Part shown: piece by piece, positions 1-64,000 of the stretch | Layout of the letters: the number at the start of each line of letters is the position of its first letter | Numbering within the stretch: position 1 is the stretch's first letter | Assembly (NCBI GenBank): GCA_964567185.1 | Contig: CAZMKZ010000001.1 | Location: forward strand, 13,507-77,506 | DNA from: an uncultured Thermodesulfobacteriota bacterium | GTDB lineage: Bacteria; Desulfobacterota; GWC2-55-46; JADFVP01 | Length of the DNA stretch: 64,000 bases | Direction of reading: 5' to 3' | Made by a program: the position numbers and the translations under genes | The notes under the pieces: model-generated | The model's database searches: none | Told to the model about the DNA's origin: nothing | Seen by the model: the letters and a program-made list of their open reading frames with translations, nothing else

Positions 1-1
1 C

Positions 2-307
2 TCGCCCTTTGCCCCTCATATTACCGAGGAGCTCTGGGCACGGCTCGGCGCAGAGGCCGCAGCCCCCCTCTATAAGACCCCATGGCCGGGGTATGATGAG
101 TCTGCCGTTAAGCGCGAAGAGGTAACTCTTGTGGTTCAGATAAACGGCAAGGTAAGGAGCAGGCTCTCTGTTGCGCCTGACGCCTCCGAGGAAGAGGTTA
201 TGGCGATGGTGAAAGGGGACAGCCGTTTAACCGCATGGATAGAGGGCAGGGAAATAAAAAAAGTAATATATGTGCCGGGAAGGATCTTTAACATGGTGGT
301 AAGGTGA
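2..307 (+). CDS. leuS: leucyl-tRNA synthetase, C-terminal fragment (5' end lies outside the window)
   Basis: My own translation of the frame ending at TGA 305-307 gives ...ITEELWARLGAEAAAPLYKTPWPGYDESAVKREEVTLVVQINGKVR...VIYVPGRIFNMVVR*, a typical LeuS C-terminus. A leuS-lptE-holA order is conserved. Confidence 0.85.
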   Translation, partial: SPFAPHITEELWARLGAEAAAPLYKTPWPGYDESAVKREEVTLVVQINGKVRSRLSVAPDASEEEVMAMVKGDSRLTAWIEGREIKKVIYVPGRIFNMVVR

Positions 308-831
308 AGTCAAGAAGCTCCCTGATATACATAAGAGGACTATCAGCCTTGCTCCTCATGGCGCTCTCTTTTACGGGCTGCGGCTATCATATCGCCGGAA
401 AATCAGGGACCATGCCCGGAGGCATTAAGGAACTTACCATACCCGTTTTTGTTAACGCCACCTCAAAGCCCGACATAGAGGGCATTATTACATCGGCCTT
501 TGTCAGCGAGTTTGTCACTACCGTAAATATCAACAAAGAGGCCGGTTCGGAGTTGAAGGGCACTATTATATCCTATAGCCTCAGGGGCGTTTCATTTACG
601 GGACAGGACGTGACCAAGGAATACAGGCTTACCGTAGGCGTTAGTATTGCCGTAAGGAATAAAAAGGACGGCCGCGTCATCTGGCAGGACAATGGGATTA
701 CAGACTACGAAGACTTCAAGGTAGACACCGCCGACGTTACCCACACCGAGGAGGTGGAGATAGAGGCATTCAAAAAACTCTCAAAAGATGTAGCCCGAAA
801 GATAAAAGAGAGGATGCTTGAGGGCTTTTAG
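304..831 (+). CDS. lptE: LPS-assembly lipoprotein LptE (RlpB)
   Basis: GTG start overlaps the leuS stop. Signal peptide with lipobox LSFTGC, followed by the GYHIAGKSG motif typical of LptE. Sits between leuS and holA. Confidence 0.75.
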   Translation: MKSRSSLIYIRGLSALLLMALSFTGCGYHIAGKSGTMPGGIKELTIPVFVNATSKPDIEGIITSAFVSEFVTTVNINKEAGSELKGTIISYSLRGVSFTGQDVTKEYRLTVGVSIAVRNKKDGRVIWQDNGITDYEDFKVDTADVTHTEEVEIEAFKKLSKDVARKIKERMLEGF

Positions 832-865
832 CCGGCCCTGCGATAAAGCCCCGAAAGAGGCCCCT

Positions 866-1831
866 GTGACAAAAAGACCATTTGAAAAACCCGTCTACTA
901 TATATACGGCCCGGAGAGCTGTCTCCTTGACGACTTTTTGGACAGGCTGAAGGACGCCGTCCTGACGCCCGGTTTCGAGTCCATGAACTATCATGTCTAT
1001 TATGCCGAGAGCCTTGATATTACAGAGGCCCTTACAGAGGCAAAGACCATGCCCGCCTTCTCCGATAGGAGGCTGATAGTGATTAAGAAGGCCTCTTCAC
1101 TAAGGGCCGCGGCCAAGGAGGCCTTGCTGGGGTACCTATCGGATCCGTCCCCATGGTCTGTGCTCGTCTTTGTGGCCAATAAGGCCAAGCCCGGTTTGCA
1201 GGGAAAATTCCTTGCGGCGCTCAAGGCAAAGGGCGAGGTTAAGGCTTTGCGGCCTCCCTACGAGGAAAAGATCGGTGAATGGCTAACCAAAGAGGCCCGG
1301 TCTTATGGCAAGACCATTAGCCGTGAGGCATGCGAAAACCTTATAGGGCTTACGGGCGGCTCGCTTACGGCCCTGAAGTCGGAATTTACGAAGATTATAC
1401 TCTTTACAGGTGATAAAAAGCGGATAGACGCGGACGATGTTGCCGAGGCCGGCCTTGACGTAAAGGCCGATACCATCTTCAATCTTTCCGACGCCATCGG
1501 CAACAGGGACCTTAAGAAGGCCTTTTCCCTCTACGCCAGGCTCTCAACTGAGCCCTCCCTTCTTATAATAGGGGCCATAGCGAGGCATATGCGTGTGCTT
1601 ATCAAGCTCAAGACGGCCATGCAAGAGGGACTGCCCGCTAAAAGCCTGGCCTCCGTGGCCGGGGTTCCGCCATTTACTCTAAAAAAGTACAGGGAGAGTT
1701 GCCGCCTCTTTACCATGGAAGAGCTGAAGAGGGCCATAAGGTATCTCTTTGAGATGGATAAGGGCCTTAAGACCAGCGCCCTTCCAGAGGAGGTTGCCAT
1801 GACAAACCTTATTATCAGGCTCTGCCAATAG
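866..1831 (+). CDS. holA: DNA polymerase III delta subunit HolA (the track ORF starts at 818; GTG 866 with RBS AAAGAGG is the preferred start)
   Basis: PVYYIYGPESCLLDDFL is the HolA N-terminal motif. 337-aa ORF of the right size. Synteny leuS-lptE-holA. Confidence 0.75.
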   Translation: MTKRPFEKPVYYIYGPESCLLDDFLDRLKDAVLTPGFESMNYHVYYAESLDITEALTEAKTMPAFSDRRLIVIKKASSLRAAAKEALLGYLSDPSPWSVLVFVANKAKPGLQGKFLAALKAKGEVKALRPPYEEKIGEWLTKEARSYGKTISREACENLIGLTGGSLTALKSEFTKIILFTGDKKRIDADDVAEAGLDVKADTIFNLSDAIGNRDLKKAFSLYARLSTEPSLLIIGAIARHMRVLIKLKTAMQEGLPAKSLASVAGVPPFTLKKYRESCRLFTMEELKRAIRYLFEMDKGLKTSALPEEVAMTNLIIRLCQ

Positions 1832-1970
1832 TCCCGCGGCCATGGTTCGGGGCCCCGGCCTCTGGAGTATGAGAGGGCGCAGGCGTCACTATTTGGCGGC
1901 AAGGAAAGAAGCCAGGGTCTTTACGTGGGGGCGCGATGGGAAAGAAGGGGAGGGGTAAGTCCGCATCATA

Positions 1971-2089
1971 AAAAAAGGGGCCCCCTTGAAGGTTGCCCCA
2001 TACATATTGTTATGTCTTTAAACCCCGGCCCTCTTGAATATGCTCTAAAGAGGTTGGTATTGAAAAAAGGGGCCCCCTTGAAGGTTGCC
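1971..2089. repeat. Two identical 27-nt copies (AAAAAAGGGGCCCCCTTGAAGGTTGCC) at 1971-1997 and 2063-2089. On the minus strand each reads as a GGGCCCC hairpin plus T-run terminator for rpsT.
   Basis: Exact direct repeat seen in the sequence. AAGGG-GCC-CCCTT stem-loop followed by an A-run on the plus strand, which is a T-run on the minus strand. Confidence 0.5.
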
Positions 2090-2196
2090 ACTTTTTAAAG
2101 ATTTTCGGCCTGATATAACGGCCCTGTTGTCAGACGGCCTTTTTAAACAATCGGCCTGCGCCATTGAAGAGCAAACCCTTAACCGTGCCCCGGCCC

Positions 2197-2466
2197 TTAG
2201 CCGTTGGTGATGGAGTTGGCCTGTTTTGTGAGGCGCGATATCTTTCTTGCGGCGTTGTTTTTATGAATAATGCCCTTTGAGACGGCCCTGTCAAGAAGGC
2301 GTGTTGTGACGGAAAGGGAGGCGCCTGCTTCCTCTGCCTTGGACTCGGCTATGGCAAGGCGTGTTTTCTTAACGGCGCTCCTTACCGTTGATTTTATGGC
2401 AGCGTTTCTTACCCGCCTCTTTTCGCTCTGCCTGTGTCTCTTAAGGGCTGATTTATGGTTGGCCAA
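2197..2466 (-). CDS. rpsT: 30S ribosomal protein S20
   Basis: MANHKSALKRHRQSEKRRVRNAAIKSTVRSAVKK... is a textbook S20. Confidence 0.95.
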   Translation of the reverse strand: MANHKSALKRHRQSEKRRVRNAAIKSTVRSAVKKTRLAIAESKAEEAGASLSVTTRLLDRAVSKGIIHKNNAARKISRLTKQANSITNG

Positions 2467-2654
2467 TTCACATCTCCTTCTGTTGTTGCTATTTGATAGT
2501 ATTATAATAAGGAATAATTTGTTATATTATTCTTAAAATTGGTTCCTGTCAAGTATTTATGTCTTTAAGATGTGAGCTGGCAGGGTCTTTTTTTTGTAAT
2601 AAACATCGGTATGGCCTGATTAAGGGGCCATGGGCATCTTTTGAGTAAAGGCGC

Positions 2655-4220
2655 ATGACCAAGGGAAGTCATTCAAGAAAAATAGCCGCAGGGGCCTCCA
2701 TTGTGGGCGGTGCAACGGTCCTCAGCAGGATATTAGGCTACATACGTGATATGGCCATAGCCTATTATTTCGGCGCAGGCGCCCTCTCGGACGCCTTTTT
2801 TGTGGCCTTCAGGATATCAAACCTCTTGCGCCGGCTTGTGGGCGAGGGCGCGCTGACCTCGTCGTTTATACCAATATTCCTTGACGAACGGACACGGCGG
2901 GAAGACGAAGACCTCAAGGGGCTTGTGAGCGGCGTCTTTACGCTCTTTACCATCATACTTATTGTGGTCACCTTTCTCGGCATATTTTTTTCCGAGGACC
3001 TCGTGGCCCTCATGTCGCCGGGTTTCCTCTCCGACCCGGAAAAATTCGCACTTACCGTAAATCTTACAAGGCTCATGTTCCCCTATATGATATTCGTGGG
3101 GCTAATGGCCATAGGCATGGGGGTATTGAACTCCCTCAAGCACTTTACGGCGCCTGCGCTTGCCCCCGTATTTTTTAATATAGCCATCATCTCTTCCATA
3201 CTCCTCATTTCCCCTTTTCTTCAGCAGTCCGTCTACGCCCTTGCCATTGGTGTGCTCATAGGCGGCACGCTTCAGTTCGCCATTATGCTGCCATGGCTCA
3301 AGCAATACGGCTTCATGCCCTATATATCCTTCAGGTTCAGGGATAGCGCCATACTTAAGATATTCAAGCTCATGGGACCGGCGGCCTTCGGTATCGGCAT
3401 CTATCAGTTGAATATCTTTATTGTCCTCTGGTTTGCCTCGTCTCTTTCCGAGGGTAGCGTGAGTTATCTGTATTACGCTGGCAGGCTCATGGAACTGCCC
3501 CTTGGCATATTCGGCGTGGCCATCTCAACGGCGGCCCTGCCAAGCCTATCGGAGTGCGCGGCAAAGGGGCAGTGGAGCGGTTTTATGGAGTCCCTTGGTT
3601 ATGCCCTGCGTCTGGTGCTCTTTCTGACCATACCTGCCGCGGTTGGGCTTGTCATCTTGAGCCTCCCTGTCATAGAGACCCTCTTCAGCCACGGAGAGTT
3701 CAGGGAAGGGGCCGCCCACGCAACGTCCATGGCCCTCTATTATTACGCGCCGGGCCTTGTTCCCGTGGCCCTGTACCGCATACTCACATCTGTCTTCTAC
3801 TCATTGAAAGACACCGTTACTCCCGTGGCCGTGGCCTTTGTCACACTCATAATCAACGTTTTTTTCTGCTTTATCCTTGTGGGGCCCATGCAGCACGCCG
3901 GGCTTGCCCTTGCCACCACCATATCGGCCCTTTTCAATATGGCGGCCCTATTGTTCCTCCTCAGGAAAAAGATAGGAGCATTTGACTGGGCAGGTCTTTT
4001 AATATCCGCTCTTAAGAATCTGACTGCCGCCCTTGTAATGGGCGGGGCCGTATATCTTATCTTCTACGTGCCGGGTTTCAACGAGGCCGGACGGCTCCTG
4101 AAGATGGTCACCCTCGGTGGGACCATCCTTGCCGGCGTCTTTGTGTATATAGGCTCCTCACAGCTCCTCAAGGTGCCTGAAGTGGCGTTTTTAAAGGGGT
4201 TTTTCTTAAAAGGGCGTTAA
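2655..4220 (+). CDS. murJ: lipid II flippase MurJ (MviN)
   Basis: 521 aa and polytopic. The N-terminus IVGGATVLSRILGYIRDMAIAYYFGAG is the MurJ signature. Confidence 0.9.
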   Translation: MTKGSHSRKIAAGASIVGGATVLSRILGYIRDMAIAYYFGAGALSDAFFVAFRISNLLRRLVGEGALTSSFIPIFLDERTRREDEDLKGLVSGVFTLFTIILIVVTFLGIFFSEDLVALMSPGFLSDPEKFALTVNLTRLMFPYMIFVGLMAIGMGVLNSLKHFTAPALAPVFFNIAIISSILLISPFLQQSVYALAIGVLIGGTLQFAIMLPWLKQYGFMPYISFRFRDSAILKIFKLMGPAAFGIGIYQLNIFIVLWFASSLSEGSVSYLYYAGRLMELPLGIFGVAISTAALPSLSECAAKGQWSGFMESLGYALRLVLFLTIPAAVGLVILSLPVIETLFSHGEFREGAAHATSMALYYYAPGLVPVALYRILTSVFYSLKDTVTPVAVAFVTLIINVFFCFILVGPMQHAGLALATTISALFNMAALLFLLRKKIGAFDWAGLLISALKNLTAALVMGGAVYLIFYVPGFNEAGRLLKMVTLGGTILAGVFVYIGSSQLLKVPEVAFLKGFFLKGR

Positions 4221-4422
4221 AGGCCCCTCTGCTCATGGTTGCCCGATAAAAAATAGACCGCCTAATCCTAACCTCTTGTTTTATAAGCGAAAAATAGTGA
4301 TGAAAAAATAGGCAATCTGCCATTGCCCCCATAGTTGATTGACTATAAGAGCAAAATTCAGGGGGTTTTCAACAAGTTATTCACAGGTGTTGGGGATACA
4401 TCCTGAAGGTCTTGTTTTTGCG

Positions 4423-5220
4423 CTATTTTTTCTTTTCTTCCACCTTGGCCTCTTCCCATAGCTGGTTCAGCCTATCCATCCCCATCCCGGCGATGCCGTG
4501 GTCCTGGGCGGCCTTTTTTTCCACGTAGTGGAAGCGGTCAACGAACTTTACGATGGTCTTTCTAAGGGCCTCCTCCGGGCTTACCTCAAGGAATCTCCCG
4601 GCGTTTACCAGGGTAAAGAGGAGGTCTCCGAGCTCTTCTTCCATGGCACGGCTGTCTTTATTCCTTATGGCCTCCTCGAACTCGCCAAGCTCTTCAGTGA
4701 CCTTTTCCATAACCCCTTTAATATCAGGCCACTCAAAGCCGGCCTTTGCCGCCTTCTTGCTTATCTTGTGTGCCCTCATGAGCGAGGGCATGGCAGAGGG
4801 CACCTCAAAAAGGGAGCCCCGGGGTTTTTGTTTCTTCTCTCCCTCTTTTATCTCTTCCCAGCGCGCAAGGACCTCGGCGGGGGTCTCGGCTGTGGCGTCA
4901 CCAAAGACATGGGGGTGGCGGCGTATCATCTTTTCCACGGACAGGTCCATGACCTCTTCTATATTCCCTTTGCCCTCTTCTTCGAGGATACGGCAGGAGA
5001 AGATTACCTGAAACAAGAGGTCGCCGAGCTCTTCTTTTATATGCGGGACATCGCCGGAGTCAATGGCCGAGACCACCTCGTAGGCCTCTTCGATGATAAA
5101 GGGGGTGAGGCTTGTGAGGTTCTGCGCCCTGTCCCAGGGACAGCCGCCCTCGCCACGCAGCCTCTCCATGAGGGCCTTTAGCCTTGTTAACCCCGTGCCT
5201 TCCACTGATTTTGTCTCCAT
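4423..5220 (-). CDS. mazG: nucleoside triphosphate pyrophosphohydrolase MazG
   Basis: Tandem MazG domains carrying EEAYEV..ELGDLLFQV and EELGEFEEA..ELGDLLFTLV motifs. Confidence 0.85.
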   Translation of the reverse strand: METKSVEGTGLTRLKALMERLRGEGGCPWDRAQNLTSLTPFIIEEAYEVVSAIDSGDVPHIKEELGDLLFQVIFSCRILEEEGKGNIEEVMDLSVEKMIRRHPHVFGDATAETPAEVLARWEEIKEGEKKQKPRGSLFEVPSAMPSLMRAHKISKKAAKAGFEWPDIKGVMEKVTEELGEFEEAIRNKDSRAMEEELGDLLFTLVNAGRFLEVSPEEALRKTIVKFVDRFHYVEKKAAQDHGIAGMGMDRLNQLWEEAKVEEKKK

Positions 5221-5804
5221 TAGCAGTCCTTTTTCCTTGTTGAACGCATGCTGAGTTCCTGCCTTGTGTTAATGTTGGCTACGGAGGCCTCTATATCCAC
5301 GCCTTTGAAGTCACTCTCTGTGAGTCTCTTTACCTTTACCCTGTCAAAGAGGGTCATTATTCGCAGGTCCTTTTTTTTAATCATCTCTTCTATCGGGTCA
5401 AGGCATCTTTTGTCGTACATGGCGTGCATGGGGTGAAGCCTCCCGCCTATAAAGGGCACAACCACAAGGGCGCCTTCTGCTGGGGTTGAGATAAGCCTTT
5501 GTACGGCCCCTGCGTTTATGTCGGGCATATCGCAGGCCGTTACAAAGGCCTGCTCTGAGCTTGAGTTCAGGAGCGCAGTATAGATGCCTCCGAGGCTTCC
5601 CGCGCCCTTGTAAAAATCGGGTATGGCCTCTGCGCCGAGCCCCTTGAAGAGATTGACCTCGTCGGCTATGATGAGCTTCCGGTCGAATACCTCGCTCAAG
5701 ACACCGAGGACCCGCTCGATAATGGCAGTGCCGTCCACCTCTATGAAGGCCTTGTTGGCGCCCATGCGCCTGCTCTGCCCCCCGGCAAGGACGGCCCCTG
5801 TCAT
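5220..5804 (-). CDS. mobA: molybdenum cofactor guanylyltransferase MobA
   Basis: GAVLAGGQSRRMGANKAF at the N-terminus and an MobA-like fold of ~190 aa. Adjacent to mobB. Confidence 0.8.
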   Translation of the reverse strand: MTGAVLAGGQSRRMGANKAFIEVDGTAIIERVLGVLSEVFDRKLIIADEVNLFKGLGAEAIPDFYKGAGSLGGIYTALLNSSSEQAFVTACDMPDINAGAVQRLISTPAEGALVVVPFIGGRLHPMHAMYDKRCLDPIEEMIKKKDLRIMTLFDRVKVKRLTESDFKGVDIEASVANINTRQELSMRSTRKKDC

Positions 5805-6304
5805 CTTTTGTCTACCTTTATAATCACATTCTCGATAATATCGGCAACACCCTTGAAGTCGTTAATATCAAGGAGGGGCCTGTCAGTATCCACGGGCCCG
5901 TCGCTTACAACGGCAATGAGGGAGGTATCGTCAATACAGGCGCGGGCCTCAGAGACCGACTTTCTGAAGACCTCAATCTTGGGCAGGTTTCCCGTCTTGT
6001 AGCCCTCTGTTATGACAACGTCAAGGTCGTTCATGAACGTGCCGATAGCCTCGGTAAGGGGCATCTCAACATCGGTGCTCTTGATAAAGGCCATTTTTTC
6101 CTTTGAGGTAATGAGAACGCTCACGGCCCCGGCCTGCTTGTGACGCCACGAGTCTTTTCCCTCGCGGTCTATCTCGAACCTGTGGGCATCGTGTTTTATG
6201 GTGCCCACCCTGAACCCCCTTTCCGTTAGTTCGGCCACTACCTTTACGATAAGCGTAGTCTTGCCGGAGCCGGAAAACCCTATTATGGATACCGCTGGAA
6301 TCAT
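5801..6304 (-). CDS. mobB: molybdopterin-guanine dinucleotide biosynthesis adaptor MobB
   Basis: P-loop IGFSGSGKTTL ... GTIKHDAHRFEIDREGKDSW is the MobB signature. Confidence 0.85.
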   Translation of the reverse strand: MIPAVSIIGFSGSGKTTLIVKVVAELTERGFRVGTIKHDAHRFEIDREGKDSWRHKQAGAVSVLITSKEKMAFIKSTDVEMPLTEAIGTFMNDLDVVITEGYKTGNLPKIEVFRKSVSEARACIDDTSLIAVVSDGPVDTDRPLLDINDFKGVADIIENVIIKVDKR

Positions 6305-6547
6305 ATTTTTACTCTACCTCCACGGGTTAAAAGCCGATTAAAATTGATTAAGATAAGAAAAGGATATCAGAGGGTTACGGCGCCTGTCAAATCCAAAAAT
6401 CCCTGTGCCGCAGGCCGCCCTCCCATTAAATGATATGCCTTTACATATGAAAAGCATTTGATTATGGTCTATGATAAACTTACTTGGGGTCTGCTGTGGG
6501 CGAGGGGAAAAAGGGGAGCAGGGGATTATTAAAAAAATGGGGGTCTT

Positions 6548-7981
6548 ATGAAAAAGATACTCAGTAAGCCGAGAGACCTGCCCTCCGTAGAGGCATTGGC
6601 AAACGAAGAGTGCCTTGCAGGGCTCAGAGCTGATTACGGGGCGATCCTCGTGACGGACTCGGCGCGCGCTGTCATTGATGAGGCAAGAGATATACTGTCT
6701 TTTGGGCAAAAGGGCGTAAAGGGCGGTGAGGGGGGCGAATCCATCAGCGTTGATGTGCTTTTGAGCAGAGTGGTTGAGAGGGTGGAGGCCGTCATGGGCG
6801 GCGGGCTACGCAAAGTGATAAACGCCACGGGCACTGTCCTGCATACCAACCTCGGCAGAAGCGTGCTCTGCGACGAGGCCCTTCGCAAGGTTGCCCTTGC
6901 CTGCGCCTCGTACACGGACCTTGAGTTTGATATCGGCAGGGGAGCGCGGGGTGAACGCGATTCATTTTCCGTATCCCTTATAAAACAGCTTACTGGATGC
7001 GCTGAGGCCTCTATTGTTAACAACAACGCCGCGGCCCTGCTCATTACCCTTAATACGCTGGCCGAGGGCAGGGAGGTCATCATATCAAGGGGCGAGCTTA
7101 TAGAGATAGGCGGCTCATTCCGTCTGCCCGATATTATCACTAAGAGCGGCTGTATCCTGCGGGAAGTCGGCACTACGAACAGGACGCACGCCGCAGACTA
7201 CGTAAAGGCCATAGGGGAGAAGACGGCCCTTATATTGAAGGTCCATACGAGTAACTACACCATTGAGGGCTTTACGAGCGAGGTGGGCCTCAAGGAGCTT
7301 GTCTCTATTGGGGCGAAATACAACGTGCCCGTAGTGGAAGACCTTGGAAGCGGCGCTCTGCTTGACCTTACCGCCTATGGCCTGCCCCATGAGCCCCTTG
7401 TCTCGGAGAGCATCCGCGCAGGGGCGGGGTGCGTCACCTTCAGCGGAGACAAGCTCCTTGGCGGCCCGCAGGCAGGGCTTATTGCCGGAAATATGGACCT
7501 TGTGGAGAGGATAAGAAAAAATCCCCTCAAGAGGTCGCTTCGGGCGGGGAAACTAACGCTTGCCGCCCTTGAGGAGACCTTGAAATTGTATTTAACGCCT
7601 TCGAGGCTTCAAGAGCGCCTTCCGGCCTTGAGGCTCATGACCCGCCCTGTTGACGAAATCGAGGCCATGGCAGAAAAGGCCGCTGATATTATCAATAAGG
7701 ATAAGGGCGCGGGCCTCAATGCAACGGTAGAGGAGGCCAGCAGTGTAATAGGCGGCGGTTCACTGCCTGGCCGAACGCTTCCTACGATGGTAGTCTCCAT
7801 AAGGGGCGGCATGGGCCCCGCGGCTCTTTACAGGGCCTTTCTTGAGGCCCGCCCACCACTGCTCCCTGTGCTTGGAAGGATAAGCAAAGACAGCTTTATC
7901 CTCGACGCCCGCACCGTACTTGATGAAGGGGAATTTTTATCGGCCATCAGCACGATTGTCACCCGTATTAAAGGGGGGTAG
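6548..7981 (+). CDS. selA: L-seryl-tRNA(Sec) selenium transferase SelA
   Basis: 477 aa with an N-terminal SelA domain and the PLP-fold region VINATGTVLHTNLGRS and KVHTSNY, consistent with SelA. Confidence 0.85.
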   Translation: MKKILSKPRDLPSVEALANEECLAGLRADYGAILVTDSARAVIDEARDILSFGQKGVKGGEGGESISVDVLLSRVVERVEAVMGGGLRKVINATGTVLHTNLGRSVLCDEALRKVALACASYTDLEFDIGRGARGERDSFSVSLIKQLTGCAEASIVNNNAAALLITLNTLAEGREVIISRGELIEIGGSFRLPDIITKSGCILREVGTTNRTHAADYVKAIGEKTALILKVHTSNYTIEGFTSEVGLKELVSIGAKYNVPVVEDLGSGALLDLTAYGLPHEPLVSESIRAGAGCVTFSGDKLLGGPQAGLIAGNMDLVERIRKNPLKRSLRAGKLTLAALEETLKLYLTPSRLQERLPALRLMTRPVDEIEAMAEKAADIINKDKGAGLNATVEEASSVIGGGSLPGRTLPTMVVSIRGGMGPAALYRAFLEARPPLLPVLGRISKDSFILDARTVLDEGEFLSAISTIVTRIKGG

Positions 7982-7984
7982 GCC

Positions 7985-8833
7985 ATGAAGAGGACCTTGG
8001 CGCCCATCTCGTTTTTCTTCATTTTCCTTTTTGTTGTGCCATGTTACGCCCTTACTCCGAAAGCGATTCCTGCGGAGCCCCATAACCCTACAATAGGCGA
8101 GACCTTTGCAGGGGAGACTCTTTTATATGATATCGGGTTCTGGATTTTCAAGGAGGTAGCGGTCGCCAAACTTACCCTTACCAGAGAAGAGGGCGGCTAT
8201 AAGGCGGTGCTCAGCGCGCATACAGTTGGTTTTGTGGACACCATGTTTCAGCACAGAAGCGATGTATATACGGCCCATCTGAAGGAGGTAGATGGCGGAC
8301 AGAGGTTTGCCACGGTCTCTCTGACGAGTATTGAGGATATTAACGGCAATGTGAGGCACGGCGTTAAAGAGGTGGACAGGAAGGCCGGAGTATTCACGTG
8401 GCGAAGCTGGGGCGGGGGTAAGGACGAGAGGTCCGGCACGGTGCATTTCCCCCCCAATACATACGTGGACGACCCCCTTGGCGGTTTTTACAATTTTCGT
8501 TTCAACGTATACGGCAAGGCCGCTCCCGGCGCCGAGTTTACCATCACTACTTTTCCAAAAGAGGATTACAAGAACGAGTATATAAAGATGAAGATGGGGC
8601 CGGTGATGAAGACAGGGCAAAAAAACGAAAAAACCGGTGAGCCCGGCGAAGGGGGGGCAGAGGCCGCCTATGTAGCGAGGGTCAAGATGAGTAAAAATGT
8701 CTTTGGCACTGACCTTGCTGATATTGATATATACTTTTCACCGGGGCTTGTGCCCCTCCGGGCCGAGGCTCGGGATATAGTTTTTTTTACCGATGTAACG
8801 GGGACCCTGCGGAGCATGAGCAAGGGGCGTTAG
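7985..8833 (+). CDS. exported hypothetical protein (possibly DUF3108-like)
   Basis: Signal peptide MKRTLAPISFFFIFLFVVPCYA. No recognisable catalytic motif. Confidence 0.4.
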   Translation: MKRTLAPISFFFIFLFVVPCYALTPKAIPAEPHNPTIGETFAGETLLYDIGFWIFKEVAVAKLTLTREEGGYKAVLSAHTVGFVDTMFQHRSDVYTAHLKEVDGGQRFATVSLTSIEDINGNVRHGVKEVDRKAGVFTWRSWGGGKDERSGTVHFPPNTYVDDPLGGFYNFRFNVYGKAAPGAEFTITTFPKEDYKNEYIKMKMGPVMKTGQKNEKTGEPGEGGAEAAYVARVKMSKNVFGTDLADIDIYFSPGLVPLRAEARDIVFFTDVTGTLRSMSKGR

Positions 8834-9086
8834 CCCTTGGGATGGGTGAAGTGAAACGCTCCCGCCAATATTTTTTAGTTGACAAACCATGGAAGAGATT
8901 TTACTGGAAGGCGCAAGGCGGGCGGGTTTCCGGCTCATGAGAGAGGTTGTTCCGGGAATAACGATTTGGCGGGTTATGCCGTGCTTCACTCATCACGCAA
9001 GATTTTTAAATAAATCTCTCCCCTTTATGCCTCCTTTTGTGCTACAAAGGTTATCCATATATTGAATAGAAAAGGAGGGGTGCAAG

Positions 9087-9254
9087 ATGCCGGATATCGA
9101 GATATCCATTACATGCCCGGTCTGTAATAAGGACTTTAAGAAGATGACAAGCCAGCTCAAGAAGGGGACGGTAGTGAAATGTCCTGCCTGCGGCGAAAAG
9201 ACGACGATCAATACCGATATGTTCACCAATATGCTTGAGGAAAAGGAGAACTGA
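9087..9254 (+). CDS. 55-aa zinc-ribbon protein (CPVC...CPAC); absent from the ORF track because it is under 60 aa
   Basis: Strong RBS AAAGGAGGGG sits 6 nt before ATG 9087. Product is MPDIEISITCPVCNKDFKKMTSQLKKGTVVKCPACGEKTTINTDMFTNMLEEKEN*, with two CxxC pairs. Confidence 0.5.
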   Translation: MPDIEISITCPVCNKDFKKMTSQLKKGTVVKCPACGEKTTINTDMFTNMLEEKEN

Positions 9255-9393
9255 GCCCGGAGGCCGATCGCCCGTGCCTGGGAGGTCGGGTGGGCACTAT
9301 CCGGCCTCCATTGTAGGCGCTCATTGGACTTGATGGGTTGTCTCTTAAAGGCATCCGTGCCCTACGTCTAAGCCACTTAAAAGGCCGTCCCGG

Positions 9394-11412
9394 TTAAGGC
9401 TGGTCCTCTGAATAGGGGCTTTCCACTGCCTCTTCTTCCCCTTCGCTCTCCTTTATTATCCTCTCGATTTCGTCTTTTTCAAGGACTTCTTTTTCAAGGA
9501 GGGCATTGGCAAGGTTCTCAAGGGTCTTTCTCTTTGACTTCAGAATCTTCGTGGCCGTTTCTTCGGCCTCTACGATGAGTTTTCTTATCTCCTGATCCAT
9601 GAGCCAGGCCATGTCCTCGCTGTAGCGTTTCGGATGTGAGAGTTCCATGCCGAGGAAGGGGTGCTCCTCGCCCCTGCCGAGGTTAATGGGGCCTACCTTT
9701 TCGCTCATGCCCCACTGGGCGACCATCTTTTCGGCAAGGGAGGTGGCGTCTTTCAGGTCGTTCTGCGCGCCGGTGGAGGTGTCGTTGAAGATGAGCCTCT
9801 CCGATACCCTGCCGCCAAGGGCCACTGCAAGCCTGCTCAGCAGGTAGCTCTTGGGGTAAAAATGCCTGTCTTCAGTGGGTAACAGCTTGGTTACTCCCAT
9901 GGCCATGCCGCGCGGGACGATGGTTACCTTGTGAATGGGGTCGGTATTGGGAAGGCTCTGCGCCACAAGCGTGTGCCCTGCCTCGTGATAGGCTGTGATG
10001 CGACGCTCCAGCTCGTTTATCTTTTCCTCGCGTTTTGCTCCCATGAGGACCTTGTCTATTGCCTCCTCGAAGTCGGCGGAGTTAATCTCATTTTTTCGGT
10101 TTCTCGCGGCGTTTAGTGCCGCCTCGTTGACGATATTTTCAAGGTCCGCGCCTGTCATGCCCGGCGTTCCGCGGGCAGTGCTCTCAAGGTTTACGTCATG
10201 GGCGAGTTTTTTGCCACGGGCGTGTATCTTCAGTATTGCCTCTCTCTCCTTGAGGCCGGGCCTGTCTATGAGTATATGGCGGTCAAACCTGCCGGGGCGC
10301 AGGAGCGCCGCGTCCAGGACATCGGGCCTGTTCGTGGCGGCCATTACGATAACCTCTTCGTGGGCCTCGAAACCGTCCATTTCGCTAAGCAACTGGTTAA
10401 GGGTCTGCTCTCTCTCGTCGTGCCCCCCGCCAAGACCCGTGCCGCGGGTGCGCCCCACGGAGTCGAGCTCGTCGATGAATATGATGCTCGGCTGGCTTTC
10501 CTTGGCCTTCTTGAACATATCCCGTACGCGGGCCGCGCCCACACCGACGAACATCTCTATGAACTCCGATGCGCTGATGCTGAAAAAGGGCACATTGGCC
10601 TCGCCTGCCGTGGCCCTGGCAAGGAGGGTCTTGCCGGTGCCCGGGGGGCCCACAAGAAGGACGCCGCGCGGGACCTTGGCACCTATGTTCTTAAATCTTT
10701 CAGGGTCTTTTAGGAACTCGATGGTCTCCATGAGGTCGGCCTTTACGTTCTCAAGACCGGCTACATCCTTGAAGGTAACGCCCGGTTTGCTCGTGTCGTA
10801 TCGTTTTGCCTTGCTTGAACCAAAGGCGAAGAGCCCGCCGGGGCCGCCCTGCATACCGGCGGAGCGCCTCATGATGAGGACCCAGAAGCCTATGATAAGG
10901 ACCCAGGGCAGGATAGCAAAGACAAACTGCCAGAATATGGAGCCGGTCTCGGAGTCCACGGTGACGGAGACGTGTTTCTTTCTGAGCTCCGCCATGAGCC
11001 CGTCGCCCTGAAAGGAGGGCAGGTTGGTAGTGAAGCCTGTTGGTTCCTTAATCCCCTTATCCTTTATGCCTGTCTCGCCGCCCTCCCTTAAGAGCTCTCC
11101 TGTTACGGTAAGACCCTTTAAAGTAACGGACCTTATCTTTGACTGGTCAAGGAGTTCCATGAATCTGCTGTAGGAGATAGGTTTTCGCTGCGGGACATTA
11201 GTGGCTATGCCCCCCCAGAGGTAGAAGAGCAGGGCGATGGCCAGAAAAGGGAGGATAAAGCTCCACTGTGAGCCCGGAAGGGTAGGTCTCTTCTTGCCGT
11301 TAGCCTTCTTGTTTAAAAGCCTTTTGCCTTTAGGCCTGTTATCTTTAGCCATATAAGTCTTCATTTGCCTTTCAGTAGTTTGTGCGTCAGGGCGCGTGGA
11401 TTTGCGCTTCAT
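9394..11412 (-). CDS. ftsH: ATP-dependent zinc metalloprotease FtsH (the true start may be an internal Met near 11352-11364)
   Basis: TM segment, AAA+ Walker [17 protein letters not shown] region, and zinc motif HEAGH within ...[11 protein letters not shown]. Confidence 0.95.
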
Positions 11413-11624
11413 CTTTAATATAATGCCTTAAGGCGGCCATGTCAAAGGAGTTATAAGAGAAAGACAAGTAAAATCAAGGCAAAAAAGGTTTGATATCCTT
11501 GGAAAAAAAGATTTAAGAGATGAGAGGGCCGCTGTAGTCGCCTCTTTGGCGTGCCATCCTTCTACAAAGCGTAAAATAGTAGCGGATTTTTTGTCACGCA
11601 TGTGAAGGGGGCTGGGGAGGGGAC

Positions 11625-12002
11625 TTACTTTAAATCATTGGGGCTCATAACCCAGACCCTTATTGGGAGGTTGAACTCTTTAATGGTTAGGCGCAGCCTT
11701 TTGAGAAACCGCTCTTCAGGGGTTTTTTCCACTATGATTAGTATGCCAGGTTGCCTTCCTGTCTTTCCACTGTAAAATAGGGCCTGCCCGATGGCCTCGG
11801 CCCATTTATCCGCAAAATCCACCTCCACGGCATAGGTATCCGTAAGGCAATCGACGCGTGTACGGTCTGAGAGCACAACTTCGACCTGCCCGCCGATATG
11901 GCCGCACCAGGACTCCTGATAAACTTTTTCAAGGTGTAAGGTCTTGCTGAAGGCATTTACAGGGGTAAGGAAGATAAAAAAGATTAGCAAAGACTTTGAC
12001 AA
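11625..12002 (-). CDS. small secreted hypothetical protein
   Basis: Signal peptide MSKSLLIFFIFLTPVNAFS. No known motif. Confidence 0.35.
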   Translation of the reverse strand: MSKSLLIFFIFLTPVNAFSKTLHLEKVYQESWCGHIGGQVEVVLSDRTRVDCLTDTYAVEVDFADKWAEAIGQALFYSGKTGRQPGILIIVEKTPEERFLKRLRLTIKEFNLPIRVWVMSPNDLK

Positions 12003-12221
12003 AGACCCCCCGCTTTGTTCTCGGCGTTTCAGCGATATCGGGGAGTCTTATTCTCTGGTGTGCTGGAAACCGTTCTCTACCCAAAATGGGCGGACAACCA
12101 TAGCCCTGTTGAGCTGAAGATTATAATACCACTATATTAACAAAATGTGAACCGTTTTAAATAAAAAAAGTATTTTTTTTGAGGTCCAAGGGCCTTAAAA
12201 GGAGCGGCCTATTCCCCGGCC

Positions 12222-12896
12222 TCATTTTTCCAGTGTTCTTACCAGCTTTTTCGCTATTGAGGGGACGTTTTTCACCGTGCCGTCGAAGATTTCATAAACG
12301 CCTATGTCCTCCTCATCGTAGAACCTTGAGTTGGACTTCTGGTCCGTTACAATGGCCGCCCCTGCCAGCGAGACCCCGGCAAAGAGGCCCCTTGACCTTG
12401 AGTAGGAGTATATCTCCGCCTTCATGGTAACATCCGTTGCCGCCTCGCTGTGGCGTCCCACGGGACCTGCGGCCACGGTAGCGTCGGCGCCGAGGGTGAA
12501 CTTCGCCCGCCTCAGCCCGTCTACGCTCTTTTTTGTCCTGAAGACCAGAATTACATCCGATGATTGCGCTCCAACCTGAAAGCCAAGGCTCGCGCCGGCA
12601 ATGGTGATAAAGGAGGGGTAACTCCAACCTGTTTTGTTGCGAACAACGACAACGCCGCGCCCGAATTTTCCGCCTACCACATAGCCCACCTTTATCACCG
12701 AAGGGATGATTGCTATGGCATGCGCCTCGCGCAGGAGGTCCTCAGGGATGCTCTTTTCCGGTATGGACATGATGTCTTCCATGACCTCTATGGCATCTTC
12801 TACCTTTCTCGTCTCTTTTCTTCCCGCCGAAGCCGGGTATGAGGTCAGTAATATCAGAAAGGCCGCTAAAAGTGCCGTCATCATGTGTTTTTTCAT
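12222..12896 (-). CDS. SYLF (Ysc84/DUF500) lipid-binding domain protein, exported
   Basis: Signal peptide followed by ...IIPSVIKVGYVVGGKFGRGVVVVR...GASLGFQVGAQSSDVILVF...FTLGADATVAAGPVGR, the repeated SYLF pattern. Confidence 0.65.
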   Translation of the reverse strand: MKKHMMTALLAAFLILLTSYPASAGRKETRKVEDAIEVMEDIMSIPEKSIPEDLLREAHAIAIIPSVIKVGYVVGGKFGRGVVVVRNKTGWSYPSFITIAGASLGFQVGAQSSDVILVFRTKKSVDGLRRAKFTLGADATVAAGPVGRHSEAATDVTMKAEIYSYSRSRGLFAGVSLAGAAIVTDQKSNSRFYDEEDIGVYEIFDGTVKNVPSIAKKLVRTLEK

Positions 12897-13043
12897 GGAT
12901 TTACCTCCTATACTGAAAATTTACACTTTACACTGCCTTCTGTCAACATTTATGAGGAGTTAAATGGGGCTTTTGAGTAATTTCATCAGGCCGTTATTGT
13001 GTAGACTTTTTAATGTCCGGGAGATAATATCAAGGCATCGGGT

Positions 13044-13283
13044 ATGGTGTGTGGGGCCGAAGAAGACCATTATCGGATAATAATGCAGAATTCATTTAAA
13101 AAGCGTTCTGAAATTCCGAAAATTATATTATCTCTTGTGGTCTTGAGTGCCACTCTTACGGATATTTTTTCTGATGCGTTTTTTGGAAAATTTCAGGAAC
13201 TTCATCCGAAGTCAAAGGTAGCGGTTGTTTTCTTCGCGATCTTTGCTTTCTTTAGTTTGTGCGTGGACTTTGGCAATGTCTAA
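13044..13283 (+). CDS. possible small membrane protein in an AT-rich tract (weak)
   Basis: Two hydrophobic segments. AT-rich, no clear RBS. Could be spurious. Confidence 0.2.
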   Translation: MVCGAEEDHYRIIMQNSFKKRSEIPKIILSLVVLSATLTDIFSDAFFGKFQELHPKSKVAVVFFAIFAFFSLCVDFGNV

Positions 13284-13423
13284 GGAATAAAGGTATATAG
13301 GTATCAGGGCTATGACGAGGGATAGTGATAAAAAATAAAACCCTTTTATGTTTTTATTAGAGTAGTTTTTCAATTCGCCTCTATTGTGGAAAGCCTTTGC
13401 TCTTAAAAAAGGAGAGTAAGCCC

Positions 13424-14647
13424 ATGGCCAGATTTAAAAAAGATGAGTGGGACAGGGTTATGAAGTTTTTGGACGAGCACCATGGCCGGTTTGGATTGCC
13501 TGAGCGGCGGGCGGACTCTGTTGTCTTCGCGTCATTCAATATCCGAAAAATCGGAAAGGTCAAAAACCGGTCAAAACAGTCGTGGGAGTTTCTGAAAATG
13601 TTCTGTGAGCGTTGTGACCTTGTGGCGGTGCAGGAGGTTCAGGATAATCTCGAAGGCCTTAACTATCTCAAGGGGCTTTTGGGCGATAGCTACGGTATGG
13701 TTTGCTCGGATATCACGGGAGGTGTTCCCGGCGGAGTCGGCATGACAGAACGCCTTGCCTTTCTCTTTCATTGGCCCACGGTCCAGCGAACTGAAGTGGC
13801 ATCTGATATTTCTTTTGACCGAACTTCTGTTTTTGATACGCTATTTAAGAATCGAGCCGATTTTTCCAGGGCCTTCAGAAAATACGCCACGGGCCTCACC
13901 GCATGGGAGAAGAAGGTAGAGGTGTGGAAGGAAGAGGGAAAACCGGGCAAAAAGCCCAAGAAGCCTCCTTTCGTACTTCCCCGTTTTGTGACCTTCGTGC
14001 GCACTCCGCTCTGTGTTTCATTTCGAGTTCCGGGCTTCAACGGGGCCGTACCATATGAGTTTTTGGCCGTAAGCGCCCATCTGCTTTTTGGAGACAAAAG
14101 ACTGCAAAAGCAGGAGCGAAAGATGGAGTTCTATGCGCTGATAAAGTGGCTCATCTCCAGAGCGGCGCATGCGGACAGACTGTATCACAAGAACATCATC
14201 CTTCTCGGAGATATGAACCTTGATTTTGAGGAAGTTGATCCGAGACGGGCCGAGATAGAAGCTGAGATAAAGGGTTTCAATAAAAAATTTCTTAAATATC
14301 ATAAAGCCGCAAAGGTAAATTTCCCCTTTCTCGATGTTCATCCGGGCAATGATACCGTTTTTCGCACAAACGCCCGCAAGAACCAGACCTATGACCAGAT
14401 AGCCCTCTTCAGTCACGATAAGCGCCTGCCTGACGATAAGAAGAACGATACGGCCGGACAGACGCCGGGAGAGTTCGACTTCGGGGTTTTCAACTTTGTT
14501 GACCTCTTTGCCGAGGCGCTCCACGGGAAATCGCTAAAAGATCTATCGAGTAAAGAGAGAAAAGCGCTCTATGCCAGGTTTGAATACGATGTGAGCGACC
14601 ACATGCCCATATGGGTCCGTCTGCCCATGCCTTATGTGGGGCAGTAG
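13424..14647 (+). CDS. endonuclease/exonuclease/phosphatase (EEP) family protein (start at ATG 13424 with RBS GGAGAG; the track start 13397 is probably upstream of the real start)
   Basis: EEP catalytic motifs in order: VVFASFNIRKIG, LVAVQEVQD, LLGDMNLDF, SDHMPIWVRL. No signal peptide. Confidence 0.75.
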   Translation: MARFKKDEWDRVMKFLDEHHGRFGLPERRADSVVFASFNIRKIGKVKNRSKQSWEFLKMFCERCDLVAVQEVQDNLEGLNYLKGLLGDSYGMVCSDITGGVPGGVGMTERLAFLFHWPTVQRTEVASDISFDRTSVFDTLFKNRADFSRAFRKYATGLTAWEKKVEVWKEEGKPGKKPKKPPFVLPRFVTFVRTPLCVSFRVPGFNGAVPYEFLAVSAHLLFGDKRLQKQERKMEFYALIKWLISRAAHADRLYHKNIILLGDMNLDFEEVDPRRAEIEAEIKGFNKKFLKYHKAAKVNFPFLDVHPGNDTVFRTNARKNQTYDQIALFSHDKRLPDDKKNDTAGQTPGEFDFGVFNFVDLFAEALHGKSLKDLSSKERKALYARFEYDVSDHMPIWVRLPMPYVGQ

Positions 14648-14832
14648 AAGAGGGGGCAGGGGCTTGCAGATTGGTGAAGCGGAGCGCACAGCCCGACAAA
14701 TCATTGTTACGATAAGGGGAAGAAATTTAATTTCTCACCTTCTTGTCGCTCCTCTCACGTCCGCCCCTCTACCAGTATCTTCCATGGCATTGCCTCCTTC
14801 GGGAAGATAGGTCAAAAAAACCTAAAAACCCC

Positions 14833-14861
14833 TTGACACCCCGGCATAAATGAAATAATAT
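14833..14861 (+). promoter_or_regulatory. sigma70-type promoter for the rplU-rpmA-obg operon (TTGACA-17 nt-TAATAT)
   Basis: Consensus -35 TTGACA at 14833-14838 and -10 TAATAT at 14856-14861, 30 nt upstream of rplU. Confidence 0.5.
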
Positions 14862-14892
14862 TTAATATTCCAATAATAACGGAGGCATGACC

Positions 14893-15204
14893 ATGAAAGC
14901 GGTAGTCAAGACAGGCGGCAAACAGTATACCATTACAGAAGGCGATACCCTGAGGGTTGAAAAACTTGAAGGTCAGGTTGGCGCTACTATCAACCTTGAA
15001 GAAGTCCTCGCCGTGGGGGAGGGGCAGGACATAAAACTCGGCACCCCTACGGTAGAAGGGGCCAGCGTCAAGGCCGAGATATTGGCCCATGGAAGGGGCA
15101 AAAAAGTCATCGTCTTCAAGAAGAAGAGAAGAAAAGGCTATAAGAAAAAGCAGGGCCACAGGCAGGATTATACGGGCATAAAGATAGCGGAAATTAAGTA
15201 CTAA
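14893..15204 (+). CDS. rplU: 50S ribosomal protein L21 (second ATG 14893 preferred because of RBS spacing)
   Basis: [25 protein letters not shown]. Confidence 0.95.
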
Positions 15205-15223
15205 TTCGAGGGAGGCTGCAAAA

Positions 15224-15478
15224 GTGGCTCATAAAAAAGCGGGCGGAAGCTCAAGAAACGGCAGAGACAGCAACGGCCAGAGAAGGGGCGTGAAGCGCTT
15301 CTCCGGAGAGACGGTTCCGGCCGGTTCCATCATAATAAGACAGCTCGGCACAAGGGTGCATCCCGGAGATAACGTGGGCATGGGCAGAGACTACACCCTT
15401 TTTGCCCGTGTTAACGGTGTTGTTCAGTTCGTTGACAAGGGCAAAAAAAAGTTCGTCAACATCCTTCCCGGCCAGTAG
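15224..15478 (+). CDS. rpmA: 50S ribosomal protein L27
   Basis: [26 protein letters not shown]. Confidence 0.95.
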
Positions 15479-15528
15479 GGGCTCATTAAAGGTCAGGGGC
15501 GTATCAGGGGGGACAGGGCTGAAGTTAA

Positions 15529-16718
<1,190 letters not shown>

Positions 16719-16719
<1 letters not shown>

Positions 16720-17846
16720 TGGAAGGCAAGGCCATGTTGACGAGGAAGAGTCTTCTTAACGGGGCAAGACGTGTTGTCGTAAAGATAGGCAGCGCCGTAC
16801 TTGCCGGGGATAAAAATATCTTCAACAGGGTCGCAAGGGACGCAGGACTCCTTAAGGCAGAGGGCAGGGAAGTGGTCATCGTAAGCAGCGGCGCCGTTGC
16901 CCTTGGAATGAAGGCCCTTGGCCTCTCGGAACGGCCGGCCACCATACCCGAAACGCAGGCCGTTGCCTCGGCGGGCCAGCTGAACCTCATGTTCAACTAC
17001 AAGAAGGCTTTTTCAGAGGCAGAGCTCCTTATGGGGCAGGTCCTTCTTACTCATGATGATTTTAGAGACCGCAAGAGGTTTCTTAACGCCCGCAATACTG
17101 TCCTTACACTATTGAGGATGGGCCTTGTCCCGGTAATAAACGAGAATGATACCGTTGCAACCGAAGAGATAAAACTCGGCGATAACGACGAGCTCTCGGC
17201 CCTTGTCACCAACCTCGTGAACGCCGACATCCTCATAATACTCACGGACATAGACGGCCTCTATGATAGAGATCCCCGTGGCGATCCGAATGCGCAAAGG
17301 ATACCCCTTGTGCCTGATGTAGACAAGTTGTGTCCTGACGCCACGTGTAAAGGGGCCGGACCCCTTGGGTCGGGCGGCATGAGGTCCAAGACCCTGGCGG
17401 CCAGGATGGCCGCCCACTTCGGCGTTGCCACAATAGTTGCCAGCGGCCTTGACGATAATGTTATCACCAAAATATTTACAGGCGGCTCCATTGGCACGTT
17501 TTTCATGCCCGCGGAGCACAAGCTTACGAGCAGAAAACACTGGATAGCCTTTTCTTCGCGCCCAACCGGCAGGGTTACGGTAGACGAGGGCGCAAGAAAG
17601 GCCCTCCTTGACGGCAAAAAGAGCCTTCTGCCATCGGGTATTCTGGAAGTGGACGGCGCCTTTGAGACGGGTGAGGTAATTCACTGCGTCGATACAAAGG
17701 GCATGGAGTTCGCAAGAGGGCTTACCAATTACAGCTCCGAAGAGATTAAACGCATCAAGGGCTTCCAGAGCCGGGATATTGAGGAGCAACTCGGCTACAA
17801 GGTGTACGATGAGGTAATCCACAGGGATAACCTTGTCGTGCTTTAA
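16719..17846 (+). CDS. proB: glutamate 5-kinase ProB (with C-terminal PUA domain)
   Basis: VVKIGSAVL... amino-acid kinase fold, 375 aa. The ATG overlaps the obg stop (TGATG). Confidence 0.9.
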
Positions 17847-17878
17847 GAGATTTTTACAAGTACAGGGGGTAGAGGTCT

Positions 17879-19135
17879 ATGAGCATGGCAGATGAGTTTA
17901 CAGAGCTGGGCCGGAGGGCCAGAGAGGCGGGCCGCCTTGTGGCCAGGCTCGGAACAAAGGTAAAAAACAACGCCCTTGCCGCCATGGCCGAGGGTATTGA
18001 AAAGAACGCCGCCTTTTTGCAGGCAGAGAACGAAAAAGACCTTGTGGCGGGGAGGGAAAAGGGCCTTTCCACGGCCATGATCGAGAGGCTCAGGCTCTCC
18101 GATAAGGTCATAGCCTCCATGGCGGAGGGGCTCCGTGAAGTCGCGGCCCTGCCGGACCCCGTGGGAGAGGTTACGGGCATGTGGAAGAGACCCAATGGTC
18201 TGGTTGTGGGAAAACAGCGCATCCCCCTGGGCGTGGTGGGCATAATATACGAATCGCGTCCCAATGTGACGAGCGACGCCGCGGCCCTCTGCCTTAAATC
18301 CGGCAACGCCGTTGTGCTTCGCGGCGGCTCCGAGGCCATTCACTCCAACCTTGCCATAGCGAAAATACTCCATGAGGCCTGCGCGCGCTCCGGTGTGGCA
18401 GAGGCGGCTATTCAGGTTGTCTCAACAACAGATAGAGAGGCCGTCCTTGCCATGCTCAAGCTCGAAGACTATATAGATGTTATAATCCCAAGGGGAGGGG
18501 AGGGGCTTATACGCTTTGTGGTGGAGAACTCCAAGATACCAGTAATAAAACACTACAAGGGCGTCTGCCATGTCTATGTAGACGAGTTCGCTGATATGGA
18601 TATGGCCTCGAACATCGCCTTCAATGCCAAGGTATCCCGTCCCGGGGTCTGCAACGCACTGGAGACACTTCTTGTCCACAGGGCCGTTGCGGACGAGTTT
18701 CTGCCGCCCTTTTACCAGAGGCTCAAGGGCGCAGGCGTGGAGGTGCGCGGATGCGCGGAGACCGTCCGCATACTTGGCAATATAAAAGAGGCCGACGAAG
18801 AAGACTGGGCACGGGAGTATCTTGACCTTGTGCTCGCCGTACGGGTAGTGGATGGCTTCAGCGAGGCAGTCTCGCATATAGAAAAATACGGCTCTTTGCA
18901 TACCGAGTCTATTGTTACCAAGAGCTACGCCAACGCGCAGAGGTTTCTCCGCGAGGTGAACTCCTCTACCGTAATGGTTAACGCCTCTACAAGGTTCTCC
19001 GATGGTTTCGAGCTTGGTCTGGGCGCCGAGATAGGCATATCCACTACCAAGATACACGCCTTTGGCCCCATGGGCCTTGAAGAGCTTACGACACGCAAAT
19101 TCATCGTCTACGGCGAGGGGCAGATTAGAGAGTAG
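17879..19135 (+). CDS. proA: gamma-glutamyl phosphate reductase ProA
   Basis: 418 aa with ALDH-like fold, [10 protein letters not shown]... and the catalytic Cys region. Directly follows proB. Confidence 0.9.
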
Positions 19136-19462
19136 CCCGCAGGTTGCTCTCTTAGTGATTCTCCGTCCCCGCCCCATGTGAAAACGCTCCCTCTGCGCCT
19201 GGTTTTTTCTCTCCCTTTTGCCCATGGTAAACTCGTTATCTCCCCGGCGTACTGCGCGCTATTGCCTGACGCGGATATGACAAAAGTTACGGAACTATGA
19301 AAAAAGTGCGTCTTTATCCGGACTCTCTTTGTAAAAAGTCTATATAAATCAATAGGTTGATTTTGGCACAGCTTTTGCTTCTCTTAATAAGCACGATTTT
19401 GTTATAAGATCGCGTTTTAAGAGGACAGCGCGAAATAAAGATAGTCATTTAAAGAGGATACA

Positions 19463-19861
19463 ATGAGTGTAAAGGGCAGGCTTGCCGATATAAGACCAAG
19501 AGACATCCTAAATATATTCGTCAACGAGCACAAGACGGCGGCCGTTCATCTTACCTCGCCGCTTGGTTTCGGCCATATTTATATATGTGACGGGGCCGTG
19601 GTACACGCCCAGTACAGAAACATGGAGGGCCCCGAGGCCCTGAAAGAGCTTTTGCGATGGAAAGAGGGCGAGTTCGAGGTAGAGCCCGACGCGCTTTCAC
19701 AGGAGCAGTCCATAGATGAAGACGCCTTTACAGCCATACTCGGCGAAAAGGGCGGCGGATTTGCATGCGGTTCCGAGGGCAAAGGCCCTGTGGACTTCGC
19801 AGGCGATTCGGTTAGCCTTATTAACAAGCTTCTTGAACTCGATATACTGGAGAGGATATAG
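19463..19861 (+). CDS. DUF4388 domain protein
   Basis: LADIRPRDILNIFVNEHKTAAVHL...GHIYICDGAVVHA...GPEALKELLRWKEGEFEVE matches the DUF4388 pattern. Confidence 0.6.
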   Translation: MSVKGRLADIRPRDILNIFVNEHKTAAVHLTSPLGFGHIYICDGAVVHAQYRNMEGPEALKELLRWKEGEFEVEPDALSQEQSIDEDAFTAILGEKGGGFACGSEGKGPVDFAGDSVSLINKLLELDILERI

Positions 19862-19863
19862 AG

Positions 19864-22173
19864 ATGGGCAAGAAACACGTCGCCATAATAGGCGCCAACA
19901 AAGATGCCTTGAAACTCCTTCCCGTGCTCCTTGCCGACAAGGATACGGATATAAGGATAATCGCCGACACCAACAGGGATGCCATGATATTCAAGCTCGA
20001 TGAGCTCGGGTACAGGCTCTCGCCCAGGCTTAATATCAGGACCACCCATGACCTTGAGGATATAAAGGCCGATACCTCTGTGAATACAATCATAGACGCC
20101 GTTCAGGACAGCGTCAGCTCGGAATTTCTTAAGTCCCCCTGTTTTATCAACATGGAAAGGCTCGGTCCTCTGAGCGCGAGGCTCCTGTGGCTTGTGCGTG
20201 GGTCCTTTGAGGAGGACAGCGAAGGCGGCAACAGGGACACCATATTTACTTCCCTTAGAGAGATAGTTGATTCTCTTTACCTGATTACTGACAGAAAAGA
20301 ATTGACCTCCGTAATATTAAAGCTCGTTATAGAGTTCACAGGGGCCCAGCGCGCCTCCATAATGCTTCTTGATGAGACCGGGAACAACCTCCGTGTAGAG
20401 GCCGCCAGCGGCATGGATGAAGAGGTTATTAGAAAGATTCGCGTGCCCATAGGCTCAGGCGTCTCCGGCTACGTGGTAAAGCATGACAGGGCGGTTATCA
20501 TATCCGGCAGGGCCAACCCCGGCGAATATGTGAGACCAATGGAGAGAGACGACGCCAAGAGCGCCATGAGTGTGCCTCTTAAAGTCGATAACAAGGTCTT
20601 CGGGGTGATAAACGTGAGCTCCAGCGAGTCAGCCCACCTCTATTCCGATGAGGACCTGAAGTTCCTATCGGGCTTCGCCTTACTGGCCGCCGAGGTCATC
20701 CATAAATCCCTTGAGTATGAGGGCATCCGCGCAGATGCGGCAAAGTTCTCGTTCTGGAAGGAGATTGACGGGATGGTATCTTCCGGGACATCGGGAGATA
20801 AGAGCCTTGGGGCAATAGCAAAGAGGATAGCCAGCGAGGTGCCGGGGCTGACATGCCTGTTGTACCTCTATAATGACAAGACCAGAAGCCTTATACTAAA
20901 GGCATCGAGCGCGGGCGGCACCGGCGGGCTCGGTCTCTTTGGCGGCATCAGGCAAGGCCACGGCATAGAGGGTTTTGCCATGGATACTAAAAAAGACGTC
21001 TTTCTCGTGGACAGGACCGAGGAGGATATAATTAAAAAACTCTATATCTCCCTGCCCATGGTCTGCAATAATCGTTTTGTAGGTACGCTTAGCGGGCAGG
21101 TGGTCTCTTCACAGGGACTTTCCACGTACCATGAGTCATTTCTCAAGGATATCAGGACACTTGTCGCACAGAGTATCTACAGGTCCATGGAGTCCGAGAG
21201 AGACAACCGCTGGGGCAAGAAGGTATCGAGCATAGACGACCTCGGCCTTGACCTTATAATTGTCTCGGAACCGGCAAAGCTTAAACGGCTCATTGCCAGC
21301 AAGGCCGCTAACGCCATCGCGGCGGACGGCGCGCTTTTGAGGCTCGAGCAGGGAGACAAACGGTATCAGACAGTGGCCTCATACGGACTTGATGACAGCG
21401 GCCTCAGGCAGGAACTCCATTATATCGAGAAGGAGACGGTCCTTGAGGTCCTGCGTAAGAAGGAGCCCGTGTCAAGGGAGTTCTCAGAAGAGGCTTCGCC
21501 GCTTATTAAATGCGTATTTTCAGTGCCCATCTATGTAAATAATGAGATAAAAGGAGTCTTGACCCTCTTTCACAAGACCTACGAAGAGACACAGTACTGC
21601 GGCGCTTTTTCCGATGATGACGCCGATATACTCCAGAGGTTCCTGCTCTTTGCCGGAAGGGCCCTTGAGGCGACAATATTCAGAACACCGGCCGAGCCGG
21701 AAGATGAGAAAAATGCCCATGAGACCTCTCCAATGGAGGCCCTTGAGATAAAGGTAGACCAGGAGCTGAACAGGGCGAGGCGGCAGGATAAAAGCTTTGT
21801 GCTCTCTACCCTCCGAATCATAGGGCCGGAAAAGATATCAAAGAACAAGATGAAGGCCATGACGGCGAAGTTCTTTGATATTATCCGCGATGAGACGAGA
21901 AACTTCGACTATGTGGTAAGGCTTAGCGATGATGTCTTTGGACTGCTTTATCCGGAGACTGGCGGCGGGGTGAGGCGTGTTCTCAAGGCCATCACCGACG
22001 CCATAAAAGACAATCCCCTCCTCAATAGATCCTTCCTTGAAGAAAACCTCACGGCCTACTATGGCTCCGCACAATTCCCCGCAGATGGAGATTCCTTTAC
22101 CGCGCTCTTTTCAAAAGCCGCAAGACGTGATATCATCGAGCTTAACGGGACTTTTGAAGAGAAAGTGAAGTAA
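19864..22173 (+). CDS. multi-GAF sensory protein with a degenerate GGDEF-like C-terminal domain
   Basis: 769 aa. GAF-like segments such as SIMLLDETGNNLRVEAASG. C-terminal ...RLSDDVFGLLYPETG... corresponds to RYGGEEF...LP.T but has the GGDEF motif lost. Confidence 0.55.
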   Translation: MGKKHVAIIGANKDALKLLPVLLADKDTDIRIIADTNRDAMIFKLDELGYRLSPRLNIRTTHDLEDIKADTSVNTIIDAVQDSVSSEFLKSPCFINMERLGPLSARLLWLVRGSFEEDSEGGNRDTIFTSLREIVDSLYLITDRKELTSVILKLVIEFTGAQRASIMLLDETGNNLRVEAASGMDEEVIRKIRVPIGSGVSGYVVKHDRAVIISGRANPGEYVRPMERDDAKSAMSVPLKVDNKVFGVINVSSSESAHLYSDEDLKFLSGFALLAAEVIHKSLEYEGIRADAAKFSFWKEIDGMVSSGTSGDKSLGAIAKRIASEVPGLTCLLYLYNDKTRSLILKASSAGGTGGLGLFGGIRQGHGIEGFAMDTKKDVFLVDRTEEDIIKKLYISLPMVCNNRFVGTLSGQVVSSQGLSTYHESFLKDIRTLVAQSIYRSMESERDNRWGKKVSSIDDLGLDLIIVSEPAKLKRLIASKAANAIAADGALLRLEQGDKRYQTVASYGLDDSGLRQELHYIEKETVLEVLRKKEPVSREFSEEASPLIKCVFSVPIYVNNEIKGVLTLFHKTYEETQYCGAFSDDDADILQRFLLFAGRALEATIFRTPAEPEDEKNAHETSPMEALEIKVDQELNRARRQDKSFVLSTLRIIGPEKISKNKMKAMTAKFFDIIRDETRNFDYVVRLSDDVFGLLYPETGGGVRRVLKAITDAIKDNPLLNRSFLEENLTAYYGSAQFPADGDSFTALFSKAARRDIIELNGTFEEKVK

Positions 22174-22287
22174 CGGCAGAGGAATCTCTTCCCCCCTCTT
22201 TTTACTCTATGCCGGCAATAACAGATTTTACGGCCTCTCCATGATAGAGCCGTAAGCAAAACAGGTTTACATGAAAATCAGGCTCAG

Positions 22288-22536
22288 ATGATTGAGGTAA
22301 GGTTTTTCGCCATGCTCAAGAGGCTCGCAGGTACGCCCCGCAAGGAGTACGTGCTTGCCGAGCCAATAACAGTGCTTGAGCTCAAGCAGATGCTGGGCCG
22401 CGATATCCCTGCGCTCGCTCCTGTGCTTGAGGGAAGGAGCCTGCTCGTCTCCGTGAACGAGGAGTTCGCCCTTGACGACGAGCTTGTGGCGGACGGAGAC
22501 GTGGTGGGACTTTTGCCGCCATTTTCAGGCGGATAA
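22288..22536 (+). CDS. moaD: molybdopterin synthase sulfur carrier subunit MoaD
   Basis: 82 aa ending ...LLPPFSGG* (the GG terminus). Precedes moaE. Confidence 0.85.
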   Translation: MIEVRFFAMLKRLAGTPRKEYVLAEPITVLELKQMLGRDIPALAPVLEGRSLLVSVNEEFALDDELVADGDVVGLLPPFSGG

Positions 22537-22569
22537 TATTATTTAAAAACAACATGTCAGGGCGGAGAT

Positions 22570-22995
22570 ATGAGTAATCTTGTGAGGATTCAGGAGGCCC
22601 CCTTTTCCATGGAGGAAGTGCACGAGGAAGTTAAGAAGTCCTCTACGGGCATAGGCGCCCTTGTGCATTTTATCGGCACGGCGAGAGACCTTTCCAGGGG
22701 TGTGGAGATAAAGGGTCTCGACTTCGAGCACTATCCCGGCATGGCCGAGAAAAAGCTCACGGACATCCGCAGGCGCGCCCTTGATAACTTCAATATCATG
22801 GAGATGGCCATAGTGCACAGGGTAGGCCCAATCGCCATAGGCGAGGACATAGTCATCATCGTCGCGGCCTCGGCCCATCGTAATGACGCCTTTATGGCCT
22901 GCGAGTGGGCCATTACGGAGGTGAAGCGCACCACCCCCATTTGGAAGAGCGAGACCACGGCCGAGGGCGATGTATGGGTCTCGGATACCCCTTGA
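22570..22995 (+). CDS. moaE: molybdopterin synthase catalytic subunit MoaE
   Basis: FSMEEVHEEVKKSSTGIGALVHFIGTAR... is MoaE-like. 141 aa. Confidence 0.85.
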   Translation: MSNLVRIQEAPFSMEEVHEEVKKSSTGIGALVHFIGTARDLSRGVEIKGLDFEHYPGMAEKKLTDIRRRALDNFNIMEMAIVHRVGPIAIGEDIVIIVAASAHRNDAFMACEWAITEVKRTTPIWKSETTAEGDVWVSDTP

Positions 22996-22997
22996 AT

Positions 22998-23504
22998 ATG
23001 GATGACAAGACCATCATAAGAGCGGCGATACTCACAATAAGCGATAAGGGCTGCGCCGGTGAGAGAGAGGACTTAAGCGGCCCGGAGATAGAGGCCCAGA
23101 TAATAGACCTTCCCGCGCTGATTGCGGCCCGTGACATAGTGGCCGACGAGGTTCCGCTTATTAGCGCAAAACTTATCCATTATGTGGATGAGCTTGGCAT
23201 AGACCTTGTCATTACCACGGGCGGCACCGGTGTAACGCCGCGGGATGTTACGCCTGAGGCCACAAGGGCGGTCCTTGAGAGGGAACTGCCGGGGATGAGC
23301 GAGGCCATGCGTATGGAGAGCCTGAAAAAAACGCCTTATGCCATGATCTCACGCGCCCTCTGCGGGACGCGAGGCTCTTCTCTTATAATAAATCTACCGG
23401 GAAGTCCCCGCGCGGTGCGGGAAAACCTTACCGTGGTAATGCCCGCCCTCCTGCATACAATACTGAAGATAAAGGGCTCGCCGGAAGAGTGCGGCTCTAA
23501 TTAA
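22998..23504 (+). CDS. mog: molybdenum cofactor biosynthesis protein MogA/MoaB (start at ATG 22998)
   Basis: AAILTISDKG...GPEIEAQI...DLVITTGGTGVTPRDVTPEAT is the MoCF_biosynth (MogA/MoaB) signature. Confidence 0.8.
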   Translation: MDDKTIIRAAILTISDKGCAGEREDLSGPEIEAQIIDLPALIAARDIVADEVPLISAKLIHYVDELGIDLVITTGGTGVTPRDVTPEATRAVLERELPGMSEAMRMESLKKTPYAMISRALCGTRGSSLIINLPGSPRAVRENLTVVMPALLHTILKIKGSPEECGSN

Positions 23505-23606
23505 CCGGCCGCTCGGTCCCCCCCCCAAAAAAAACCTTATTAATCTTTTCTTGTTTTTGGCCCAGTCCCTTCTTTTTCATTGTCGGCGTCTTATAAGAAG
23601 GCGTGA

Positions 23607-24455
23607 TTAATCCAGCAGGTTTCTTACGACAAAGTAGATATTCTCTTTTCTCTCCTTGAGACGCCTGAGGACATAGGCGAACCAGTCTTTTCCATAGGGT
23701 ACATATACCCTTACCTTGAAGCCCTCTTCCTTGAGGGCCTTTTGCAGTTTCCGTTTTATGCCCAGGAGCATCTGAAACTCAAAGCAGTCTTTCCCGATAT
23801 TATGATCCATTGCAAGGTCTTTGGCCCTGTCTATCATTGCCTCGTCGTGTGTGGCTATTGCCGGGATGTGGCCTTTCAGGAGCAGGGTCTCCATAAGGGT
23901 AAGGTAATTGACGTCAACGAGTTTTTTTTCCTGAAAGGCCACTCCCGGGGGCTCCATGTACGCGCCCTTCACAAGGCGCACGCTCGCGCGGGCCTCCATG
24001 AGCCGATGTATGTCCTCACCGCTCCTTATTAGCGCGCTCTGAATGGCGATGCCGGTTGCGGGAAAATCCTCATGGAGTTTCAGGAATATATCAATGGTAT
24101 CATTCGTGTATTTGGAGCGTTCCATGTCAAGGCGGGTAAATATATTAAGCGCGCGGGCCTTTCTGAGTATTTTACGGAGGTTGTCTTCCGTTAATTTAGG
24201 GGAGATATCAAGGCCCAGGTGCGTAAGTTTTAATGAAATGCTTGCGTCAATGCCGGTGCTCTGAATGTCCTCAAGGAGGGCCAGGTATTCGGAAACCGCG
24301 TCCCGCGCGTGCTTTTCATCTGTAACGCCCTCGCCGAGCACGTCTATTGTGGCGGCAAGGCCGGCTTCGTTCAGTTCCGTGCATACCCTTATGGCGTCAC
24401 CGCGCTCAGTGCCGGCGATGTATCTATGGGCTAGGTAGCTCGTAAAACCCTTCAT
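23607..24455 (-). CDS. proline dehydrogenase (monofunctional PRODH)
   Basis: 282 aa. The ...VRLVKGAYMEP... motif and TIM-barrel PRODH pattern. Confidence 0.75.
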   Translation of the reverse strand: MKGFTSYLAHRYIAGTERGDAIRVCTELNEAGLAATIDVLGEGVTDEKHARDAVSEYLALLEDIQSTGIDASISLKLTHLGLDISPKLTEDNLRKILRKARALNIFTRLDMERSKYTNDTIDIFLKLHEDFPATGIAIQSALIRSGEDIHRLMEARASVRLVKGAYMEPPGVAFQEKKLVDVNYLTLMETLLLKGHIPAIATHDEAMIDRAKDLAMDHNIGKDCFEFQMLLGIKRKLQKALKEEGFKVRVYVPYGKDWFAYVLRRLKERKENIYFVVRNLLD

Positions 24456-25783
24456 GAGCCTCCCCTGGCCCGGGTATCAAGGAATTGCCGTATAAGGGCA
24501 TCAAGGCCGGGTTTTTGAAAGTCCTCTATCTCGTATGTGACCCTCAGGGCCGGTTTTTTTATATCGATAATCCTTGAGAGGTCTATGGGCGTGGCGATAA
24601 GCACGGCGTCGCAGGGTGTGGCGTTTATCGTGTCGCCAAGGTCGCGGACCTGCCCGGCGGAGTATCCTACGGCGGGAAGGAGGTTTTTGATGCGGGGGTA
24701 TTTATCAAAGGTATCCTTTATGGAGCCGCGGGCAAAGGCGCGGGCGTCTACGGGTCTCCAACCGAATTTTGCGCAGGCCGCGCCCCCCGCTCCAAAGGCC
24801 ATGCCTCCGTGCGTGAGCGTGGGGCCGTCTTCTATTACAAGGACCTTTTTTCCCTCTGCAAGTTCCCCGGCCACCTCAAGGTGAAAGGCGGTTTTTATTA
24901 TTCGGGCCGTTGGGTTTATCTCTCTCACGCTCTGCTCAACGGCGGTTAAGGCGGCCTCGTCAGCGGAACGGGCCTTGTTTATGATAACGCAATGGGAGCG
25001 CCTTACGTTTGTCTCGCCGGGGTAGTAGCCCCTTTCATCACCTGGCCGCAGGGGGTCTGCCACGGTAATCTCAAGGTCGGATTTATAGAAAGGCGTATCA
25101 TTATTCCCGCCGTCCCATATTATGACATCGGCCTCCTTCTCGGCTTCATGAAGTATGGCATCGTAGTCAATACCTGCGTATACAACGAACCCCTCGGCCA
25201 CAAGGGGTTCATACTCTTCCATCTCCTCGATGGTGCATTTTTCTCGTTTTATATCTTCAAGGGAGGCAAAGCGCTGAACGCTCCTCTGCCTGTTAAGCTC
25301 TCCGTATGGCATGGGGTGGCGTATGGCCACGGGGCGCAGCCCCGCCTTTTTTATTATACGGGCTACAAAGCGGGTCAATGCGCTTTTCCCGCACCCCGTG
25401 CGCACAGCGCATATGGAGATAAGGGGAAGTCTGGAGGGAATCATGGATTTTTCGGCGCCGAGGAGCACGAAGTCTGGCCCAAGCGAGTTTACGAGTGAGG
25501 CCTTTTGCATCAGCTCTTTATAGGAGATGTCGCTGTACGAAAAGACAACCTCATCAATGCCATGTTTTTTTATAAGTTCAGGGAGCCTCTCTTCGGGATA
25601 TATGGGGATGCCCTCAGGATAGAGGGGGCCTGCAAGCTCGCCTGAGTATGTCCTTGTCTCAATAAATGGAATCTGCGTTGCCGTGAAGGCCGCTACATCA
25701 TAATCGGGGTCTTCCCTGAAGACCATGTTAAAGTTATGAAAATCTCTTCCCGCGGCTCCCATGATGATTATTTTTTTCTTCAT
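24452..25783 (-). CDS. COG2403-type P-loop protein (cyclic 2,3-diphosphoglycerate synthetase-like predicted GTPase)
   Basis: MKKKIIIMGAAGRDFHNFN... with Walker A AVRTGCGKSALT. Family assignment is from memory and is tentative. 4-nt overlap with the PRODH gene. Confidence 0.4.
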   Translation of the reverse strand: MKKKIIIMGAAGRDFHNFNMVFREDPDYDVAAFTATQIPFIETRTYSGELAGPLYPEGIPIYPEERLPELIKKHGIDEVVFSYSDISYKELMQKASLVNSLGPDFVLLGAEKSMIPSRLPLISICAVRTGCGKSALTRFVARIIKKAGLRPVAIRHPMPYGELNRQRSVQRFASLEDIKREKCTIEEMEEYEPLVAEGFVVYAGIDYDAILHEAEKEADVIIWDGGNNDTPFYKSDLEITVADPLRPGDERGYYPGETNVRRSHCVIINKARSADEAALTAVEQSVREINPTARIIKTAFHLEVAGELAEGKKVLVIEDGPTLTHGGMAFGAGGAACAKFGWRPVDARAFARGSIKDTFDKYPRIKNLLPAVGYSAGQVRDLGDTINATPCDAVLIATPIDLSRIIDIKKPALRVTYEIEDFQKPGLDALIRQFLDTRARGGS

Positions 25784-25857
25784 ACTGAAAGGATAGCCCT
25801 ATTGAAAGTGAAAATCAAGGAAGGAGCAAAGGGGAGGTGGGCAGGGCCCCTTCATAT

Positions 25858-28086
25858 CTATTTGAACGGCAGGTAGCCGTCCCTCTCGCTCATAAGGGCG
25901 AATTCATTGCCCCGGGCGATGGTCTTGAAACCCCTCCCTGCCTCAAGCTCGGCTACGCGCTCTTTTTTTGTAATGATAAATAACCTCTTCTCCTCGTCTA
26001 CGGGCAGTTTATCAAGTGAATCCCCCTCCAGCTTCAGAATCTTTTTACCTGCGTAATAAAAGGCGATAGAGGGCTGGTTTATCTCATAGGTGGCAAGGGC
26101 GGACCCGGCTCCGGCGTTTTTAGCGTATTTTGCGTACTCATAGAGGTCGCGCTGCATGAAGGAGTTTACCGGAGGTATGGCCTCAAGGCGTAAAAAAACG
26201 AGGAGAGCCACGGCCACGGCGGCTATAAAGGGTGTGTATTTTCCGGGGTTTGAGATGGAAAATATGGCGAAGATACCTGTTAGAAGGAAAATAACGCCAA
26301 GGCCCGTAAAGAGAACCGGGGGCATGGGTATCTCCATTTTTAGACCAAGATGGGGGGTTATGAAGGCCGCAGTAGAGAGAATAAAGGAGAGCACGGCCAT
26401 GGCGACAGCGCCGAACTTCTTGGCTCTGCCTTGCTCAATACTCTCTGATATAAGAAGACCAACAAGTACGGAACAGGCAGGTATGGCCGGAAAGATATAG
26501 TTGGGAAGCTTGGTTCTGGAGATGGAAAAGAATATGAATATAAATAAAAACCAGATAGAGGTGAATAAAAATATATCATTATTTTCGGTATGTTTACCTA
26601 TTTCTTTAAAGCCCTTTATTACGGCTTCGGGCAGATGGACTACCCAGGGGAAAAAGCCGGCGAGGAGTATGAGTACATAAAAGTAGGGCGGCCCGCCGTG
26701 GCTTGAGATGACGCCCGTAAAGCGGTGTATATGGTGCTTTATAATAAAGGCGTCAAAGAACTCCCAGCCCTGCGCATGGTATTCAAGGAGGAACCAGGGC
26801 ATGGCTATTAAGAGAAACAGGAGGATATAAAGCGGGTTCAGGAGCCTCTTGATGGCGGGCATGTCTTTTTTTATAAAGAGATATAGCAGGGAAATGGAGA
26901 GGGGAAAGAGCAGGCCAATGGCCCCTTTTGTAAGCATGGCCAGCGCCGATGATGCCCAGAATGCTATATAGAGCCTCTTATCCCCTGTTTTTATGGCCCC
27001 ATAGGCGGAAAAAAGCGCACCGGAGATAAAAAAGGCCAGGGTCATGTCTGTTACGGCGGAGTGCGAGTACACGAAGAACTCGATATTCAATAAAAGCGCG
27101 AGGCACGACCATAGGGCCGCCCTGAAGCCCTTGAAGCGTCTTACAAAGACAAATGTGGTAAGGACAAGAAGGACGCCGAGCCCGGCCGAGGGAAACCTCG
27201 CCGAGAACTCCGAGATGCCGAACATCTTAAAGGCCCCGGACATGGCCCAGTAAAAGAGTATGGGCTTATCGTACCGGGGCTCGAAGTTGTATGTGGGCGT
27301 AATAACGTCGCCTGTGACCACCATCTCCCGTGAGGCCTCGGAAAAGACCGCCTCGTCCACATCGAAGACAAGGTAGCCGCCGAGTTTGAAAAAGCATATG
27401 GATAATACAAGCAAGGTCAGCCCAGCCATGGCCCACCTTCTTTTTCGCATTGCCATGGGTCCGCCCGATGTGAGGAGCCAGCCAACGGCAATTCCAACGA
27501 TGGCCCCGCCCACGATATCCGAGGGATAGTGCGAGCCAAGGGCTATCCTTGAGAGGGCTATAAGGGAGGCCAGAGCGTAAAGGGGCAGGCGCAGGCGCGG
27601 GTAGCGTCTTGCGATTACAGCGGCAAGGGCAAATGCCGTTGCCGTATGTCCGGAGGGAAAGGAATTGAACCTTCCGGTGAGATCGAAGAATGAGGGATGC
27701 TCGATGGCATGGAGCACGTAGCCGGCCACATGCGTTGGCCGGGGCCTCTCGAATACGGCCTTGATTATCTGCGCCACACCGCCGGAGAGGAGCACGGCGT
27801 AGAGGGAATCCCTTCCAGTTAATTTCAGGCAATCACGTTTAAGATACCGGCCCAGGCCGAAGAGTATCAGGGCCAGAGGTATGAGAAGACCGCCGTTGCC
27901 AAGGAGGCTGAAAAATTCTGCGAGACTGGATAGAAGGCCCGTAAGGTGTATGGAAGCGGGGATAAAATCAAGGGTTGCCGAGGCCAGAAGGACAATGACA
28001 GCGATGGCTACCGTAAAAAAGGCCCGCGAAGAATGCCATTGCGCCGTGCCTGCGCCCCCGGCCCAACCCGGCTCCCCTGTGCTCAA
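25858..28086 (-). CDS. fusion protein: N-terminal PAP2 lipid-phosphate phosphatase plus C-terminal ArnT/PMT_2-type (GT-C) glycosyltransferase
   Basis: PAP2 motifs KAVFERPRP, FPSGHTA and SRIALGSHYPSD. Then the ArnT-like DEAVFSEASREM...PRYDKPILFYWAMS...FGISEFSARFPSA and about 12 TM helices. Confidence 0.8.
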   Translation of the reverse strand: MSTGEPGWAGGAGTAQWHSSRAFFTVAIAVIVLLASATLDFIPASIHLTGLLSSLAEFFSLLGNGGLLIPLALILFGLGRYLKRDCLKLTGRDSLYAVLLSGGVAQIIKAVFERPRPTHVAGYVLHAIEHPSFFDLTGRFNSFPSGHTATAFALAAVIARRYPRLRLPLYALASLIALSRIALGSHYPSDIVGGAIVGIAVGWLLTSGGPMAMRKRRWAMAGLTLLVLSICFFKLGGYLVFDVDEAVFSEASREMVVTGDVITPTYNFEPRYDKPILFYWAMSGAFKMFGISEFSARFPSAGLGVLLVLTTFVFVRRFKGFRAALWSCLALLLNIEFFVYSHSAVTDMTLAFFISGALFSAYGAIKTGDKRLYIAFWASSALAMLTKGAIGLLFPLSISLLYLFIKKDMPAIKRLLNPLYILLFLLIAMPWFLLEYHAQGWEFFDAFIIKHHIHRFTGVISSHGGPPYFYVLILLAGFFPWVVHLPEAVIKGFKEIGKHTENNDIFLFTSIWFLFIFIFFSISRTKLPNYIFPAIPACSVLVGLLISESIEQGRAKKFGAVAMAVLSFILSTAAFITPHLGLKMEIPMPPVLFTGLGVIFLLTGIFAIFSISNPGKYTPFIAAVAVALLVFLRLEAIPPVNSFMQRDLYEYAKYAKNAGAGSALATYEINQPSIAFYYAGKKILKLEGDSLDKLPVDEEKRLFIITKKERVAELEAGRGFKTIARGNEFALMSERDGYLPFK

Positions 28087-29360
28087 GCGAGGGCCTCCTC
28101 GAAGATACGGATGGCGCTCATCAACTCATCGCGCGTGATGTTCAGGGGCGGTATGAGGCGGGCTACGTTCTTGTCTACGCCGCAATCAATGATGATAAGG
28201 CCCCTCTCAAGGCACCTGGCCATGACCTTTTCAAGGCGCGCAGGGTCGGCGGAGCCGTCGGCCTTGATAAATTCCACGCCTATCATAAGGCCCATGCCCC
28301 GTACGTCGCCCATGCAGGCATGGTTACGCGCTATTTTTTTAAGCTCCCTTAGGGCAACCCGGCCAAGCCTTTCAGCGTTCTGAAGAAGCCTTTTATTTTC
28401 GATTACATCAATGGTGGCAAGGGAAGCCGCGCAGGCCACGGGATTACCGCCGAAGGTGGTGCCGTGGGCCCCGGGAGGCCATTTCCGCATGAGTTTTCTT
28501 GAGGCCCCTACGGCAGAAAGCGGAAAGCCGGAGGCAATGCCCTTTGCCATGGTGAGGATGTCCGGCGATACGCCGTAGGCCTCGGAGGCGAACCACTTGC
28601 CAGTCCTTCCAAAACCGCTCTGAACCTCGTCGAATATGAGGAGTATGCCGTGAGAATCGCATATCTCTCTTAATTTATGGAGAAAACCCTCCGGCGCCGG
28701 GCAGTACCCGCCCTCGCCGAGCACGGGCTCTATTATCATGCAGGCCACCTCGGAAGGGGTGATCTGCCTCCTGAGCATGGTCTCAAGGTACCCGATGCAC
28801 TCCATGGAGCATCTGTTTTGCCTTTGTCCAAGGGGACAGCGGAAGCAGTATGGGTATGGGGCGTGATAAACGCCGGGAACAAGGGGATGATAACCCTTTC
28901 TGTATCTCGCGCTCGATGTGGTAAGCGTCATGGCCCCGTAGGTCCTGCCGTGAAAACCGCCGAGAAAGGCGATTACGCCCTGACGGCCCGTGGCGATTTT
29001 GGCGAGCTTTATGGCCCCCTCAACGGCCTCGGCCCCGCTGTTTGAGAAGAAAAACGACTCAATGCCTTTCGGGGTTATGGAGGCCAGCCTCTCGGCAAGG
29101 TCAAGTATGCTGTCGTAATAGAATATACAGCCCGAATGGATTAGTTTTTCGGCCTGTCCTGCGGCGGCGTGGACAACATCGGGGTGCGCGTGCCCTACGT
29201 TAGAGGCGGCAAGTCCTGCGGCAAGGTCCATGTAGGTCCTGCCGTCTGAGGCCTCGACATAGACCCCGTGGGCTGAGACGGCCTTGATGGGCGTGTGAAA
29301 GACAAGGGCCGTGGTGAGGAATTTTCGGGCTTTTTTTATATGTTTTTCCGAGTCGGCCAC
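28083..29360 (-). CDS. class-III PLP-dependent aminotransferase (acetylornithine/GABA/omega-aminotransferase family)
   Basis: 425 aa with the class-III AT fold (…GGFHGRT…DEVQSGFGRTGKWFA…). 4-nt overlap (ATGA) with the downstream PAP2-ArnT gene. Confidence 0.85.
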   Translation of the reverse strand: MADSEKHIKKARKFLTTALVFHTPIKAVSAHGVYVEASDGRTYMDLAAGLAASNVGHAHPDVVHAAAGQAEKLIHSGCIFYYDSILDLAERLASITPKGIESFFFSNSGAEAVEGAIKLAKIATGRQGVIAFLGGFHGRTYGAMTLTTSSARYRKGYHPLVPGVYHAPYPYCFRCPLGQRQNRCSMECIGYLETMLRRQITPSEVACMIIEPVLGEGGYCPAPEGFLHKLREICDSHGILLIFDEVQSGFGRTGKWFASEAYGVSPDILTMAKGIASGFPLSAVGASRKLMRKWPPGAHGTTFGGNPVACAASLATIDVIENKRLLQNAERLGRVALRELKKIARNHACMGDVRGMGLMIGVEFIKADGSADPARLEKVMARCLERGLIIIDCGVDKNVARLIPPLNITRDELMSAIRIFEEALA

Positions 29361-29415
29361 TTTTTTTCAGTCCCTTGTCTATTTTTTCGAGCGATTAAAA
29401 GAGGATTGGAAAGGG

Positions 29416-29664
29416 TCAGTCCGCGTCTACGGGAACGGGCTCGCAGAGCATGGAATCGTATATGGCCAGCCTTCCGCATTTTTTGCAGATGTACTCGATT
29501 TTGTCGAGCATGGAGCCGCATACATGGCGGGCGTCATCCACGGTCTTGCCGCAAAACTCACAGGTAAAGGGCAGAGCCTCGGCCCTTGGGTGGCAAAGGT
29601 GACCCCTGCCGCTGGCAAGCCCGTCGCAGTTGGGGCAGTGATATGTCTTTACATATTCTGTCAT
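29416..29664 (-). CDS. small Cys-rich (zinc-ribbon/rubredoxin-like) protein
   Basis: 82 aa with CPNC...C...CEFC...C...CKKC...C. Sits between the ferritin-like gene and the aminotransferase on the same strand. Confidence 0.4.
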   Translation of the reverse strand: MTEYVKTYHCPNCDGLASGRGHLCHPRAEALPFTCEFCGKTVDDARHVCGSMLDKIEYICKKCGRLAIYDSMLCEPVPVDAD

Positions 29665-29704
29665 GGGTTTTTTAAACTCCTGAGTTTTTTTGCCGTCAAG
29701 GGGG

Positions 29705-30208
29705 CTAATCGAATTCTTTTCTCAGCTCTTCGAGTTTTCCAAGGTGCTCTTTTTCCTGCTCTATGAGGGCCGTGAGGACTGGTCTGTCTTTTTCCACGAT
29801 GACCTTCTCATACTCGTTGTAAAAGACGATTGAATCTTTTTCCATGCCAATGGCAAAGTCGAGCACCTCTGCAGGGTTGGTTATCTCTCCGGCAAAGAGG
29901 GCGCCGTCTCCGGGGCTCTTGAAGACCTCGGAGTCCGCCATGGAGCGCAGGTACTCCGATGCCTCTGTAATATAGGGGTCAAAACCCTCGGTTACGTATT
30001 CATCCTTCACAAGGTCTTTCATGGCTGAAAAAGTCTTTATATGGTGCGCTTCCTCAATGGCAAGATTCTTGAAGAGGGCCTTTACCTTCTCGTCTCTTGA
30101 GGCCTTGAAGGCGTCGGTGTAGAACTTCATGCCGTTTTCTTCTATCTTCAAGGCCATCTCTATGACCTCGCTGCCGGTGAACTTGACTGAGCTCATTTCT
30201 ACCTCCAC
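29705..30208 (-). CDS. ferritin-like/rubrerythrin-like diiron domain protein
   Basis: Paired E..H helices: ...IEMALKIEENGMKFY... and ...LAIEEAHHIKTF... Confidence 0.55.
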   Translation of the reverse strand: MEVEMSSVKFTGSEVIEMALKIEENGMKFYTDAFKASRDEKVKALFKNLAIEEAHHIKTFSAMKDLVKDEYVTEGFDPYITEASEYLRSMADSEVFKSPGDGALFAGEITNPAEVLDFAIGMEKDSIVFYNEYEKVIVEKDRPVLTALIEQEKEHLGKLEELRKEFD

Positions 30209-30575
30209 GCTTGTTTTCCGCCGATTATATCACCGCGATAATGCTTTTGCAAATATCTTTAGACGGCCCTCTTCGCCGCCCGGCGGCCCCTGCCGCCCCT
30301 GGCGCGTGGCCTTACATCACAGGTGCCACCTCTTGGAGACCCGTCCATGGATATCCGGCCTCATGCCGGATAATCTTACTGCAAAAATGGGCACAATCAA
30401 GATGAAACCGCCATGCTTTTCCAAAACAAGTCTGTCTTGACTTGGGACCGGCATTAATGTAAGTATGATAAAATTATCAATATTCCGCTACGAAAGACTG
30501 CGTAACGCAGGCCGGGGTCTTGGCAATTAGTGGAATTATCATAAAGGTTTCTTAAAATAAGGCGCGTTTTTATCA

Positions 30576-32537
30576 ATGGAGTCAAAAGTAAGGGGAGATG
30601 ATGCAGAGTCTTTTGGCCCTGTGTTGTGGAAAGGCAGGGCACGGGCAGCGGCCATCCTCTTGATAGCCTTTTCCGCCATCCTCGTCTACTCCAATACCCT
30701 CAATAGCCCTTTTGTCCTTGACGACCCCTATGTAATAGTCAACAGCCCCTATGTTCATGCCCTCTCCAACTTCTGGCCCCCCGGCGGCCCGAGGTATTTC
30801 GGGTACCTCACCTTTGCCCTCAATTACAGTATGGGCGGACTCAGCCTGCCGGGATATCATATTGTAAATATCGCTATTCATATCCTGAACGGGATACTCG
30901 TCTATACGCTGGCGCAATATATCTTCATGACGCCTGCTGTTCGAAATTTTACGGGCACGGAACAAAAAAGCACGGCCCCGTACATTGCCCTTCTATCGGC
31001 CCTTATCTTTACCGTGCATCCCGTAAACACACAGGGCGTAACCTACATCGCACAGCGTTTTACCTCCCTTGCCACCCTCTTTTATCTCCTGACGATAGTT
31101 TTTTATCTCAAGTGGAAAACTCTCAGGGGCACGGGGCGGGGGGCTGTTTTTTATGCCCTTTCACTCCTCTTCGCCATAGTCGCGCAGAAGACGAAGGAGA
31201 TAAGTTTCACGCTCCCCTTCATGCTGGTCTTTTTTGAGTTTGCCTACTTTCCCTCTTCCGGCAGGGATGGTCTGAAAAAGAGGGCAATCTATCTCGCGCC
31301 ATTTCTCTTCTGTCTCATCATCATACCCCTGTCCCTCTTCTGGACGGCCATTACCGGGATGATATTCCACTCCGGCGGGGGCAGTGGCGGCGGCTTCTCC
31401 TCTGCGGTGCCCCTGGACTTGAAAGAAATCCCGCAGTACAATTACGTGATTACACAGTTAAGGGTAACCATTACATATTTCAAGCTCATGGTCTTCCCTG
31501 TTGGCCAGAACCTTGACTATGAGTACCCGGTATTCCAGACCTTCTGGACCCCCGAGGTTCTCTTGAGCCTCCTTGCGAATATCGCCATCGTATCTTCGGG
31601 CATTTATCTTTTCCTTCGCTCAAGGGCCAAAAAAAACCCCTTCCTCCTTATTATCTCTTCGGGTATTTTCTGGTTCTATTTGGCCCTTGCCGTGGAATTC
31701 TTTACCCCCTTGAGAGACGTAATATATGAGCACAGAGTTTATCTTCCGGGCATAGGGATATTTTTTGCCTTTAGCACGGCCGTGCTCTACGGGTTTTCCA
31801 TGGTTCGTGAAAGATTTGCCCTTAAGACATCCTTTGCCAAGGCGGCGGTTGTAATCTTCTGTCTCATTGTTTTTCCCCTTGCCTCCGCCACATACGCGAG
31901 AAATATGGTATGGCGGGATATCGTAGTTTTATATGAGGATATACTTCAGAAGAGTCCCGATAAGGCCAGGGCCCATAACAACCTTGGGGCGGAATACGCG
32001 AAGAGGCGGTTCTTTGAAAAGGCGATAAAAGAGTTCAGGGCGACCCTGAAGCTGGATTCCAGCCTTCATGCCACGATAAGGAATCTTGCCAACGCCCTTG
32101 CGGAGGAAGGCCGTGTCGATGAGGCCGTGGTTGAGTATAAAAGGTTTCTTGAGACGAGTCCCGGCGACATTGACGCGCGCGAACGCCTCGCGGGTATCTA
32201 TTTTGACAGGGGGTTCATGAAACTCGCGGCAAAAGAATATATGATGATACTGGTCAGCCACCCGGATAGTATAAAGGCGCATAATAATCTGGCGAATATA
32301 TTCTTTTTACAGGGCTTGCTCGATAAGGCCCTGAGAGAATACAGTATCGTCTTGTCCATGGAGCCCGGCCATGTAGAGACCCTTTACAACATGGCCATAA
32401 CACTTGAACAGAAGGGCGATATGGCAGGCGCCGTCTCATATTACCGGAGGTTCATTGACGCGGCCACCCCTGAGTATGCCGTTGAGAAGGAGACCTCCAT
32501 CAGCAAGGTAAGGGCCTTTATGCAGGAAAATCAGTAG
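30576..32537 (+). CDS. PMT_2/ArnT-family (GT-C) membrane glycosyltransferase fused to C-terminal TPR repeats (TMTC-like)
   Basis: N-terminal polytopic region with VLDDPYVIVNSPYV and GYHIVNIAIHILNGILVY, characteristic of PMT_2/TMTC. C-terminal third holds TPR repeats (AHNNLG..Y, AIKEF...). Confidence 0.6.
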   Translation: MESKVRGDDAESFGPVLWKGRARAAAILLIAFSAILVYSNTLNSPFVLDDPYVIVNSPYVHALSNFWPPGGPRYFGYLTFALNYSMGGLSLPGYHIVNIAIHILNGILVYTLAQYIFMTPAVRNFTGTEQKSTAPYIALLSALIFTVHPVNTQGVTYIAQRFTSLATLFYLLTIVFYLKWKTLRGTGRGAVFYALSLLFAIVAQKTKEISFTLPFMLVFFEFAYFPSSGRDGLKKRAIYLAPFLFCLIIIPLSLFWTAITGMIFHSGGGSGGGFSSAVPLDLKEIPQYNYVITQLRVTITYFKLMVFPVGQNLDYEYPVFQTFWTPEVLLSLLANIAIVSSGIYLFLRSRAKKNPFLLIISSGIFWFYLALAVEFFTPLRDVIYEHRVYLPGIGIFFAFSTAVLYGFSMVRERFALKTSFAKAAVVIFCLIVFPLASATYARNMVWRDIVVLYEDILQKSPDKARAHNNLGAEYAKRRFFEKAIKEFRATLKLDSSLHATIRNLANALAEEGRVDEAVVEYKRFLETSPGDIDARERLAGIYFDRGFMKLAAKEYMMILVSHPDSIKAHNNLANIFFLQGLLDKALREYSIVLSMEPGHVETLYNMAITLEQKGDMAGAVSYYRRFIDAATPEYAVEKETSISKVRAFMQENQ

Positions 32538-32639
32538 GCCCGGCTTTTTGGAATGACCGAAGATGGAGAGATTAATTGACGCCCTTTTCGTCTCTGGTAA
32601 GGGGCGTCACCGGGCATGGCATCAGGCGCGCTCTTGCGC

Positions 32640-34136
32640 TCAGTCTATCTGCGCCTTCTGCAACGCCCCGCTGAAATCCCTGTAAACCACCTTCACACGG
32701 GAGAACATATCAATGGCCCCGCCGCGTCCGCCCGCCTCCTTGTGGCCAAGGCCGCTCCGGCCCGTGCCGCCAAAGGGCAGGTGCACCTCGGCGCCTATGG
32801 TGGGGGCGTTTATATAGACTATGCCGGCGGTGAGGTCGCGCTCTGCGACGGCAGAGGAGTTAACGTCCTGAGTGTAAATGGCGGAGGATAGGCCGTATTC
32901 AACATTATTGGCTATTTCAATGGCATCTTCAAGGGACTCCGCCTTTATGACGGAAACAATGGGGCCGAAGATCTCTTCAGTGGCGATACGCATGGAGGGC
33001 GTAACACCGCTGAATATGGTGGGCTCCATGAAAAAGCCTTTTTCGTACTTACCTTCCGTAAGGGCCTTTCCGCCAAGGGAGAGGGTGGCTCCCTCGCCGG
33101 CACCCACCTTTACGTATGAGAGGGCTTTTTTCAGTTGAGCCTCGTTGATAAGGGGGCCTATATCGGTTTCCGACTTTAGCCCGTCTCCCACGGTTAGCCC
33201 GGCGGAGTCTGTGATGAGCATATCAAGAAAGCGCTCATAGACCTCTTTGTGAACGATGAGCCTGCTTGCCGCCGTGCATCTTTGACCCGTGGTTCCAAAG
33301 GCCCCCCAGAGCGCGCCCTCAAGGGCGAGTTCAAGGTTGGCGTCACTCATGATGATAATGGGGTTCTTGCCGCCCATCTCGCAGGAGACCGTCTTGTCAG
33401 GGCCCGCGCACATGCGGGCGAGTTTTTCACCCACCGCCGAAGACCCCGTAAAAGATAGGCCGTCCACGTCGGGGTGTGTGGCAAGGTACTCGCCAACTGA
33501 ATCGCCGCCTCCGTGAACAAGGTTAAGCACCCCTTCAGGAAGGCCCGCCTCGGCTATAATCTCAACAAGGCGTGTGGCCGCGGCCGGGGTATAACTCGAG
33601 GGCTTGAAGACCACTGTATTGCCAGCCACGAGGGCCGGGAATATCTTCCACGCGGGTATGGCCGTTGGAAAGTTCCATGGTGTTATGAGTGCAAAGACCC
33701 CGATTGGCTCGCGGAAGGTCTTGCAGTCTTTTGAGGGCAGTTCCGATGGCGTTGTCTCACCGGTAAGGCGCCTGCCTTCACCGGCCATGTAATAGGCCAT
33801 GTCAATGGCCTCCTGAACATCGCCGAGCCCCTCGGAGATAATCTTTCCCATCTCGCGGGTTACGAGCCTGCCGAGTTTTTCTTTCTCGCCTTTTAGTATC
33901 TCGGCGGCCCTGAAAATAATCTCGCCTCTTACCGGAGCCGGGGTAAGGCGCCAGGATGCGTAGGCCTCGCGGGCCGCCGCAACGGCGCTGTCTACCTCGG
34001 CCTTTGTGGATGCCGGAGCCAATGCCACAATCTCGGAGGTGTCCGCCGGGTTCAGGCTTTTAATGGACTCGCCCTTCGAGGCGCTCCACTTTCCGCCTAT
34101 GTAATTCATGAGGTTTCTGGTCCGTGTTGGAGACAT
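32640..34136 (-). CDS. NAD(P)-dependent aldehyde dehydrogenase family protein (start may be the internal Met at 34109)
   Basis: ALDH fold with FALITPWNFP and the catalytic Cys region. 498 aa. Confidence 0.85.
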   Translation of the reverse strand: MSPTRTRNLMNYIGGKWSASKGESIKSLNPADTSEIVALAPASTKAEVDSAVAAAREAYASWRLTPAPVRGEIIFRAAEILKGEKEKLGRLVTREMGKIISEGLGDVQEAIDMAYYMAGEGRRLTGETTPSELPSKDCKTFREPIGVFALITPWNFPTAIPAWKIFPALVAGNTVVFKPSSYTPAAATRLVEIIAEAGLPEGVLNLVHGGGDSVGEYLATHPDVDGLSFTGSSAVGEKLARMCAGPDKTVSCEMGGKNPIIIMSDANLELALEGALWGAFGTTGQRCTAASRLIVHKEVYERFLDMLITDSAGLTVGDGLKSETDIGPLINEAQLKKALSYVKVGAGEGATLSLGGKALTEGKYEKGFFMEPTIFSGVTPSMRIATEEIFGPIVSVIKAESLEDAIEIANNVEYGLSSAIYTQDVNSSAVAERDLTAGIVYINAPTIGAEVHLPFGGTGRSGLGHKEAGGRGGAIDMFSRVKVVYRDFSGALQKAQID

Positions 34137-34269
34137 TACTACCTCCTTGCAGGGGAAATCAGATGGGGTGCGGATGAACAGGGATATATAAAAAACATAT
34201 CATATATTCAGCGAGTTGCAAGGATATTTGAGCGGCGGTTCCGGTCTCTGGCGTCTATGGGAGAAAAAA

Positions 34270-34343
34270 TGGAGCGGGCGATGGGAATCGAACCCACGTG
34301 TGCAGCTTGGGAAGCTGCCATTCTACCATTGAATCACGCCCGC
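34270..34343 (-). tRNA. tRNA-Gly (anticodon CCC)
   Basis: Reverse complement is GCGGGCGTGATTCAATGGTAGAATGGCAGCTTCCCAAGCTGCACACGTGGGTTCGATTCCCATCGCCCGCTCCA. Cloverleaf fits: GCAGC/GCTGC anticodon stem, loop TTCCCAA, TTCGATT T-loop, encoded CCA. Confidence 0.9.
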
Positions 34344-34454
34344 ATGGAAATATGAGACTATTGGCCCCGGAGGAATCTCTTATACTATAAATCAGGGGCA
34401 GGGTCAAGTCCCTGACCTCAAAACAACGGAAGGGCGCAGGCGTTTTTTTAGACC

Positions 34455-34482
34455 TTGACAAAAGGGGGACATGATGTAATAT
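34455..34482 (+). promoter_or_regulatory. sigma70-type promoter (TTGACA-16 nt-TAATAT) for the HlyD/ABC-2 operon, followed by the inverted repeat AGTAAG-TG-CTTACT at 34483-34496
   Basis: Consensus hexamers seen directly in the sequence. A perfect 6-bp inverted repeat abuts the -10 hexamer. Confidence 0.45.
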
Positions 34483-34625
34483 AGTAAGTGCTTACTTACT
34501 TTGGAAGAGAGTCAAAAAGGGTCTGCTTTTTTTGCGAAGCCGGTTTATTATCTTTGACAATTTCTTTGTGCCTTCAGCCTTAAACTTCAGGCAGGGGTTT
34601 TGAGAGCAATTCATTAAAATAAGAG

Positions 34626-35726
34626 GTGCTTTTTTTGAAGGTTTTGAAAAAAATCATTCCCATCGCTGTCTTACTCGGCATCGCTGTGGCGGTGGTCTTC
34701 TATTTCAAGGGCAGGGGCCCCGGGGAGTCGGTAGACTCCATTACCGCCACGGGCACCATAGAGGCCACGGAGGTGGCGCTCTCGCCAAAGATTTCCGAGT
34801 CCATAGATTGGCTCTGCTGTAAGGTAGGCGGACGGGTTAGCGCGGGGCAGGTTGTGGTAAGGCTCGACGCGAGGGAATTAAAGGCCCTTGTGGCCGAGGC
34901 CTCAGCCACGGTGGCGGCCTCTGCCGAGGCCGTCAAGGAGGCCCGCGTTGAGCTGGAGATACGCCGCGTTGCCGTAGAGTCCGAAGGCTACGCCGTTGAA
35001 TCTGCCCGCTCCGAGGTCTTGCGTGTAAAATCCATTGCCATTGACGCTGAAAAAGAGTTCAAGCGTCTCCGGACCCTTGTGAAGAAGGGATTTGTCTCAA
35101 AGAGCGCCTTTGACAGCGCAAAGGCATCCTATGACTCGGCTGCGGCCAGCCTCAGCTCCGCGGAATCCGGGCTAAAGGCCGAAGAGGCGCGCCTCCGTAA
35201 CGCACGCGTGGCCGTAAAGAGGGCCGAGGCCGCGGTCTCGGCGGAAAAGGCGAGGCGCTTTAAAGACCAGGCAACCGAGGCCGTGCTTCGCACAAGGCTC
35301 TCATACGCGGAGCTTAAGAGCCCCATTGACGGCGTTGTATCTTACAAGGCCTTTGAGGCCGGTGAGATGGCCGTGCCGGGCCGGGCCATATATACCATAT
35401 ATGACCTTACGGATATGTGGGCAAGGCTCGACGTTGGAGAATCGGAGCTTGGCCGTGTAAGGCTTGGCGCCAGGGCCGAGGTCTGGACCGAAGCAAACCC
35501 ATCGAGGGTCTTCAAGGCGGTTGTTAGCGAGATAGGGCAGATGGGAGAGTTCGCCACTCATAAAGACGTGGTGCGTGTCTCTCACGATATCAAGACTTTC
35601 AGGATAAAGGTGAGGCTCTCTGACGCGGCGGGATTATTAAAACCCGGCATGACCTGCAAGGTAAGGATTTTGTTTGGTGAGAGCGGGGCTAAGGGCATTA
35701 AAACCCCGCTAAAGGCGGTGAAATGA
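34626..35726 (+). CDS. HlyD-family membrane fusion (periplasmic adaptor) protein
   Basis: N-terminal TM anchor, long Ala-rich coiled-coil segment, and C-terminal beta-barrel region. Precedes an ABC ATPase and permease. Confidence 0.75.
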   Translation: MLFLKVLKKIIPIAVLLGIAVAVVFYFKGRGPGESVDSITATGTIEATEVALSPKISESIDWLCCKVGGRVSAGQVVVRLDARELKALVAEASATVAASAEAVKEARVELEIRRVAVESEGYAVESARSEVLRVKSIAIDAEKEFKRLRTLVKKGFVSKSAFDSAKASYDSAAASLSSAESGLKAEEARLRNARVAVKRAEAAVSAEKARRFKDQATEAVLRTRLSYAELKSPIDGVVSYKAFEAGEMAVPGRAIYTIYDLTDMWARLDVGESELGRVRLGARAEVWTEANPSRVFKAVVSEIGQMGEFATHKDVVRVSHDIKTFRIKVRLSDAAGLLKPGMTCKVRILFGESGAKGIKTPLKAVK

Positions 35727-36724
35727 CCCCTGTTATAGAGACAAAGGGGCTTACCAAGCTCTATGGCGAAAAAAAGGCGCTGGACGGGGTGAACCTCTCT
35801 GTGCCGAGCGGCGATTTTTTCGGTCTTCTTGGTCCTAACGGCGCGGGAAAGACAACGCTTATACGCATACTCTCTACCCTTATAAAGCCCACAGGGGGCG
35901 AGGCACGTGTCTCTGGTTTTGACGTGGTCTCGGCGCGCGGCGCAGTGCGCCGGGAGATAGGCGTCGTCCCGCAGGCCATGACCACTGACCTTGACCTCAC
36001 GGCCAGAGAGGTCCTTGATATCTACGCCAGGTTCTATGGCATGAGGGGAAGGAAAAGACGTGAGCGCATAGATGAGTTGCTTGAAATGGTGGGGCTTACG
36101 GCAAGGTCCGGCGACCTTGTGGCCTCATACTCAGGCGGCATGAGGCGCAGGCTCGAGATAGCCCGCGGGCTTGTGCACATGCCCACGCTCCTTATCCTTG
36201 ACGAACCTACCCTTGGACTTGACCCTCAGACAAGGCACGTGGTCTGGGATCTGCTGCGAAGGTTTCGCGCCGAGGACGGCCTGACCGTACTTCTTACCAC
36301 TCATTACATGGAAGAGGCCGAGTCGCTCTGCGACCATGTTGCCATTATAGATAACGGCAATATCGTGGCCCTTGATACCGTGCCCGGCCTCAAGGCCATG
36401 ATACCGAGCCAGGACGTTATTGAGCTCGGACTTGGAGGCATTGCCCCTGATGAGGCCCAACGCTGGATTTCGTCCCTTGATATGGTAGATACCTGCACCA
36501 TATCCGATGATAACTTTGTCGTCTACGTGAAGGACGCCGTAGTGGTCCTGCCGGTCCTCCTTGAAGGGCTGAAAGCGCGCGGCGCGTCCATTACGAGAAT
36601 GGCCCTTAAGGAGAAGAGCCTTGAGGACGTCTTTATACATTTTACGGGCAGGTCCATAAGGGAAGAAAAGGCAAAGAAGGTAAACTACTTCTTAGGCGCA
36701 GGCGTGCCGGGCAAGATGAGCTGA
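35723..36724 (+). CDS. ABC transporter ATP-binding protein (ABC-2 subfamily)
   Basis: Walker A GPNGAGKTT, signature YSGGMRRRLEIA, Walker B LLILDEPT. Confidence 0.9.
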   Translation: MTPVIETKGLTKLYGEKKALDGVNLSVPSGDFFGLLGPNGAGKTTLIRILSTLIKPTGGEARVSGFDVVSARGAVRREIGVVPQAMTTDLDLTAREVLDIYARFYGMRGRKRRERIDELLEMVGLTARSGDLVASYSGGMRRRLEIARGLVHMPTLLILDEPTLGLDPQTRHVVWDLLRRFRAEDGLTVLLTTHYMEEAESLCDHVAIIDNGNIVALDTVPGLKAMIPSQDVIELGLGGIAPDEAQRWISSLDMVDTCTISDDNFVVYVKDAVVVLPVLLEGLKARGASITRMALKEKSLEDVFIHFTGRSIREEKAKKVNYFLGAGVPGKMS

Positions 36725-36788
36725 CTGCCCTCGCGGCAATAGTGCCTTAACCCCCTTAATTTCCCATAAGAGAAGAATACAGGCTCCC

Positions 36789-37910
36789 ATGCAGCGCATA
36801 TTCGCCCTCCTCGAAAGAGACCTCAGAAAATTCATCCGCAACCCATTTGTGGTAGCCGTCTCCATAGCCATGCCCATTGTCTACCTCATCATAATGGGTT
36901 CGAGCTTTCAGGGCGAACTGAAGCGGCTTTCCGTGGCCGTGGTGGACCAGGACAACGGCGAGTACGCAAGGACGGTTATTGATAACCTGCGCGCCATTGC
37001 CCAGGGCCCGGCCTCCATACGTGTCCTTACTTTAACGGACAAGGCCTCTGCCATGAAGGGCCTCAAAGACGGCCTTTTCAAGGCCGTCGTGGTCCTGCCG
37101 CGGGATTTTTCCAGACGGGCGCTACGCGGCGAGACCGCCGTTGTAGGTCTTTTTCTCGATAATGTGGAGACCATCCCCTCGGCCACAATAGAGAGAAGCG
37201 TCCGCGGCGCCGTCGCCAATGTTTACGGTGATTTTGTCTCCATGCGCGCCGAGCGCGGCAAGGTCATCGTGCGCTCGATAAACACCTACAGAAAGATAGA
37301 TTACGACCAGGGCCTTATACCCGGCGTGGTAATCATGGCCATATTCATCGGGGCCATGACAACGGGCGTTTTCAACGTGGTGATGGACAGGTTTCTCGGT
37401 ATTGACGAGAGCTACTTCCTTACGCCGCTGACAAGGCTCGACATAGTCGTCTCTCTTGTCATAAGCGGGCTCCTCGTGACCACCGTGCTTGCCGTAATCG
37501 TACTCTTTCTCTCTACCCTCACGGCGGGGCTCCAAATCTGGACCTTTCTTACCATCACGGGTTTTCTCTCGGTGCTGGCAATATTCGTCCTGACGGCGCT
37601 TTCGCTTCAGGGGCTTATGTTCCTCGTCATGGGCAGGGCCACGCATCCGAGGATACTGGGCATAATGGGCGGTTTTCTCAATGTCATATTCTTTTTTCCA
37701 AGCGGGGCCATATATCCTGTTGAGAGTTTTCCTCCCTGGCTGCAGGCCTTTGCCAGCGTAAACCCCGAGACATACTCGGTGCACGCCCTGAAGGCCGTGC
37801 TTTTCAAGGGCGCCGGCCTGCACGCCATAAGCAACGACCTGCTCTTTCTGGCGGGTTTTTCCTTTGTTTCCCTTACGGTGAGCATCATAACCTTTAAACG
37901 CTCTCTTTAA
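36789..37910 (+). CDS. ABC-2 family transporter permease
   Basis: 373 aa with an N-terminal TM helix, a large periplasmic loop, then 5 TM helices, as in ABC-2 permeases. Confidence 0.75.
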   Translation: MQRIFALLERDLRKFIRNPFVVAVSIAMPIVYLIIMGSSFQGELKRLSVAVVDQDNGEYARTVIDNLRAIAQGPASIRVLTLTDKASAMKGLKDGLFKAVVVLPRDFSRRALRGETAVVGLFLDNVETIPSATIERSVRGAVANVYGDFVSMRAERGKVIVRSINTYRKIDYDQGLIPGVVIMAIFIGAMTTGVFNVVMDRFLGIDESYFLTPLTRLDIVVSLVISGLLVTTVLAVIVLFLSTLTAGLQIWTFLTITGFLSVLAIFVLTALSLQGLMFLVMGRATHPRILGIMGGFLNVIFFFPSGAIYPVESFPPWLQAFASVNPETYSVHALKAVLFKGAGLHAISNDLLFLAGFSFVSLTVSIITFKRSL

Positions 37911-37941
37911 CCGCGCCCTGTAACACTTTGTAAAAATTCCC

Positions 37942-37970
37942 TTGACAGGGCCGTGAGGATATATTATTGT
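37942..37970 (+). promoter_or_regulatory. candidate promoter TTGACA-17 nt-TATTGT driving the riboswitch transcript
   Basis: -35 hexamer at 37942-37947 and -10 at 37965-37970, about 25 nt upstream of the riboswitch P1 stem. Confidence 0.45.
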
Positions 37971-37995
37971 CATAGCACAATTGAATAAATGGATA

Positions 37996-38150
37996 TCTTA
38001 TCCAGAGTGGTGGAGGGACTGGCCCGATGAAACCACAGCAACCGGTGCATCACTGCATGTCAGGTGCTAAATCCAGCAGGGTTTGCAAAAACCCTGAAAG
38101 ATAAGAAGAACTAAGAGACCCTCTTCTTATCCCAAGAAGAGTTTTTTTTT
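37996..38150 (+). ncRNA. SAM-I (S-box) riboswitch with intrinsic terminator expression platform
   Basis: TCTTATCCAGAGTGGTGGAGGGACTGGCCCGATGAAACCACAGCAACC...CTGAAAGATAAGAAG. The GGTGGAGGGACTGGCCCGATGAAACC core matches the SAM-I kink-turn/P2-P3 consensus, and P1 is TCTTATC/GATAAGA. A terminator CTCTTCTT-ATCCC-AAGAAGAG plus T9 lies at 38121-38150, and its 5' arm can alternatively pair with the P1 3' strand. Confidence 0.85.
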
Positions 38151-38218
38151 GCTCGTTTTTCGAGATGGCTTTAAGGCGAGTTTCTGTTTTTAACGTATCA
38201 GGCACAGGAGAAACCTAG

Positions 38219-39472
38219 ATGAAGTACATGAAAGGATTAAAGTGCAGGGAGTGCGGGAAGCGCTATCCCCTGGAACCGATCCATGTCTGCGAGTTCTGTT
38301 TCGGGCCCCTTGAGGTGGACTATGATTACGAGAAGATAGGCAAGTCCATTACCAGAGACATCATTACCACCAGAGCCCCTAATATGTGGAGATACAGGGA
38401 GTTGCTTCCCATAGACGCCGAGCCCACGGTGGGCAACAACTCCGGATTTACGCCCCTTGTAAGGGCCTATAACCTGGGCGAGGCCCTGGGCGTTAAAGAA
38501 CTGTACATAAAGAACGACGCCGTTAATTTCCCGACCCTCTCTTTCAAGGACAGGGTGGTCTCCGTGGCCATCTCAAGGGCCAGAGAGATGGGCTTTGACG
38601 TCATCGCCTGCGCCTCAACGGGCAACCTGGCCAACTCCGTTGCCGCCAACTCCGCGGCCTGCGGCCTTGATAGCTATGTCTTCATACCCTATGACCTTGA
38701 GCAGACCAAGATAACGGGAACCCTTATCTACGGCACTAACCTCGTGGGCATAAAGGGGACCTATGACGAGGTGAACAGGCTCTGCAGCGAGATAGGCGGC
38801 AAATACGGATGGGCCTTTGTAAACATCAACATCAGACCCTTTTATGCCGAGGGCTCCAAGACATTCGGCTACGAGATAGCCGAGCAGTTGGGCTGGAAGC
38901 TCCCGCAGCACGTTATTGTGCCCATGGCCGGGGGCTCTCTCATCACAAAGATATGGAAGGCCTTCAAGGAGTTCAAGGCCCTTGGTTTTGTCGATTCTCC
39001 GCCGGCGAAGATATACGGCGCGCAGGCAACGGGATGCGCCCCCATAGTAACGGCTGTTAAGGAAAAGAGCGAGCTCATCCGTCCGGTCATGCCCGATACT
39101 ATCGCCAAATCCCTTGCCATCGGCAACCCGGCCGACGGCTTTTACTCCGCAAGGGCCATCAGGGAGAGCAATGGCTGGGCCGAGGACGTTTCAGATGAAG
39201 AGATAATCGAGGCCATGAAGCTCCTTGCCGAGACAGAGGGCATTTTTGCCGAGACAGCCGGCGGCGTTACCGTGGGCGTGACTAAAAAACTCATCGAGCA
39301 GGGCAGGATACCCCGTGACGAGTCCATAGTCATCTCCATTACGGGCAACGGCCTTAAGACTCAGGAGTGCCTGGCGGGAAAAATCGCCGAGCCCCCTGTA
39401 ATAGAGGCTAAACTTGCCGAGTTCGACGCCCTGCTTGAGGGCGGCTCCGTGCGGAAGACGGCGGTAAAATAA
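38219..39472 (+). CDS. threonine synthase-like PLP enzyme (fold type II) with an N-terminal zinc ribbon; candidate O-phosphohomoserine-dependent homocysteine synthase (MetM-like, MA1715-like)
   Basis: CRECGKRYPLEPIHVCEFCFGPLEV zinc ribbon. PLP lysine motif FPTLSFKDRVVSV. ThrC-like length of 417 aa. First gene after a SAM riboswitch. Confidence 0.8.
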   Translation: MKYMKGLKCRECGKRYPLEPIHVCEFCFGPLEVDYDYEKIGKSITRDIITTRAPNMWRYRELLPIDAEPTVGNNSGFTPLVRAYNLGEALGVKELYIKNDAVNFPTLSFKDRVVSVAISRAREMGFDVIACASTGNLANSVAANSAACGLDSYVFIPYDLEQTKITGTLIYGTNLVGIKGTYDEVNRLCSEIGGKYGWAFVNINIRPFYAEGSKTFGYEIAEQLGWKLPQHVIVPMAGGSLITKIWKAFKEFKALGFVDSPPAKIYGAQATGCAPIVTAVKEKSELIRPVMPDTIAKSLAIGNPADGFYSARAIRESNGWAEDVSDEEIIEAMKLLAETEGIFAETAGGVTVGVTKKLIEQGRIPRDESIVISITGNGLKTQECLAGKIAEPPVIEAKLAEFDALLEGGSVRKTAVK

Positions 39473-39677
39473 GGGACGGGGCGTGATCGGGGGAGGCCCG
39501 TAGAGTATTGGCGCGGGGCAGGATTAACCGGCAGGGCCTGTGCAATATAACAAGGGCTGCCCGGTAGAGAGGCGGGTTCGGCTTGTAATAGTGACCCTCT
39601 TTCTGTTATCATTAGGGTTTAAGAAATATAAAAATTTTCCCTCTAAGAGGGGCGGTTTTCTTAAGGAGGTTTTTTTT

Positions 39678-40673
39678 ATGACGGACCATTTCATAGAGGA
39701 TAAGAGCCATAAGGTAGACCTTGACCTTGAGAACCTCAGCGGTAAGGTTAACTTCGGCGACCTCAAATCCGGGGGGTTCATAAAGCAGCGCCAGAAGGAC
39801 CTCTTTACCGTAAGGCTCCGCTGTCCCGGCGGCAGGATGACTACGGACAAGCTCGTGGAGATATCGAGGCTCGCAAAAAAATACAGCAAAGAGGGTGTGG
39901 TGCACTTCAGCTACCGCCAATCCCTTGAGATACTATATGTGGATTATAAGGACTTTCACGCCCTTGTGGGCGAGCTTGAGAAGATAGGTCAGAAAGTGGC
40001 CTCATGCGGGCCCCGTGTAAGGGTGCCCACTGCCTGCGGCGGATGCGAGTATAACCCCAACGGGCTTATAGACGCGCAGAAGATGGCCCGCATGGTGGAC
40101 GGTAAGTTCTTCGGAACAAATACGCCGCATAAGTTCAAGACCTCTTTTTCGGGCTGTCCCATAGATTGCTCAAGGACCGTTGAGATGGACCTCGGTTTTC
40201 AGGGCGTAGTGGACCCCGAGTGGGAGCAGGACCTCTGCACGGGATGCACCATCTGCTCCGAGGCCTGTAAAGAGGGGGCCATTGAGGCCCACCCCGATAC
40301 AGGAGAACCAATCTTCGACGTTAGTAAATGCCTTTACTGCGCCGACTGCATACGGGCCTGTCCCACCGAGGCGTGGAAACCCGGCAAGCACGGCTTTCTT
40401 GTGCGCATTGGCGGCAAACATGGCCGTCATCCCCTTGAGGGCGTTGAAATCTGCCGTTTCCTACCGGAGGAAAAGGTAAGCGACGCCATAGAGATGACCG
40501 TCAGGTGGTATAAAGAAAACGGCAAGAGTTTCGAGAGGATAGGGCACACCCTGCAGAGGGTGGGCATGGACGGTTATCTTGACCACATGGCCCCGCTCTT
40601 CGGTGATTATGCCGTTAGACCAAAGCATCCGCCCACGGACCGTCCGCTGATCAATAAGCCCGAAGGGGCCTGA
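39678..40673 (+). CDS. small dissimilatory-type-like sulfite reductase (Dsr-like, alSiR-type) with an inserted 2x[4Fe-4S] ferredoxin domain (start ATG 39678 with RBS AAGGAGG)
   Basis: NIR_SIR-type Cys cluster SCGPRVRVPTACGGC ... GCPIDCSRT. Ferredoxin motifs CTGCTICSEAC and CLYCADCIRACP. Confidence 0.7.
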   Translation: MTDHFIEDKSHKVDLDLENLSGKVNFGDLKSGGFIKQRQKDLFTVRLRCPGGRMTTDKLVEISRLAKKYSKEGVVHFSYRQSLEILYVDYKDFHALVGELEKIGQKVASCGPRVRVPTACGGCEYNPNGLIDAQKMARMVDGKFFGTNTPHKFKTSFSGCPIDCSRTVEMDLGFQGVVDPEWEQDLCTGCTICSEACKEGAIEAHPDTGEPIFDVSKCLYCADCIRACPTEAWKPGKHGFLVRIGGKHGRHPLEGVEICRFLPEEKVSDAIEMTVRWYKENGKSFERIGHTLQRVGMDGYLDHMAPLFGDYAVRPKHPPTDRPLINKPEGA

Positions 40674-40788
40674 TTAGCCGCGCTTCATTGGGTCGGGTAT
40701 GGATAATGGGGGGTAATCGGCGCAGTGGGTTTTCAGCTTTCGCCGGGAACCCGAAACATAACAGATCAGGACAAACGGTAAGGTTGAT

Positions 40789-41028
40789 ATGAGTGAGATA
40801 AAGGCAAAGGACAGCATCGATTTAAGGGGCGTCATGTGTCCCACAAACTTTGTAAAGACCAAGCTCAAGCTCGAGGCCATGAACCCCGGCGAGATACTCG
40901 AAGTGGTGCTTGACAGCGGCGAGCCTATCGCCAACGTGCCGAAAAGCGTCAAGGAAGAGGGACACAAGATAGTCAAGGTAAGCAAAGACGACGGCTCATT
41001 CAGGATTTTGATAGAGGTCTCTGAATAG
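40789..41028 (+). CDS. TusA/SirA-family sulfurtransferase-like protein
   Basis: 79 aa. ...IDLRGVMCPTNFVKTKLKLEAM... is a Cys-Pro TusA-like motif in a two-layer alpha/beta fold. Confidence 0.65.
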   Translation: MSEIKAKDSIDLRGVMCPTNFVKTKLKLEAMNPGEILEVVLDSGEPIANVPKSVKEEGHKIVKVSKDDGSFRILIEVSE

Positions 41029-41063
41029 CCCCTAATAAAGTTTTCAAGTACAAGGAGGAGAGT

Positions 41064-41348
41064 ATGTCAGTAAAGGTGAGGATACCCACACCCCTGAGGA
41101 AGATTACAAAGGACAACGACGAGGTCACTGCCGACGGGGCCACGGTCTCCGAGGTAATAGACGACCTGGAGAAAAACTATCCGGGAATAAAGGAGAGGAT
41201 ATGCGAGGCCGACGGGAACCTCCGCCGCTTTGTAAACCTCTATCTCAATGACGAGGACATTCGCTTCAAGGATAACCTCGCTACTGCACTGAAAGACAAC
41301 GATGAACTCTCCATCATTCCGGCCATCGCCGGAGGAGGTGGCCTTTGA
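41064..41348 (+). CDS. ThiS/MoaD-family sulfur-carrier protein (CysO/HcyS/MetO-like) whose C-terminus ...AIAGGGG-L* needs proteolytic exposure of Gly-Gly
   Basis: 94 aa beta-grasp pattern with a glycine-rich C-terminus followed by a single Leu before the stop at 41346-41348. Confidence 0.7.
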   Translation: MSVKVRIPTPLRKITKDNDEVTADGATVSEVIDDLEKNYPGIKERICEADGNLRRFVNLYLNDEDIRFKDNLATALKDNDELSIIPAIAGGGGL

Positions 41349-41581
41349 AAAAAAAGGTCTATCTAACCTATCCTCCGGAGAGGGTGAGAGAGCCTCTTCT
41401 CTGTGAGTGCGTGCGCAGGTTCAATGTCGTAACCAACATAAGGCAGGCCTCTGTTACGGACAAGATAGGCATCGTGGCCCTTGAGCTCGAAGGCGAGCCC
41501 ACGGAGATAGAAAAGGCCATGGACTTTTTTACTGAAAACGGCGTGAAGGTCGAGCCTATTGAGATGAATATTATCGAGTAG
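41345..41581 (+). CDS. stand-alone NIL-domain protein (the MetN C-terminal-type domain). TTG start overlaps the carrier-gene stop by 4 nt (TTGA); RBS GGAGGAGGTG
   Basis: KVYLTYPPERVREPLLCECVRRFNVVTNIRQASVTDKIGIVALELEGEPTEIEKAMDFFTENGVKVEPIE aligns by eye to the MetN NIL domain (LTFTGE...PLISEL.RRFGVDVNIL.GNIE...G.L.VELEGD...ALAYL.E.GV.VEVL). Confidence 0.7.
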   Translation: MKKKVYLTYPPERVREPLLCECVRRFNVVTNIRQASVTDKIGIVALELEGEPTEIEKAMDFFTENGVKVEPIEMNIIE

Positions 41582-41679
41582 CGCCCTCTCACCTTTCCCC
41601 GTCCTTGTCCAAAGGACGGGGAGCCTTGCAAATTCAACTCCCATTGGATTCTTTTCCTTGAAATCACTGCATATTATTC

Positions 41680-41706
41680 TTGACAAACCCGCTAAGGTAT
41701 TATAAT
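41680..41706 (+). promoter_or_regulatory. possible internal promoter (TTGACA-15 nt-TATAAT) upstream of the CysM-like gene, preceded by a 10-bp hairpin CCCCGTCCTT-GTCCA-AAGGACGGGG at 41594-41619
   Basis: Hexamers and hairpin seen directly. The spacer is short at 15 nt. Confidence 0.3.
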
Positions 41707-41810
41707 TTAAAAACTTGATTGTTTTAGTAAGGTAATAAAAAATGCCTTGTAAAAAGCGAGGTTTTAAGGCGCCTCTCCATAATGCTTAACATAATTCCAA
41801 GAGGCCTTGA

Positions 41811-42767
41811 ATGAGCAGCCATACCTTGAAGAGTTTTGACGCAGGGAACGAGTTTGCCATCCCGAAGGCGAGGTCCTCGGCCCTTGACCTTGTGGGCAAT
41901 ACGCCCCTTGTGAGGATAAACAGCATTACAGCGGGTCTTCCAGCCGGCGTAGAGGTATACGCCAAGCTCGAGTCCGCCAACCCCGGGGGCTCTGTAAAGG
42001 ACAGGCCGGCGCTCCGTATGATAGAAGACGCCGAGAAGAGCGGAAGGCTTACCAGGGATAAGATAATACTGGACTCCACATCGGGAAACACGGGCATTGC
42101 CTATGCGTGGATAGGCGCCGTAAAGGGCCATCGCGTAGAGCTGGTGGTTCCGGAAAACGTCAGCGCCGAGAGAAAAAAGATACTCGACGCCTTTGGGGCC
42201 AAGGTCATATTTTCAAGCCCCTTCGAGGGCTCCGACGGTGCGATACGTCTTGCCTGGAAGCTCTACGTGGATAACCCCGAAAAGTACTGCAAGCTCGATC
42301 AGTACAATAACCCCTCCAACCCCCTTGCCCATTACCATGGCACGGGAGTTGAGATAATCGAGCAGACAGGGGGCAGGATCACGCACTTTGTCACCACCAT
42401 AGGCACGGGCGGCACCATAATGGGGACCATGCGCAGGCTCAAGGAGTTTAACAGCAATATCGAAGTAACCGCCGTTGAGCCCGACAACCCCATGCATGGG
42501 CTTGAGGGCCTGAAACACATGGCCTCGTCCATAGTGCCGGGCATCTATCACGAGGACTCGCTGGACAGGAAGATACCGGCCTCCACCGAAGAATCTTACG
42601 AGATGGCCAAGAGGCTAGCCCGTGAAGAGGGCCTTCTTGTGGGGCAGTCATCGGGGGCGGCCATGCTCGGAGCGCTCAAGGTGGCCATGGAGCTTAAAGA
42701 GGGTCTTGTTGTGACAATATTCCCCGACGGCGGAGATAAGTACCTCTCCACAAGCCTCTGGGATTAA
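41811..42767 (+). CDS. cysteine synthase-like PLP enzyme (CysM/CysK family, fold type II)
   Basis: GNTPLVRINSI...VYAKLESANPGGSVKDRPALRMIEDAEKSGRL...DSTSGNTGIAYAWIGAVKGH is the classic CysK/CysM N-terminal half, including the PLP lysine. Confidence 0.85.
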   Translation: MSSHTLKSFDAGNEFAIPKARSSALDLVGNTPLVRINSITAGLPAGVEVYAKLESANPGGSVKDRPALRMIEDAEKSGRLTRDKIILDSTSGNTGIAYAWIGAVKGHRVELVVPENVSAERKKILDAFGAKVIFSSPFEGSDGAIRLAWKLYVDNPEKYCKLDQYNNPSNPLAHYHGTGVEIIEQTGGRITHFVTTIGTGGTIMGTMRRLKEFNSNIEVTAVEPDNPMHGLEGLKHMASSIVPGIYHEDSLDRKIPASTEESYEMAKRLAREEGLLVGQSSGAAMLGALKVAMELKEGLVVTIFPDGGDKYLSTSLWD

Positions 42768-43010
42768 GGGCTACGGGGAGCCCGGGCAGATTATTATTTT
42801 AAATGGCTGACAACAGCCGGTATTGATTTTTTTGGCCTGTCTTTTTTTGAAAAAAGAAGGCCACGCGGTTTTTTTTGATGGTTTCGGCTTCACGGGTTAT
42901 GCTTTGCTTTGTCCATCGTGCAAGTGTTTCCATGCGGCTACAGGCCGCTTATAAATGTGATTAAAGGGGCGTATTGCCCATAACGTGTAAATAAAGATAA
43001 GGGGCAAGTA

Positions 43011-43463
43011 ATGGGTCTACTCTCAAAGTTCAAGAAAAAGAATAAGCTGAAGGTGCCTAAGGACGTTTACGATATCATCATTGAACATGCCAGAGAGGAG
43101 TATCCCCATGAGTGTTGCGGAGTTCTCATAGGTAACGCCATGATGGGCAGAAAGATATTCTACGCCGACAAATGCACGAACCTGAACCGCGAGAGCGCAC
43201 ATAACAGGTATCTCATGGACCCCAAGGAGATAAATCTTGCCGATAAGGGTGCGCGCTCGCAGAGCCTTGAGCTTATGGGCTTTTATCACTCTCATCCGGA
43301 CCATCCGGACAGGCCCTCGGAGTACGACAGGGAGATGGCCCAGCCCGGATACTCATATATAATAGTCTCCGTAAAGGGCGGTACCGAGTTCTCCTTGAAG
43401 TCATGGACCTTTAACGAGGACGATGAACCCTTCAAGGAAGAGCCCGTGGAGATAGGCAAATAA
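43011..43463 (+). CDS. JAMM/MPN+ family metalloprotease (Mec+/HcyD/QbsD-like)
   Basis: E...ECCG, HSHPDHPDRPSEYD (JAMM motif HxHx7Sx2D). 150 aa. Confidence 0.85.
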   Translation: MGLLSKFKKKNKLKVPKDVYDIIIEHAREEYPHECCGVLIGNAMMGRKIFYADKCTNLNRESAHNRYLMDPKEINLADKGARSQSLELMGFYHSHPDHPDRPSEYDREMAQPGYSYIIVSVKGGTEFSLKSWTFNEDDEPFKEEPVEIGK

Positions 43464-43584
43464 AAACCCGGAGGGGTATGTTTGCAGTATACTTTCGGCG
43501 TTAGCGTCCCTGTAATGGGGTGAGTTTTCTTTTTTTGCCGCGATACTACATTTTGTTTTTGCATAGAGGGGGTTAGAGGTCAAG

Positions 43585-44394
43585 ATGGATTTTACCGATG
43601 AACAGATAGAGCGTTACTCAAGGCATATCATACTTCCGGAGGTAGGCGGAAAGGGGCAGGCAAAGCTCCTTGAGTCCAGGGTCTTTGTCCTCGGCGCGGG
43701 GGGGCTCGGTTCTCCGGCCCTGCTTTACCTTGCCGCGGCGGGCGTGGGCACCATAGGGGTTGCAGACGGCGACGTTGTGGATGTAAGCAACCTTCAGCGC
43801 CAGATAATACACGACAACAATACCGTTGGTATGCCAAAGGTGGATAGCGCGCGAAAGTCCATTGAGGCCCTTAATCCCGATGTTGAGGTAAAGACCTTTA
43901 ACGGCAGACTTGATACGGAGAACATCAGAGAGGTCCTTCGGGATTACGATGTGGTCCTTGACGGCTCTGATAATTTTCCAACGCGCTACCTCATGAACGA
44001 CGCCTCTTTTTTCGAGGGCAAGACCCTTGTCTCGGGGTCCATGTTCAGGTTTGACGGGCAGGTCTCTGTCTTCAAGCCGCAGGAGGGCTTTCCCTGTTAC
44101 AGATGCCTCTACCCGGAGCCCCCGCCAAAGGGCATGGTTCCGTCCTGTCAGGAGGCCGGTGTGCTTGGGGCCCTTGCGGGAGTTATAGGGGTACTGCAGG
44201 CCGTGGAGGCCATAAAAGAGATACTCTCCATCGGCAAATCCCTTGCCGGCGAGCTCTTGATATTCGACGCCCTTGCCATGAGTTTCCGCAAGGTCAAGGT
44301 GCGCACAGACCCTGATTGCGCGCTCTGCGGCGGGAATGCTACCATAAAGGAGCTCTCGCTCTATGAGCAGGCCCCATGCGAGCTGCGTACCTGA
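43585..44394 (+). CDS. ThiF/MoeB/HcyF-type E1-like adenylyltransferase (no rhodanese domain)
   Basis: RYSRHIILPEVGGKGQAKLLESRVFVLGAGGLGSPALLYLAAAGVG nucleotide-binding motif. C-terminal Zn motif CYRC...CALCGG. Confidence 0.85.
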   Translation: MDFTDEQIERYSRHIILPEVGGKGQAKLLESRVFVLGAGGLGSPALLYLAAAGVGTIGVADGDVVDVSNLQRQIIHDNNTVGMPKVDSARKSIEALNPDVEVKTFNGRLDTENIREVLRDYDVVLDGSDNFPTRYLMNDASFFEGKTLVSGSMFRFDGQVSVFKPQEGFPCYRCLYPEPPPKGMVPSCQEAGVLGALAGVIGVLQAVEAIKEILSIGKSLAGELLIFDALAMSFRKVKVRTDPDCALCGGNATIKELSLYEQAPCELRT

Positions 44395-44461
44395 TTCGGC
44401 TTTTCGGACTTATGCCGCAAACAGGGGACGGAGAAAGCGGTCTTTTACCTGAGGCGGTTGA

Positions 44462-45697
44462 GTGGTATTGAAAAGCCTGGATTACTTCAAGAACCCCGGA
44501 GCCCTTAAGATAGACCTTATGCTGAGGGGGGCGGCCATAGAAGACCCCCTTGTGAAGGCGCATGCCTGCGGGGCCTCTGGCATAGATATACTCCTGCCTA
44601 AAAAGACCCTCGTAAACATCCCCTGCGAAGACTGGTTTACCGTGCGCTCCCCTTATCTCATTAAAAAGTCTGAAAAGGGGTATGTCCTTACAAACGGCAA
44701 GGCCGAGGTCAGGGTAAGCATACTTCCGCCGCCGAAGTTTTACGGACTGAAGACAAGTTCAGGCGTAAGGCTTGGAGAAATAGCCAGCACTCACGGGAGT
44801 TACACCGTCATAACGCCCGACCAGAGGTGCGCTTTTTTTAAATCAAGCGCCCAGTGCCGTTACTGCGCGGGAAACTTCAGGTCCGACGCCGCCGCGTCCG
44901 GCGCGCGCGTCTATACAGTAGACGAGGTATTAGAGACAGTAAAAGCGGTATTCAGGGAGAGGGCCTCCGGGATAATATACCTCTCAATAGGTTTTGCCGA
45001 GGGCGATGACGGGGGTATAAAATTTCTTGAGCCCTATGTAAGGGCCATTAAGGGGCATTTTAACTGCCTTGTCGCAGTAGAGGCCCTGCCCCCCGCGCGA
45101 AACGAGTGGATCGACAGGGCGTACGCCAGCGGCGTTGATTCACTGCTCTATAACCTTGATATCTTTGATAAGGAGCTTTTTTCCATAATCTGCCCGGGCA
45201 GGGCCGGCCTCATAGGCAGGAAGAGGACCCTTGAAGCCCTGAAATACGCCGCGGGTATCTTCCCTAACGGCACGGTGGCCTCGCACCTCATTGTGGGGCT
45301 TGAACCGCCGGGTTCCACTATCATGGGCATAGATTATCTTACGGATATCGGCGTAGTGCCCATACTGCCCATATTCCGGCCTTCAAGGGAGAGGCCCCTT
45401 GATGTTACGGACCTTCATGCCGAGGTGATTATACCGGTATATCAGCACCTGTACCGGTCCTTGAAGAAAAAGGGCATTAACTTCAACTGGGTCCGCGACA
45501 TAAGCATGGTGACAACCCCCGTGGAGGGCAGGTTCCTCCTTGGGGAAAAAGAGGGCTCAGCCTCTCTGCTTGATAATTTTTACGGCTCAAAGCTCGGCCT
45601 TAAGACGGCATGGGGGCTCTCGGCCCTTCGAAGGCGGCTGCGGGTAAAAAAGCCCGCCAATGAAGAAAACCCCCCAGGCGGGTCTGAAAAGACATAA
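44462..45697 (+). CDS. uncharacterised protein with the Cys triad CAFFKSSAQCRYC (CX8CX2C). Possibly a non-canonical radical-SAM-like TIM-barrel enzyme, or alternatively the COG1900/DUF39 homocysteine-synthesis protein
   Basis: GTG start. 411 aa. Glycine-rich stretch IYLSIGFAEGDDGG about 35 aa after the Cys triad, and later ...VPILPIFRPSRERPL, reminiscent of radical SAM beta-strand motifs. No canonical CX3CX2C. Confidence 0.35.
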   Translation: MVLKSLDYFKNPGALKIDLMLRGAAIEDPLVKAHACGASGIDILLPKKTLVNIPCEDWFTVRSPYLIKKSEKGYVLTNGKAEVRVSILPPPKFYGLKTSSGVRLGEIASTHGSYTVITPDQRCAFFKSSAQCRYCAGNFRSDAAASGARVYTVDEVLETVKAVFRERASGIIYLSIGFAEGDDGGIKFLEPYVRAIKGHFNCLVAVEALPPARNEWIDRAYASGVDSLLYNLDIFDKELFSIICPGRAGLIGRKRTLEALKYAAGIFPNGTVASHLIVGLEPPGSTIMGIDYLTDIGVVPILPIFRPSRERPLDVTDLHAEVIIPVYQHLYRSLKKKGINFNWVRDISMVTTPVEGRFLLGEKEGSASLLDNFYGSKLGLKTAWGLSALRRRLRVKKPANEENPPGGSEKT

Positions 45698-45710
45698 AGG
45701 GAGTATTACC

Positions 45711-47135
45711 GTGAGAGTGGAGATAGACAGGAGGCCCATATCAATAATCATCGCCAATAAGGCGCTGAGGCCCCTTTTTTTCCTTCTCCTTACGGTGGGA
45801 TTTTTCTCATTCCTATACCTCCCCGTGCCCGAGGGGCTGGGGCAGGGCGGCATGAGGGCCATAGCCGTCTTTCTTCTATGCCTTGTGCTCTGGGTCTCAA
45901 ATGCCGTTCCCGTGGCCATTACGGGGCTCTTCGCCATAGTCCTCGTGCCGCTTCTGGGCATACTGCCAAGGGGCGATACGTATTCCCTATTCGGCAATGA
46001 GGCCGTGTTTTTCATACTCGGCGCCTTTATCCTCTCCGGGGCGGTCATGCAGTCCGGCCTCTCGAACAGGGTGGCCCTGCGGCTGATGGAAAAATACGGC
46101 GGCTCTCCGAAGAGGCTTATCATAAGCATATTTCTTCTCGCCGCGGCACTCTCATTCGTAATGAGCGAGCACGCCGTTGCGGCCATGCTCTTTCCCATAG
46201 TGCTTGAGATATCAAAGAGCCTGAAGCTCCGGCCCGGCGTTTCCAACTACGGAAAGCTCCTCTTCTTTGCCCTTGCCTGGGGTTCGGTCATAGGCGGGGT
46301 GGGGACCTTTCTCGGCGGAGCGCGTGTGCCCCTTGCCATGGGCATTCTGAAGGAGACCACGGGCTCTACCATAGGCTTTCTGGATTATACCGTGGCCGTC
46401 GCGCCCCTTGTCGTGGTGCTGCTGGTGGTGGGATACATCGTGCTGACAAGGTTCTTTCCCATTGACATCGAGGGCGTAGAGAGCGCGCACGAGGTCATTG
46501 TAAGGCGCGCCCGCGCCCTTGGCAAGGTGCGCCCGGCAGAGTACGCCGTAGGGGCCATACTCCTTATTACCATCTTTTTCTGGGTGACCATTGGCAAGAC
46601 CGTGGGCCTTGCCGCCATCGCCATGGTCTCGGTGATGGCCCTCTTTGTATTGAAGCTCGTAAAGTGGCGTGAAATTGAGGAGTATGTGAACTGGGGAATA
46701 ATCCTCATGTACGGCGGGGCTATTATCCTCGGCACGGCCCTTGACAGGAGCGGCGCCGCCAAATGGATGGTAGACGCCATTATGACTCAATGGGCCGAGA
46801 CGCCGGTGACGGTGCTGGCGCTCTTTTCACTCCTGGCCATACTGCTCACCGAGTCCATGAGCAACGCCGCCGTCATCGCCGTGCTCCTGCCCGTGAGCAT
46901 CGGCATGGCCGGAAGCACCAATATGAGCCCGGAAGTCCTTACCTATGCCGTGGCCATTCCGGCGGGTCTGGCCTTTATGCTGCCCATGAGCACGCCGGCC
47001 AACGCCATCGCCGTATCAAGCGACTACATATCCGTGCGCGATATGGCAAAGGGAGGGGTGATAATGTTCATCACCTCATGGGTCACCTTTAATCTCATGG
47101 CCCATTTTTACTGGCCCCTCATAGGGCTAAGGTAG
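45711..47135 (+). CDS. SLC13/DASS-family anion permease (Na+/sulfate symporter-like). Start at GTG 45711 with RBS AAGGGAG; the track start 45660 overlaps the upstream gene
   Basis: Polytopic. The PVPEGLGQGGMRAIAVFLLCLVLWVSNAVPVAITGLF hairpin-loop motif is typical of DASS transporters. Confidence 0.65.
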   Translation: MRVEIDRRPISIIIANKALRPLFFLLLTVGFFSFLYLPVPEGLGQGGMRAIAVFLLCLVLWVSNAVPVAITGLFAIVLVPLLGILPRGDTYSLFGNEAVFFILGAFILSGAVMQSGLSNRVALRLMEKYGGSPKRLIISIFLLAAALSFVMSEHAVAAMLFPIVLEISKSLKLRPGVSNYGKLLFFALAWGSVIGGVGTFLGGARVPLAMGILKETTGSTIGFLDYTVAVAPLVVVLLVVGYIVLTRFFPIDIEGVESAHEVIVRRARALGKVRPAEYAVGAILLITIFFWVTIGKTVGLAAIAMVSVMALFVLKLVKWREIEEYVNWGIILMYGGAIILGTALDRSGAAKWMVDAIMTQWAETPVTVLALFSLLAILLTESMSNAAVIAVLLPVSIGMAGSTNMSPEVLTYAVAIPAGLAFMLPMSTPANAIAVSSDYISVRDMAKGGVIMFITSWVTFNLMAHFYWPLIGLR

Positions 47136-47224
47136 GGTTGGGGCAAAACCTGGCGGGTTTATGGGAAAAAATACCGATAAACCCGCCATTATTGTTTACC
47201 TTCCAGAGGATTTAGGTTAAAATA

Positions 47225-47689
47225 ATGGGCAATAAAATACTACTCGTTCTATCGACTCACTCGTACTCGGACCAGGCCGTTGAATATGCTGTCACGAGGG
47301 CCGCGCAGGAGGGCCGTGTGCTTGTGGCCTTCTTTCTGCTTGAGTCGGAGCTTGCCAGAGAGGCCTCGGAGAGGTTCTCGGATATCGGCTTTACAGGCGA
47401 CAAGCCTTCGGCCACGCTCACGGAGTCTCTTATGCGTGAGTACAGGCAGAGGGGCTACGAGGCCCTTGGCAGGGCGCAGATAAGGGCCATGGAGGAGGGC
47501 GTGAGCTTTGAGCCTCTTCTGGATGAAGGGCCTTATGTCTCCACCATACTCGATGCCATAGAGGTCAATGATATAGGACTTGTGGTTATACAGAAGCGCA
47601 GGGAGAGGTCTCTTTTCAAGTACTTTAAAAAGGGTCTTTCCGCAGAGGTGAAAGAGATGGCCTCCTGTGAGGTCGTTATAGTGGAGTAA
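47225..47689 (+). CDS. universal stress protein (UspA family)
   Basis: 154 aa Usp alpha/beta fold. NKILLVLSTHSYSDQAVEYAV...CEVVIVE. Confidence 0.75.
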   Translation: MGNKILLVLSTHSYSDQAVEYAVTRAAQEGRVLVAFFLLESELAREASERFSDIGFTGDKPSATLTESLMREYRQRGYEALGRAQIRAMEEGVSFEPLLDEGPYVSTILDAIEVNDIGLVVIQKRRERSLFKYFKKGLSAEVKEMASCEVVIVE

Positions 47690-47724
47690 TGTAAATTCAT
47701 CACGGTTGAAAGGGAGGATTCAAA

Positions 47725-48432
47725 ATGGCAGTAAAGAAGTGGTCTGAAGAAGAACTTAAAGAGGTATCCGCGGAGCTTGAAGACAAGGGGCCGCAGGCGG
47801 CCATTCAGTGGGCCGTGGACAATTTTGAGAGGCAGGACCTGTCCCTTGCCTGTAGCTTCGGCGCCGAGGATGTAGCCCTGGTGGATATGCTCGTGAAGAT
47901 AAAACCTGACGCCAGGATATTTTATCTTGATACAAACAAGCTCTTTAAGGAAACCATTGATGTTATGGAGCGCCTTAAGGAGAAGTACCACATAAACCCT
48001 GAAAAATACTGCACAAAGATGAGCCTTGAGGAGCAGGCCGAAAAATTTGGACCTGAGCTCTGGAAAAAAGACCCCAAGCAGTGTTGCGATATCAGGAAGA
48101 TAAAACCTCTTAGAGAGGCCCTGTCTGGGCTCAGCGCATGGATAACTGGCATAAGAAGGGACCAGGCCCCTGCAAGGGCCAATGCCCCTGTCGTTGGCTG
48201 GGATTCCATGTTCAACCTGGTGAAGATAAACCCCCTTGTCAAATGGACGAGCGACGATGTATGGGATTATATCCGCGCCAATGACGTGCCCTACAATGTG
48301 CTCCACGACAGGAATTATCCCTCCATCGGCTGTGAGCCATGCACCAATGAGGTAAAACCCGGCGAAGACCCCAGGGCCGGAAGATGGGCTGGTTTCAAGA
48401 AGACCGAGTGCGGCCTTCATGACAAATCATAG
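47725..48432 (+). CDS. cysH: assimilatory adenylyl-/phosphoadenylyl-sulfate reductase (CysH family, Fe-S type)
   Basis: PAPS_reduct fold (SFGAEDVALVDMLVKI). Fe-S Cys pairs KQCCDIRK and IGCEPCT. Catalytic C-terminal ECGLH. Confidence 0.85.
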   Translation: MAVKKWSEEELKEVSAELEDKGPQAAIQWAVDNFERQDLSLACSFGAEDVALVDMLVKIKPDARIFYLDTNKLFKETIDVMERLKEKYHINPEKYCTKMSLEEQAEKFGPELWKKDPKQCCDIRKIKPLREALSGLSAWITGIRRDQAPARANAPVVGWDSMFNLVKINPLVKWTSDDVWDYIRANDVPYNVLHDRNYPSIGCEPCTNEVKPGEDPRAGRWAGFKKTECGLHDKS

Positions 48433-48520
48433 ACATAACCAGTATGAGGTTGCTGCTTCAATATATTGATTTATCAGCCTTTATGTCTTTTAACCCACAG
48501 CATAAGGAGGTTCTCTAAAA

Positions 48521-49684
48521 GTGGAGTCATTGATACCGCCCCATGGCGGCGTGCTTGTTAACAGGGTCGTAGAGGGTAAGGCCCGTCTTGATATGGAAAA
48601 AGCCTCTCTTGATATGAATACCCTCACCCTTAATGCGAGGGAGATATCAGACCTTGAGATGATAGCCACGGGCGGGTTCAGCCCCCTCGAGGGGTTCATG
48701 TGTCATGACGATTATCACTCTGTCATGGATACCATGACGCTGATAAACGGCCTGCCCTGGACCATACCCGTAACCCTTTCTGTAACCACGGAGGAGGCGG
48801 CCGGACTTAAAGAGGGCGTGGATGTTGCCCTTAATAACGAAAAAGGGGAGCTTCTCGCTATCCTTCATCTTGAGGAGATTTTCAAGCATGACAAGGAAAA
48901 AGAGGCCCTTCGAGTATACGGCACCGCCGAAGACGCGCACCCGGGGGTGAAAAACGTCTATGCAATGGGCGAGATGCTTCTTGGCGGCAAGGTCTCCATG
49001 CTCAAACGCACCGAGTACGGCGAGTTCAATGAATACCGCAGGGACCCGCTTGAGACAAGACAGCTCTTCAAGAAGAACGGCTGGAGGCGTGTTGTGGGCT
49101 TTCAGACAAGAAACCCCATACACAGGGCCCATGAGTACATACAGAAGTGCGCCCTTGAGACAGTTGACGGTCTTCTCATACACCCCCTTGTGGGCGAGAC
49201 AAAGGCCGACGACATACCTGCCGATGTGCGGATGCGTTGCTACACGACCCTTATGGAGAAGTATTACCCCGCCGACAGGGTAGTGCTCTCCGTATACCCG
49301 GCGGCCATGCGCTACGCAGGCCCCCGTGAAGCCGTCTTTCATGCCCTGATTCGCAAAAATTACGGCTGTACGCATTTTATCGTAGGCAGAGACCACGCAG
49401 GGGTGGGCGGGTATTACGGCACCTTTGACGCCCATCTCATATTCGACCAGTTCGAGCCCGAGGCCATAGGCATAGCGCCCATGTTCTTTGACTATACCTT
49501 TCATTGCAGGAGCTGCGGCGGCATGGCCTCGTACAAGACCTGCCCCCACGATTCATCGGAGCATATTACCCTTTCGGGAACAAAGGTAAGGGAGATGCTG
49601 AGGGCCGGAACGTGCCCTCCGCCTGAATTCTCAAGGCCGGAGGTGGCAAAGGTCCTCATTGAAGCCATGAAGCCGGCGGATTAA
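48521..49684 (+). CDS. sat: sulfate adenylyltransferase (ATP sulfurylase)
   Basis: GTG start with [26 protein letters not shown] and GRDHAGVG motifs. Confidence 0.9.
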
Positions 49685-49710
49685 GGACGGCTCTCAACCA
49701 GCGTCATTAA

Positions 49711-49740
49711 AAGGCCCCTCATGGAGGGGTCTTTTTTTTT
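49711..49740 (+). terminator. rho-independent terminator after sat (GGCCCCTC-ATG-GAGGGGTC plus T10)
   Basis: Perfect 8-bp GC-rich stem followed by ten T residues. Confidence 0.7.
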
Positions 49741-50002
49741 GGGCAATAATTGCAGTCCGCCTTAATCGTTCTTTTTTTTACCTTTTAATCTTGTTCTCAT
49801 GTTATATGATGAATATTAATAGTATCTCTGAAGTATTATGGCCGCTTTTTTGTCATTATGTCGTAATGCCCTTCGCGGGGGGCGGGGTAGAGCCGGCTGG
49901 TTTACAGCAGGGGGCTTGAGGGTTTGGCGCTCCATGGCCGGTCTTTTGTCATGAGAGCCGATTTACGTAACCTGTACTCAATAATAAGTGTGTCCATGAC
50001 TT

Positions 50003-50776
50003 ATGATTCGTAAGGGTCTCAGCTGTTTTTGGATAATACTGCTTCCACTGCTCTTTTTATACGGTTGCGGCGCCACGCACGGGCCGTATTATATCGCGCC
50101 CAACCCCTATTCACCCGTGCGCACCATTGCCGTCCTGCCCGTATACAACATCACCAATGACGTCGGCGGCGCCGATATGGTGCGCAGGCAGGTATACAAG
50201 GAGTTTGTATACAGGCATTACAGCGTCATGCCCCTTGCAGAGTCGGACCGCATGCTAAGGGAGAAAATGGGCATTACCCTCGGCGGTCAGCTTGAGTATA
50301 CCAACGCGCAGGCAGTGGCAAAGGCGCTTGGCGTGGATGGCCTTGTCTACGGGTATCTTCTTAATTTTGACGATATTACTACCGGGGTATATAATGTAAA
50401 AGAGGTAAGAGCGGGGTTTAAACTCATCGACGGCTCCACCGGCGGGGTAATCTGGGCTAATGGCGGCGGTGTGAAGAGCTTTTACGTGGCCGGCAGGGCC
50501 GGGACCGCCGTGACGATACTCAAGGAGATTGGTTCCGGCCGCGAGGTGCCCTCCCTCATTAGCGGGCTCAAGGATATACCTGGACTTAAGGACTGGCATA
50601 TAATACGGGTCATATATCTTGAAAAACTGGAGCATGCGGCCGCTTTCTCCCTTGGAGAGGAGATAGTGACGAGTGTATTTCGAGTTCACCTCAAGTTTGA
50701 GACAAACGCGCTTTTAAGGAGAGTATTAAGGTCTCTGCCCGCCGGACCGGGCGAACTGGCCCCGGCGAGCGGCTGA
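50003..50776 (+). CDS. lipoprotein (lipobox LFLYGC), possibly DUF799/GNA1162-like
   Basis: Signal peptide plus lipobox. IAVLPVYNITNDVGGADMV resembles the DUF799/LpoB-type lipoprotein motif. Precedes a CsgG-like gene. Confidence 0.45.
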   Translation: MIRKGLSCFWIILLPLLFLYGCGATHGPYYIAPNPYSPVRTIAVLPVYNITNDVGGADMVRRQVYKEFVYRHYSVMPLAESDRMLREKMGITLGGQLEYTNAQAVAKALGVDGLVYGYLLNFDDITTGVYNVKEVRAGFKLIDGSTGGVIWANGGGVKSFYVAGRAGTAVTILKEIGSGREVPSLISGLKDIPGLKDWHIIRVIYLEKLEHAAAFSLGEEIVTSVFRVHLKFETNALLRRVLRSLPAGPGELAPASG

Positions 50777-50815
50777 GGCGTGGAAGGGTAATTTGCTTAA
50801 AAAGGAGATTTAATC

Positions 50816-51802
50816 ATGGTCAATATATCGCCGCACAGGTTCAAGGGTTCATGCGTCCCTGTTTTTTTGGCCCTTCTCTCTATTATCTTTCTCGCCGGGT
50901 GCGGGCCTACCATAAAGGGTTCCGTAAAGGAGGACGTAAGCAGGACAGGAGAGTCGGGGAGGCTGGAAGCTGAAGGCCTTGATTACAGGGGGCCTTCATA
51001 CAACGTGGCCATTATCGCCTTCAGGGACAAGACCCCGGGCAGGGCCCTTGGCGTTGCAAGGGCCGCTACGGATATTCTGAGGACTATTGTAAAGCACGCG
51101 GGTCTTGAGCCCATTGTCCTCACTGAAGATGACCTGCGCGAGCAGGAGAGCCTCAGCGCCTTTCAGGAGACGGGCGTTCTCAAAAAGGGCAAGAAGAACG
51201 TGCTTGCAGGTTATGACTCCGTGGACTTCAGGATATCCGGGGCCGTGACTGCCTACTCGGCTGTTGAGGAGAGCACAAACGTCTTGCTGGCGCAGTCCAA
51301 GACCGTCATCTCAAGGGTGCAGGTGGATTATGCCCTCGTAGACGTAGAGACGGGCAAGAGCCTTGTGGCGGATTCGGGCATGGGCGAGTACAGAAAGACC
51401 ACGGGAGGGCTCCTTGGTCTGGGCTCAAAGTCTACCTTTGACATGAGCCTGCGAGACGGGGCGCTTCGCGACGCCCTTACAAAGGCCATGACAAGGATGG
51501 TGGCAAAACTGAACACTCTGCCCTTCAGGGGGCGCGTCCTATCCGTGGAGGGCAATACCCTTTATATCAGGGCCGGCACAAAGAGCAGGCTAGCCACGGG
51601 CACCGTCCTCTCTGTGTACCGGCGCGGTAAAGAGCTTGTAGACCCGGATACTGGCAGGGTAATCGGCAGGGCAGAGTCAAAGATAGGCGAGGTCGTATTG
51701 AGCTCGCATCAGGATGAGAGCATCTCGCGCGCTATCATCAAAAGCGGAAGCGGCTTCAGGGCCGGAGACGTTATAAGGACCTCATCGGGGGCCGCCGGGT
51801 GA
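50816..51802 (+). CDS. CsgG-family outer-membrane lipoprotein with a C-terminal SH3-like extension
   Basis: Lipobox FLAGC. YNVAIIAFRDKTPGRALGVARAATDILRTIVKHAGLEPIVLTEDDLREQ matches the CsgG pattern (krvaV.pFenktg...lg..ltdml.taL...g.f.vveR..l..l..Eq). Confidence 0.7.
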   Translation: MVNISPHRFKGSCVPVFLALLSIIFLAGCGPTIKGSVKEDVSRTGESGRLEAEGLDYRGPSYNVAIIAFRDKTPGRALGVARAATDILRTIVKHAGLEPIVLTEDDLREQESLSAFQETGVLKKGKKNVLAGYDSVDFRISGAVTAYSAVEESTNVLLAQSKTVISRVQVDYALVDVETGKSLVADSGMGEYRKTTGGLLGLGSKSTFDMSLRDGALRDALTKAMTRMVAKLNTLPFRGRVLSVEGNTLYIRAGTKSRLATGTVLSVYRRGKELVDPDTGRVIGRAESKIGEVVLSSHQDESISRAIIKSGSGFRAGDVIRTSSGAAG

Positions 51803-53037
51803 CAGAGGGGTTAAAAAAAGGTCCGGTATCAAGGGGGGTAAGAGGCGGCGCCGGCGCATATGTCTTTTTTGCCGTCCTTTTCGCCATAACCCTTGCCGGT
51901 TGCGGCGGTCCGTCCTCGAAGTGCCTCCTCTCCGATGACAGGATAGGAGAGTCCTATCTTTACGGCATGAACTATCTTGGAAAAAAACAGGCAATGCTTG
52001 CCGCGGGCGCCTTCAAGAGCATACTCGCCTGCAACGAGAGGTTCTCGCCTGCCTACAGCGGACTTGCCGTATCCTACGCGCAGATAGCCGCCGCCGGTAT
52101 CAACCCCGACGGCAAGACTATAATGGCCTCTTCAGTGGCCCTTAGGAAGGCGGAAAAGTATTCCACCGGCAGGGAGGATACCTTCCGACGCCATATAGCC
52201 GCCATGCGCGCAGCTACTATCTATAAGTCTCCGGGTTGGTTCGTGACGGTAGAGAACGAGTACAGGCTTGCCATGAAGACAAGGGTTGAGGCCGCGAAAC
52301 TTCCCTATTACCAGAGCAGCGACGCCGCCGGGTACTTCATGGGCAATGCTTTTTTCGACGCGGGGCTTATCGAGAGCGCCATGGCCGAGTACGAGGCCCT
52401 TTTCAAGGTAAACCGTCTTGACAGGTGGGGCAGGCTCTCTCAAAAGGCATTCAAGAGGAGCGGCCTCATATTGAGTCATATAGAAAGGTCCGTGGCAGGG
52501 CCCGATGTGGTGGTTCTTGCCTTTCATAAAGATGTTACAAGGGGAGACGTGGCGGCTATCCTCATAGGTGAACTACAGGTTGATGAACTGCTCGGCATTA
52601 ATGAGATACCGATGGGTATGAGAAACAATACCTCCCCGGTGCCCGTCGATATCCTGAAGAGCCCCTTCAAGGCCAAGATACTGAAGGTGATAAGGCTGCA
52701 CATAAAGGGGCTTGAGCCATCCTATTCGCCGGAATCCTCAACATACCTTTTCAGGCCCCGTAAGGTGGTCTCCAGAAAAGACTTCGCCGTCATTATGGAT
52801 GATATACTTAAGAGGTTATCGGCCTTTACACCGGCCTTTAGTGAGGGGGCCCATAAAGAGCGGAGCTTCACCGACGTGCCGCCCGATGAGCCCTGGCACA
52901 AGGCAGTAATGGACGTTACAAGGCGCAGTCTTATGAGTTCTGTCTCGGGCAGGCTCTTCAGGCCCGATGAAGGCCTTGACGGTCCCGACGCCTTCAGCGC
53001 AGTTTTTGGCCTCAAGAGAATGCTTGAGTCGCGCTAA
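51799..53037 (+). CDS. lipoprotein (lipobox LAGCG) with a TPR-like N-terminal region
   Basis: Signal peptide plus lipobox. 4-nt overlap with the CsgG-like gene. Confidence 0.4.
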   Translation: MTEGLKKGPVSRGVRGGAGAYVFFAVLFAITLAGCGGPSSKCLLSDDRIGESYLYGMNYLGKKQAMLAAGAFKSILACNERFSPAYSGLAVSYAQIAAAGINPDGKTIMASSVALRKAEKYSTGREDTFRRHIAAMRAATIYKSPGWFVTVENEYRLAMKTRVEAAKLPYYQSSDAAGYFMGNAFFDAGLIESAMAEYEALFKVNRLDRWGRLSQKAFKRSGLILSHIERSVAGPDVVVLAFHKDVTRGDVAAILIGELQVDELLGINEIPMGMRNNTSPVPVDILKSPFKAKILKVIRLHIKGLEPSYSPESSTYLFRPRKVVSRKDFAVIMDDILKRLSAFTPAFSEGAHKERSFTDVPPDEPWHKAVMDVTRRSLMSSVSGRLFRPDEGLDGPDAFSAVFGLKRMLESR

Positions 53038-53271
53038 GCCCCCCTCATGAGCGCTATCCCATAATCGCACGCAACCCCCTTTTTATTCTTTGTCAATAAA
53101 AACAGCACCGCTTAATAAGCTGTTTTAACAGCATTTTTTTGCTATTTCGAGTTTGCTTTCTCAAGCCTGCCCCCGGTGACCGTGGTCACACCCATCTGCA
53201 CCCCTTTTTTGTATAATCAGGTTGTGGATTAAGAGTGTTGTTCTTGTTGACTGAAGAAAAGGAGGTAAGCA

Positions 53272-54027
53272 GTGCGAAGACTTGTTATGGCAGTATCAGT
53301 CTTTATCTCATTTCTTCTCTTAAGCGTTAATGCTTACGCCCTCGTTGATGTTGAGGCGAGATACTGGTTTACCAACCTTGATGCAAACATCGAGGCCAAC
53401 AGCGGCACTGTCATAGGCACGGACCTGGACCTTGTAAACGACCTCGGTGTAGACGACCATGAAAACTTCCTTGAGGGCAGGATTACCCTTGAGCTTGGCC
53501 ATCATAGTTTTCGTTACGCCTACATGCCCCTTTCATGGAGCGGTAACGGAGTGGTTGCGCAGAACATAAGCTTTGCAGGAAAGACTTTTTCGGCCTCTAC
53601 CGCTGTTTCCACGGATGTGCAGATAGATTACCACCGTTTCAGTTACCGCTATGATTTTTTTAATAAACTGAAGAACCGTATTGGTGTTATCGCTGAGGTC
53701 AAGTACTTTGACGGCAGGGTGAACCTCAAGGACGCGGCACTCGGACTCGACGAGTCCACGCGTCTGCAGATACCCATGCCGGCCATCGGCATAGGCGGTC
53801 AGATATCCATACCTTTGCTCGCTAAAATAGGGGCCGAGGTGACGGGTATGAGCCTCGGCACGCTGGCCTATGTGCTTGACGCAGAGGCCAACATCGGTTT
53901 CAAGCCACTGCCCTTTGTAGACATCTCCGCCGGGTACAGGTACTTGAAATTCCATATTGACAAAGATGGAGATGTGGGCAGCATTAGCCTGAGAGGACCC
54001 TTTATCACATTGACGGCTGATTTTTAA
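53272..54027 (+). CDS. outer-membrane beta-barrel protein
   Basis: Signal peptide, alternating hydrophobic beta-strand pattern, and a C-terminal aromatic residue (…TLTADF*). Confidence 0.5.
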   Translation: MRRLVMAVSVFISFLLLSVNAYALVDVEARYWFTNLDANIEANSGTVIGTDLDLVNDLGVDDHENFLEGRITLELGHHSFRYAYMPLSWSGNGVVAQNISFAGKTFSASTAVSTDVQIDYHRFSYRYDFFNKLKNRIGVIAEVKYFDGRVNLKDAALGLDESTRLQIPMPAIGIGGQISIPLLAKIGAEVTGMSLGTLAYVLDAEANIGFKPLPFVDISAGYRYLKFHIDKDGDVGSISLRGPFITLTADF

Positions 54028-54250
54028 TTTTCTCAAGGCCCCGCTTTCACCGGTCTTTCATAAAGTCAAAATGTTATTGCGCTGTTTTTACGTGACCTTT
54101 TGTGTTAAATTATAATTTCGAGGGCGCGCCTTGTGTGCATGAGAGCCGGTGTTGCAAGGCCTCTTGCAGGGGCGCTCTTACAGGTTTTCTTTTTTTTGTA
54201 TATAAGGCGTAGCGCCATAATTTTCATACCATTTAAACCCTGATTAACCC

Positions 54251-55219
54251 TTGATGAAATACAGGTATATGCCTGGCCGGGCGAGCCGCTATCCTGCCAT
54301 GGCGGGGTACTTTTTTCTCCTTCTCATGGCCGTGACCTTTTACGGTTGCGCCACTGCGGAAAAGACTCCTACCGAGGATACCTTCCTTCTGGAGAGGGCC
54401 CGCCATACAAGAGAGAGCGGAAACGCGGCCTATGCCGAAGGTGATTACCGGAGGGCGCTCTTGAAGTACAGGGAGGCCTTTGAGATTGACAGCCGGATAA
54501 ACGGGCAGAGCGGGCAGATATCCGACCTTATCGGAGCGGGCAGGGCCTATACCGGACTCGGCAACGAGGAGCAGGCAACGCGGTATCTTACGAGAGCCGT
54601 GAAAAAGGCCTTTTCCTCAAGGGACGACAGGGGGCTTTCCCGCGCCTACTCCGCCCTGGCGAGAAGTTATCTCAAAGGCCGTAAATACAGCCTCGCGTTG
54701 CAGAACGTCAATGACGCCATAAGCCTTGAGAGGGCCGGCGGCAGAGAGCCCCTTGAGCTCTTTAACCTCGCGGCAGTCATCTACCTTAAGGCCGGAAGGC
54801 TCAACGAGGCCGGACTCATGATAGAGAGCGCCCTCAGGGCCGTGGCCACGGCCCCAGGCCCCGCCAGACTTGCCGATATATACAGGATAAAGGCCGTAAT
54901 ACTCTCGAAAAAAGGGGATATCGCCGGGTCAATGCGTTATTTTGATATGGCGTACGACGTTGACAGGGCGCTCGAAGACAATAGAAAGATGGCGCTTGAC
55001 CTCTGGAGCGCCGCGGTGGTCCTCATTGACTCGGGGCGCTATGACGAGGCCGTAACCAGACTTAAAAAATCCTACCTCCTTTACAGAAAAAGCGGCTTTT
55101 TGGAAGGTGCCGTAAGAGACCTTGATAAACTTGTTGAAGTTTATCTCGCTTTGGGGGATAAGAAAAGTGAGCGGTATTACCGCAACATGAAAGAGGCTGT
55201 TCTGGCCGACATGAGATGA
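54251..55219 (+). CDS. TPR-repeat lipoprotein
   Basis: Lipobox FYGCA. Multiple TPR-like repeats (…AYAEGDYRRAL.KYREA…). Confidence 0.55.
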   Translation: MMKYRYMPGRASRYPAMAGYFFLLLMAVTFYGCATAEKTPTEDTFLLERARHTRESGNAAYAEGDYRRALLKYREAFEIDSRINGQSGQISDLIGAGRAYTGLGNEEQATRYLTRAVKKAFSSRDDRGLSRAYSALARSYLKGRKYSLALQNVNDAISLERAGGREPLELFNLAAVIYLKAGRLNEAGLMIESALRAVATAPGPARLADIYRIKAVILSKKGDIAGSMRYFDMAYDVDRALEDNRKMALDLWSAAVVLIDSGRYDEAVTRLKKSYLLYRKSGFLEGAVRDLDKLVEVYLALGDKKSERYYRNMKEAVLADMR

Positions 55220-55232
55220 AAAGACGGGTCCG

Positions 55233-56294
55233 GTGAAACCAAGCATACTTATCGTAGACGATGATGAGAGAAACGTAATCCTTCTTACCGTGAAGATGGA
55301 GCGCGAGGGGTATGAGGTGGCGAGCGTCTCTAACGGCGTAGACGCCCTTGAACGTGTGCGCACCTTTAACCCCGACGTCATACTAATGGACGTTATGATG
55401 CCGCGCATGAACGGATATGAGGTATTGAAGGCCCTTAAAAGCGATGAACGGACCCGTTATATCCCTGTAATCATGCTCACGGGCCTTGGCGAGGTAGAGA
55501 ACAAGGTACAGGGCTTTGACGTAGGGGCCGAGGATTACATAACAAAACCCTTCAGCCTCCGTGAGGTATCGGCCAGGGTAAGGTCGCTTCTCCGGGTGCG
55601 CGCCCTTCAGAAGCGTATAAGGGATACGGAGAAGATGGCGGCCCTTGGCGGCATGGTGGACGGCATCGCCCATGAGATAAGAAATCCGCTTATGGTGATA
55701 GGCGGCATGGCCAGACGTCTCCATGAACGGGAGTGCGATGAAAAGTGTAAGGGATATGCCGGAGCCATCATCAAGTGCGTGGAGCGCCTTGAGAAGATGA
55801 TAGAGCGCGTCGATGATTACAAACGCATCCTCGTCTCCAAACCAAGGCCCGTGGAGATTAATCGTGTCGTCGAGGACGCCTTCCGTGACGCGGCCTTTCT
55901 CCTTGAGGGGACGGAAATAAAGACAAAGGTCTCCTGCGTGAGTCCGTCACCGGTGGTTAATATGGATTACATCAACCTCAAGACGGCTATATTCAACATA
56001 ATCCAGAACTCCGTGGAGGCCATGGGGAATAGCGGGCTCCTGGAGATAAAGACAGGCCTGAAGGACAACAGGGCCATTGTGGAGATAAAGGACAACGGCC
56101 CCGGCATAGACCCTGATGAGCAGAAGAAGATATTCCACCCCTTTCAGACCTCGCGCATCGAGGGCGCCGGACTTGGCCTTACCATGGCGCACAGGATAAT
56201 CTCGGACCACAGCGGCGAAATAACCGTAAGCAGCGAGAAGGACGAGGGCACGGTAATGACCATCTCCCTTGAGACCGTCCGCCAAGAGGGCTGA
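55233..56294 (+). CDS. hybrid response regulator receiver / histidine kinase
   Basis: REC domain ILIVDDDERN...DVILMDVMMPRMNGYEV...YITKPF. H-box IAHEIRNPL. HATPase_c with G-boxes. Confidence 0.8.
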   Translation: MKPSILIVDDDERNVILLTVKMEREGYEVASVSNGVDALERVRTFNPDVILMDVMMPRMNGYEVLKALKSDERTRYIPVIMLTGLGEVENKVQGFDVGAEDYITKPFSLREVSARVRSLLRVRALQKRIRDTEKMAALGGMVDGIAHEIRNPLMVIGGMARRLHERECDEKCKGYAGAIIKCVERLEKMIERVDDYKRILVSKPRPVEINRVVEDAFRDAAFLLEGTEIKTKVSCVSPSPVVNMDYINLKTAIFNIIQNSVEAMGNSGLLEIKTGLKDNRAIVEIKDNGPGIDPDEQKKIFHPFQTSRIEGAGLGLTMAHRIISDHSGEITVSSEKDEGTVMTISLETVRQEG

Positions 56295-56324
56295 GCTGTC
56301 AACGCCCCCTCGCCACTGCCCTTC

Positions 56325-57914
56325 TTAAAGGCTTATCTCCGTATCTCTTCCAAAATTTTCATCGTCCCTTTCGGGGTAGTCGATGTTGTAGTGCAGGCCC
56401 CGTGATTCTTTTCTCAATATAGCGGATCTTATTATGAGGCCGGCAACGGTGGCGATGTTGCGCAGCTCCACAAGGTCGCTCGTAATGGTAAAGTTCCAGT
56501 AATACTCGTCTATCTCCTTTTCAAGAAGGTTTATCCTGTGCAGCGCCCTCTCAAGCCTCTTGTTGGACCGCACGATGCCTACGTAGTTCCACATGAAACG
56601 GCGTATCTCGTCCCAGTTCTGCGTTATGAGAACGGCCTCGTCGCTGGGTCCGGCAAGTCCCGGCTGCCATGGCGGTATGGGGGGAAGATGCCCTGTCTTG
56701 TCCTCCGCGATAAAACCTTTAAGGTCTCTCGAGGCCCTCTCCGAGAGCACAAGGCCCTCAAGAAGGGAGTTTGAGGCCAGCCGGTTGGCCCCGTGAAGTC
56801 CGGTGCAGGCGGTCTCGCCTATGGCGTAGAGCCCCTTTAGATTGGTCCGGCCCATAAGGTCCGTCTTTACGCCGCCGCATGTGTAGTGCGCGGCGGGCAC
56901 AACGGGGATAGGCTCCTCTGTCATGTCAATGCCGAAGGAGAGGCATTTTTCGTAGATATTCGGGAAGCGTTTTTTGATGAAATCGGAGGGCTTGTCCGTA
57001 ATGTCAAGGTACACGCACTCGGAACCGCTCTTTTTCAGCTCAAAGTCAATGGCCCTTGCCACGATGTCCCTTGGCGCGAGGTCTGCCATGGGGTGACGGT
57101 CTTTCATGAAGGGAGTCCCGTCGCTGAGCCGGAGGACGGCGCCTTCGCCCCTTACGGCCTCGGAGATAAGAAAATTCTTTGCCTGCTCGTGATATAGACA
57201 GGTGGGATGAAACTGGACGAACTCCATATTTGAGATAACGGCCCCGGCCCTTGCCGCCATGGCTATGCCGTCGCCTGTTGCAACGTCGGGGTTGCTCGTA
57301 TAGAGGTAGACCTTTCCCGCCCCGCCCGTGGCGAGTATTGTGGCCCTCGCCATGAAGGTATGCACAAGGGCGTCCTTTTTATCAAGGACATAGGCTCCGC
57401 GCACAAGACCACCCCCTTTGGTGCCCCGGGCGTCGTCTTTTATGAGATTAACGGCGATATGCTCTGTGTAGACGGATATGTTGTCTTTTTTCTTTACTGC
57501 GGCGACAAGGGCCTTCTCAATGACGCTTCCCGTAAAGTCCCCTGCGTGCACAATGCGGCGTTTCGAGTGTCCGCCCTCCTTGCCGAGGTCGAGGTCACCA
57601 AAGGGGCTGCCGGAAAAATGCACGCCAAGCTCCCGCAGCTCGTTGATAAGGGCGGGACCTTCCTCTACTATTACCTTCACCACGTCTTCGTGGCAGAGCC
57701 CCGCCCCGGCGTAGAGCGTGTCCCTTACGTGCGAGGCAAAGGAGTCGCCGGGGTCTACCACCCCGGCTATGCCGCCCTGGGCGTAGTATGTGGCCGATTC
57801 TTCGATGTTGCGTTTGGTAACGAGGCAGACGCTTCCGGCCTCTGAAAGCTTAAGGGCAAGGGTGAGCCCCGAAATGCCGCTGCCTATAACAAGAAAATCA
57901 GAGACTATCTCCAT
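56325..57914 (-). CDS. nadB: L-aspartate oxidase NadB (start at ATG 57914; the track ORF extends upstream to 57995)
   Basis: [24 protein letters not shown]-binding fold with the succinate-dehydrogenase/fumarate-reductase flavoprotein-like motifs of NadB. ~530 aa. Confidence 0.85.
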
Positions 57915-58118
57915 CTGCCATCTCCGGATAAGGGATAAAAAAAAGGGGGATCTATCGTATTGAAGAGACTTTAAGGATAAGAAAAATGAATTCACCTGTC
58001 AATTTTTTATTTGAGATTCCTCTTATCAAAGGTTATTCATGGCGGGCAAGGGGTTGATTTTTATCTTATTAACTGCTATCTTCAATTAACAGGCCAGGGT
58101 GGCCTCAGGTGGCTTATT

Positions 58119-58697
58119 ATGAAAAAGCTGGTTTCCTTCATCTTATTAACCCTTATCCTTGTTTTTGCCTTTGCCGCCGTCTCCATGGCTGATTTCTATG
58201 CCTTTACGGACAGCTCAGGAAAGATGCATATCTCCAATGCCCCGAAGAGCGCGCGCTATGTGATGATAATGCGCGAGACCAGAGAGATAAAGGCCGCCAA
58301 ACACAGGGAGGCCTCCCTTGATAGAATAATCAAGGTCAAATCAGAAAAATACGGCGTTGACCCGGCCCTTGTAAAGGCCCTTATAAAGGCCGAGTCCAAC
58401 TTTAAGTCTTCTGCCGTTTCAGAAGACGGGGCAAGGGGGCTCATGCAGCTCATGCCCGAGACCGCGCAAGAGATGGGCGTTGCCGACAGGGCCGACCCGG
58501 AGGAGAATATCGATGGCGGGGTACGGTACCTGAGCAGACTTCTGAGGGTATTTGGTTCAGATACCGGGCTTGCCATAGCCGCCTACAACGCCGGAGAGCA
58601 AGCGGTCCTCAGGTACGGCGCCATACCGCCCTTTGCCGAGACAAGAGATTATGTCAAGAAGGTCCTTCAGTACTATAATGATTATAGCCCGAGGTGA
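58119..58697 (+). CDS. lytic transglycosylase (SLT domain), secreted (start at ATG 58119)
   Basis: Signal peptide MKKLVSFILLTLILVFAFA. SLT motifs AESNF...GLMQLMP...AYNAG. Confidence 0.8.
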   Translation: MKKLVSFILLTLILVFAFAAVSMADFYAFTDSSGKMHISNAPKSARYVMIMRETREIKAAKHREASLDRIIKVKSEKYGVDPALVKALIKAESNFKSSAVSEDGARGLMQLMPETAQEMGVADRADPEENIDGGVRYLSRLLRVFGSDTGLAIAAYNAGEQAVLRYGAIPPFAETRDYVKKVLQYYNDYSPR

Positions 58698-58830
58698 GTT
58701 TGCCGGTCCTTTGCATGATTCGGGCAGAGACCTTGTTATCTGATATTTTAATTCAGGCGATATGTCTTTTAAGATGATAGGAAATTACCCCGAAAGGCTG
58801 AGGCGAAAAATCAGAGAGACCTTTCGAAGG

Positions 58831-59406
58831 ATGCGGGTAGGCGGCCGCGGCGGAGAAGCTCTTAACCTCCCGAACATGCTTTCTCTGGCCAGAGTGGCGG
58901 CCGTTCCGGTTATCATCCTCCTGCTTATTTACCCCGGAAGGGTCTTGAGCATCATTGCGGCCGTCTTCTTTCTCCTTATCTGCGTCACCGACTGGCTCGA
59001 CGGGTATGTGGCGAGAAAAAAGGGGCTTGTCACCTCTCTTGGCAAGTTTCTCGACCCCCTCGCCGATAAACTTCTTATCCTCTCTTCCTTTATCATGCTC
59101 ATACCCTCGGGAAGGGTCCCGGCATGGGTGGTGGCCCTTATCGTGGCGCGCGAAATCGCCGTTACCGGGCTACGCGCCGTGGCCTCGGACATGGGGCTCG
59201 TCATAGCGGCCGGTAAGCTCGGAAAAGTCAAGACCGTCTTTCAGATAATCTGCGTGGCCTCTCTTCTCGCACATTACCGCTTCTACGGCATAGATTTTCA
59301 CGCCCTTGGTATCCTTGCCCTTATCCCGGCCTTTATCCTCACCATGTGGTCAGGCGTGGATTATTTTGTCAAGTTCTTCTCCTCTCCTGAGCCCGGCAGG
59401 GGCTGA
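58831..59406 (+). CDS. pgsA: CDP-diacylglycerol--glycerol-3-phosphate 3-phosphatidyltransferase (start uncertain; the track ORF begins at 58762)
   Basis: NLPNMLSLARV...DWLDGYVARK...GKFLDPLADKLL, the CDP-alcohol phosphatidyltransferase motif DG(x2)AR(x8)G(x3)D(x3)D. Confidence 0.8.
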   Translation: MRVGGRGGEALNLPNMLSLARVAAVPVIILLLIYPGRVLSIIAAVFFLLICVTDWLDGYVARKKGLVTSLGKFLDPLADKLLILSSFIMLIPSGRVPAWVVALIVAREIAVTGLRAVASDMGLVIAAGKLGKVKTVFQIICVASLLAHYRFYGIDFHALGILALIPAFILTMWSGVDYFVKFFSSPEPGRG

Positions 59407-59773
59407 GCCCCTCTCGTGCCGATTCTGCGCCCGCAAAAAATCCATTGACTTATCTTAATAAGCCGTTACAATAAGTACGGCCTTCCATCCCGTATCTTCC
59501 ATCATTGATTTCCCCTATGGAACCTCTGAATAATTCGTCCCTGCATTATTCAGAGACGGGAAAGAAAAAGCGCGGTTTTTCTTTCCCTCACATTTTTTCA
59601 ACAACTTACAGTTGCCGAAAATGGCAACACATCCATGTGTTGCTGGAAAGTCTGAATTAATCAGACTTTCCCTATATTTAACGCCGCACTGCGGCGGCGT
59701 CCCTGGCGGCCTACCGCCGTGCGCGCCTCGGTGCTTCCGGGCGGTGACCTTTTGTGAGTATACCCCTCTAAAT

Positions 59774-61402
59774 ATGAAACTTGTCAGCAGATTTTACATT
59801 CATATCAGCGTAATTTTCTTTGCAGGCATGATTGCCCTCTTCTATCTTATCCATCTTGAGAATGCAAGACTGCTTAATGAGCTTGGGGGCCTTTCAACGC
59901 GCCTGTCTCATGGAAGGGCCGAGGCCATTCTTGCAGTCCATGGAAGATATACGCTCCTTGGCGCCATGCTCATACTCGCGCTTGCACTGGCTTCCATTAT
60001 TCTCCTTCTTCGAAGAAGGGTCTTCGCGCCGCTTGGGGACCTTGGCCGTGGCCTTGATGGAATAGCCCCGGTAAAGCCCGCGGAGCCGACGGGTGGAGAT
60101 ACTCTTGATGAGTTGGCGGGGATTACCCGTGCCTTCAAGGCCATGGCAGAGTCCCTCACGAGGACCGCCTCGGAGCTTGAGGATTCCATGCTCAAGTATT
60201 CCTCTCTTGTAGATACAACGAGCGATGCCATTGTGCTCGTGGATATTGAGAGCATGAAGGTGAGGGAGGTGAACAAGGCCGCCACGCATCTAACGGGCTA
60301 TTCAAGGGATGAACTCCTCGAAAAAACCACCCCGGACCTCTACGGACCTGATGAGGTAAGCGGCAGATACAGGGATTTATTCAGAAAATGGGTCTTCGAT
60401 GGAAAGGGCTACATGCACGATGGCGGTATCCGCAAAAAGAATCATGGCGCTGTGGACGTCGAGGTCTCCGCGGCTACGTTAGAGCTCGGGGGCAGGGGCT
60501 TTGTGCTGGAGATATGGCGCGATGTATCGGACAGAAAGTGCCTTGAGGGTAACCTCAGGAATCAGGTAGAGGTCCTTGAGGAGCGGGTAAGGGAGAGGAC
60601 GGATGAACTCGAGGACGCCCTGCAAAGACTGAAATTATCAAAGCAGAAGATGATAGAGTCTGCCAAGCTCATCTCTCTTGGAGAGATGGGCGCGGGCATA
60701 GCGCATGAACTTAACAGCCCCCTTGCCGGCATACTGACCATAGTAGAGGTCCTGCTTGGGCGTATGGACAAGGATGACCGAAGCTACGCCCTCCTTCTGA
60801 AATTGAAAGACGCCGCTGTCCGCTCAAAGTATATAATCATCGATATGCTGAGCTACGCGCGGCCCTTCAAGGGCGAGCGCGAGCCCATCAACATGAACGA
60901 TCTCATAAAGTCCACTCTATCTCTATTTATTTCCGAGATTAACGCCGCATCCGTGGAGATAAGGCTCGATCTTGCCGCTTCCCTTCCCATGGTCCTCGGC
61001 GCCAGAGGTCAGCTCATGGAGGTTATGTTCAATATAATAAAGAACGCCCGTGACGCACTTGACGGTTACGGCAGTATATATCTCACCACCTCTGTTACGG
61101 AAGAGCACGGCATGCCGGCAGTTGCAATAGATATCAGGGACACGGGCCCCGGCATCCACGCGAAAATTCTTGAGAGGGTCTTTGACCCCTTTTATTCAAC
61201 AAAAGACAGGGGCGGAGGGCTGAACATAGGGCTCGGGCTTTCCATAGCCCAGAGCATTGTAAAAAAACACGGCGGAACGATTATTGCTGAAAACCTTACT
61301 GAAGGCGGCGCCTGTTTCAGGGTCGTCATTCCCGCACTTGTCGAAGGCCCTGATGAGAGGGCTGAGACGCACCCTGCTGGCGGGGATAATGGAGGAGATT
61401 AA
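59774..61402 (+). CDS. sensor histidine kinase (TM-HAMP-PAS-HisKA-HATPase); start at ATG 59774
   Basis: Two TM helices, a PAS-like region, H-box IAHELNSPL, and HATPase G-boxes. Confidence 0.8.
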   Translation: MKLVSRFYIHISVIFFAGMIALFYLIHLENARLLNELGGLSTRLSHGRAEAILAVHGRYTLLGAMLILALALASIILLLRRRVFAPLGDLGRGLDGIAPVKPAEPTGGDTLDELAGITRAFKAMAESLTRTASELEDSMLKYSSLVDTTSDAIVLVDIESMKVREVNKAATHLTGYSRDELLEKTTPDLYGPDEVSGRYRDLFRKWVFDGKGYMHDGGIRKKNHGAVDVEVSAATLELGGRGFVLEIWRDVSDRKCLEGNLRNQVEVLEERVRERTDELEDALQRLKLSKQKMIESAKLISLGEMGAGIAHELNSPLAGILTIVEVLLGRMDKDDRSYALLLKLKDAAVRSKYIIIDMLSYARPFKGEREPINMNDLIKSTLSLFISEINAASVEIRLDLAASLPMVLGARGQLMEVMFNIIKNARDALDGYGSIYLTTSVTEEHGMPAVAIDIRDTGPGIHAKILERVFDPFYSTKDRGGGLNIGLGLSIAQSIVKKHGGTIIAENLTEGGACFRVVIPALVEGPDERAETHPAGGDNGGD

Positions 61403-61647
61403 GCGGCTTGTTTTCAAGATGAGCCGTGGCGGCAGGTACGGGCAAGGGGGTAAAGCTGTAAGTGGGCAGGCAGGGTCAGACAGAGGCCGGCCCCACACCG
61501 CCTTTAGCTAATCTCCCTTTCCGGGACGCATCGGAGCGGACAGGCGCTTCTCTGCTGCCATGGGGTAATTACCTTGACAGGCAGAGCGATTTTATATAAA
61601 CTGACAATGTCATTTCATGTCACACCTCACATCACCCCTATACGCTT

Positions 61648-63348
61648 ATGATGACAGACAGGCTCGGCGAGCTCCTACTTAGAGAAAAACTCATATCCCC
61701 CGAACAGCTTTCAAAGGCCATTGAGGCCCAGAAAGAGGGAGGAGGAAGGCTTGGCTACAATCTCACCGTACTGGGGTTTGTAACGGAGCAGGAGCTTACC
61801 TCGTTCCTGAGCACGCAGTACGGCATACCCACGGTAGACCTTTCAGAAGAGGAAGTAGACCCCGATATAATCAAACTCATACCTGAAGAGGTATCGAGAA
61901 AATATCATATCATGCCTATCAGCAGGACGGGCTCTACCCTTGTTATCGCCATGGCCGATCCTTCGAACATCTTCGCCATTGACGATATCAAATTTCTCAC
62001 CGGATATAATGTCGAGCCCCTTGTGGCCTCTGACGAGGCTATCAAGAAGGCCATTGACGAGTATTATGAGAGCTCTGATTACGGCCTTGAGGGGGTTCTT
62101 ACAGATTTTGAAGAAGAAGACATGGAGGTTGTCAAGGAAGAGGATGAACTCGATGTCTCAGACCTTAAAAAGGCCACGGAAGAGGCGCCCGTTGTAAGGC
62201 TTGTCAACTTTATCCTTACGGACGCCATCAAGAAGGGCGCCAGCGACATCCACATCGAGCCCTACGAAAAGCTTTTTCGTGTGAGGTACAGGATAGACGG
62301 TGTCCTTCACGAGGTGATGAAACCCCCCATCAAGCTAAAGAACGCCATTGCCTCAAGGATAAAGATAATGAGCCAGTTGAATATCGCAGAAAGAAGGCTC
62401 CCGCAGGATGGCAGGATAAAGCTGAAGCTGGGAAAGAGTCGTGAGATGGATTACCGTGTATCAGTGCTGCCCACCCTTTTTGGCGAGAAGGTGGTGATGC
62501 GGCTCCTTGACAAGAGCAACCTTCAGCTTGACATGACAAAGCTCGGTTTCGAGCAGAACGCCCTTGATTCCTTTCTTGAGGCCATACACCAGCCCTGGGG
62601 CATGGTGCTCGTGACGGGCCCTACTGGGAGCGGAAAGACCACCACCCTCTATTCCGCCCTCTCTGACCTTAATAAGATGTCCGATAACATATCCACCGCC
62701 GAAGACCCCGTGGAGTTCAACCTCGCGGGCATCAATCAGGTTCAGATGCACGATGAGATAGGGCTTAACTTTGCCGCGTCTCTGCGGAGTTTTCTCCGTC
62801 AGGACCCCGATATAATCATGGTGGGAGAGATAAGGGATTACGAGACCGCCGAGATAGGCATCAAGGCGGCCCTTACCGGCCACCTCGTACTCTCCACCCT
62901 CCATACAAACGACGCCCCCTCTACTGTCAACAGGCTCCTCAATATGGGAATCGAGCCCTTTCTTGTGGCCTCGGCGACAAACCTCATCCTCGCCCAGAGG
63001 CTCGCGCGCAAAATTTGCACGGAGTGCCAGGAAAAGGTGGATGTATCGCCTAATGTCTTAAAAGACCTTGATATCAATGATGATGATATGAAGGATATGA
63101 CCTTTTATACCGGCAAGGGTTGCTCGGTCTGCAATGGAACGGGTTTTAAGGGCCGAATTGCCCTCTATGAGGTAATGCCCTTTACGGAGACCCTGAAGGA
63201 GCTTGTCCTTAACGGGGCCTCATCTTCTGAGATAAAACGCGCCGCCATTGACGAGGGCATGAAGACCCTGAGGATGAGCGGGATGACAAAGGCCGCAGAA
63301 GGTGTTACCACCCTTGAGGAGATTCTAAGGGTTACCATGGCGGATTGA
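61648..63348 (+). CDS. pilB: type IV pilus assembly ATPase PilB (GspE family)
   Basis: N-terminal GSPII_E_N domain. Walker A LVTGPTGSGKTTT. Tetracysteine CTECQ...CSVCNGTG. Confidence 0.9.
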   Translation: MMTDRLGELLLREKLISPEQLSKAIEAQKEGGGRLGYNLTVLGFVTEQELTSFLSTQYGIPTVDLSEEEVDPDIIKLIPEEVSRKYHIMPISRTGSTLVIAMADPSNIFAIDDIKFLTGYNVEPLVASDEAIKKAIDEYYESSDYGLEGVLTDFEEEDMEVVKEEDELDVSDLKKATEEAPVVRLVNFILTDAIKKGASDIHIEPYEKLFRVRYRIDGVLHEVMKPPIKLKNAIASRIKIMSQLNIAERRLPQDGRIKLKLGKSREMDYRVSVLPTLFGEKVVMRLLDKSNLQLDMTKLGFEQNALDSFLEAIHQPWGMVLVTGPTGSGKTTTLYSALSDLNKMSDNISTAEDPVEFNLAGINQVQMHDEIGLNFAASLRSFLRQDPDIIMVGEIRDYETAEIGIKAALTGHLVLSTLHTNDAPSTVNRLLNMGIEPFLVASATNLILAQRLARKICTECQEKVDVSPNVLKDLDINDDDMKDMTFYTGKGCSVCNGTGFKGRIALYEVMPFTETLKELVLNGASSSEIKRAAIDEGMKTLRMSGMTKAAEGVTTLEEILRVTMAD

Positions 63349-63503
63349 CGCTTTTGGGGCCAAAAACACGCCGCAGGAAGATTAGAGAAAAAAAATCATT
63401 TTGTAACCTAAGTCATAACATTTCCCCTCTTAACCCTTTATTATCTTAATGAAGATAGCCCTGTTCTGAGGCTTTTCTCAAGATTTCATGAAAGGAGCTT
63501 AAC

Positions 63504-64000
63504 ATGCCTACGGGAGAAGCCAGTTCATACTCCATCCAGAAATTACTTCGTGAATTAATAGAAAAAGAGGGTTCAGACCTTCATATCACCGCCGGATCAC
63601 CGCCGAGAATGAGGATAATGGGAAGGCTTGACTCCGTAGACGGCCCACCGCTTAACAACGTGGATACAAAAAACCTCTGCTATTCCATAATCACAGACCA
63701 GCAGAGGCAGCAGTTCGAGGAGGGTAACGAGCTCGATTTTTCATTCGGCATCAAGGGGCTCAGCCGTTTCAGGGCCAACCTCTTTATTCAGCGCGGCACT
63801 GTGGCGGGTGTCTTTCGGAGCATACCTTACAGGATTATGTCTTTCAAAGAACTGGGTCTGCCCGCTGTGGTGGCCGATCTCTGCCGGAAGCCCCGCGGCC
63901 TTGTCCTTGTAACAGGCCCCACGGGTAGCGGTAAATCCACTACGCTGGCCTCCATGGTTGACAGTATCAACAGGGAGAGGTACGAGCACATAGTCACCAT
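63504..64000 (+). CDS. pilT: twitching motility ATPase PilT, N-terminal fragment (continues past the window end)
   Basis: LHITAGSPPRMRI...GLVLVTGPTGSGKSTTLASM. Confidence 0.85.
   Translation, partial: MPTGEASSYSIQKLLRELIEKEGSDLHITAGSPPRMRIMGRLDSVDGPPLNNVDTKNLCYSIITDQQRQQFEEGNELDFSFGIKGLSRFRANLFIQRGTVAGVFRSIPYRIMSFKELGLPAVVADLCRKPRGLVLVTGPTGSGKSTTLASMVDSINRERYEHIVT

Follow-up and report, generated by a model that had tools for sequence, protein, structure and literature searches.

The window analyzed here, a 64-kb stretch of DNA from an uncultured Thermodesulfobacteriota bacterium, carries three consecutive genes on the forward strand that encode a CysM-type PLP enzyme, a JAMM metalloprotease and a ThiF/MoeB-type E1, as the initial annotation had read from the open reading frames. 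Domain scores and motifs bear out all three identities, and the E-values of the domain matches (1e-27 to 1e-80) exclude chance for these assignments. The trio is part of a 13-gene sulfate-assimilation cluster, the order of which is kept in about 45 uncultured Thermodesulfobacteriota genomes. In this cluster, a SAM riboswitch is followed by genes for a ThrC-like enzyme, a small sulfite reductase, TusA, a ThiS-like carrier and NIL, and then by those for CysM, JAMM, E1, a variant radical SAM protein, a sulfate symporter, Usp, CysH and Sat. The CysH is of the APS type (TIGR02055, 246.9 bits against a cutoff of 235.3), and the sulfur supply encoded in the cluster comprises sulfate uptake, Sat, this CysH and the sulfite reductase. 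No cysE, cysK or serB was found within the 64-kb window, and neither an O-acetylhomoserine sulfhydrylase nor an APS kinase between positions 39675 and 49684. The main features are as follows.

37995–38107, + strand: SAM riboswitch (RF00162, 94 bits), controlling the operon of ThrC-like, sulfite-reductase-like, TusA, carrier and NIL genes
38219–39472, + strand: ThrC-like PLP enzyme with an N-terminal zinc ribbon (profile matches)
40789–41028, + strand: TusA/SirA-type sulfurtransferase with Cys17-Pro (domain match and motif)
41064–41348, + strand: ThiS/MoaD-like sulfur carrier, 94 aa, ending in PAIAGG then GGL (SAMP1 model, 69.5 bits, cutoff 60)
41677–41706, + strand: promoter of the CysM module (TTGACA at 41680–41685, 15-nt spacer, TATAAT at 41701–41706)
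41707–41810, + strand: conserved leader from the promoter to the CysM start (alignments), with a second TAAGGTAA box at 41728–41735 and the ribosome-binding site AAGAGG
41811–42767, + strand: CysM-type PLP enzyme, 318 aa (PALP, 229 bits; cysKM profile; motifs)
42833–42877, + strand: terminator-like hairpin (42833–42863) followed after 6 nt by T8 (42870–42877), in the CysM-JAMM spacer
43011–43463, + strand: JAMM/MPN+ zinc metalloprotease, 150 aa (Prok-JAB, 93.9 bits against a cutoff of 25)
43585–44394, + strand: ThiF/MoeB-type E1 adenylyltransferase, 269 aa (ThiF, 267 bits)
44462–45697, + strand: variant radical SAM protein with Cx8Cx2C (C123, C132 and C135; profile matches and motif)

The riboswitch placed upstream in the initial annotation is thus a recognizable SAM element, and its terminator hairpin with a T-run lies at 38121–38150. 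The suspected separate promoter of the trio also proved to be well founded. It is a perfect TTGACA-15 nt-TATAAT site, to which a simple promoter scan is blind because of the 15-nt spacer, and a CTAAGGTATT box lies inside this spacer at 41692–41701. The promoter core, TTCTTGACA-N10-GGTATTAT, is found at a single site in the window, and 17 related loci each have one exact copy ahead of CysM, whereas alignments showed the intergenic DNA flanking it to be otherwise divergent among relatives. The leader at 41707–41810 is a candidate operator region. No Rfam match was obtained at E<=1 for a riboswitch or leader RNA over 41300–44600, which includes three intergenic spacers, and the folding of leader and spacers was unremarkable (z-score of the CysM leader only -1.6), with the exception of a strong hairpin at 41595–41623, immediately past the NIL stop (z = -3.9).

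Both the CysM-JAMM and the JAMM-E1 spacers of the window hold terminator-like hairpins, and co-transcription of the trio is therefore not assured. Neither hairpin is conserved among the closest relatives, and we do not count them as established terminators. The CysM-JAMM spacer measures 243 nt in the window, whereas relatives have a median of 54 nt and often show overlap of the two genes.

Catalytic signatures of the enzymes and the carrier

The CysM-type protein belongs to the CysKM fold-type II PLP enzymes, scoring 348.8 bits with the TIGR01136 cysKM subfamily model of NCBIfam (cutoff 344.15). The SVKDR lysine and the GNTGIAYA loop recognized in the initial annotation lie at residues 61–65 (Lys63, the Schiff-base lysine) and within TSGNTGIAYA from residue 90 (TSGNTG at 90–95), and a GTGGT motif is found at 198–202. 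The protein falls short of the E. coli-type CysM equivalog (TIGR01138, 376.4 against 394.2 bits) and carries HGLEGLKHM, not the IPGIRRW loop with Arg210/Arg211. Nor is it an ortholog of the M. tuberculosis-type enzyme (Rv1336), which has a GLRS/NL loop and a GWKYLS C-terminus followed by an extension; the chain of the window CysM stops 8 residues after YLS and has no such extension. It is 41.6% identical to E. coli CysM and 39.6% identical to M. tuberculosis CysM, and among solved structures its best match is the E. coli enzyme (234 bits, versus 199 for M. tuberculosis CysM), with PDB entries 2bhs, 2v03 and 2jc3 representing E. coli/Salmonella CysM (O-acetylserine sulfhydrylase B). A rough neighbor-joining tree placed the window CysM in a third clade, apart from the E. 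coli and M. tuberculosis types. The HGLEGLKHM loop, at residues 229–237, does not vary among the 120 closest relatives and was not found in the E. coli, M. tuberculosis or CysK clades. Some sources give homologs of this enzyme the name "S-sulfo-L-cysteine synthase".

Arg220 of M. tuberculosis CysM was reportedly taken, in work attributed to Agren in 2008, to bind the phosphate of O-phosphoserine, and the initial annotation had offered this arginine as a check of substrate specificity. The corresponding position is Lys235 in the window CysM, and the lysine is invariant in the clade. E. coli CysM, which uses O-acetylserine, likewise has Arg at this position, as does a CysE-fused clade (P0169), so the residue cannot discriminate O-phosphoserine use and the check turned out to be uninformative.

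The JAMM protease has a complete zinc motif (E34, H93-S-H95-x7-S103-x2-D106). The E1 carries GAGGLG at 37–42, Cys188 and the CxxC...CxxC zinc site that had been pointed out earlier (C171xxC174 and C245xxC248), and these motifs align with PCYRCL, GCEVCG and TCVEAGV of E. coli MoeB (PDB 1jw9). It is a MoeB/ThiF-type enzyme (NF004281 MoeB subfamily, 323.7 bits, cutoff 266) that consists of the ThiF domain only; with no rhodanese domain and 340 bits against the MoeZ equivalog cutoff of 647, it is more like MoeB or HcyF than like MoeZ. The TusA of the cluster is a candidate substitute for the absent rhodanese domain.

The carrier gene lies 460 nt upstream of the trio and is the only one in the locus, and its product is the presumed substrate of E1, JAMM and CysM. 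In 46 of 50 carrier orthologs, the conserved AGG is followed by 1–6 variable residues, which implies that a C-terminal hydrolase is needed to trim the carrier. The window carrier, with its GGL tail, is accordingly a precursor with residues past Gly-Gly, of the kind processed by HcyD; by analogy with HcyD in Wolinella, the predicted role of the JAMM protease must also include trimming of this tail.

The matches of these proteins also raise another explanation, namely that carrier, E1 and JAMM form a conjugation/deconjugation system of the SAMP/UbaA/desampylase type, or represent the cell's MoaD/MoeB pair for molybdenum cofactor, with CysM nearby for incidental or regulatory reasons. The carrier does exceed the NCBIfam SAMP1 equivalog cutoff, the best-named matches of JAMM and E1 include desampylase, UbaA or MoeB, and mobA, mobB and a MoCF_biosynth gene are present in the window. 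However, the equivalog cutoffs for archaeal desampylase (84 against 130), UbaA (344 against 450) and MoeB (411 against 449) were not reached, no MoaE or E2-like gene was found in the cluster, and the conserved partners are all sulfur-assimilation genes. As the fusion of JAMM to CysM described below also speaks for a metabolic role, we regard this explanation as very unlikely.

Conservation and fusion of the CysM-JAMM unit

Among close relatives, JAMM is directly downstream of CysM in all 63 loci, E1 is present in 50 of 50, and the carrier gene lies upstream of the CysM module in 42 of 50; in the other 8, which have CysM-JAMM-E1, no carrier gene was found in the 2.5–10 kb upstream (the span depending on the locus). 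The window CysM shares with the M. tuberculosis-type enzyme its linkage to genes for a JAMM protease and a ThiS-like carrier. CysM and JAMM also remain neighbors in most of the distant loci (7 of 9; Planctomycetes, Nitrospinota, Abditibacteriaceae, Elusimicrobia and an unclassified bacterium), and this adjacency extends to five other phyla. None of these distant CysM loci gave a ThrC-like match.

The linkage goes as far as gene fusion, with CysM-JAMM fusions being widespread. Three representative clusters are CysM-JAMM single chains, and the 120 best relatives of one such fusion all carry both domains, with the JAMM motif kept in every one, the PLP-lysine motif in 119, and HGLEGLKHM or a close variant in 117. 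In Acidobacteriota, the four functions are encoded by two genes, CysM-JAMM and ThiS-E1(-rhodanese), and in two loci (L081 and L082) the CysM-JAMM fusion gene is followed by the ThiS-ThiF(-rhodanese) fusion gene; the other neighbors in L081 are unrelated genes. The window carrier shares 46% identity with the ThiS domain that precedes E1 in the L081 fusion, where the carrier is joined to E1 through AGG-VGAVE. Similarly, the window E1 and JAMM share 58% and 38% identity with the corresponding domains of a ThiS-E1-rhodanese fusion and a CysM-JAMM fusion, respectively.

These observations bear on the simplest competing explanation, in which CysM is an ordinary O-acetylserine sulfhydrylase that uses free sulfide or thiosulfate and is present because the cluster is a sulfur-assimilation island, while JAMM and E1 serve only the carrier and the homocysteine branch of the ThrC-like (MetM-type) enzyme. 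Such a role would fit the closest solved structure, the score above the generic cysKM cutoff, the S-sulfocysteine synthase names mentioned above, and the co-transcription of the carrier with the ThrC-like gene and not with CysM. It does not account for CysM-JAMM adjacency and fusion in loci without a ThrC-like gene, or for the unrelated neighbors in L081, and a fused, intact protease would be purposeless for a sulfide-dependent enzyme. Moreover, the conserved promoter marks the NIL-CysM boundary, not the CysM-JAMM boundary, and the window CysM lacks both the score and the loop of the E. coli type. We therefore consider an ordinary sulfhydrylase unlikely at this locus.

The radical SAM gene has a narrower distribution. 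It is the fourth gene of the module, directly after E1, in 45 of 45 close relatives, and a sequence search found no relative of its product in the PDB. No copy was detected in any of 7 distant CysM loci whose sequence runs far enough downstream, or among the genes called next to the L081 and L082 fusions, and the gene thus lies outside the conserved core. Its constancy in close relatives could suggest that the product of the module is something other than cysteine, with the CysM-type enzyme joining carrier-COSH or another nucleophile to an activated amino acid on the way to a cofactor or a secondary metabolite, aided by the radical SAM enzyme. SbnA and cysteate synthases are indeed cysteine-synthase homologs that use other nucleophiles, and their profiles score 192–197 bits on the window CysM. 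However, given the absence of the radical SAM gene from the distant loci and the fusions, and a neighborhood that encodes a plain sulfate-to-sulfide route, a product of this kind seems hardly plausible.

A predicted carrier-dependent route to cysteine

Gene identities, catalytic motifs, linkage, fusions, carrier tails and the promoter can be read directly from these genomes, and from them we infer every chemical step, as well as the sulfur donor and the acceptor. On this basis, the trio and the ThiS-like carrier probably work together as a cysteine synthase system that depends on a protein thiocarboxylate, embedded in a gene cluster complete for assimilatory sulfate reduction. The carrier-linked cysteine branch suggested in the initial annotation thus gains strong and independent support from comparative genomics (invariant linkage, distant adjacency and fusions) rather than from biochemistry. 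In the proposed route, JAMM would trim the tail of the carrier (GGL in this genome) and expose Gly-Gly, E1 would adenylate the terminal glycine, and reduced sulfur would turn the acyl-adenylate into carrier-COSH. With its own sulfate symporter, Sat, APS-type CysH and small sulfite reductase, the cluster would itself supply this sulfur, which may be delivered as free sulfide or through TusA in place of the missing rhodanese domain. CysM would form PLP-aminoacrylate from an activated serine, and attack by carrier-COSH followed by an S-to-N acyl shift would yield carrier-Gly-Gly-Cys, from which JAMM would release free cysteine by hydrolysis and recycle the carrier. The ThrC-like enzyme is, by analogy, a candidate MetM-type homocysteine synthase using the same carrier, and the same carrier, E1 and protease probably serve it as well.

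As an otherwise complete cluster has no cysE, we lean weakly toward O-phosphoserine as the acceptor. Several observations go against the carrier-dependent reading: the best solved relative, E. coli CysM, is a sulfide- and thiosulfate-dependent O-acetylserine enzyme, Lys235 replaces Arg220, and the C-terminal extension is missing. The eight close relatives with no carrier gene found upstream and the terminator-like hairpins in the spacers of the window also argue against it. Furthermore, the sole carrier gene lies behind the SAM riboswitch, so that SAM would throttle cysteine synthesis, a limit that read-through, a second carrier encoded elsewhere or the use of sulfide as such could lift.

A bolder extension, which we consider doubtful as a whole, is that uncultured Thermodesulfobacteriota run all sulfur assimilation via one ubiquitin-like carrier. 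Sulfite reductase and TusA would then feed the E1-activated carrier without free sulfide, and an obligately carrier-dependent CysM clade with HGLEGLKHM and a MetM-type ThrC homolog would use O-phosphoserine and O-phosphohomoserine, respectively, with NIL and the Cx8Cx2C radical SAM protein as unrecognized components. The CysM clade, protease-fused in Acidobacteriota, would make this route widespread in bacteria and not an actinobacterial specialty.

To our knowledge, carrier-thiocarboxylate-dependent cysteine synthesis has been biochemically demonstrated only for M. tuberculosis. As judged from sequence, the locus and its relatives define a CysM clade with a recognizable signature, tied to JAMM, E1 and the carrier by synteny and fusion in at least six phyla. 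If the proposed route is correct, the annotation of cysteine biosynthesis would change in many environmental genomes, in which these enzymes now appear as "cysteine synthase B" or S-sulfocysteine synthase, the signature of the HGLEGLKHM clade would be a simple sequence marker of the pathway, and L081 would offer a compact two-gene fused system, ideal for reconstitution.

Relation to known carrier-dependent systems

The M. tuberculosis CysO/CysM/Mec+/MoeZ system reportedly makes cysteine in dependence on a carrier thiocarboxylate and O-phosphoserine, according to work attributed to Burns in 2005 and to O'Leary and Agren in 2008. The pathway is summarized in PMC9547175 and PMC3227635. Both systems comprise a ThiS-like carrier, an E1, a CysM-type enzyme and a JAMM protease, with linked genes for the PLP enzyme and the protease, and the initial description of a CysO/Mec+/MoeZ-like trio therefore holds for roles and linkage. 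It does not hold for orthology of CysM, which belongs to another clade with HGLEGLKHM, Lys235 for Arg220 and no C-terminal extension, or for the E1, which lacks the rhodanese domain of MoeZ. In addition, the window carrier has a C-terminal tail and sits in a SAM-riboswitch operon with a ThrC-like enzyme, and the host belongs to Thermodesulfobacteriota instead of Actinobacteria.

A second system, the HcyS/HcyD/HcyF/MetY/Sir methionine pathway of Wolinella succinogenes, is said to have been described by Krishnamoorthy and Begley in 2011. It shares with the window the removal of extra carrier C-terminal residue(s) by JAMM (predicted in our case), an E1 without rhodanese, and a cluster that unites sulfite reductase with sulfate-assimilation genes. 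The window differs in having no MetY (O-acetylhomoserine sulfhydrylase), in its CysM- and ThrC-type PLP enzymes, and in the addition of TusA, NIL and radical SAM. E. coli CysM resembles the window CysM in its short CysM-type loop, unlike the CysK-type loop, but is neither linked nor fused to a JAMM protease.

Such neighborhoods were predicted by Iyer, Burroughs and Aravind (2006), who found rhodanese-less E1s always together with SirA/TusA (PMC1779556). Their type 4e contains ThiS/MoaD, JAB, a rhodanese-less E1, SirA, PAPS reductase, ATP sulfurylase and sulfite reductase, with O-acetylhomoserine sulfhydrylase, and their type 4c contains ThiS/MoaD, a rhodanese-fused E1, JAB and cysteine synthase (PMC1779556). 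The members that define a type 4e neighborhood all lie between 39675 and 49684, and the window locus combines both types; in contrast to them, cysteine synthase occurs here with a rhodanese-less E1 and TusA, and ThrC-like, NIL and radical SAM genes are added. As the principle was foreseen by comparative genomics in 2006, our result refines and extends it and adds no new principle.

Finally, the upstream operon, not the trio, recalls the Streptomyces albulus MetM/MetO system (Hasebe 2024), in which, according to the GapMind 2026 preprint and to PMC12172450, a ThrC homolog is encoded beside a small sulfur carrier behind a SAM riboswitch and depends on a protease of the Mec type and an E1 of the MoeZ type, both common to the cysteine branch. 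Compared by description, the window likewise has a ThrC homolog, a ThiS-like carrier and a SAM riboswitch, but it encodes the protease and the E1 immediately downstream, together with CysM.

Organization of the gene cluster

The initial annotation had placed a CysM-like enzyme, a JAMM protease and an E1 with paired CxxC motifs in succession downstream of a SAM riboswitch, and all of these elements were recovered, with the three open reading frames on the + strand at 41811-42767, 43011-43463 and 43585-44394. The first codes for a fold-type II PLP enzyme of 318 aa (Pfam PALP, 229 bits; Lys63 in SVKDR and a TSGNTGIAYA loop), which exceeds the cutoff of the NCBIfam cysKM subfamily (348.8 vs 344.15). 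The second encodes a 150-aa JAMM/MPN+ protease (Prok-JAB, 93.9 bits) with the full catalytic motif, E34 plus H93-x-H95-x7-S103-x2-D106, and the third a 269-aa ThiF/MoeB E1 (267 bits) with GAGGLG, Cys188 and two CxxC pairs, matching cysteine-containing stretches of E. coli MoeB in alignment. Membership of this E1 in MoeZ was rejected, as it has no rhodanese domain. The trio lies in the middle of a cluster of 13 genes, all on the + strand, comprising the riboswitch operon (module A) and the genes from CysM onward (module B).

Features of the cluster
37995-38107, +, SAM riboswitch RF00162, 94 bits (module A)
38121-38141, +, terminator hairpin of the riboswitch (module A)
38219-39472, +, ThrC-like enzyme with zinc ribbon (module A)
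about 39675-40673, +, small NIR_SIR/Fer4 sulfite-reductase-like protein (module A)
40789-41028, +, TusA (module A)
41064-41348, +, ThiS/MoaD-like carrier (module A)
41345-41581, +, stand-alone NIL-domain protein, 78 aa (module A)
41811-42767, +, CysM-type PLP enzyme (module B)
42833-42877, +, terminator-like hairpin, CysM-JAMM spacer
43011-43463, +, JAMM/MPN+ protease (module B)
43505-43535, +, terminator-like hairpin, JAMM-E1 spacer
43585-44394, +, ThiF/MoeB E1 (module B)
44462-45697, +, variant radical SAM protein (module B)
45660-47135, +, Na/sulfate-symporter-family permease (module B)
47225-47689, +, Usp (module B)
47725-48432, +, CysH, above the APS-reductase subfamily cutoff (module B)
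48521-49684, +, ATP sulfurylase (module B)

The remainder of the window carries ordinary chromosomal genes, such as holA, murJ, selA (6548-7981), ftsH, obg and proB, and neither cysE nor cysK was found within its 64 kb. Where the sulfite-reductase-like gene begins is ambiguous: a mechanical call opens the reading frame at GTG 39540, but homology to relatives and Pfam domains sets in near ATG 39675. The gene encodes a NIR_SIR enzyme of small size that carries a 2x[4Fe-4S] ferredoxin insertion and falls far short of the AsrC and DsrA/B model cutoffs. Methionine binding by NIL domains is known from MetN, and such domains are also part of the methanogen homocysteine system; here, the TTG start of the NIL gene overlaps the carrier stop codon by 4 nt (median in relatives, -7 nt), which suggests translational coupling with the carrier. 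The radical SAM protein has a Cx8Cx2C motif (C123, C132, C135) and shows similarity to NF045502 and weaker similarity to the MSMEG_0568 family; a PDB sequence search returned no relative.

Searched with an HMM built from carrier orthologues, each locus yielded exactly one carrier gene, and it invariably lay in module A. The conserved core of the carrier ends in ...PAIAGG and is followed by 1-6 variable residues in 46 of 50 orthologues (of the other four, two stop at GG and two terminate aberrantly), the window carrier ending in GGL. This tail must be removed before adenylation, implying a maturation role for the JAMM protease besides adduct cleavage. A SAMP-like conjugation system or a molybdenum cofactor (Moco) system is very unlikely: the carrier reaches the SAMP1 model cutoff, but all other named equivalog cutoffs are missed, and every conserved partner is a gene of sulfur assimilation. 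Moco genes are present at other positions of the window (mobA, mobB and a MoCF_biosynth/MoaB-Mog-like gene; 5220-6304 and 22905-23504), and because moaD and moaE are absent from it, the E1 may also serve Moco synthesis.

A CysM clade linked to JAMM across six or more phyla

The window CysM was aligned with those of M. tuberculosis (sequence checked against PDB 3dwg) and E. coli and with 127 representatives of 50%-identity clusters of CysM homologues. Its identity to the E. coli and M. tuberculosis enzymes is 41.6% and 39.6%, respectively; these two share 41.7% with each other. A rough neighbour-joining tree, built without bootstrap, grouped it in a large clade with three CysM-JAMM fusion representatives, apart from four other clades: E. 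coli CysM (loop IPGIRRW), M. tuberculosis CysM (..VQGLRSL, with a GWKYLS tail), CysRS-like-fused proteins (HKIQGLKN) and CysK. The signature of the window clade is the loop HGLEGLKHM (residues 229-237), invariant in the 120 closest relatives. The window enzyme scores below the E. coli-type CysM equivalog cutoff (376.4 vs 394.2), and we found no solved structure closer than E. coli CysM. Orthology with M. tuberculosis CysM was ruled out by the low identity, the separate clade and the missing C-terminal extension.

Relatives of the window CysM are very numerous; the 120 best are 75-93% identical, their named sources being uncultured Thermodesulfobacteriota or Deltaproteobacteria. A genome scan yielded 80 loci, 71 with at least 70% CysM identity and nine more distant. 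Among those 71 loci, tblastn with the window proteins found, wherever enough sequence was available, JAMM (63/63), E1 (50/50) and the radical SAM gene that follows E1 (45/45) downstream of CysM, and the carrier upstream in 42 of 50. In the remaining eight loci module B stands alone, the 2.5-10 kb upstream, depending on the locus, containing no carrier gene; in one of them (L030) putative housekeeping-like genes, aroA, cmk and ispH by inspection, occupy this position.

Linkage of CysM with JAMM extends well beyond these close relatives. The two genes adjoin in seven of the nine distant loci (54-65% CysM identity), which come from Planctomycetes, Nitrospinota, Abditibacteriaceae, Elusimicrobia and one unclassified bacterium. 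Moreover, CysM homologues of 440-480 aa were found among the cluster representatives, and three of them (P0125, P0127 and P0132) are CysM-JAMM fusions by Pfam. Both domains are present in all of the 120 best relatives of P0127, each its own 90% cluster and, where named, from Acidobacteriota or Vicinamibacterales; HxHx7SxxD is kept in 120/120, the PLP-lysine motif in 119/120 and HGLEGLKHM or a close variant in 117/120. These data show that CysM proteins linked to JAMM, forming a clade distinct from mycobacterial CysM, occur in at least six phyla.

On two long contigs from Acidobacteriota-like genomes, the fusion gene is directly followed by a ThiS-ThiF-rhodanese gene (L081, 8001-10838) or a ThiS-ThiF gene (L082, 8001-10429), with unrelated genes as neighbours. 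The L081 system contains carrier, E1, sulfurtransferase, CysM and protease and nothing else. The L081 ThiS domain is 46% identical to the window carrier over 93 aa (E = 1e-27), the E1 domain 58% to the window E1 and the fused JAMM domain 38% to the window JAMM, and thus all four window proteins have homologues in this compact two-gene system. ThiS joins E1 via ...SVAGG-VGAVE; to be freed from the E1 chain, the carrier has to be cleaved after AGG.

These distributions bear on two other readings. That CysM is an ordinary sulfide/thiosulfate enzyme, the JAMM and E1 serving the homocysteine branch only, is unlikely, as CysM and JAMM are adjacent or fused in loci without a ThrC-like gene, for which tblastn gave no match in the seven distant CysM-JAMM loci. 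A product other than cysteine, made with the radical SAM enzyme, is very unlikely, since the radical SAM gene was not detected next to CysM in the distant loci or among the genes called around the L081 and L082 fusions.

Other arrangements were also observed. In the Nitrospinota locus (L074, 1-5037), the CysM-JAMM pair precedes several small ORFs, one TusA-like ORF with a CPY motif and a protein rich in cysteine; these show putative resemblance by eye to DsrE/F/H-type and HdrD/DsrK-type proteins, which suggests that sulfur reaches CysM and JAMM by another route here. The Abditibacteriaceae locus (L076, 7469-10900) has the order putative Rrf2-type regulator (by eye), ATP sulfurylase, JAMM and CysM, the last two 12 nt apart, with no carrier gene between them or nearby. 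Four proteins of ~750-800 aa (P0128, P0139, P0146 and P0163) join a CysM domain with the HKIQGLKN loop to a class-I cysteinyl-tRNA-synthetase-like catalytic domain.

Transcription of the CysM module

A perfect TTGACA-15 nt-TATAAT promoter lies at 41680-41706, inside the 229-nt NIL-CysM spacer. Its core, TTCTTGACA-N10-GGTATTAT, recurs exactly in 17 related loci, where it appears a single time per locus, invariably upstream of CysM and in otherwise divergent spacer DNA, and near-identical versions occur in three loci with module B standing alone. The NIL-CysM spacer is always long across relatives (median 260 nt, minimum 104), and CysM and JAMM lie close together (median spacer 54 nt, lower quartile -5). 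The conserved core and the long spacer thus support the separate promoter suggested earlier for the trio. The window CysM-JAMM (243 nt) and JAMM-E1 (121 nt) spacers contain hairpins followed by T-runs, which showed no conservation in the relatives compared and carry no weight here.

A box, (C/G)TAAGGTAT(T/A), occurs at 41692-41701, within the promoter spacer and reaching the -10 element, and again ~35 nt downstream at 41727-41736. The pair holds the same positions in L001-L007, L019, L029, L032, L035, L039, L040, L048, L050, L060 and L071, and in a subgroup of relatives the distance between the boxes is shorter by ~11 nt, about one turn of the helix. Predicted RNA pairing of this region showed no compensatory changes, and the repeats look like a candidate operator through which the CysM module would be regulated. 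The NIL stop codon is followed immediately by a strong GC-rich hairpin of 12 bp without a T-run (41595-41623; -24.9 kcal/mol for a 79-nt stretch, z = -3.9), which has counterparts in L001 and L071 and may be a 3'-end stabiliser or factor-dependent terminator of the riboswitch operon.

Proposed pathway and comparison with known systems

By analogy with the M. tuberculosis CysO and Wolinella HcyS systems, we infer a five-step route to cysteine. JAMM would trim the carrier and E1 would adenylate its Gly-Gly; carrier-COSH would then form from sulfide of the cluster's sulfite reductase or from sulfur delivered via TusA. Rhodanese-less E1s were noted to be accompanied by SirA/TusA in all cases (Iyer et al., PMC1779556). 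CysM would add carrier-COSH to the aminoacrylate from an activated serine, and after an S-to-N shift JAMM would release cysteine. It is probable that the ThrC-like enzyme, too, relies on this carrier, E1 and JAMM. Its arrangement of ThrC homologue, carrier and SAM riboswitch matches MetM/MetO of Streptomyces albulus, a homocysteine pathway described as borrowing Mec and MoeZ (PMC12172450).

For the acceptor, an arginine diagnostic of O-phosphoserine use had been put forward. Lys235 of the window CysM aligns with M. tuberculosis Arg220 and E. coli Arg210; since arginine is also found in the O-acetylserine-using E. coli enzyme and in the clade of P0169, a hexapeptide (CysE-like) domain fused to CysM, this residue cannot separate the two enzyme types. 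We lean weakly to O-phosphoserine, because neither the cluster, otherwise complete, nor the rest of the window has cysE, and because of the parallel with O-phosphohomoserine. The proposed route faces difficulties. As the sole carrier gene of the locus lies behind the SAM riboswitch, high SAM would starve the cysteine branch too, an outcome avoided only with read-through, another carrier or direct use of sulfide. The lack of a carrier gene upstream of module B in the eight loci mentioned above likewise weighs against it.

The finding has good support, is of use in annotation and lends itself to testing, and the two-gene fused operon is a compact candidate for reconstitution. The principle of such systems was already predicted in 2006 (Iyer, Burroughs and Aravind, PMC1779556), and the window locus merges gene-neighbourhood types 4c and 4e of that study. 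The trio and carrier share their functional logic with CysO/CysM/Mec+/MoeZ of M. tuberculosis, whose CysM occurs only in actinobacteria according to a 2022 review, and the tailed carrier, rhodanese-less E1 and sulfite reductase are features also of the HcyS/HcyD/HcyF system of Wolinella.

Follow-up and report, generated by a model that had tools for sequence, protein, structure and literature searches.

The 64,000-nucleotide stretch of DNA analysed here (the window), from an uncultured Thermodesulfobacteriota bacterium, carries a 13-gene sulfur cluster at positions 38219-49684, and all of the features described below lie on its forward (+) strand. Upstream of the first gene is a SAM-I (S-box) riboswitch aptamer at 37995..38107 (Rfam RF00162, 94 bits against a gathering score of 44.4, E 2.7e-21), preceded by a promoter-like site at 37942-37970 and followed at 38121..38141 by a terminator-like hairpin with a T-run, found by consensus scan only, that is the probable expression platform of the riboswitch. 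A strong terminator-like hairpin with a 12-bp stem and a T-run, likewise from the consensus scan only, marks the end of the cluster at 49709..49735. The opening gene (38219..39472) encodes a ThrC-like PLP enzyme with an N-terminal Zn-ribbon (PF00291 and a NinF ribbon) that scores as a threonine synthase (NCBIfam TIGR00260, 293.9 against 167.1). MetM is usually misannotated as threonine synthase (GapMind 2026), and by analogy with what GapMind 2026 and Hasebe 2024 describe, this protein is a candidate MetM-type thiocarboxylate-dependent homocysteine synthase. Behind it lie genes for a small sulfite-reductase-like protein with a ferredoxin insert (39540..40673; NIR_SIR, NIR_SIR_ferr and Fer4, with the sulfite_red_C, dsrA and dsrB models below their cut-offs), a TusA/SirA-like sulfur-transfer protein (40789..41028; PF01206, 79 bits), a ThiS/MoaD/SAMP1-type sulfur carrier with the C-terminus AGGGGL (41064..41348; PF02597; NF041918 SAMP1, 69.5 bits against 60) and a stand-alone NIL domain protein (41345..41581; PF09383, with a weak match to the MetN C-terminal domain).

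The central part of the cluster encodes a CysM/CysK-type cysteine synthase (41811..42767; PF00291; TIGR01136 cysKM, 348.8 bits against 344), a JAB/Mov34 metalloprotease of the Mec+/desampylase type (43011..43463; PF14464; NF041370 desampylase at 84 bits, below the cut-off) and a ThiF/MoeB-type E1 enzyme without a rhodanese domain, in which the Arg-finger, GxGxxG and SNLxRQ motifs are present (43585..44394; PF00899, 267 bits). The gene under study follows at 44462..45697, and after it come a DASS (Na+/anion) transporter that is presumed to import sulfate (45660..47135; PF00939; TIGR00785 dass, 254 bits against 198.6), a member of the universal stress protein family (Usp; 47225..47689; PF00582), an assimilatory APS/PAPS reductase, CysH (47725..48432; NF002537, 275 bits against 154; TIGR02055 APS_reductase, 246.9 against 235.3), and an ATP sulfurylase (48521..49684; NF003166, 572 bits against 387). 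The real start of the transporter is probably GTG 45711, with AAAGGGAG as its ribosome-binding site 7 nt before it.

The gene under study starts at GTG, encodes a product of 411 aa and is flanked by the ThiF gene (43585-44394) and the Na_sulph_symp/DASS transporter gene (45660-47135), just as an earlier note had placed it, between an E1 gene and a permease. Two starts are possible, GTG 44462 with GAGG 7 nt upstream or TTG 44468, and an identical database protein (P0001) has 409 aa. The stretches that the earlier note had quoted are all present in the translation: CAFFKSSAQCRYC holds C123, C132 and C135 in the arrangement C123-X8-C132-X2-C135 (codons 44828..44866), the presumed [4Fe-4S] ligands that align with the cysteine motifs of BioB and LipA; the glycine-rich strand IYLSIGFAEGDDGG, put about 35 residues further on, occupies residues 171-184, 36 residues past C135; and the later stretch VPILPIFRPSRERPL corresponds to residues 299-313. 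The aromatic residue Y134 sits within the CxYC part of this variant motif. A family-specific N-terminal domain (residues ~1-105) precedes the barrel (~108-340), and the protein closes with a basic C-terminal helix ending LRRRLRVKK.

Conservation of the cysteines in orthologues had been named as one of two tests that could overturn the proposal of an unusual Fe-S enzyme, and the three residues are invariant in alignment A1, which comprises 32 homologues at 57-88% identity. Among 162 homologues long enough to cover the motif, 158 keep the CX8CX2C spacing, one shows CX9CX2C and three have neither; three more, truncated where their contigs stop, are left out of this count. A cysteine triad is thus retained in 159 of 162, across phyla. 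Judged from the sequences, the motif is not a product of chance. Beyond the triad, C244 alone is widely conserved, without exception in the close clade but not throughout the wider family, and there is thus no sign of a sacrificial auxiliary cluster. All conserved motifs of the protein are of the SAM- or cluster-binding type and are uninformative about its substrate.

Several comparisons place the protein in the radical-SAM superfamily. A Pfam scan at E<=10 returns only PF04055 (radical SAM), over residues 131-279 and by a narrow margin (30.5 bits against a gathering threshold of 29.5), and the NCBIfam model NF045502 variant_rSAM matches residues 62-310 with 166.3 bits against a cut-off of 125. 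The fold comparison describes a (beta/alpha) barrel of the radical-SAM type, which agrees with the TIM-barrel-like topology suggested earlier, and in it HydG, PylB, HydE and ThiH score nearly as high as LipA. When aligned to LipA with hhalign, the protein has 5 extra residues between the first and second cysteine, and on this alignment it is a five-residue insertion in the putative cluster-binding loop that gives CX8CX2C; CxYC, GDDGG, LYNLD and HLIVGLE line up with BioB/LipA motifs, as do putative SAM-binding motifs (GGE-like, ribose motif, GxIxGxxE), in alignments of low probability (12% for BioB, 9% for LipA) owing to the single-sequence templates. The models of characterised families lie further away: TIGR04043 (the MSMEG_0568 family) gives 109.8 bits, far under its cut-off of 303.7, the LipS2 model 23.7 bits against 270 and the BioB models 11-12 bits against 225-377, while the thiH model does not match the 411-aa protein and a PDB sequence search with the family profile returned no radical-SAM chain at E<=1, the structural match coming from the fold comparison alone. 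The spacing itself, treated as unfamiliar in the earlier note, turns out to be on record, since RadicalSAM.org has already catalogued CX8CX2C subgroups (Megacluster-4-6; PMC9477430) and NCBIfam has modelled them, with no function assigned. What is new is the genomic context, not the cysteine spacing, and our literature searches with family, motif, and radical SAM plus sulfur-carrier terms found no functional study. The arsenite enzyme ArsL, which moves the aminocarboxypropyl group of SAM to arsenite, was considered as a chemical analogue and set aside: with its canonical CX3CX2C motif and its RCCLKC tail it belongs to another subfamily, and making homocysteine from SAM by such chemistry would be stoichiometrically futile.

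The context was examined in 124 non-redundant loci (representatives at 90% identity) from Thermodesulfobacteriota, Binatia, Myxococcota and metagenomes, the metagenome carriers coming from soil, groundwater and marine habitats. The metagenome scan used the narrower alignment A3, the divergent alignment A2 being too variable, and neighbouring genes were assigned by tblastn with curated queries; an annotation of crude ORFs with iterated HMMs was discarded, as radical-SAM and ThiF sequences had been drawn into its profiles for JAB and TusA, and in GC-rich loci ORFs extended far upstream mimicked fusions of the radical-SAM protein to DASS. The gene directly upstream, scored in 101 loci, is ThiF in 60, a degenerate E1 subunit in 24, JAB in 14, and ThiS, an E1 fragment and another gene in one each, so that E1 or one of its parts, JAB or ThiS occupies this position in 100 of the 101. 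A DASS anion transporter is directly downstream in 86 of 93 loci, and both adjacencies, to E1/JAB and to DASS, are kept through three gene orders found in Thermodesulfobacteriota, Binatia and Myxococcota. Radical-SAM protein, DASS and Usp form the most constant trio, and in some loci (L081, L082, L091, L094, L095) the radical-SAM protein occurs without DASS. Fusions, each type supported by one or two contigs, join the protein to partners on both sides: a JAB::radical-SAM fusion comes immediately after ThiS (P0133/L076), and a radical-SAM::DASS fusion, followed by CysD/CysN (P0164/L165), has the C-terminal LRRxLRV helix leading straight into the first transmembrane segment.

The related clusters differ in what surrounds this core. 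Types A and B encode CysM- and MetM-like synthases; type C, ordered ThiF::TusA, ThiS, E1 fragment, JAB, radical-SAM protein, DASS, Usp and ferredoxin, has no PLP synthase, and types B and C keep the radical-SAM gene but have no gene for sulfite reductase or APS reductase in its neighbourhood. The E1 enzymes of these clusters lack a rhodanese domain and type B clusters also lack TusA, with the consequence that type B clusters encode no other sulfur-transfer candidate. No locus examined contained ThiG. A short ThiF-like gene beside the radical-SAM gene was considered as its adaptor; its motifs make it more likely to be one of two complementary halves of a split E1. The radical-SAM protein diverges at about the rate of DASS, Usp and JAB, whereas E1, CysM and ThrC diverge more slowly, and two motif-degenerate homologues (L162, L163) have lost the cysteine triad, yet lie in the same operon context. 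Besides the cluster in the window, a SAM-I riboswitch heads 14 of the 15 loci tested, namely 7 of 7 of type A, 6 of 7 of type B, and L082.

Taken together, we are highly confident that the 411-aa protein is a radical-SAM superfamily member of the BioB/LipA/ThiH/HydG structural class and a dedicated, co-oriented part of a riboswitch-headed sulfur cluster. The predicted flow through this cluster shares in that confidence, with sulfate imported by DASS, reduced by ATP sulfurylase, APS reductase and the sulfite-reductase-like protein and passed on as a ThiS thiocarboxylate; with the predicted outlets of this thiocarboxylate system (ThiS, E1, JAB and TusA) being cysteine through the CysM-like enzyme and homocysteine through the ThrC/MetM-like enzyme. 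Within this pathway the radical-SAM protein is probably a missing part, and the most likely reading of its role, tentative as it is, is Fe-S/SAM-dependent sulfur loading of the E1-activated carrier. What the analysis shows is the domain with its motif and fold, the synteny, the fusions and the riboswitch; how the protein binds cluster and SAM, what it touches and which chemical step it performs we infer as follows. C123, C132 and C135 would hold a [4Fe-4S] cluster with SAM on the fourth iron; one side of the protein would dock the E1/ThiS complex, and the other, through the conserved basic C-terminal helix, the cytoplasmic face of the DASS transporter. Sulfur would then be delivered to, or reductively released onto, the E1-adenylated C-terminus of ThiS to give ThiS-COSH, which would be the sole carrier-charging step without an assigned enzyme in these rhodanese-less systems. 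The cysteine-less L162 and L163 fit a protein that keeps its docking role while its catalytic step is accessory and can be bypassed by free sulfide. Against sulfur loading, the formation of a thiocarboxylate from an acyl-adenylate and sulfide requires no radical chemistry. Moreover, the classical ThiS/E1/JAB sulfate-assimilation operons of class 4e function without a radical-SAM protein (Iyer et al. 2006, PMC1779556). The thin contig support for each fusion type (one or two), conserved motifs that are silent on the substrate and the lack of any trace of a sacrificial auxiliary cluster count against it as well.

A regulatory or scaffolding subunit rather than an enzyme is an unlikely alternative, in which the protein would gate the DASS transporter, and perhaps E1, by sensing SAM and, through Fe-S, the sulfur status, in parallel to the methionine-binding NIL domain of MetN. 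It would explain the constancy of the trio with DASS and Usp and the position of DASS as the next gene in 86 of 93 loci, the fusions in which the LRRxLRV helix runs into the first transmembrane segment, the SAM- or cluster-binding nature of every conserved motif and the persistence of cysteine-less, motif-degenerate homologues in the same operon; the rate of divergence shared with DASS, Usp and JAB, rather than with E1, CysM and ThrC, points the same way, as does the pairing of an ABC importer with no radical-SAM protein in the classical operons and the fact that the operon already responds to SAM through its riboswitch. We know of no precedent, however, for a radical-SAM fold as a pure sensor, the cysteine triad is kept in 159 of 162 homologues across phyla, and regulation of the transporter alone explains neither the JAB fusion nor the link to E1/JAB seen in 100 of 101 loci; some loci, moreover, have the protein without DASS. 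A C-S-forming radical-SAM enzyme, which we rate as rather improbable, would abstract hydrogen from an unactivated carbon as LipA and BioB do, with ThiS-COSH supplying the sulfur in place of a sacrificial auxiliary cluster and JAB releasing the ThiS-linked product; the enzyme would thereby make a third sulfur metabolite, or else cysteine or homocysteine by a radical route. Such an enzyme would give the radical chemistry a purpose, accords with the weak sequence matches to LipS2 and BioB and with a JAB fusion suited to consecutive steps, and in type C, which has no PLP synthase, the radical-SAM protein would be the sole candidate user of the thiocarboxylate. But the fold, with its near-equal scores for HydG, PylB, HydE and ThiH, does not point to sulfur insertion in particular, CysM- and MetM-like synthases are already encoded in types A and B, no candidate substrate is known, and the retention of the gene in the operon by the triad-less L162 and L163 is hard to square with an indispensable, unique product.

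It is more improbable still that the protein is an enzyme serving another operon partner, for example through cofactor maturation for the sulfite-reductase-like protein or the APS reductase, or through processing of an imported anion such as thiosulfate, sulfite or an organosulfonate. The gene does share its operon with sulfate-reduction genes, a ferredoxin gene follows the type C module, and S-box-regulated sulfate operons in Bacillus carry siroheme genes; the radical-SAM gene is nevertheless retained in the neighbourhoods of types B and C that have no sulfite or APS reductase genes, and its constant partners are E1/JAB/ThiS and DASS. The earlier note had offered two identities, a non-canonical radical-SAM enzyme or the COG1900/DUF39 sulfur-insertion protein of the aspartate-semialdehyde route to homocysteine, and it is the former that PF04055, NF045502 and the insertion seen with hhalign uphold. 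The case for the latter was circumstantial: homocysteine-related surroundings with a NIL domain and an Fe-S protein (pathway in PMC5764234). With no PF01837 match at E<=10, matches to PF04055 and NF045502 and a radical-SAM barrel fold, this second identity is refuted, and we leave it almost no probability.

The gene order and the fusions bind a conserved radical-SAM protein, usually behind a SAM riboswitch, to both the carrier machinery and a sulfate transporter, which makes it a concrete candidate either to fill a gap in the sulfur-assimilation pathway or to act as a control point new to it. Few organisms are known to make cysteine and methionine by way of a protein thiocarboxylate. The clade also offers a first functional foothold for the large CX8CX2C 'variant' radical-SAM family. 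That a reaction type not previously described is at work here, with radical-SAM/[4Fe-4S] chemistry transforming a ubiquitin-like sulfur carrier at its activated C-terminus, is possible but doubtful; it could take the form of ThiS charging at the mouth of the sulfate transporter, or of radical C-S formation with a protein thiocarboxylate as donor (a 'radical cysteine/homocysteine synthase'), and, if true, would constitute a new and widespread module of bacterial sulfur assimilation.

Comparison with known systems sets this clade apart at several levels. The COG1900/DUF39 and NIL-ferredoxin homocysteine pathway of methanogens and Desulfovibrio (PMC5764234) likewise combines a NIL domain with an Fe-S protein, but the 411-aa protein has no relation to DUF39 in sequence or fold, and here the NIL domain stands alone and sulfur would travel via ThiS. 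LipA/LIAS and BioB have CX3 where this protein has CX8, their auxiliary-cluster ligands lack a counterpart, their equivalog models, with cut-offs of 225-377, give 11-24 bits, and the cluster offers no lipoyl or biotin context. The ThiS/ThiF/ThiG/ThiH thiazole pathway, to which ThiH belongs, differs in that ThiG is missing here and the operon is a SAM-riboswitch-controlled one for sulfate assimilation and cysteine/homocysteine synthesis. The MSMEG_0568 family (TIGR04043) of the Nit1C nitrilase cluster shows homology from residue 37 to residue 340, a span that takes in the N-terminal domain and the variant motif; unlike the studied clade, it has its own operon with nitrilase, GNAT and AIR-synthase-like genes, none of which occurs near the radical-SAM gene in the window, and it lacks the C-terminal helix, as profile matches stop near residue 335. 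The same cysteine spacing and a score above the cut-off connect the protein to NF045502 variant_rSAM and to Megacluster-4-6, whose CX8CX2C subgroup sits within the 'biotin and thiazole synthase domain' megacluster (PMC9477430). That family is broad, with 1707 cluster representatives matching the profile used in this analysis and architectures that include fusions to ATP-grasp or to a second radical-SAM domain; what marks out the studied clade is a conserved C-terminal region ending LRRxLRV[KR] together with a fixed ThiS/E1/JAB and DASS context. Among thiocarboxylate pathways, we compared the window with CysO-CysM-Mec+-MoeZ of M. tuberculosis, HcyS-HcyF-HcyD-MetY-Sir of W. succinogenes, MetM-MetO of Streptomyces and class 4e (PMC1779556), and a GG-tailed ThiS-like carrier, E1, JAB, SirA/TusA, PLP synthases, ATP sulfurylase, APS/PAPS reductase and sulfite reductase are common to such clusters and the window; everything that defines class 4e (Iyer et al. 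2006, PMC1779556), including a rhodanese-less E1, is found at 38219-49684. None of the described thiocarboxylate systems has a radical-SAM protein, and the present clusters depart from them further in having a DASS importer instead of an ABC importer, an added NIL protein and, in types B and C, an E1 split into two complementary genes.

The 411-residue protein encoded at 44462-45697 (+) of the window, here called rSAM, is very probably a true member of the radical-SAM superfamily and a dedicated part of a SAM-regulated operon leading from sulfate to cysteine and homocysteine via a protein thiocarboxylate. The open reading frame and GTG start given in the earlier note are real, with GAGG located 7 nt 5' of GTG 44462, an equally possible alternative start at TTG 44468 and an identical database protein of 409 residues. 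The three strings quoted there are all found in the protein, namely the triad C123-X8-C132-X2-C135, the strand IYLSIGFAEGDDGG placed 36 residues beyond it and VPILPIFRPSRERPL, and the gene is indeed flanked by those of a ThiF-type E1 (carrier activator) and a Na_sulph_symp/DASS transporter, a presumed sulfate importer. Non-conservation of the cysteines had been named as a possible refutation; the triad does not vary among 32 homologues (57-88% identity), nor does C244, and C55 and C202 are nearly constant. Across 165 related loci and the window protein, 162 sequences reach the motif, which reads CX8CX2C in 158 and CX9CX2C in one and is lost in three.

The suggestion of a non-canonical radical-SAM protein is borne out by profile searches, in which PF04055 is the sole Pfam match (30.5 bits, cut-off 29.5) and the NCBIfam model NF045502, 'variant_rSAM', scores 166.3 against a cut-off of 125. 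The NCBIfam models for LipS2, HmdB and BioB left only traces, and membership of the MSMEG_0568 family was ruled out (109.8 against 303.7). The other reading offered, a COG1900/DUF39 sulfur-insertion protein, is refuted and retains next to no probability, since a Pfam search at E<=10 returned no DUF39 match. A profile alignment with LipA and BioB of E. coli, of low probability but consistent, places C132 and C135 on the second and third cysteines and pairs C123 with the first cysteine of LipA over a 5-residue gap; in the same alignment GDDGG, LYNLD and HLIVGLE coincide with RDDLRDGG, (F/Y)NHNL(E/D) and (M/I)VGLG(E). Judged from this alignment, the CX8 spacing reads as an insertion within an otherwise ordinary BioB/LipA-class core. 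The N-terminal domain of ~105 residues gave a confident predicted model, for which fold comparison found no structural relative.

The spacing itself is not the novelty it had seemed. RadicalSAM.org places CX8CX2C in Megaclusters 4-6-1, -3, -5 and -6, which form part of the biotin/thiazole-synthase megacluster (PMC9477430), and NCBIfam also holds the domain family, so that the motif is no discovery. Public records label the homologues 'radical SAM protein' or 'hypothetical', no functional study of such proteins was found in the literature, and the gene context of rSAM offers the CX8CX2C family its first lead to a function. Distant NF045502 members (P0247, P0256, P0231, P0255) are fused to ATP-grasp domains or to a further radical-SAM domain that resembles RaSEA; with these fusions, the E1 link of rSAM and the AIR-synthase-like gene in Nit1C clusters in view, ATP-dependent carboxylate-activating enzymes may be general partners of the family.

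What is new, as far as could be found, is a conserved E1/JAB-rSAM-DASS module within SAM-riboswitch-controlled carrier-protein operons of at least three phyla. The window cluster comprises 13 genes in one orientation (38219-49684), beginning with a ThrC-like PLP enzyme bearing a Zn-ribbon (from 38219) and continuing with a small sulfite-reductase-like protein with a ferredoxin insert, TusA, a ThiS/SAMP1-type carrier ending in GGGGL, a NIL domain protein, a CysM-like cysteine synthase, a JAB metalloprotease, a ThiF without rhodanese, rSAM, the DASS transporter (+), a universal stress protein (Usp), an APS/PAPS reductase (47725-48432) and an ATP sulfurylase (to 49684). The transporter probably starts at GTG 45711 (AAAGGGAG 7 nt upstream) and not at ATG 45660 (45660-45713), in which case a 13-nt gap separates it from rSAM in place of a 38-nt overlap. 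The CysH homologue at 47725-48432 shows CC...CxxC and a C-terminal ECGLH by eye; its score passes the threshold of the thioredoxin-dependent APS-reductase model, in keeping with a cluster that has no APS kinase gene. The ThrC paralogue is a plausible MetM, the enzyme of a thiocarboxylate route from O-phosphohomoserine that was described recently.

Scanning GTDB genomes yielded 75 loci, every one from uncultured Thermodesulfobacteriota or 'Deltaproteobacteria', which keep the window gene order as far as their contigs extend, with identities down to 47% for rSAM and of at least 73% for ThiF. An exhaustive profile search with the family returned 1707 cluster representatives, and ~60 of the best 150 matched over full length, including the C-terminal LRRxLRV helix. 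The contexts of database relatives and of 80 metagenome loci, the latter annotated by tblastn, fall into three architectures: type A, that of the window (ThrC-SiR-TusA-ThiS-NIL-CysM-JAB-ThiF-rSAM-DASS-Usp-CysH-Sat); type B, from Binatia and soil (ThiF-ThrC-ThiS-CysM-NIL-short ThiF-rSAM-DASS-(Usp)-Sat, without JAB or TusA); and type C, from Myxococcota and marine samples (AdoHcyase-ThiF(::TusA)-ThiS-E1 fragment-JAB-rSAM-DASS-Usp-7Fe ferredoxin, without a PLP enzyme). Clustering at 90% identity left 124 representatives, in which the gene upstream of rSAM (n=101) is ThiF in 60, short ThiF in 24, JAB in 14 and ThiS, an E1 fragment or another gene in one each, and the gene downstream is DASS in 86/93. 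Fusions join the same partners: a single-frame JAB::rSAM directly 3' of ThiS (P0133/L076), an rSAM::DASS followed by CysD and CysN (P0164/L165) and a second rSAM::DASS (P0240). Recurrence of the adjacency in different gene orders and several phyla, together with these fusions, argues for a functional link and not inherited synteny. In the type C module (L080 6703-7962; L168 6539-7798) S-adenosylhomocysteine hydrolase lies immediately upstream, preceded by a DsbA-like gene, and the 7Fe ferredoxin (Fer4 + DUF3470) lies 3' of the transporter gene. In locus L082 rSAM is followed by a non-DASS gene (11207-12700) whose 497-aa product has ~9 predicted transmembrane segments and no match in Pfam or NCBIfam.

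A SAM-I riboswitch (37995-38107, +; RF00162, 94 bits) precedes the window cluster, with a promoter-like site 5' and a terminator-like hairpin 3' of it, and a strong terminator-like hairpin lies beyond the last gene. Because of the riboswitch, the promoter-like site and the terminal hairpin, the cluster looks like one SAM-repressed transcription unit, with internal promoters possible. A SAM riboswitch heads 7/7 type A clusters, 6/7 of type B and that of L082, and 0/5 of type C. The S-box thus lies directly 5' of the first gene in the window and in 14/15 loci tested from types A and B plus L082 (L002, L012, L020, L027, L118, L119, L145, L081, L110, L125, L131, L155, L159, L082), and was not found in the five Myxococcota-type loci or in L079.

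In types B and C, two complementary genes seem to encode a single split E1 (L079 6993-7769 and 9279-10004; L081 5857-6585 and 9435-10004; L168 7963-8868 and 9163-9552; 23 more). The 'full' ThiF carries GxGxxG and SNLxRQ in 23/23 and the N-terminal Arg-finger motif in 0/23; the short ThiF-like gene adjoining rSAM carries the Arg-finger motif in 34/37 (4/6 for the 130-aa fragment) and lacks the nucleotide-binding motifs. From these motifs the pair has the look of a bacterial E1 that is an obligate heterodimer, comparable to eukaryotic E1s. In JAB-less clusters ThiS ends in GG plus one residue in 14/24 (such as AIAGGR or AIAGGA; L125, L131-L133, L155, L081 and other type B loci). Its trimming there must fall to some other protease.

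The sulfate-to-cysteine/homocysteine pathway of the cluster is complete apart from rSAM. The conserved module makes rSAM a concrete candidate for a step or control point of sulfur assimilation that is still unassigned. Three homologues (L162 3362-4501; L163 2052-3254; L164 1034-2221) have lost the triad, N231 (LYNLD) and the CPG-motif cysteine, by a clean ~27-residue deletion in L162 and with all three cysteines replaced in L163, and are likely pseudoenzymes. All three retain the LK(L/I)(E/D)L region near the N-terminus and the RRxLRV helix at the C-terminus, and L162 (ThrC-ThiS-CysM-E1 fragment-X-DASS-Usp) and L163 (NIL-PALP-JAB-ThiS-X-DASS), where X is the homologue, stay in the ThiS/DASS context, from which L164 differs; part of the role is therefore independent of the Fe-S cluster, and this part is probably docking. 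In an rSAM::DASS fusion the C-terminal helix continues straight into the first transmembrane segment. The homologues (e.g. L079, L081, L125, L155, L162) continue past an invariant LRRxLRV[KR] helix, with a conserved V[SE][DE]S[FY][DE]S[SA]xL-COOH tail in type B proteins and a final His in many of the type A relatives; the window protein (C-terminus at 45628-45694) ends ...PPGGSEKT.

In the preferred, though tentative, proposal rSAM may be an Fe-S/SAM-dependent accessory that would dock E1-ThiS to the DASS transporter and supply sulfur to, or reductively release it onto, the adenylated ThiS C-terminus. In MoeZ-type E1s, sulfur supply to the adenylated carrier is the job of rhodanese domains; the E1s of rSAM clusters lack this domain, and type B clusters additionally lack TusA. 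The weakness of sulfur loading is that a radical is not obviously needed for such chemistry. Radical chemistry would gain a purpose if rSAM were a C-S-forming enzyme resembling LipA or BioB with ThiS-COSH as sulfur donor, which also suits type C, but retained pseudoenzymes are hard to reconcile with this rather unlikely reading. The Cys-less forms, the rSAM::DASS fusions and the rSAM-DASS-Usp trio agree instead with a SAM/Fe-S sensor or scaffold gating the transporter, an unlikely role, if slightly likelier than C-S formation; it leaves the E1/JAB linkage unexplained, and we know of no precedent for such use of the radical-SAM fold. A maturase or anion-processing enzyme serving another operon member is improbable.

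The window cluster corresponds to the class 4e operons of Iyer, Burroughs and Aravind (2006; PMC1779556), which combine ThiS, JAB, a rhodanese-less E1, SirA and sulfate-assimilation genes. Those operons carry an ABC importer and no radical-SAM protein, whereas rSAM clusters carry a DASS importer (downstream in 86/93) and a Usp that accompany rSAM. None of the class 4e or thiocarboxylate versions described includes a radical-SAM protein.
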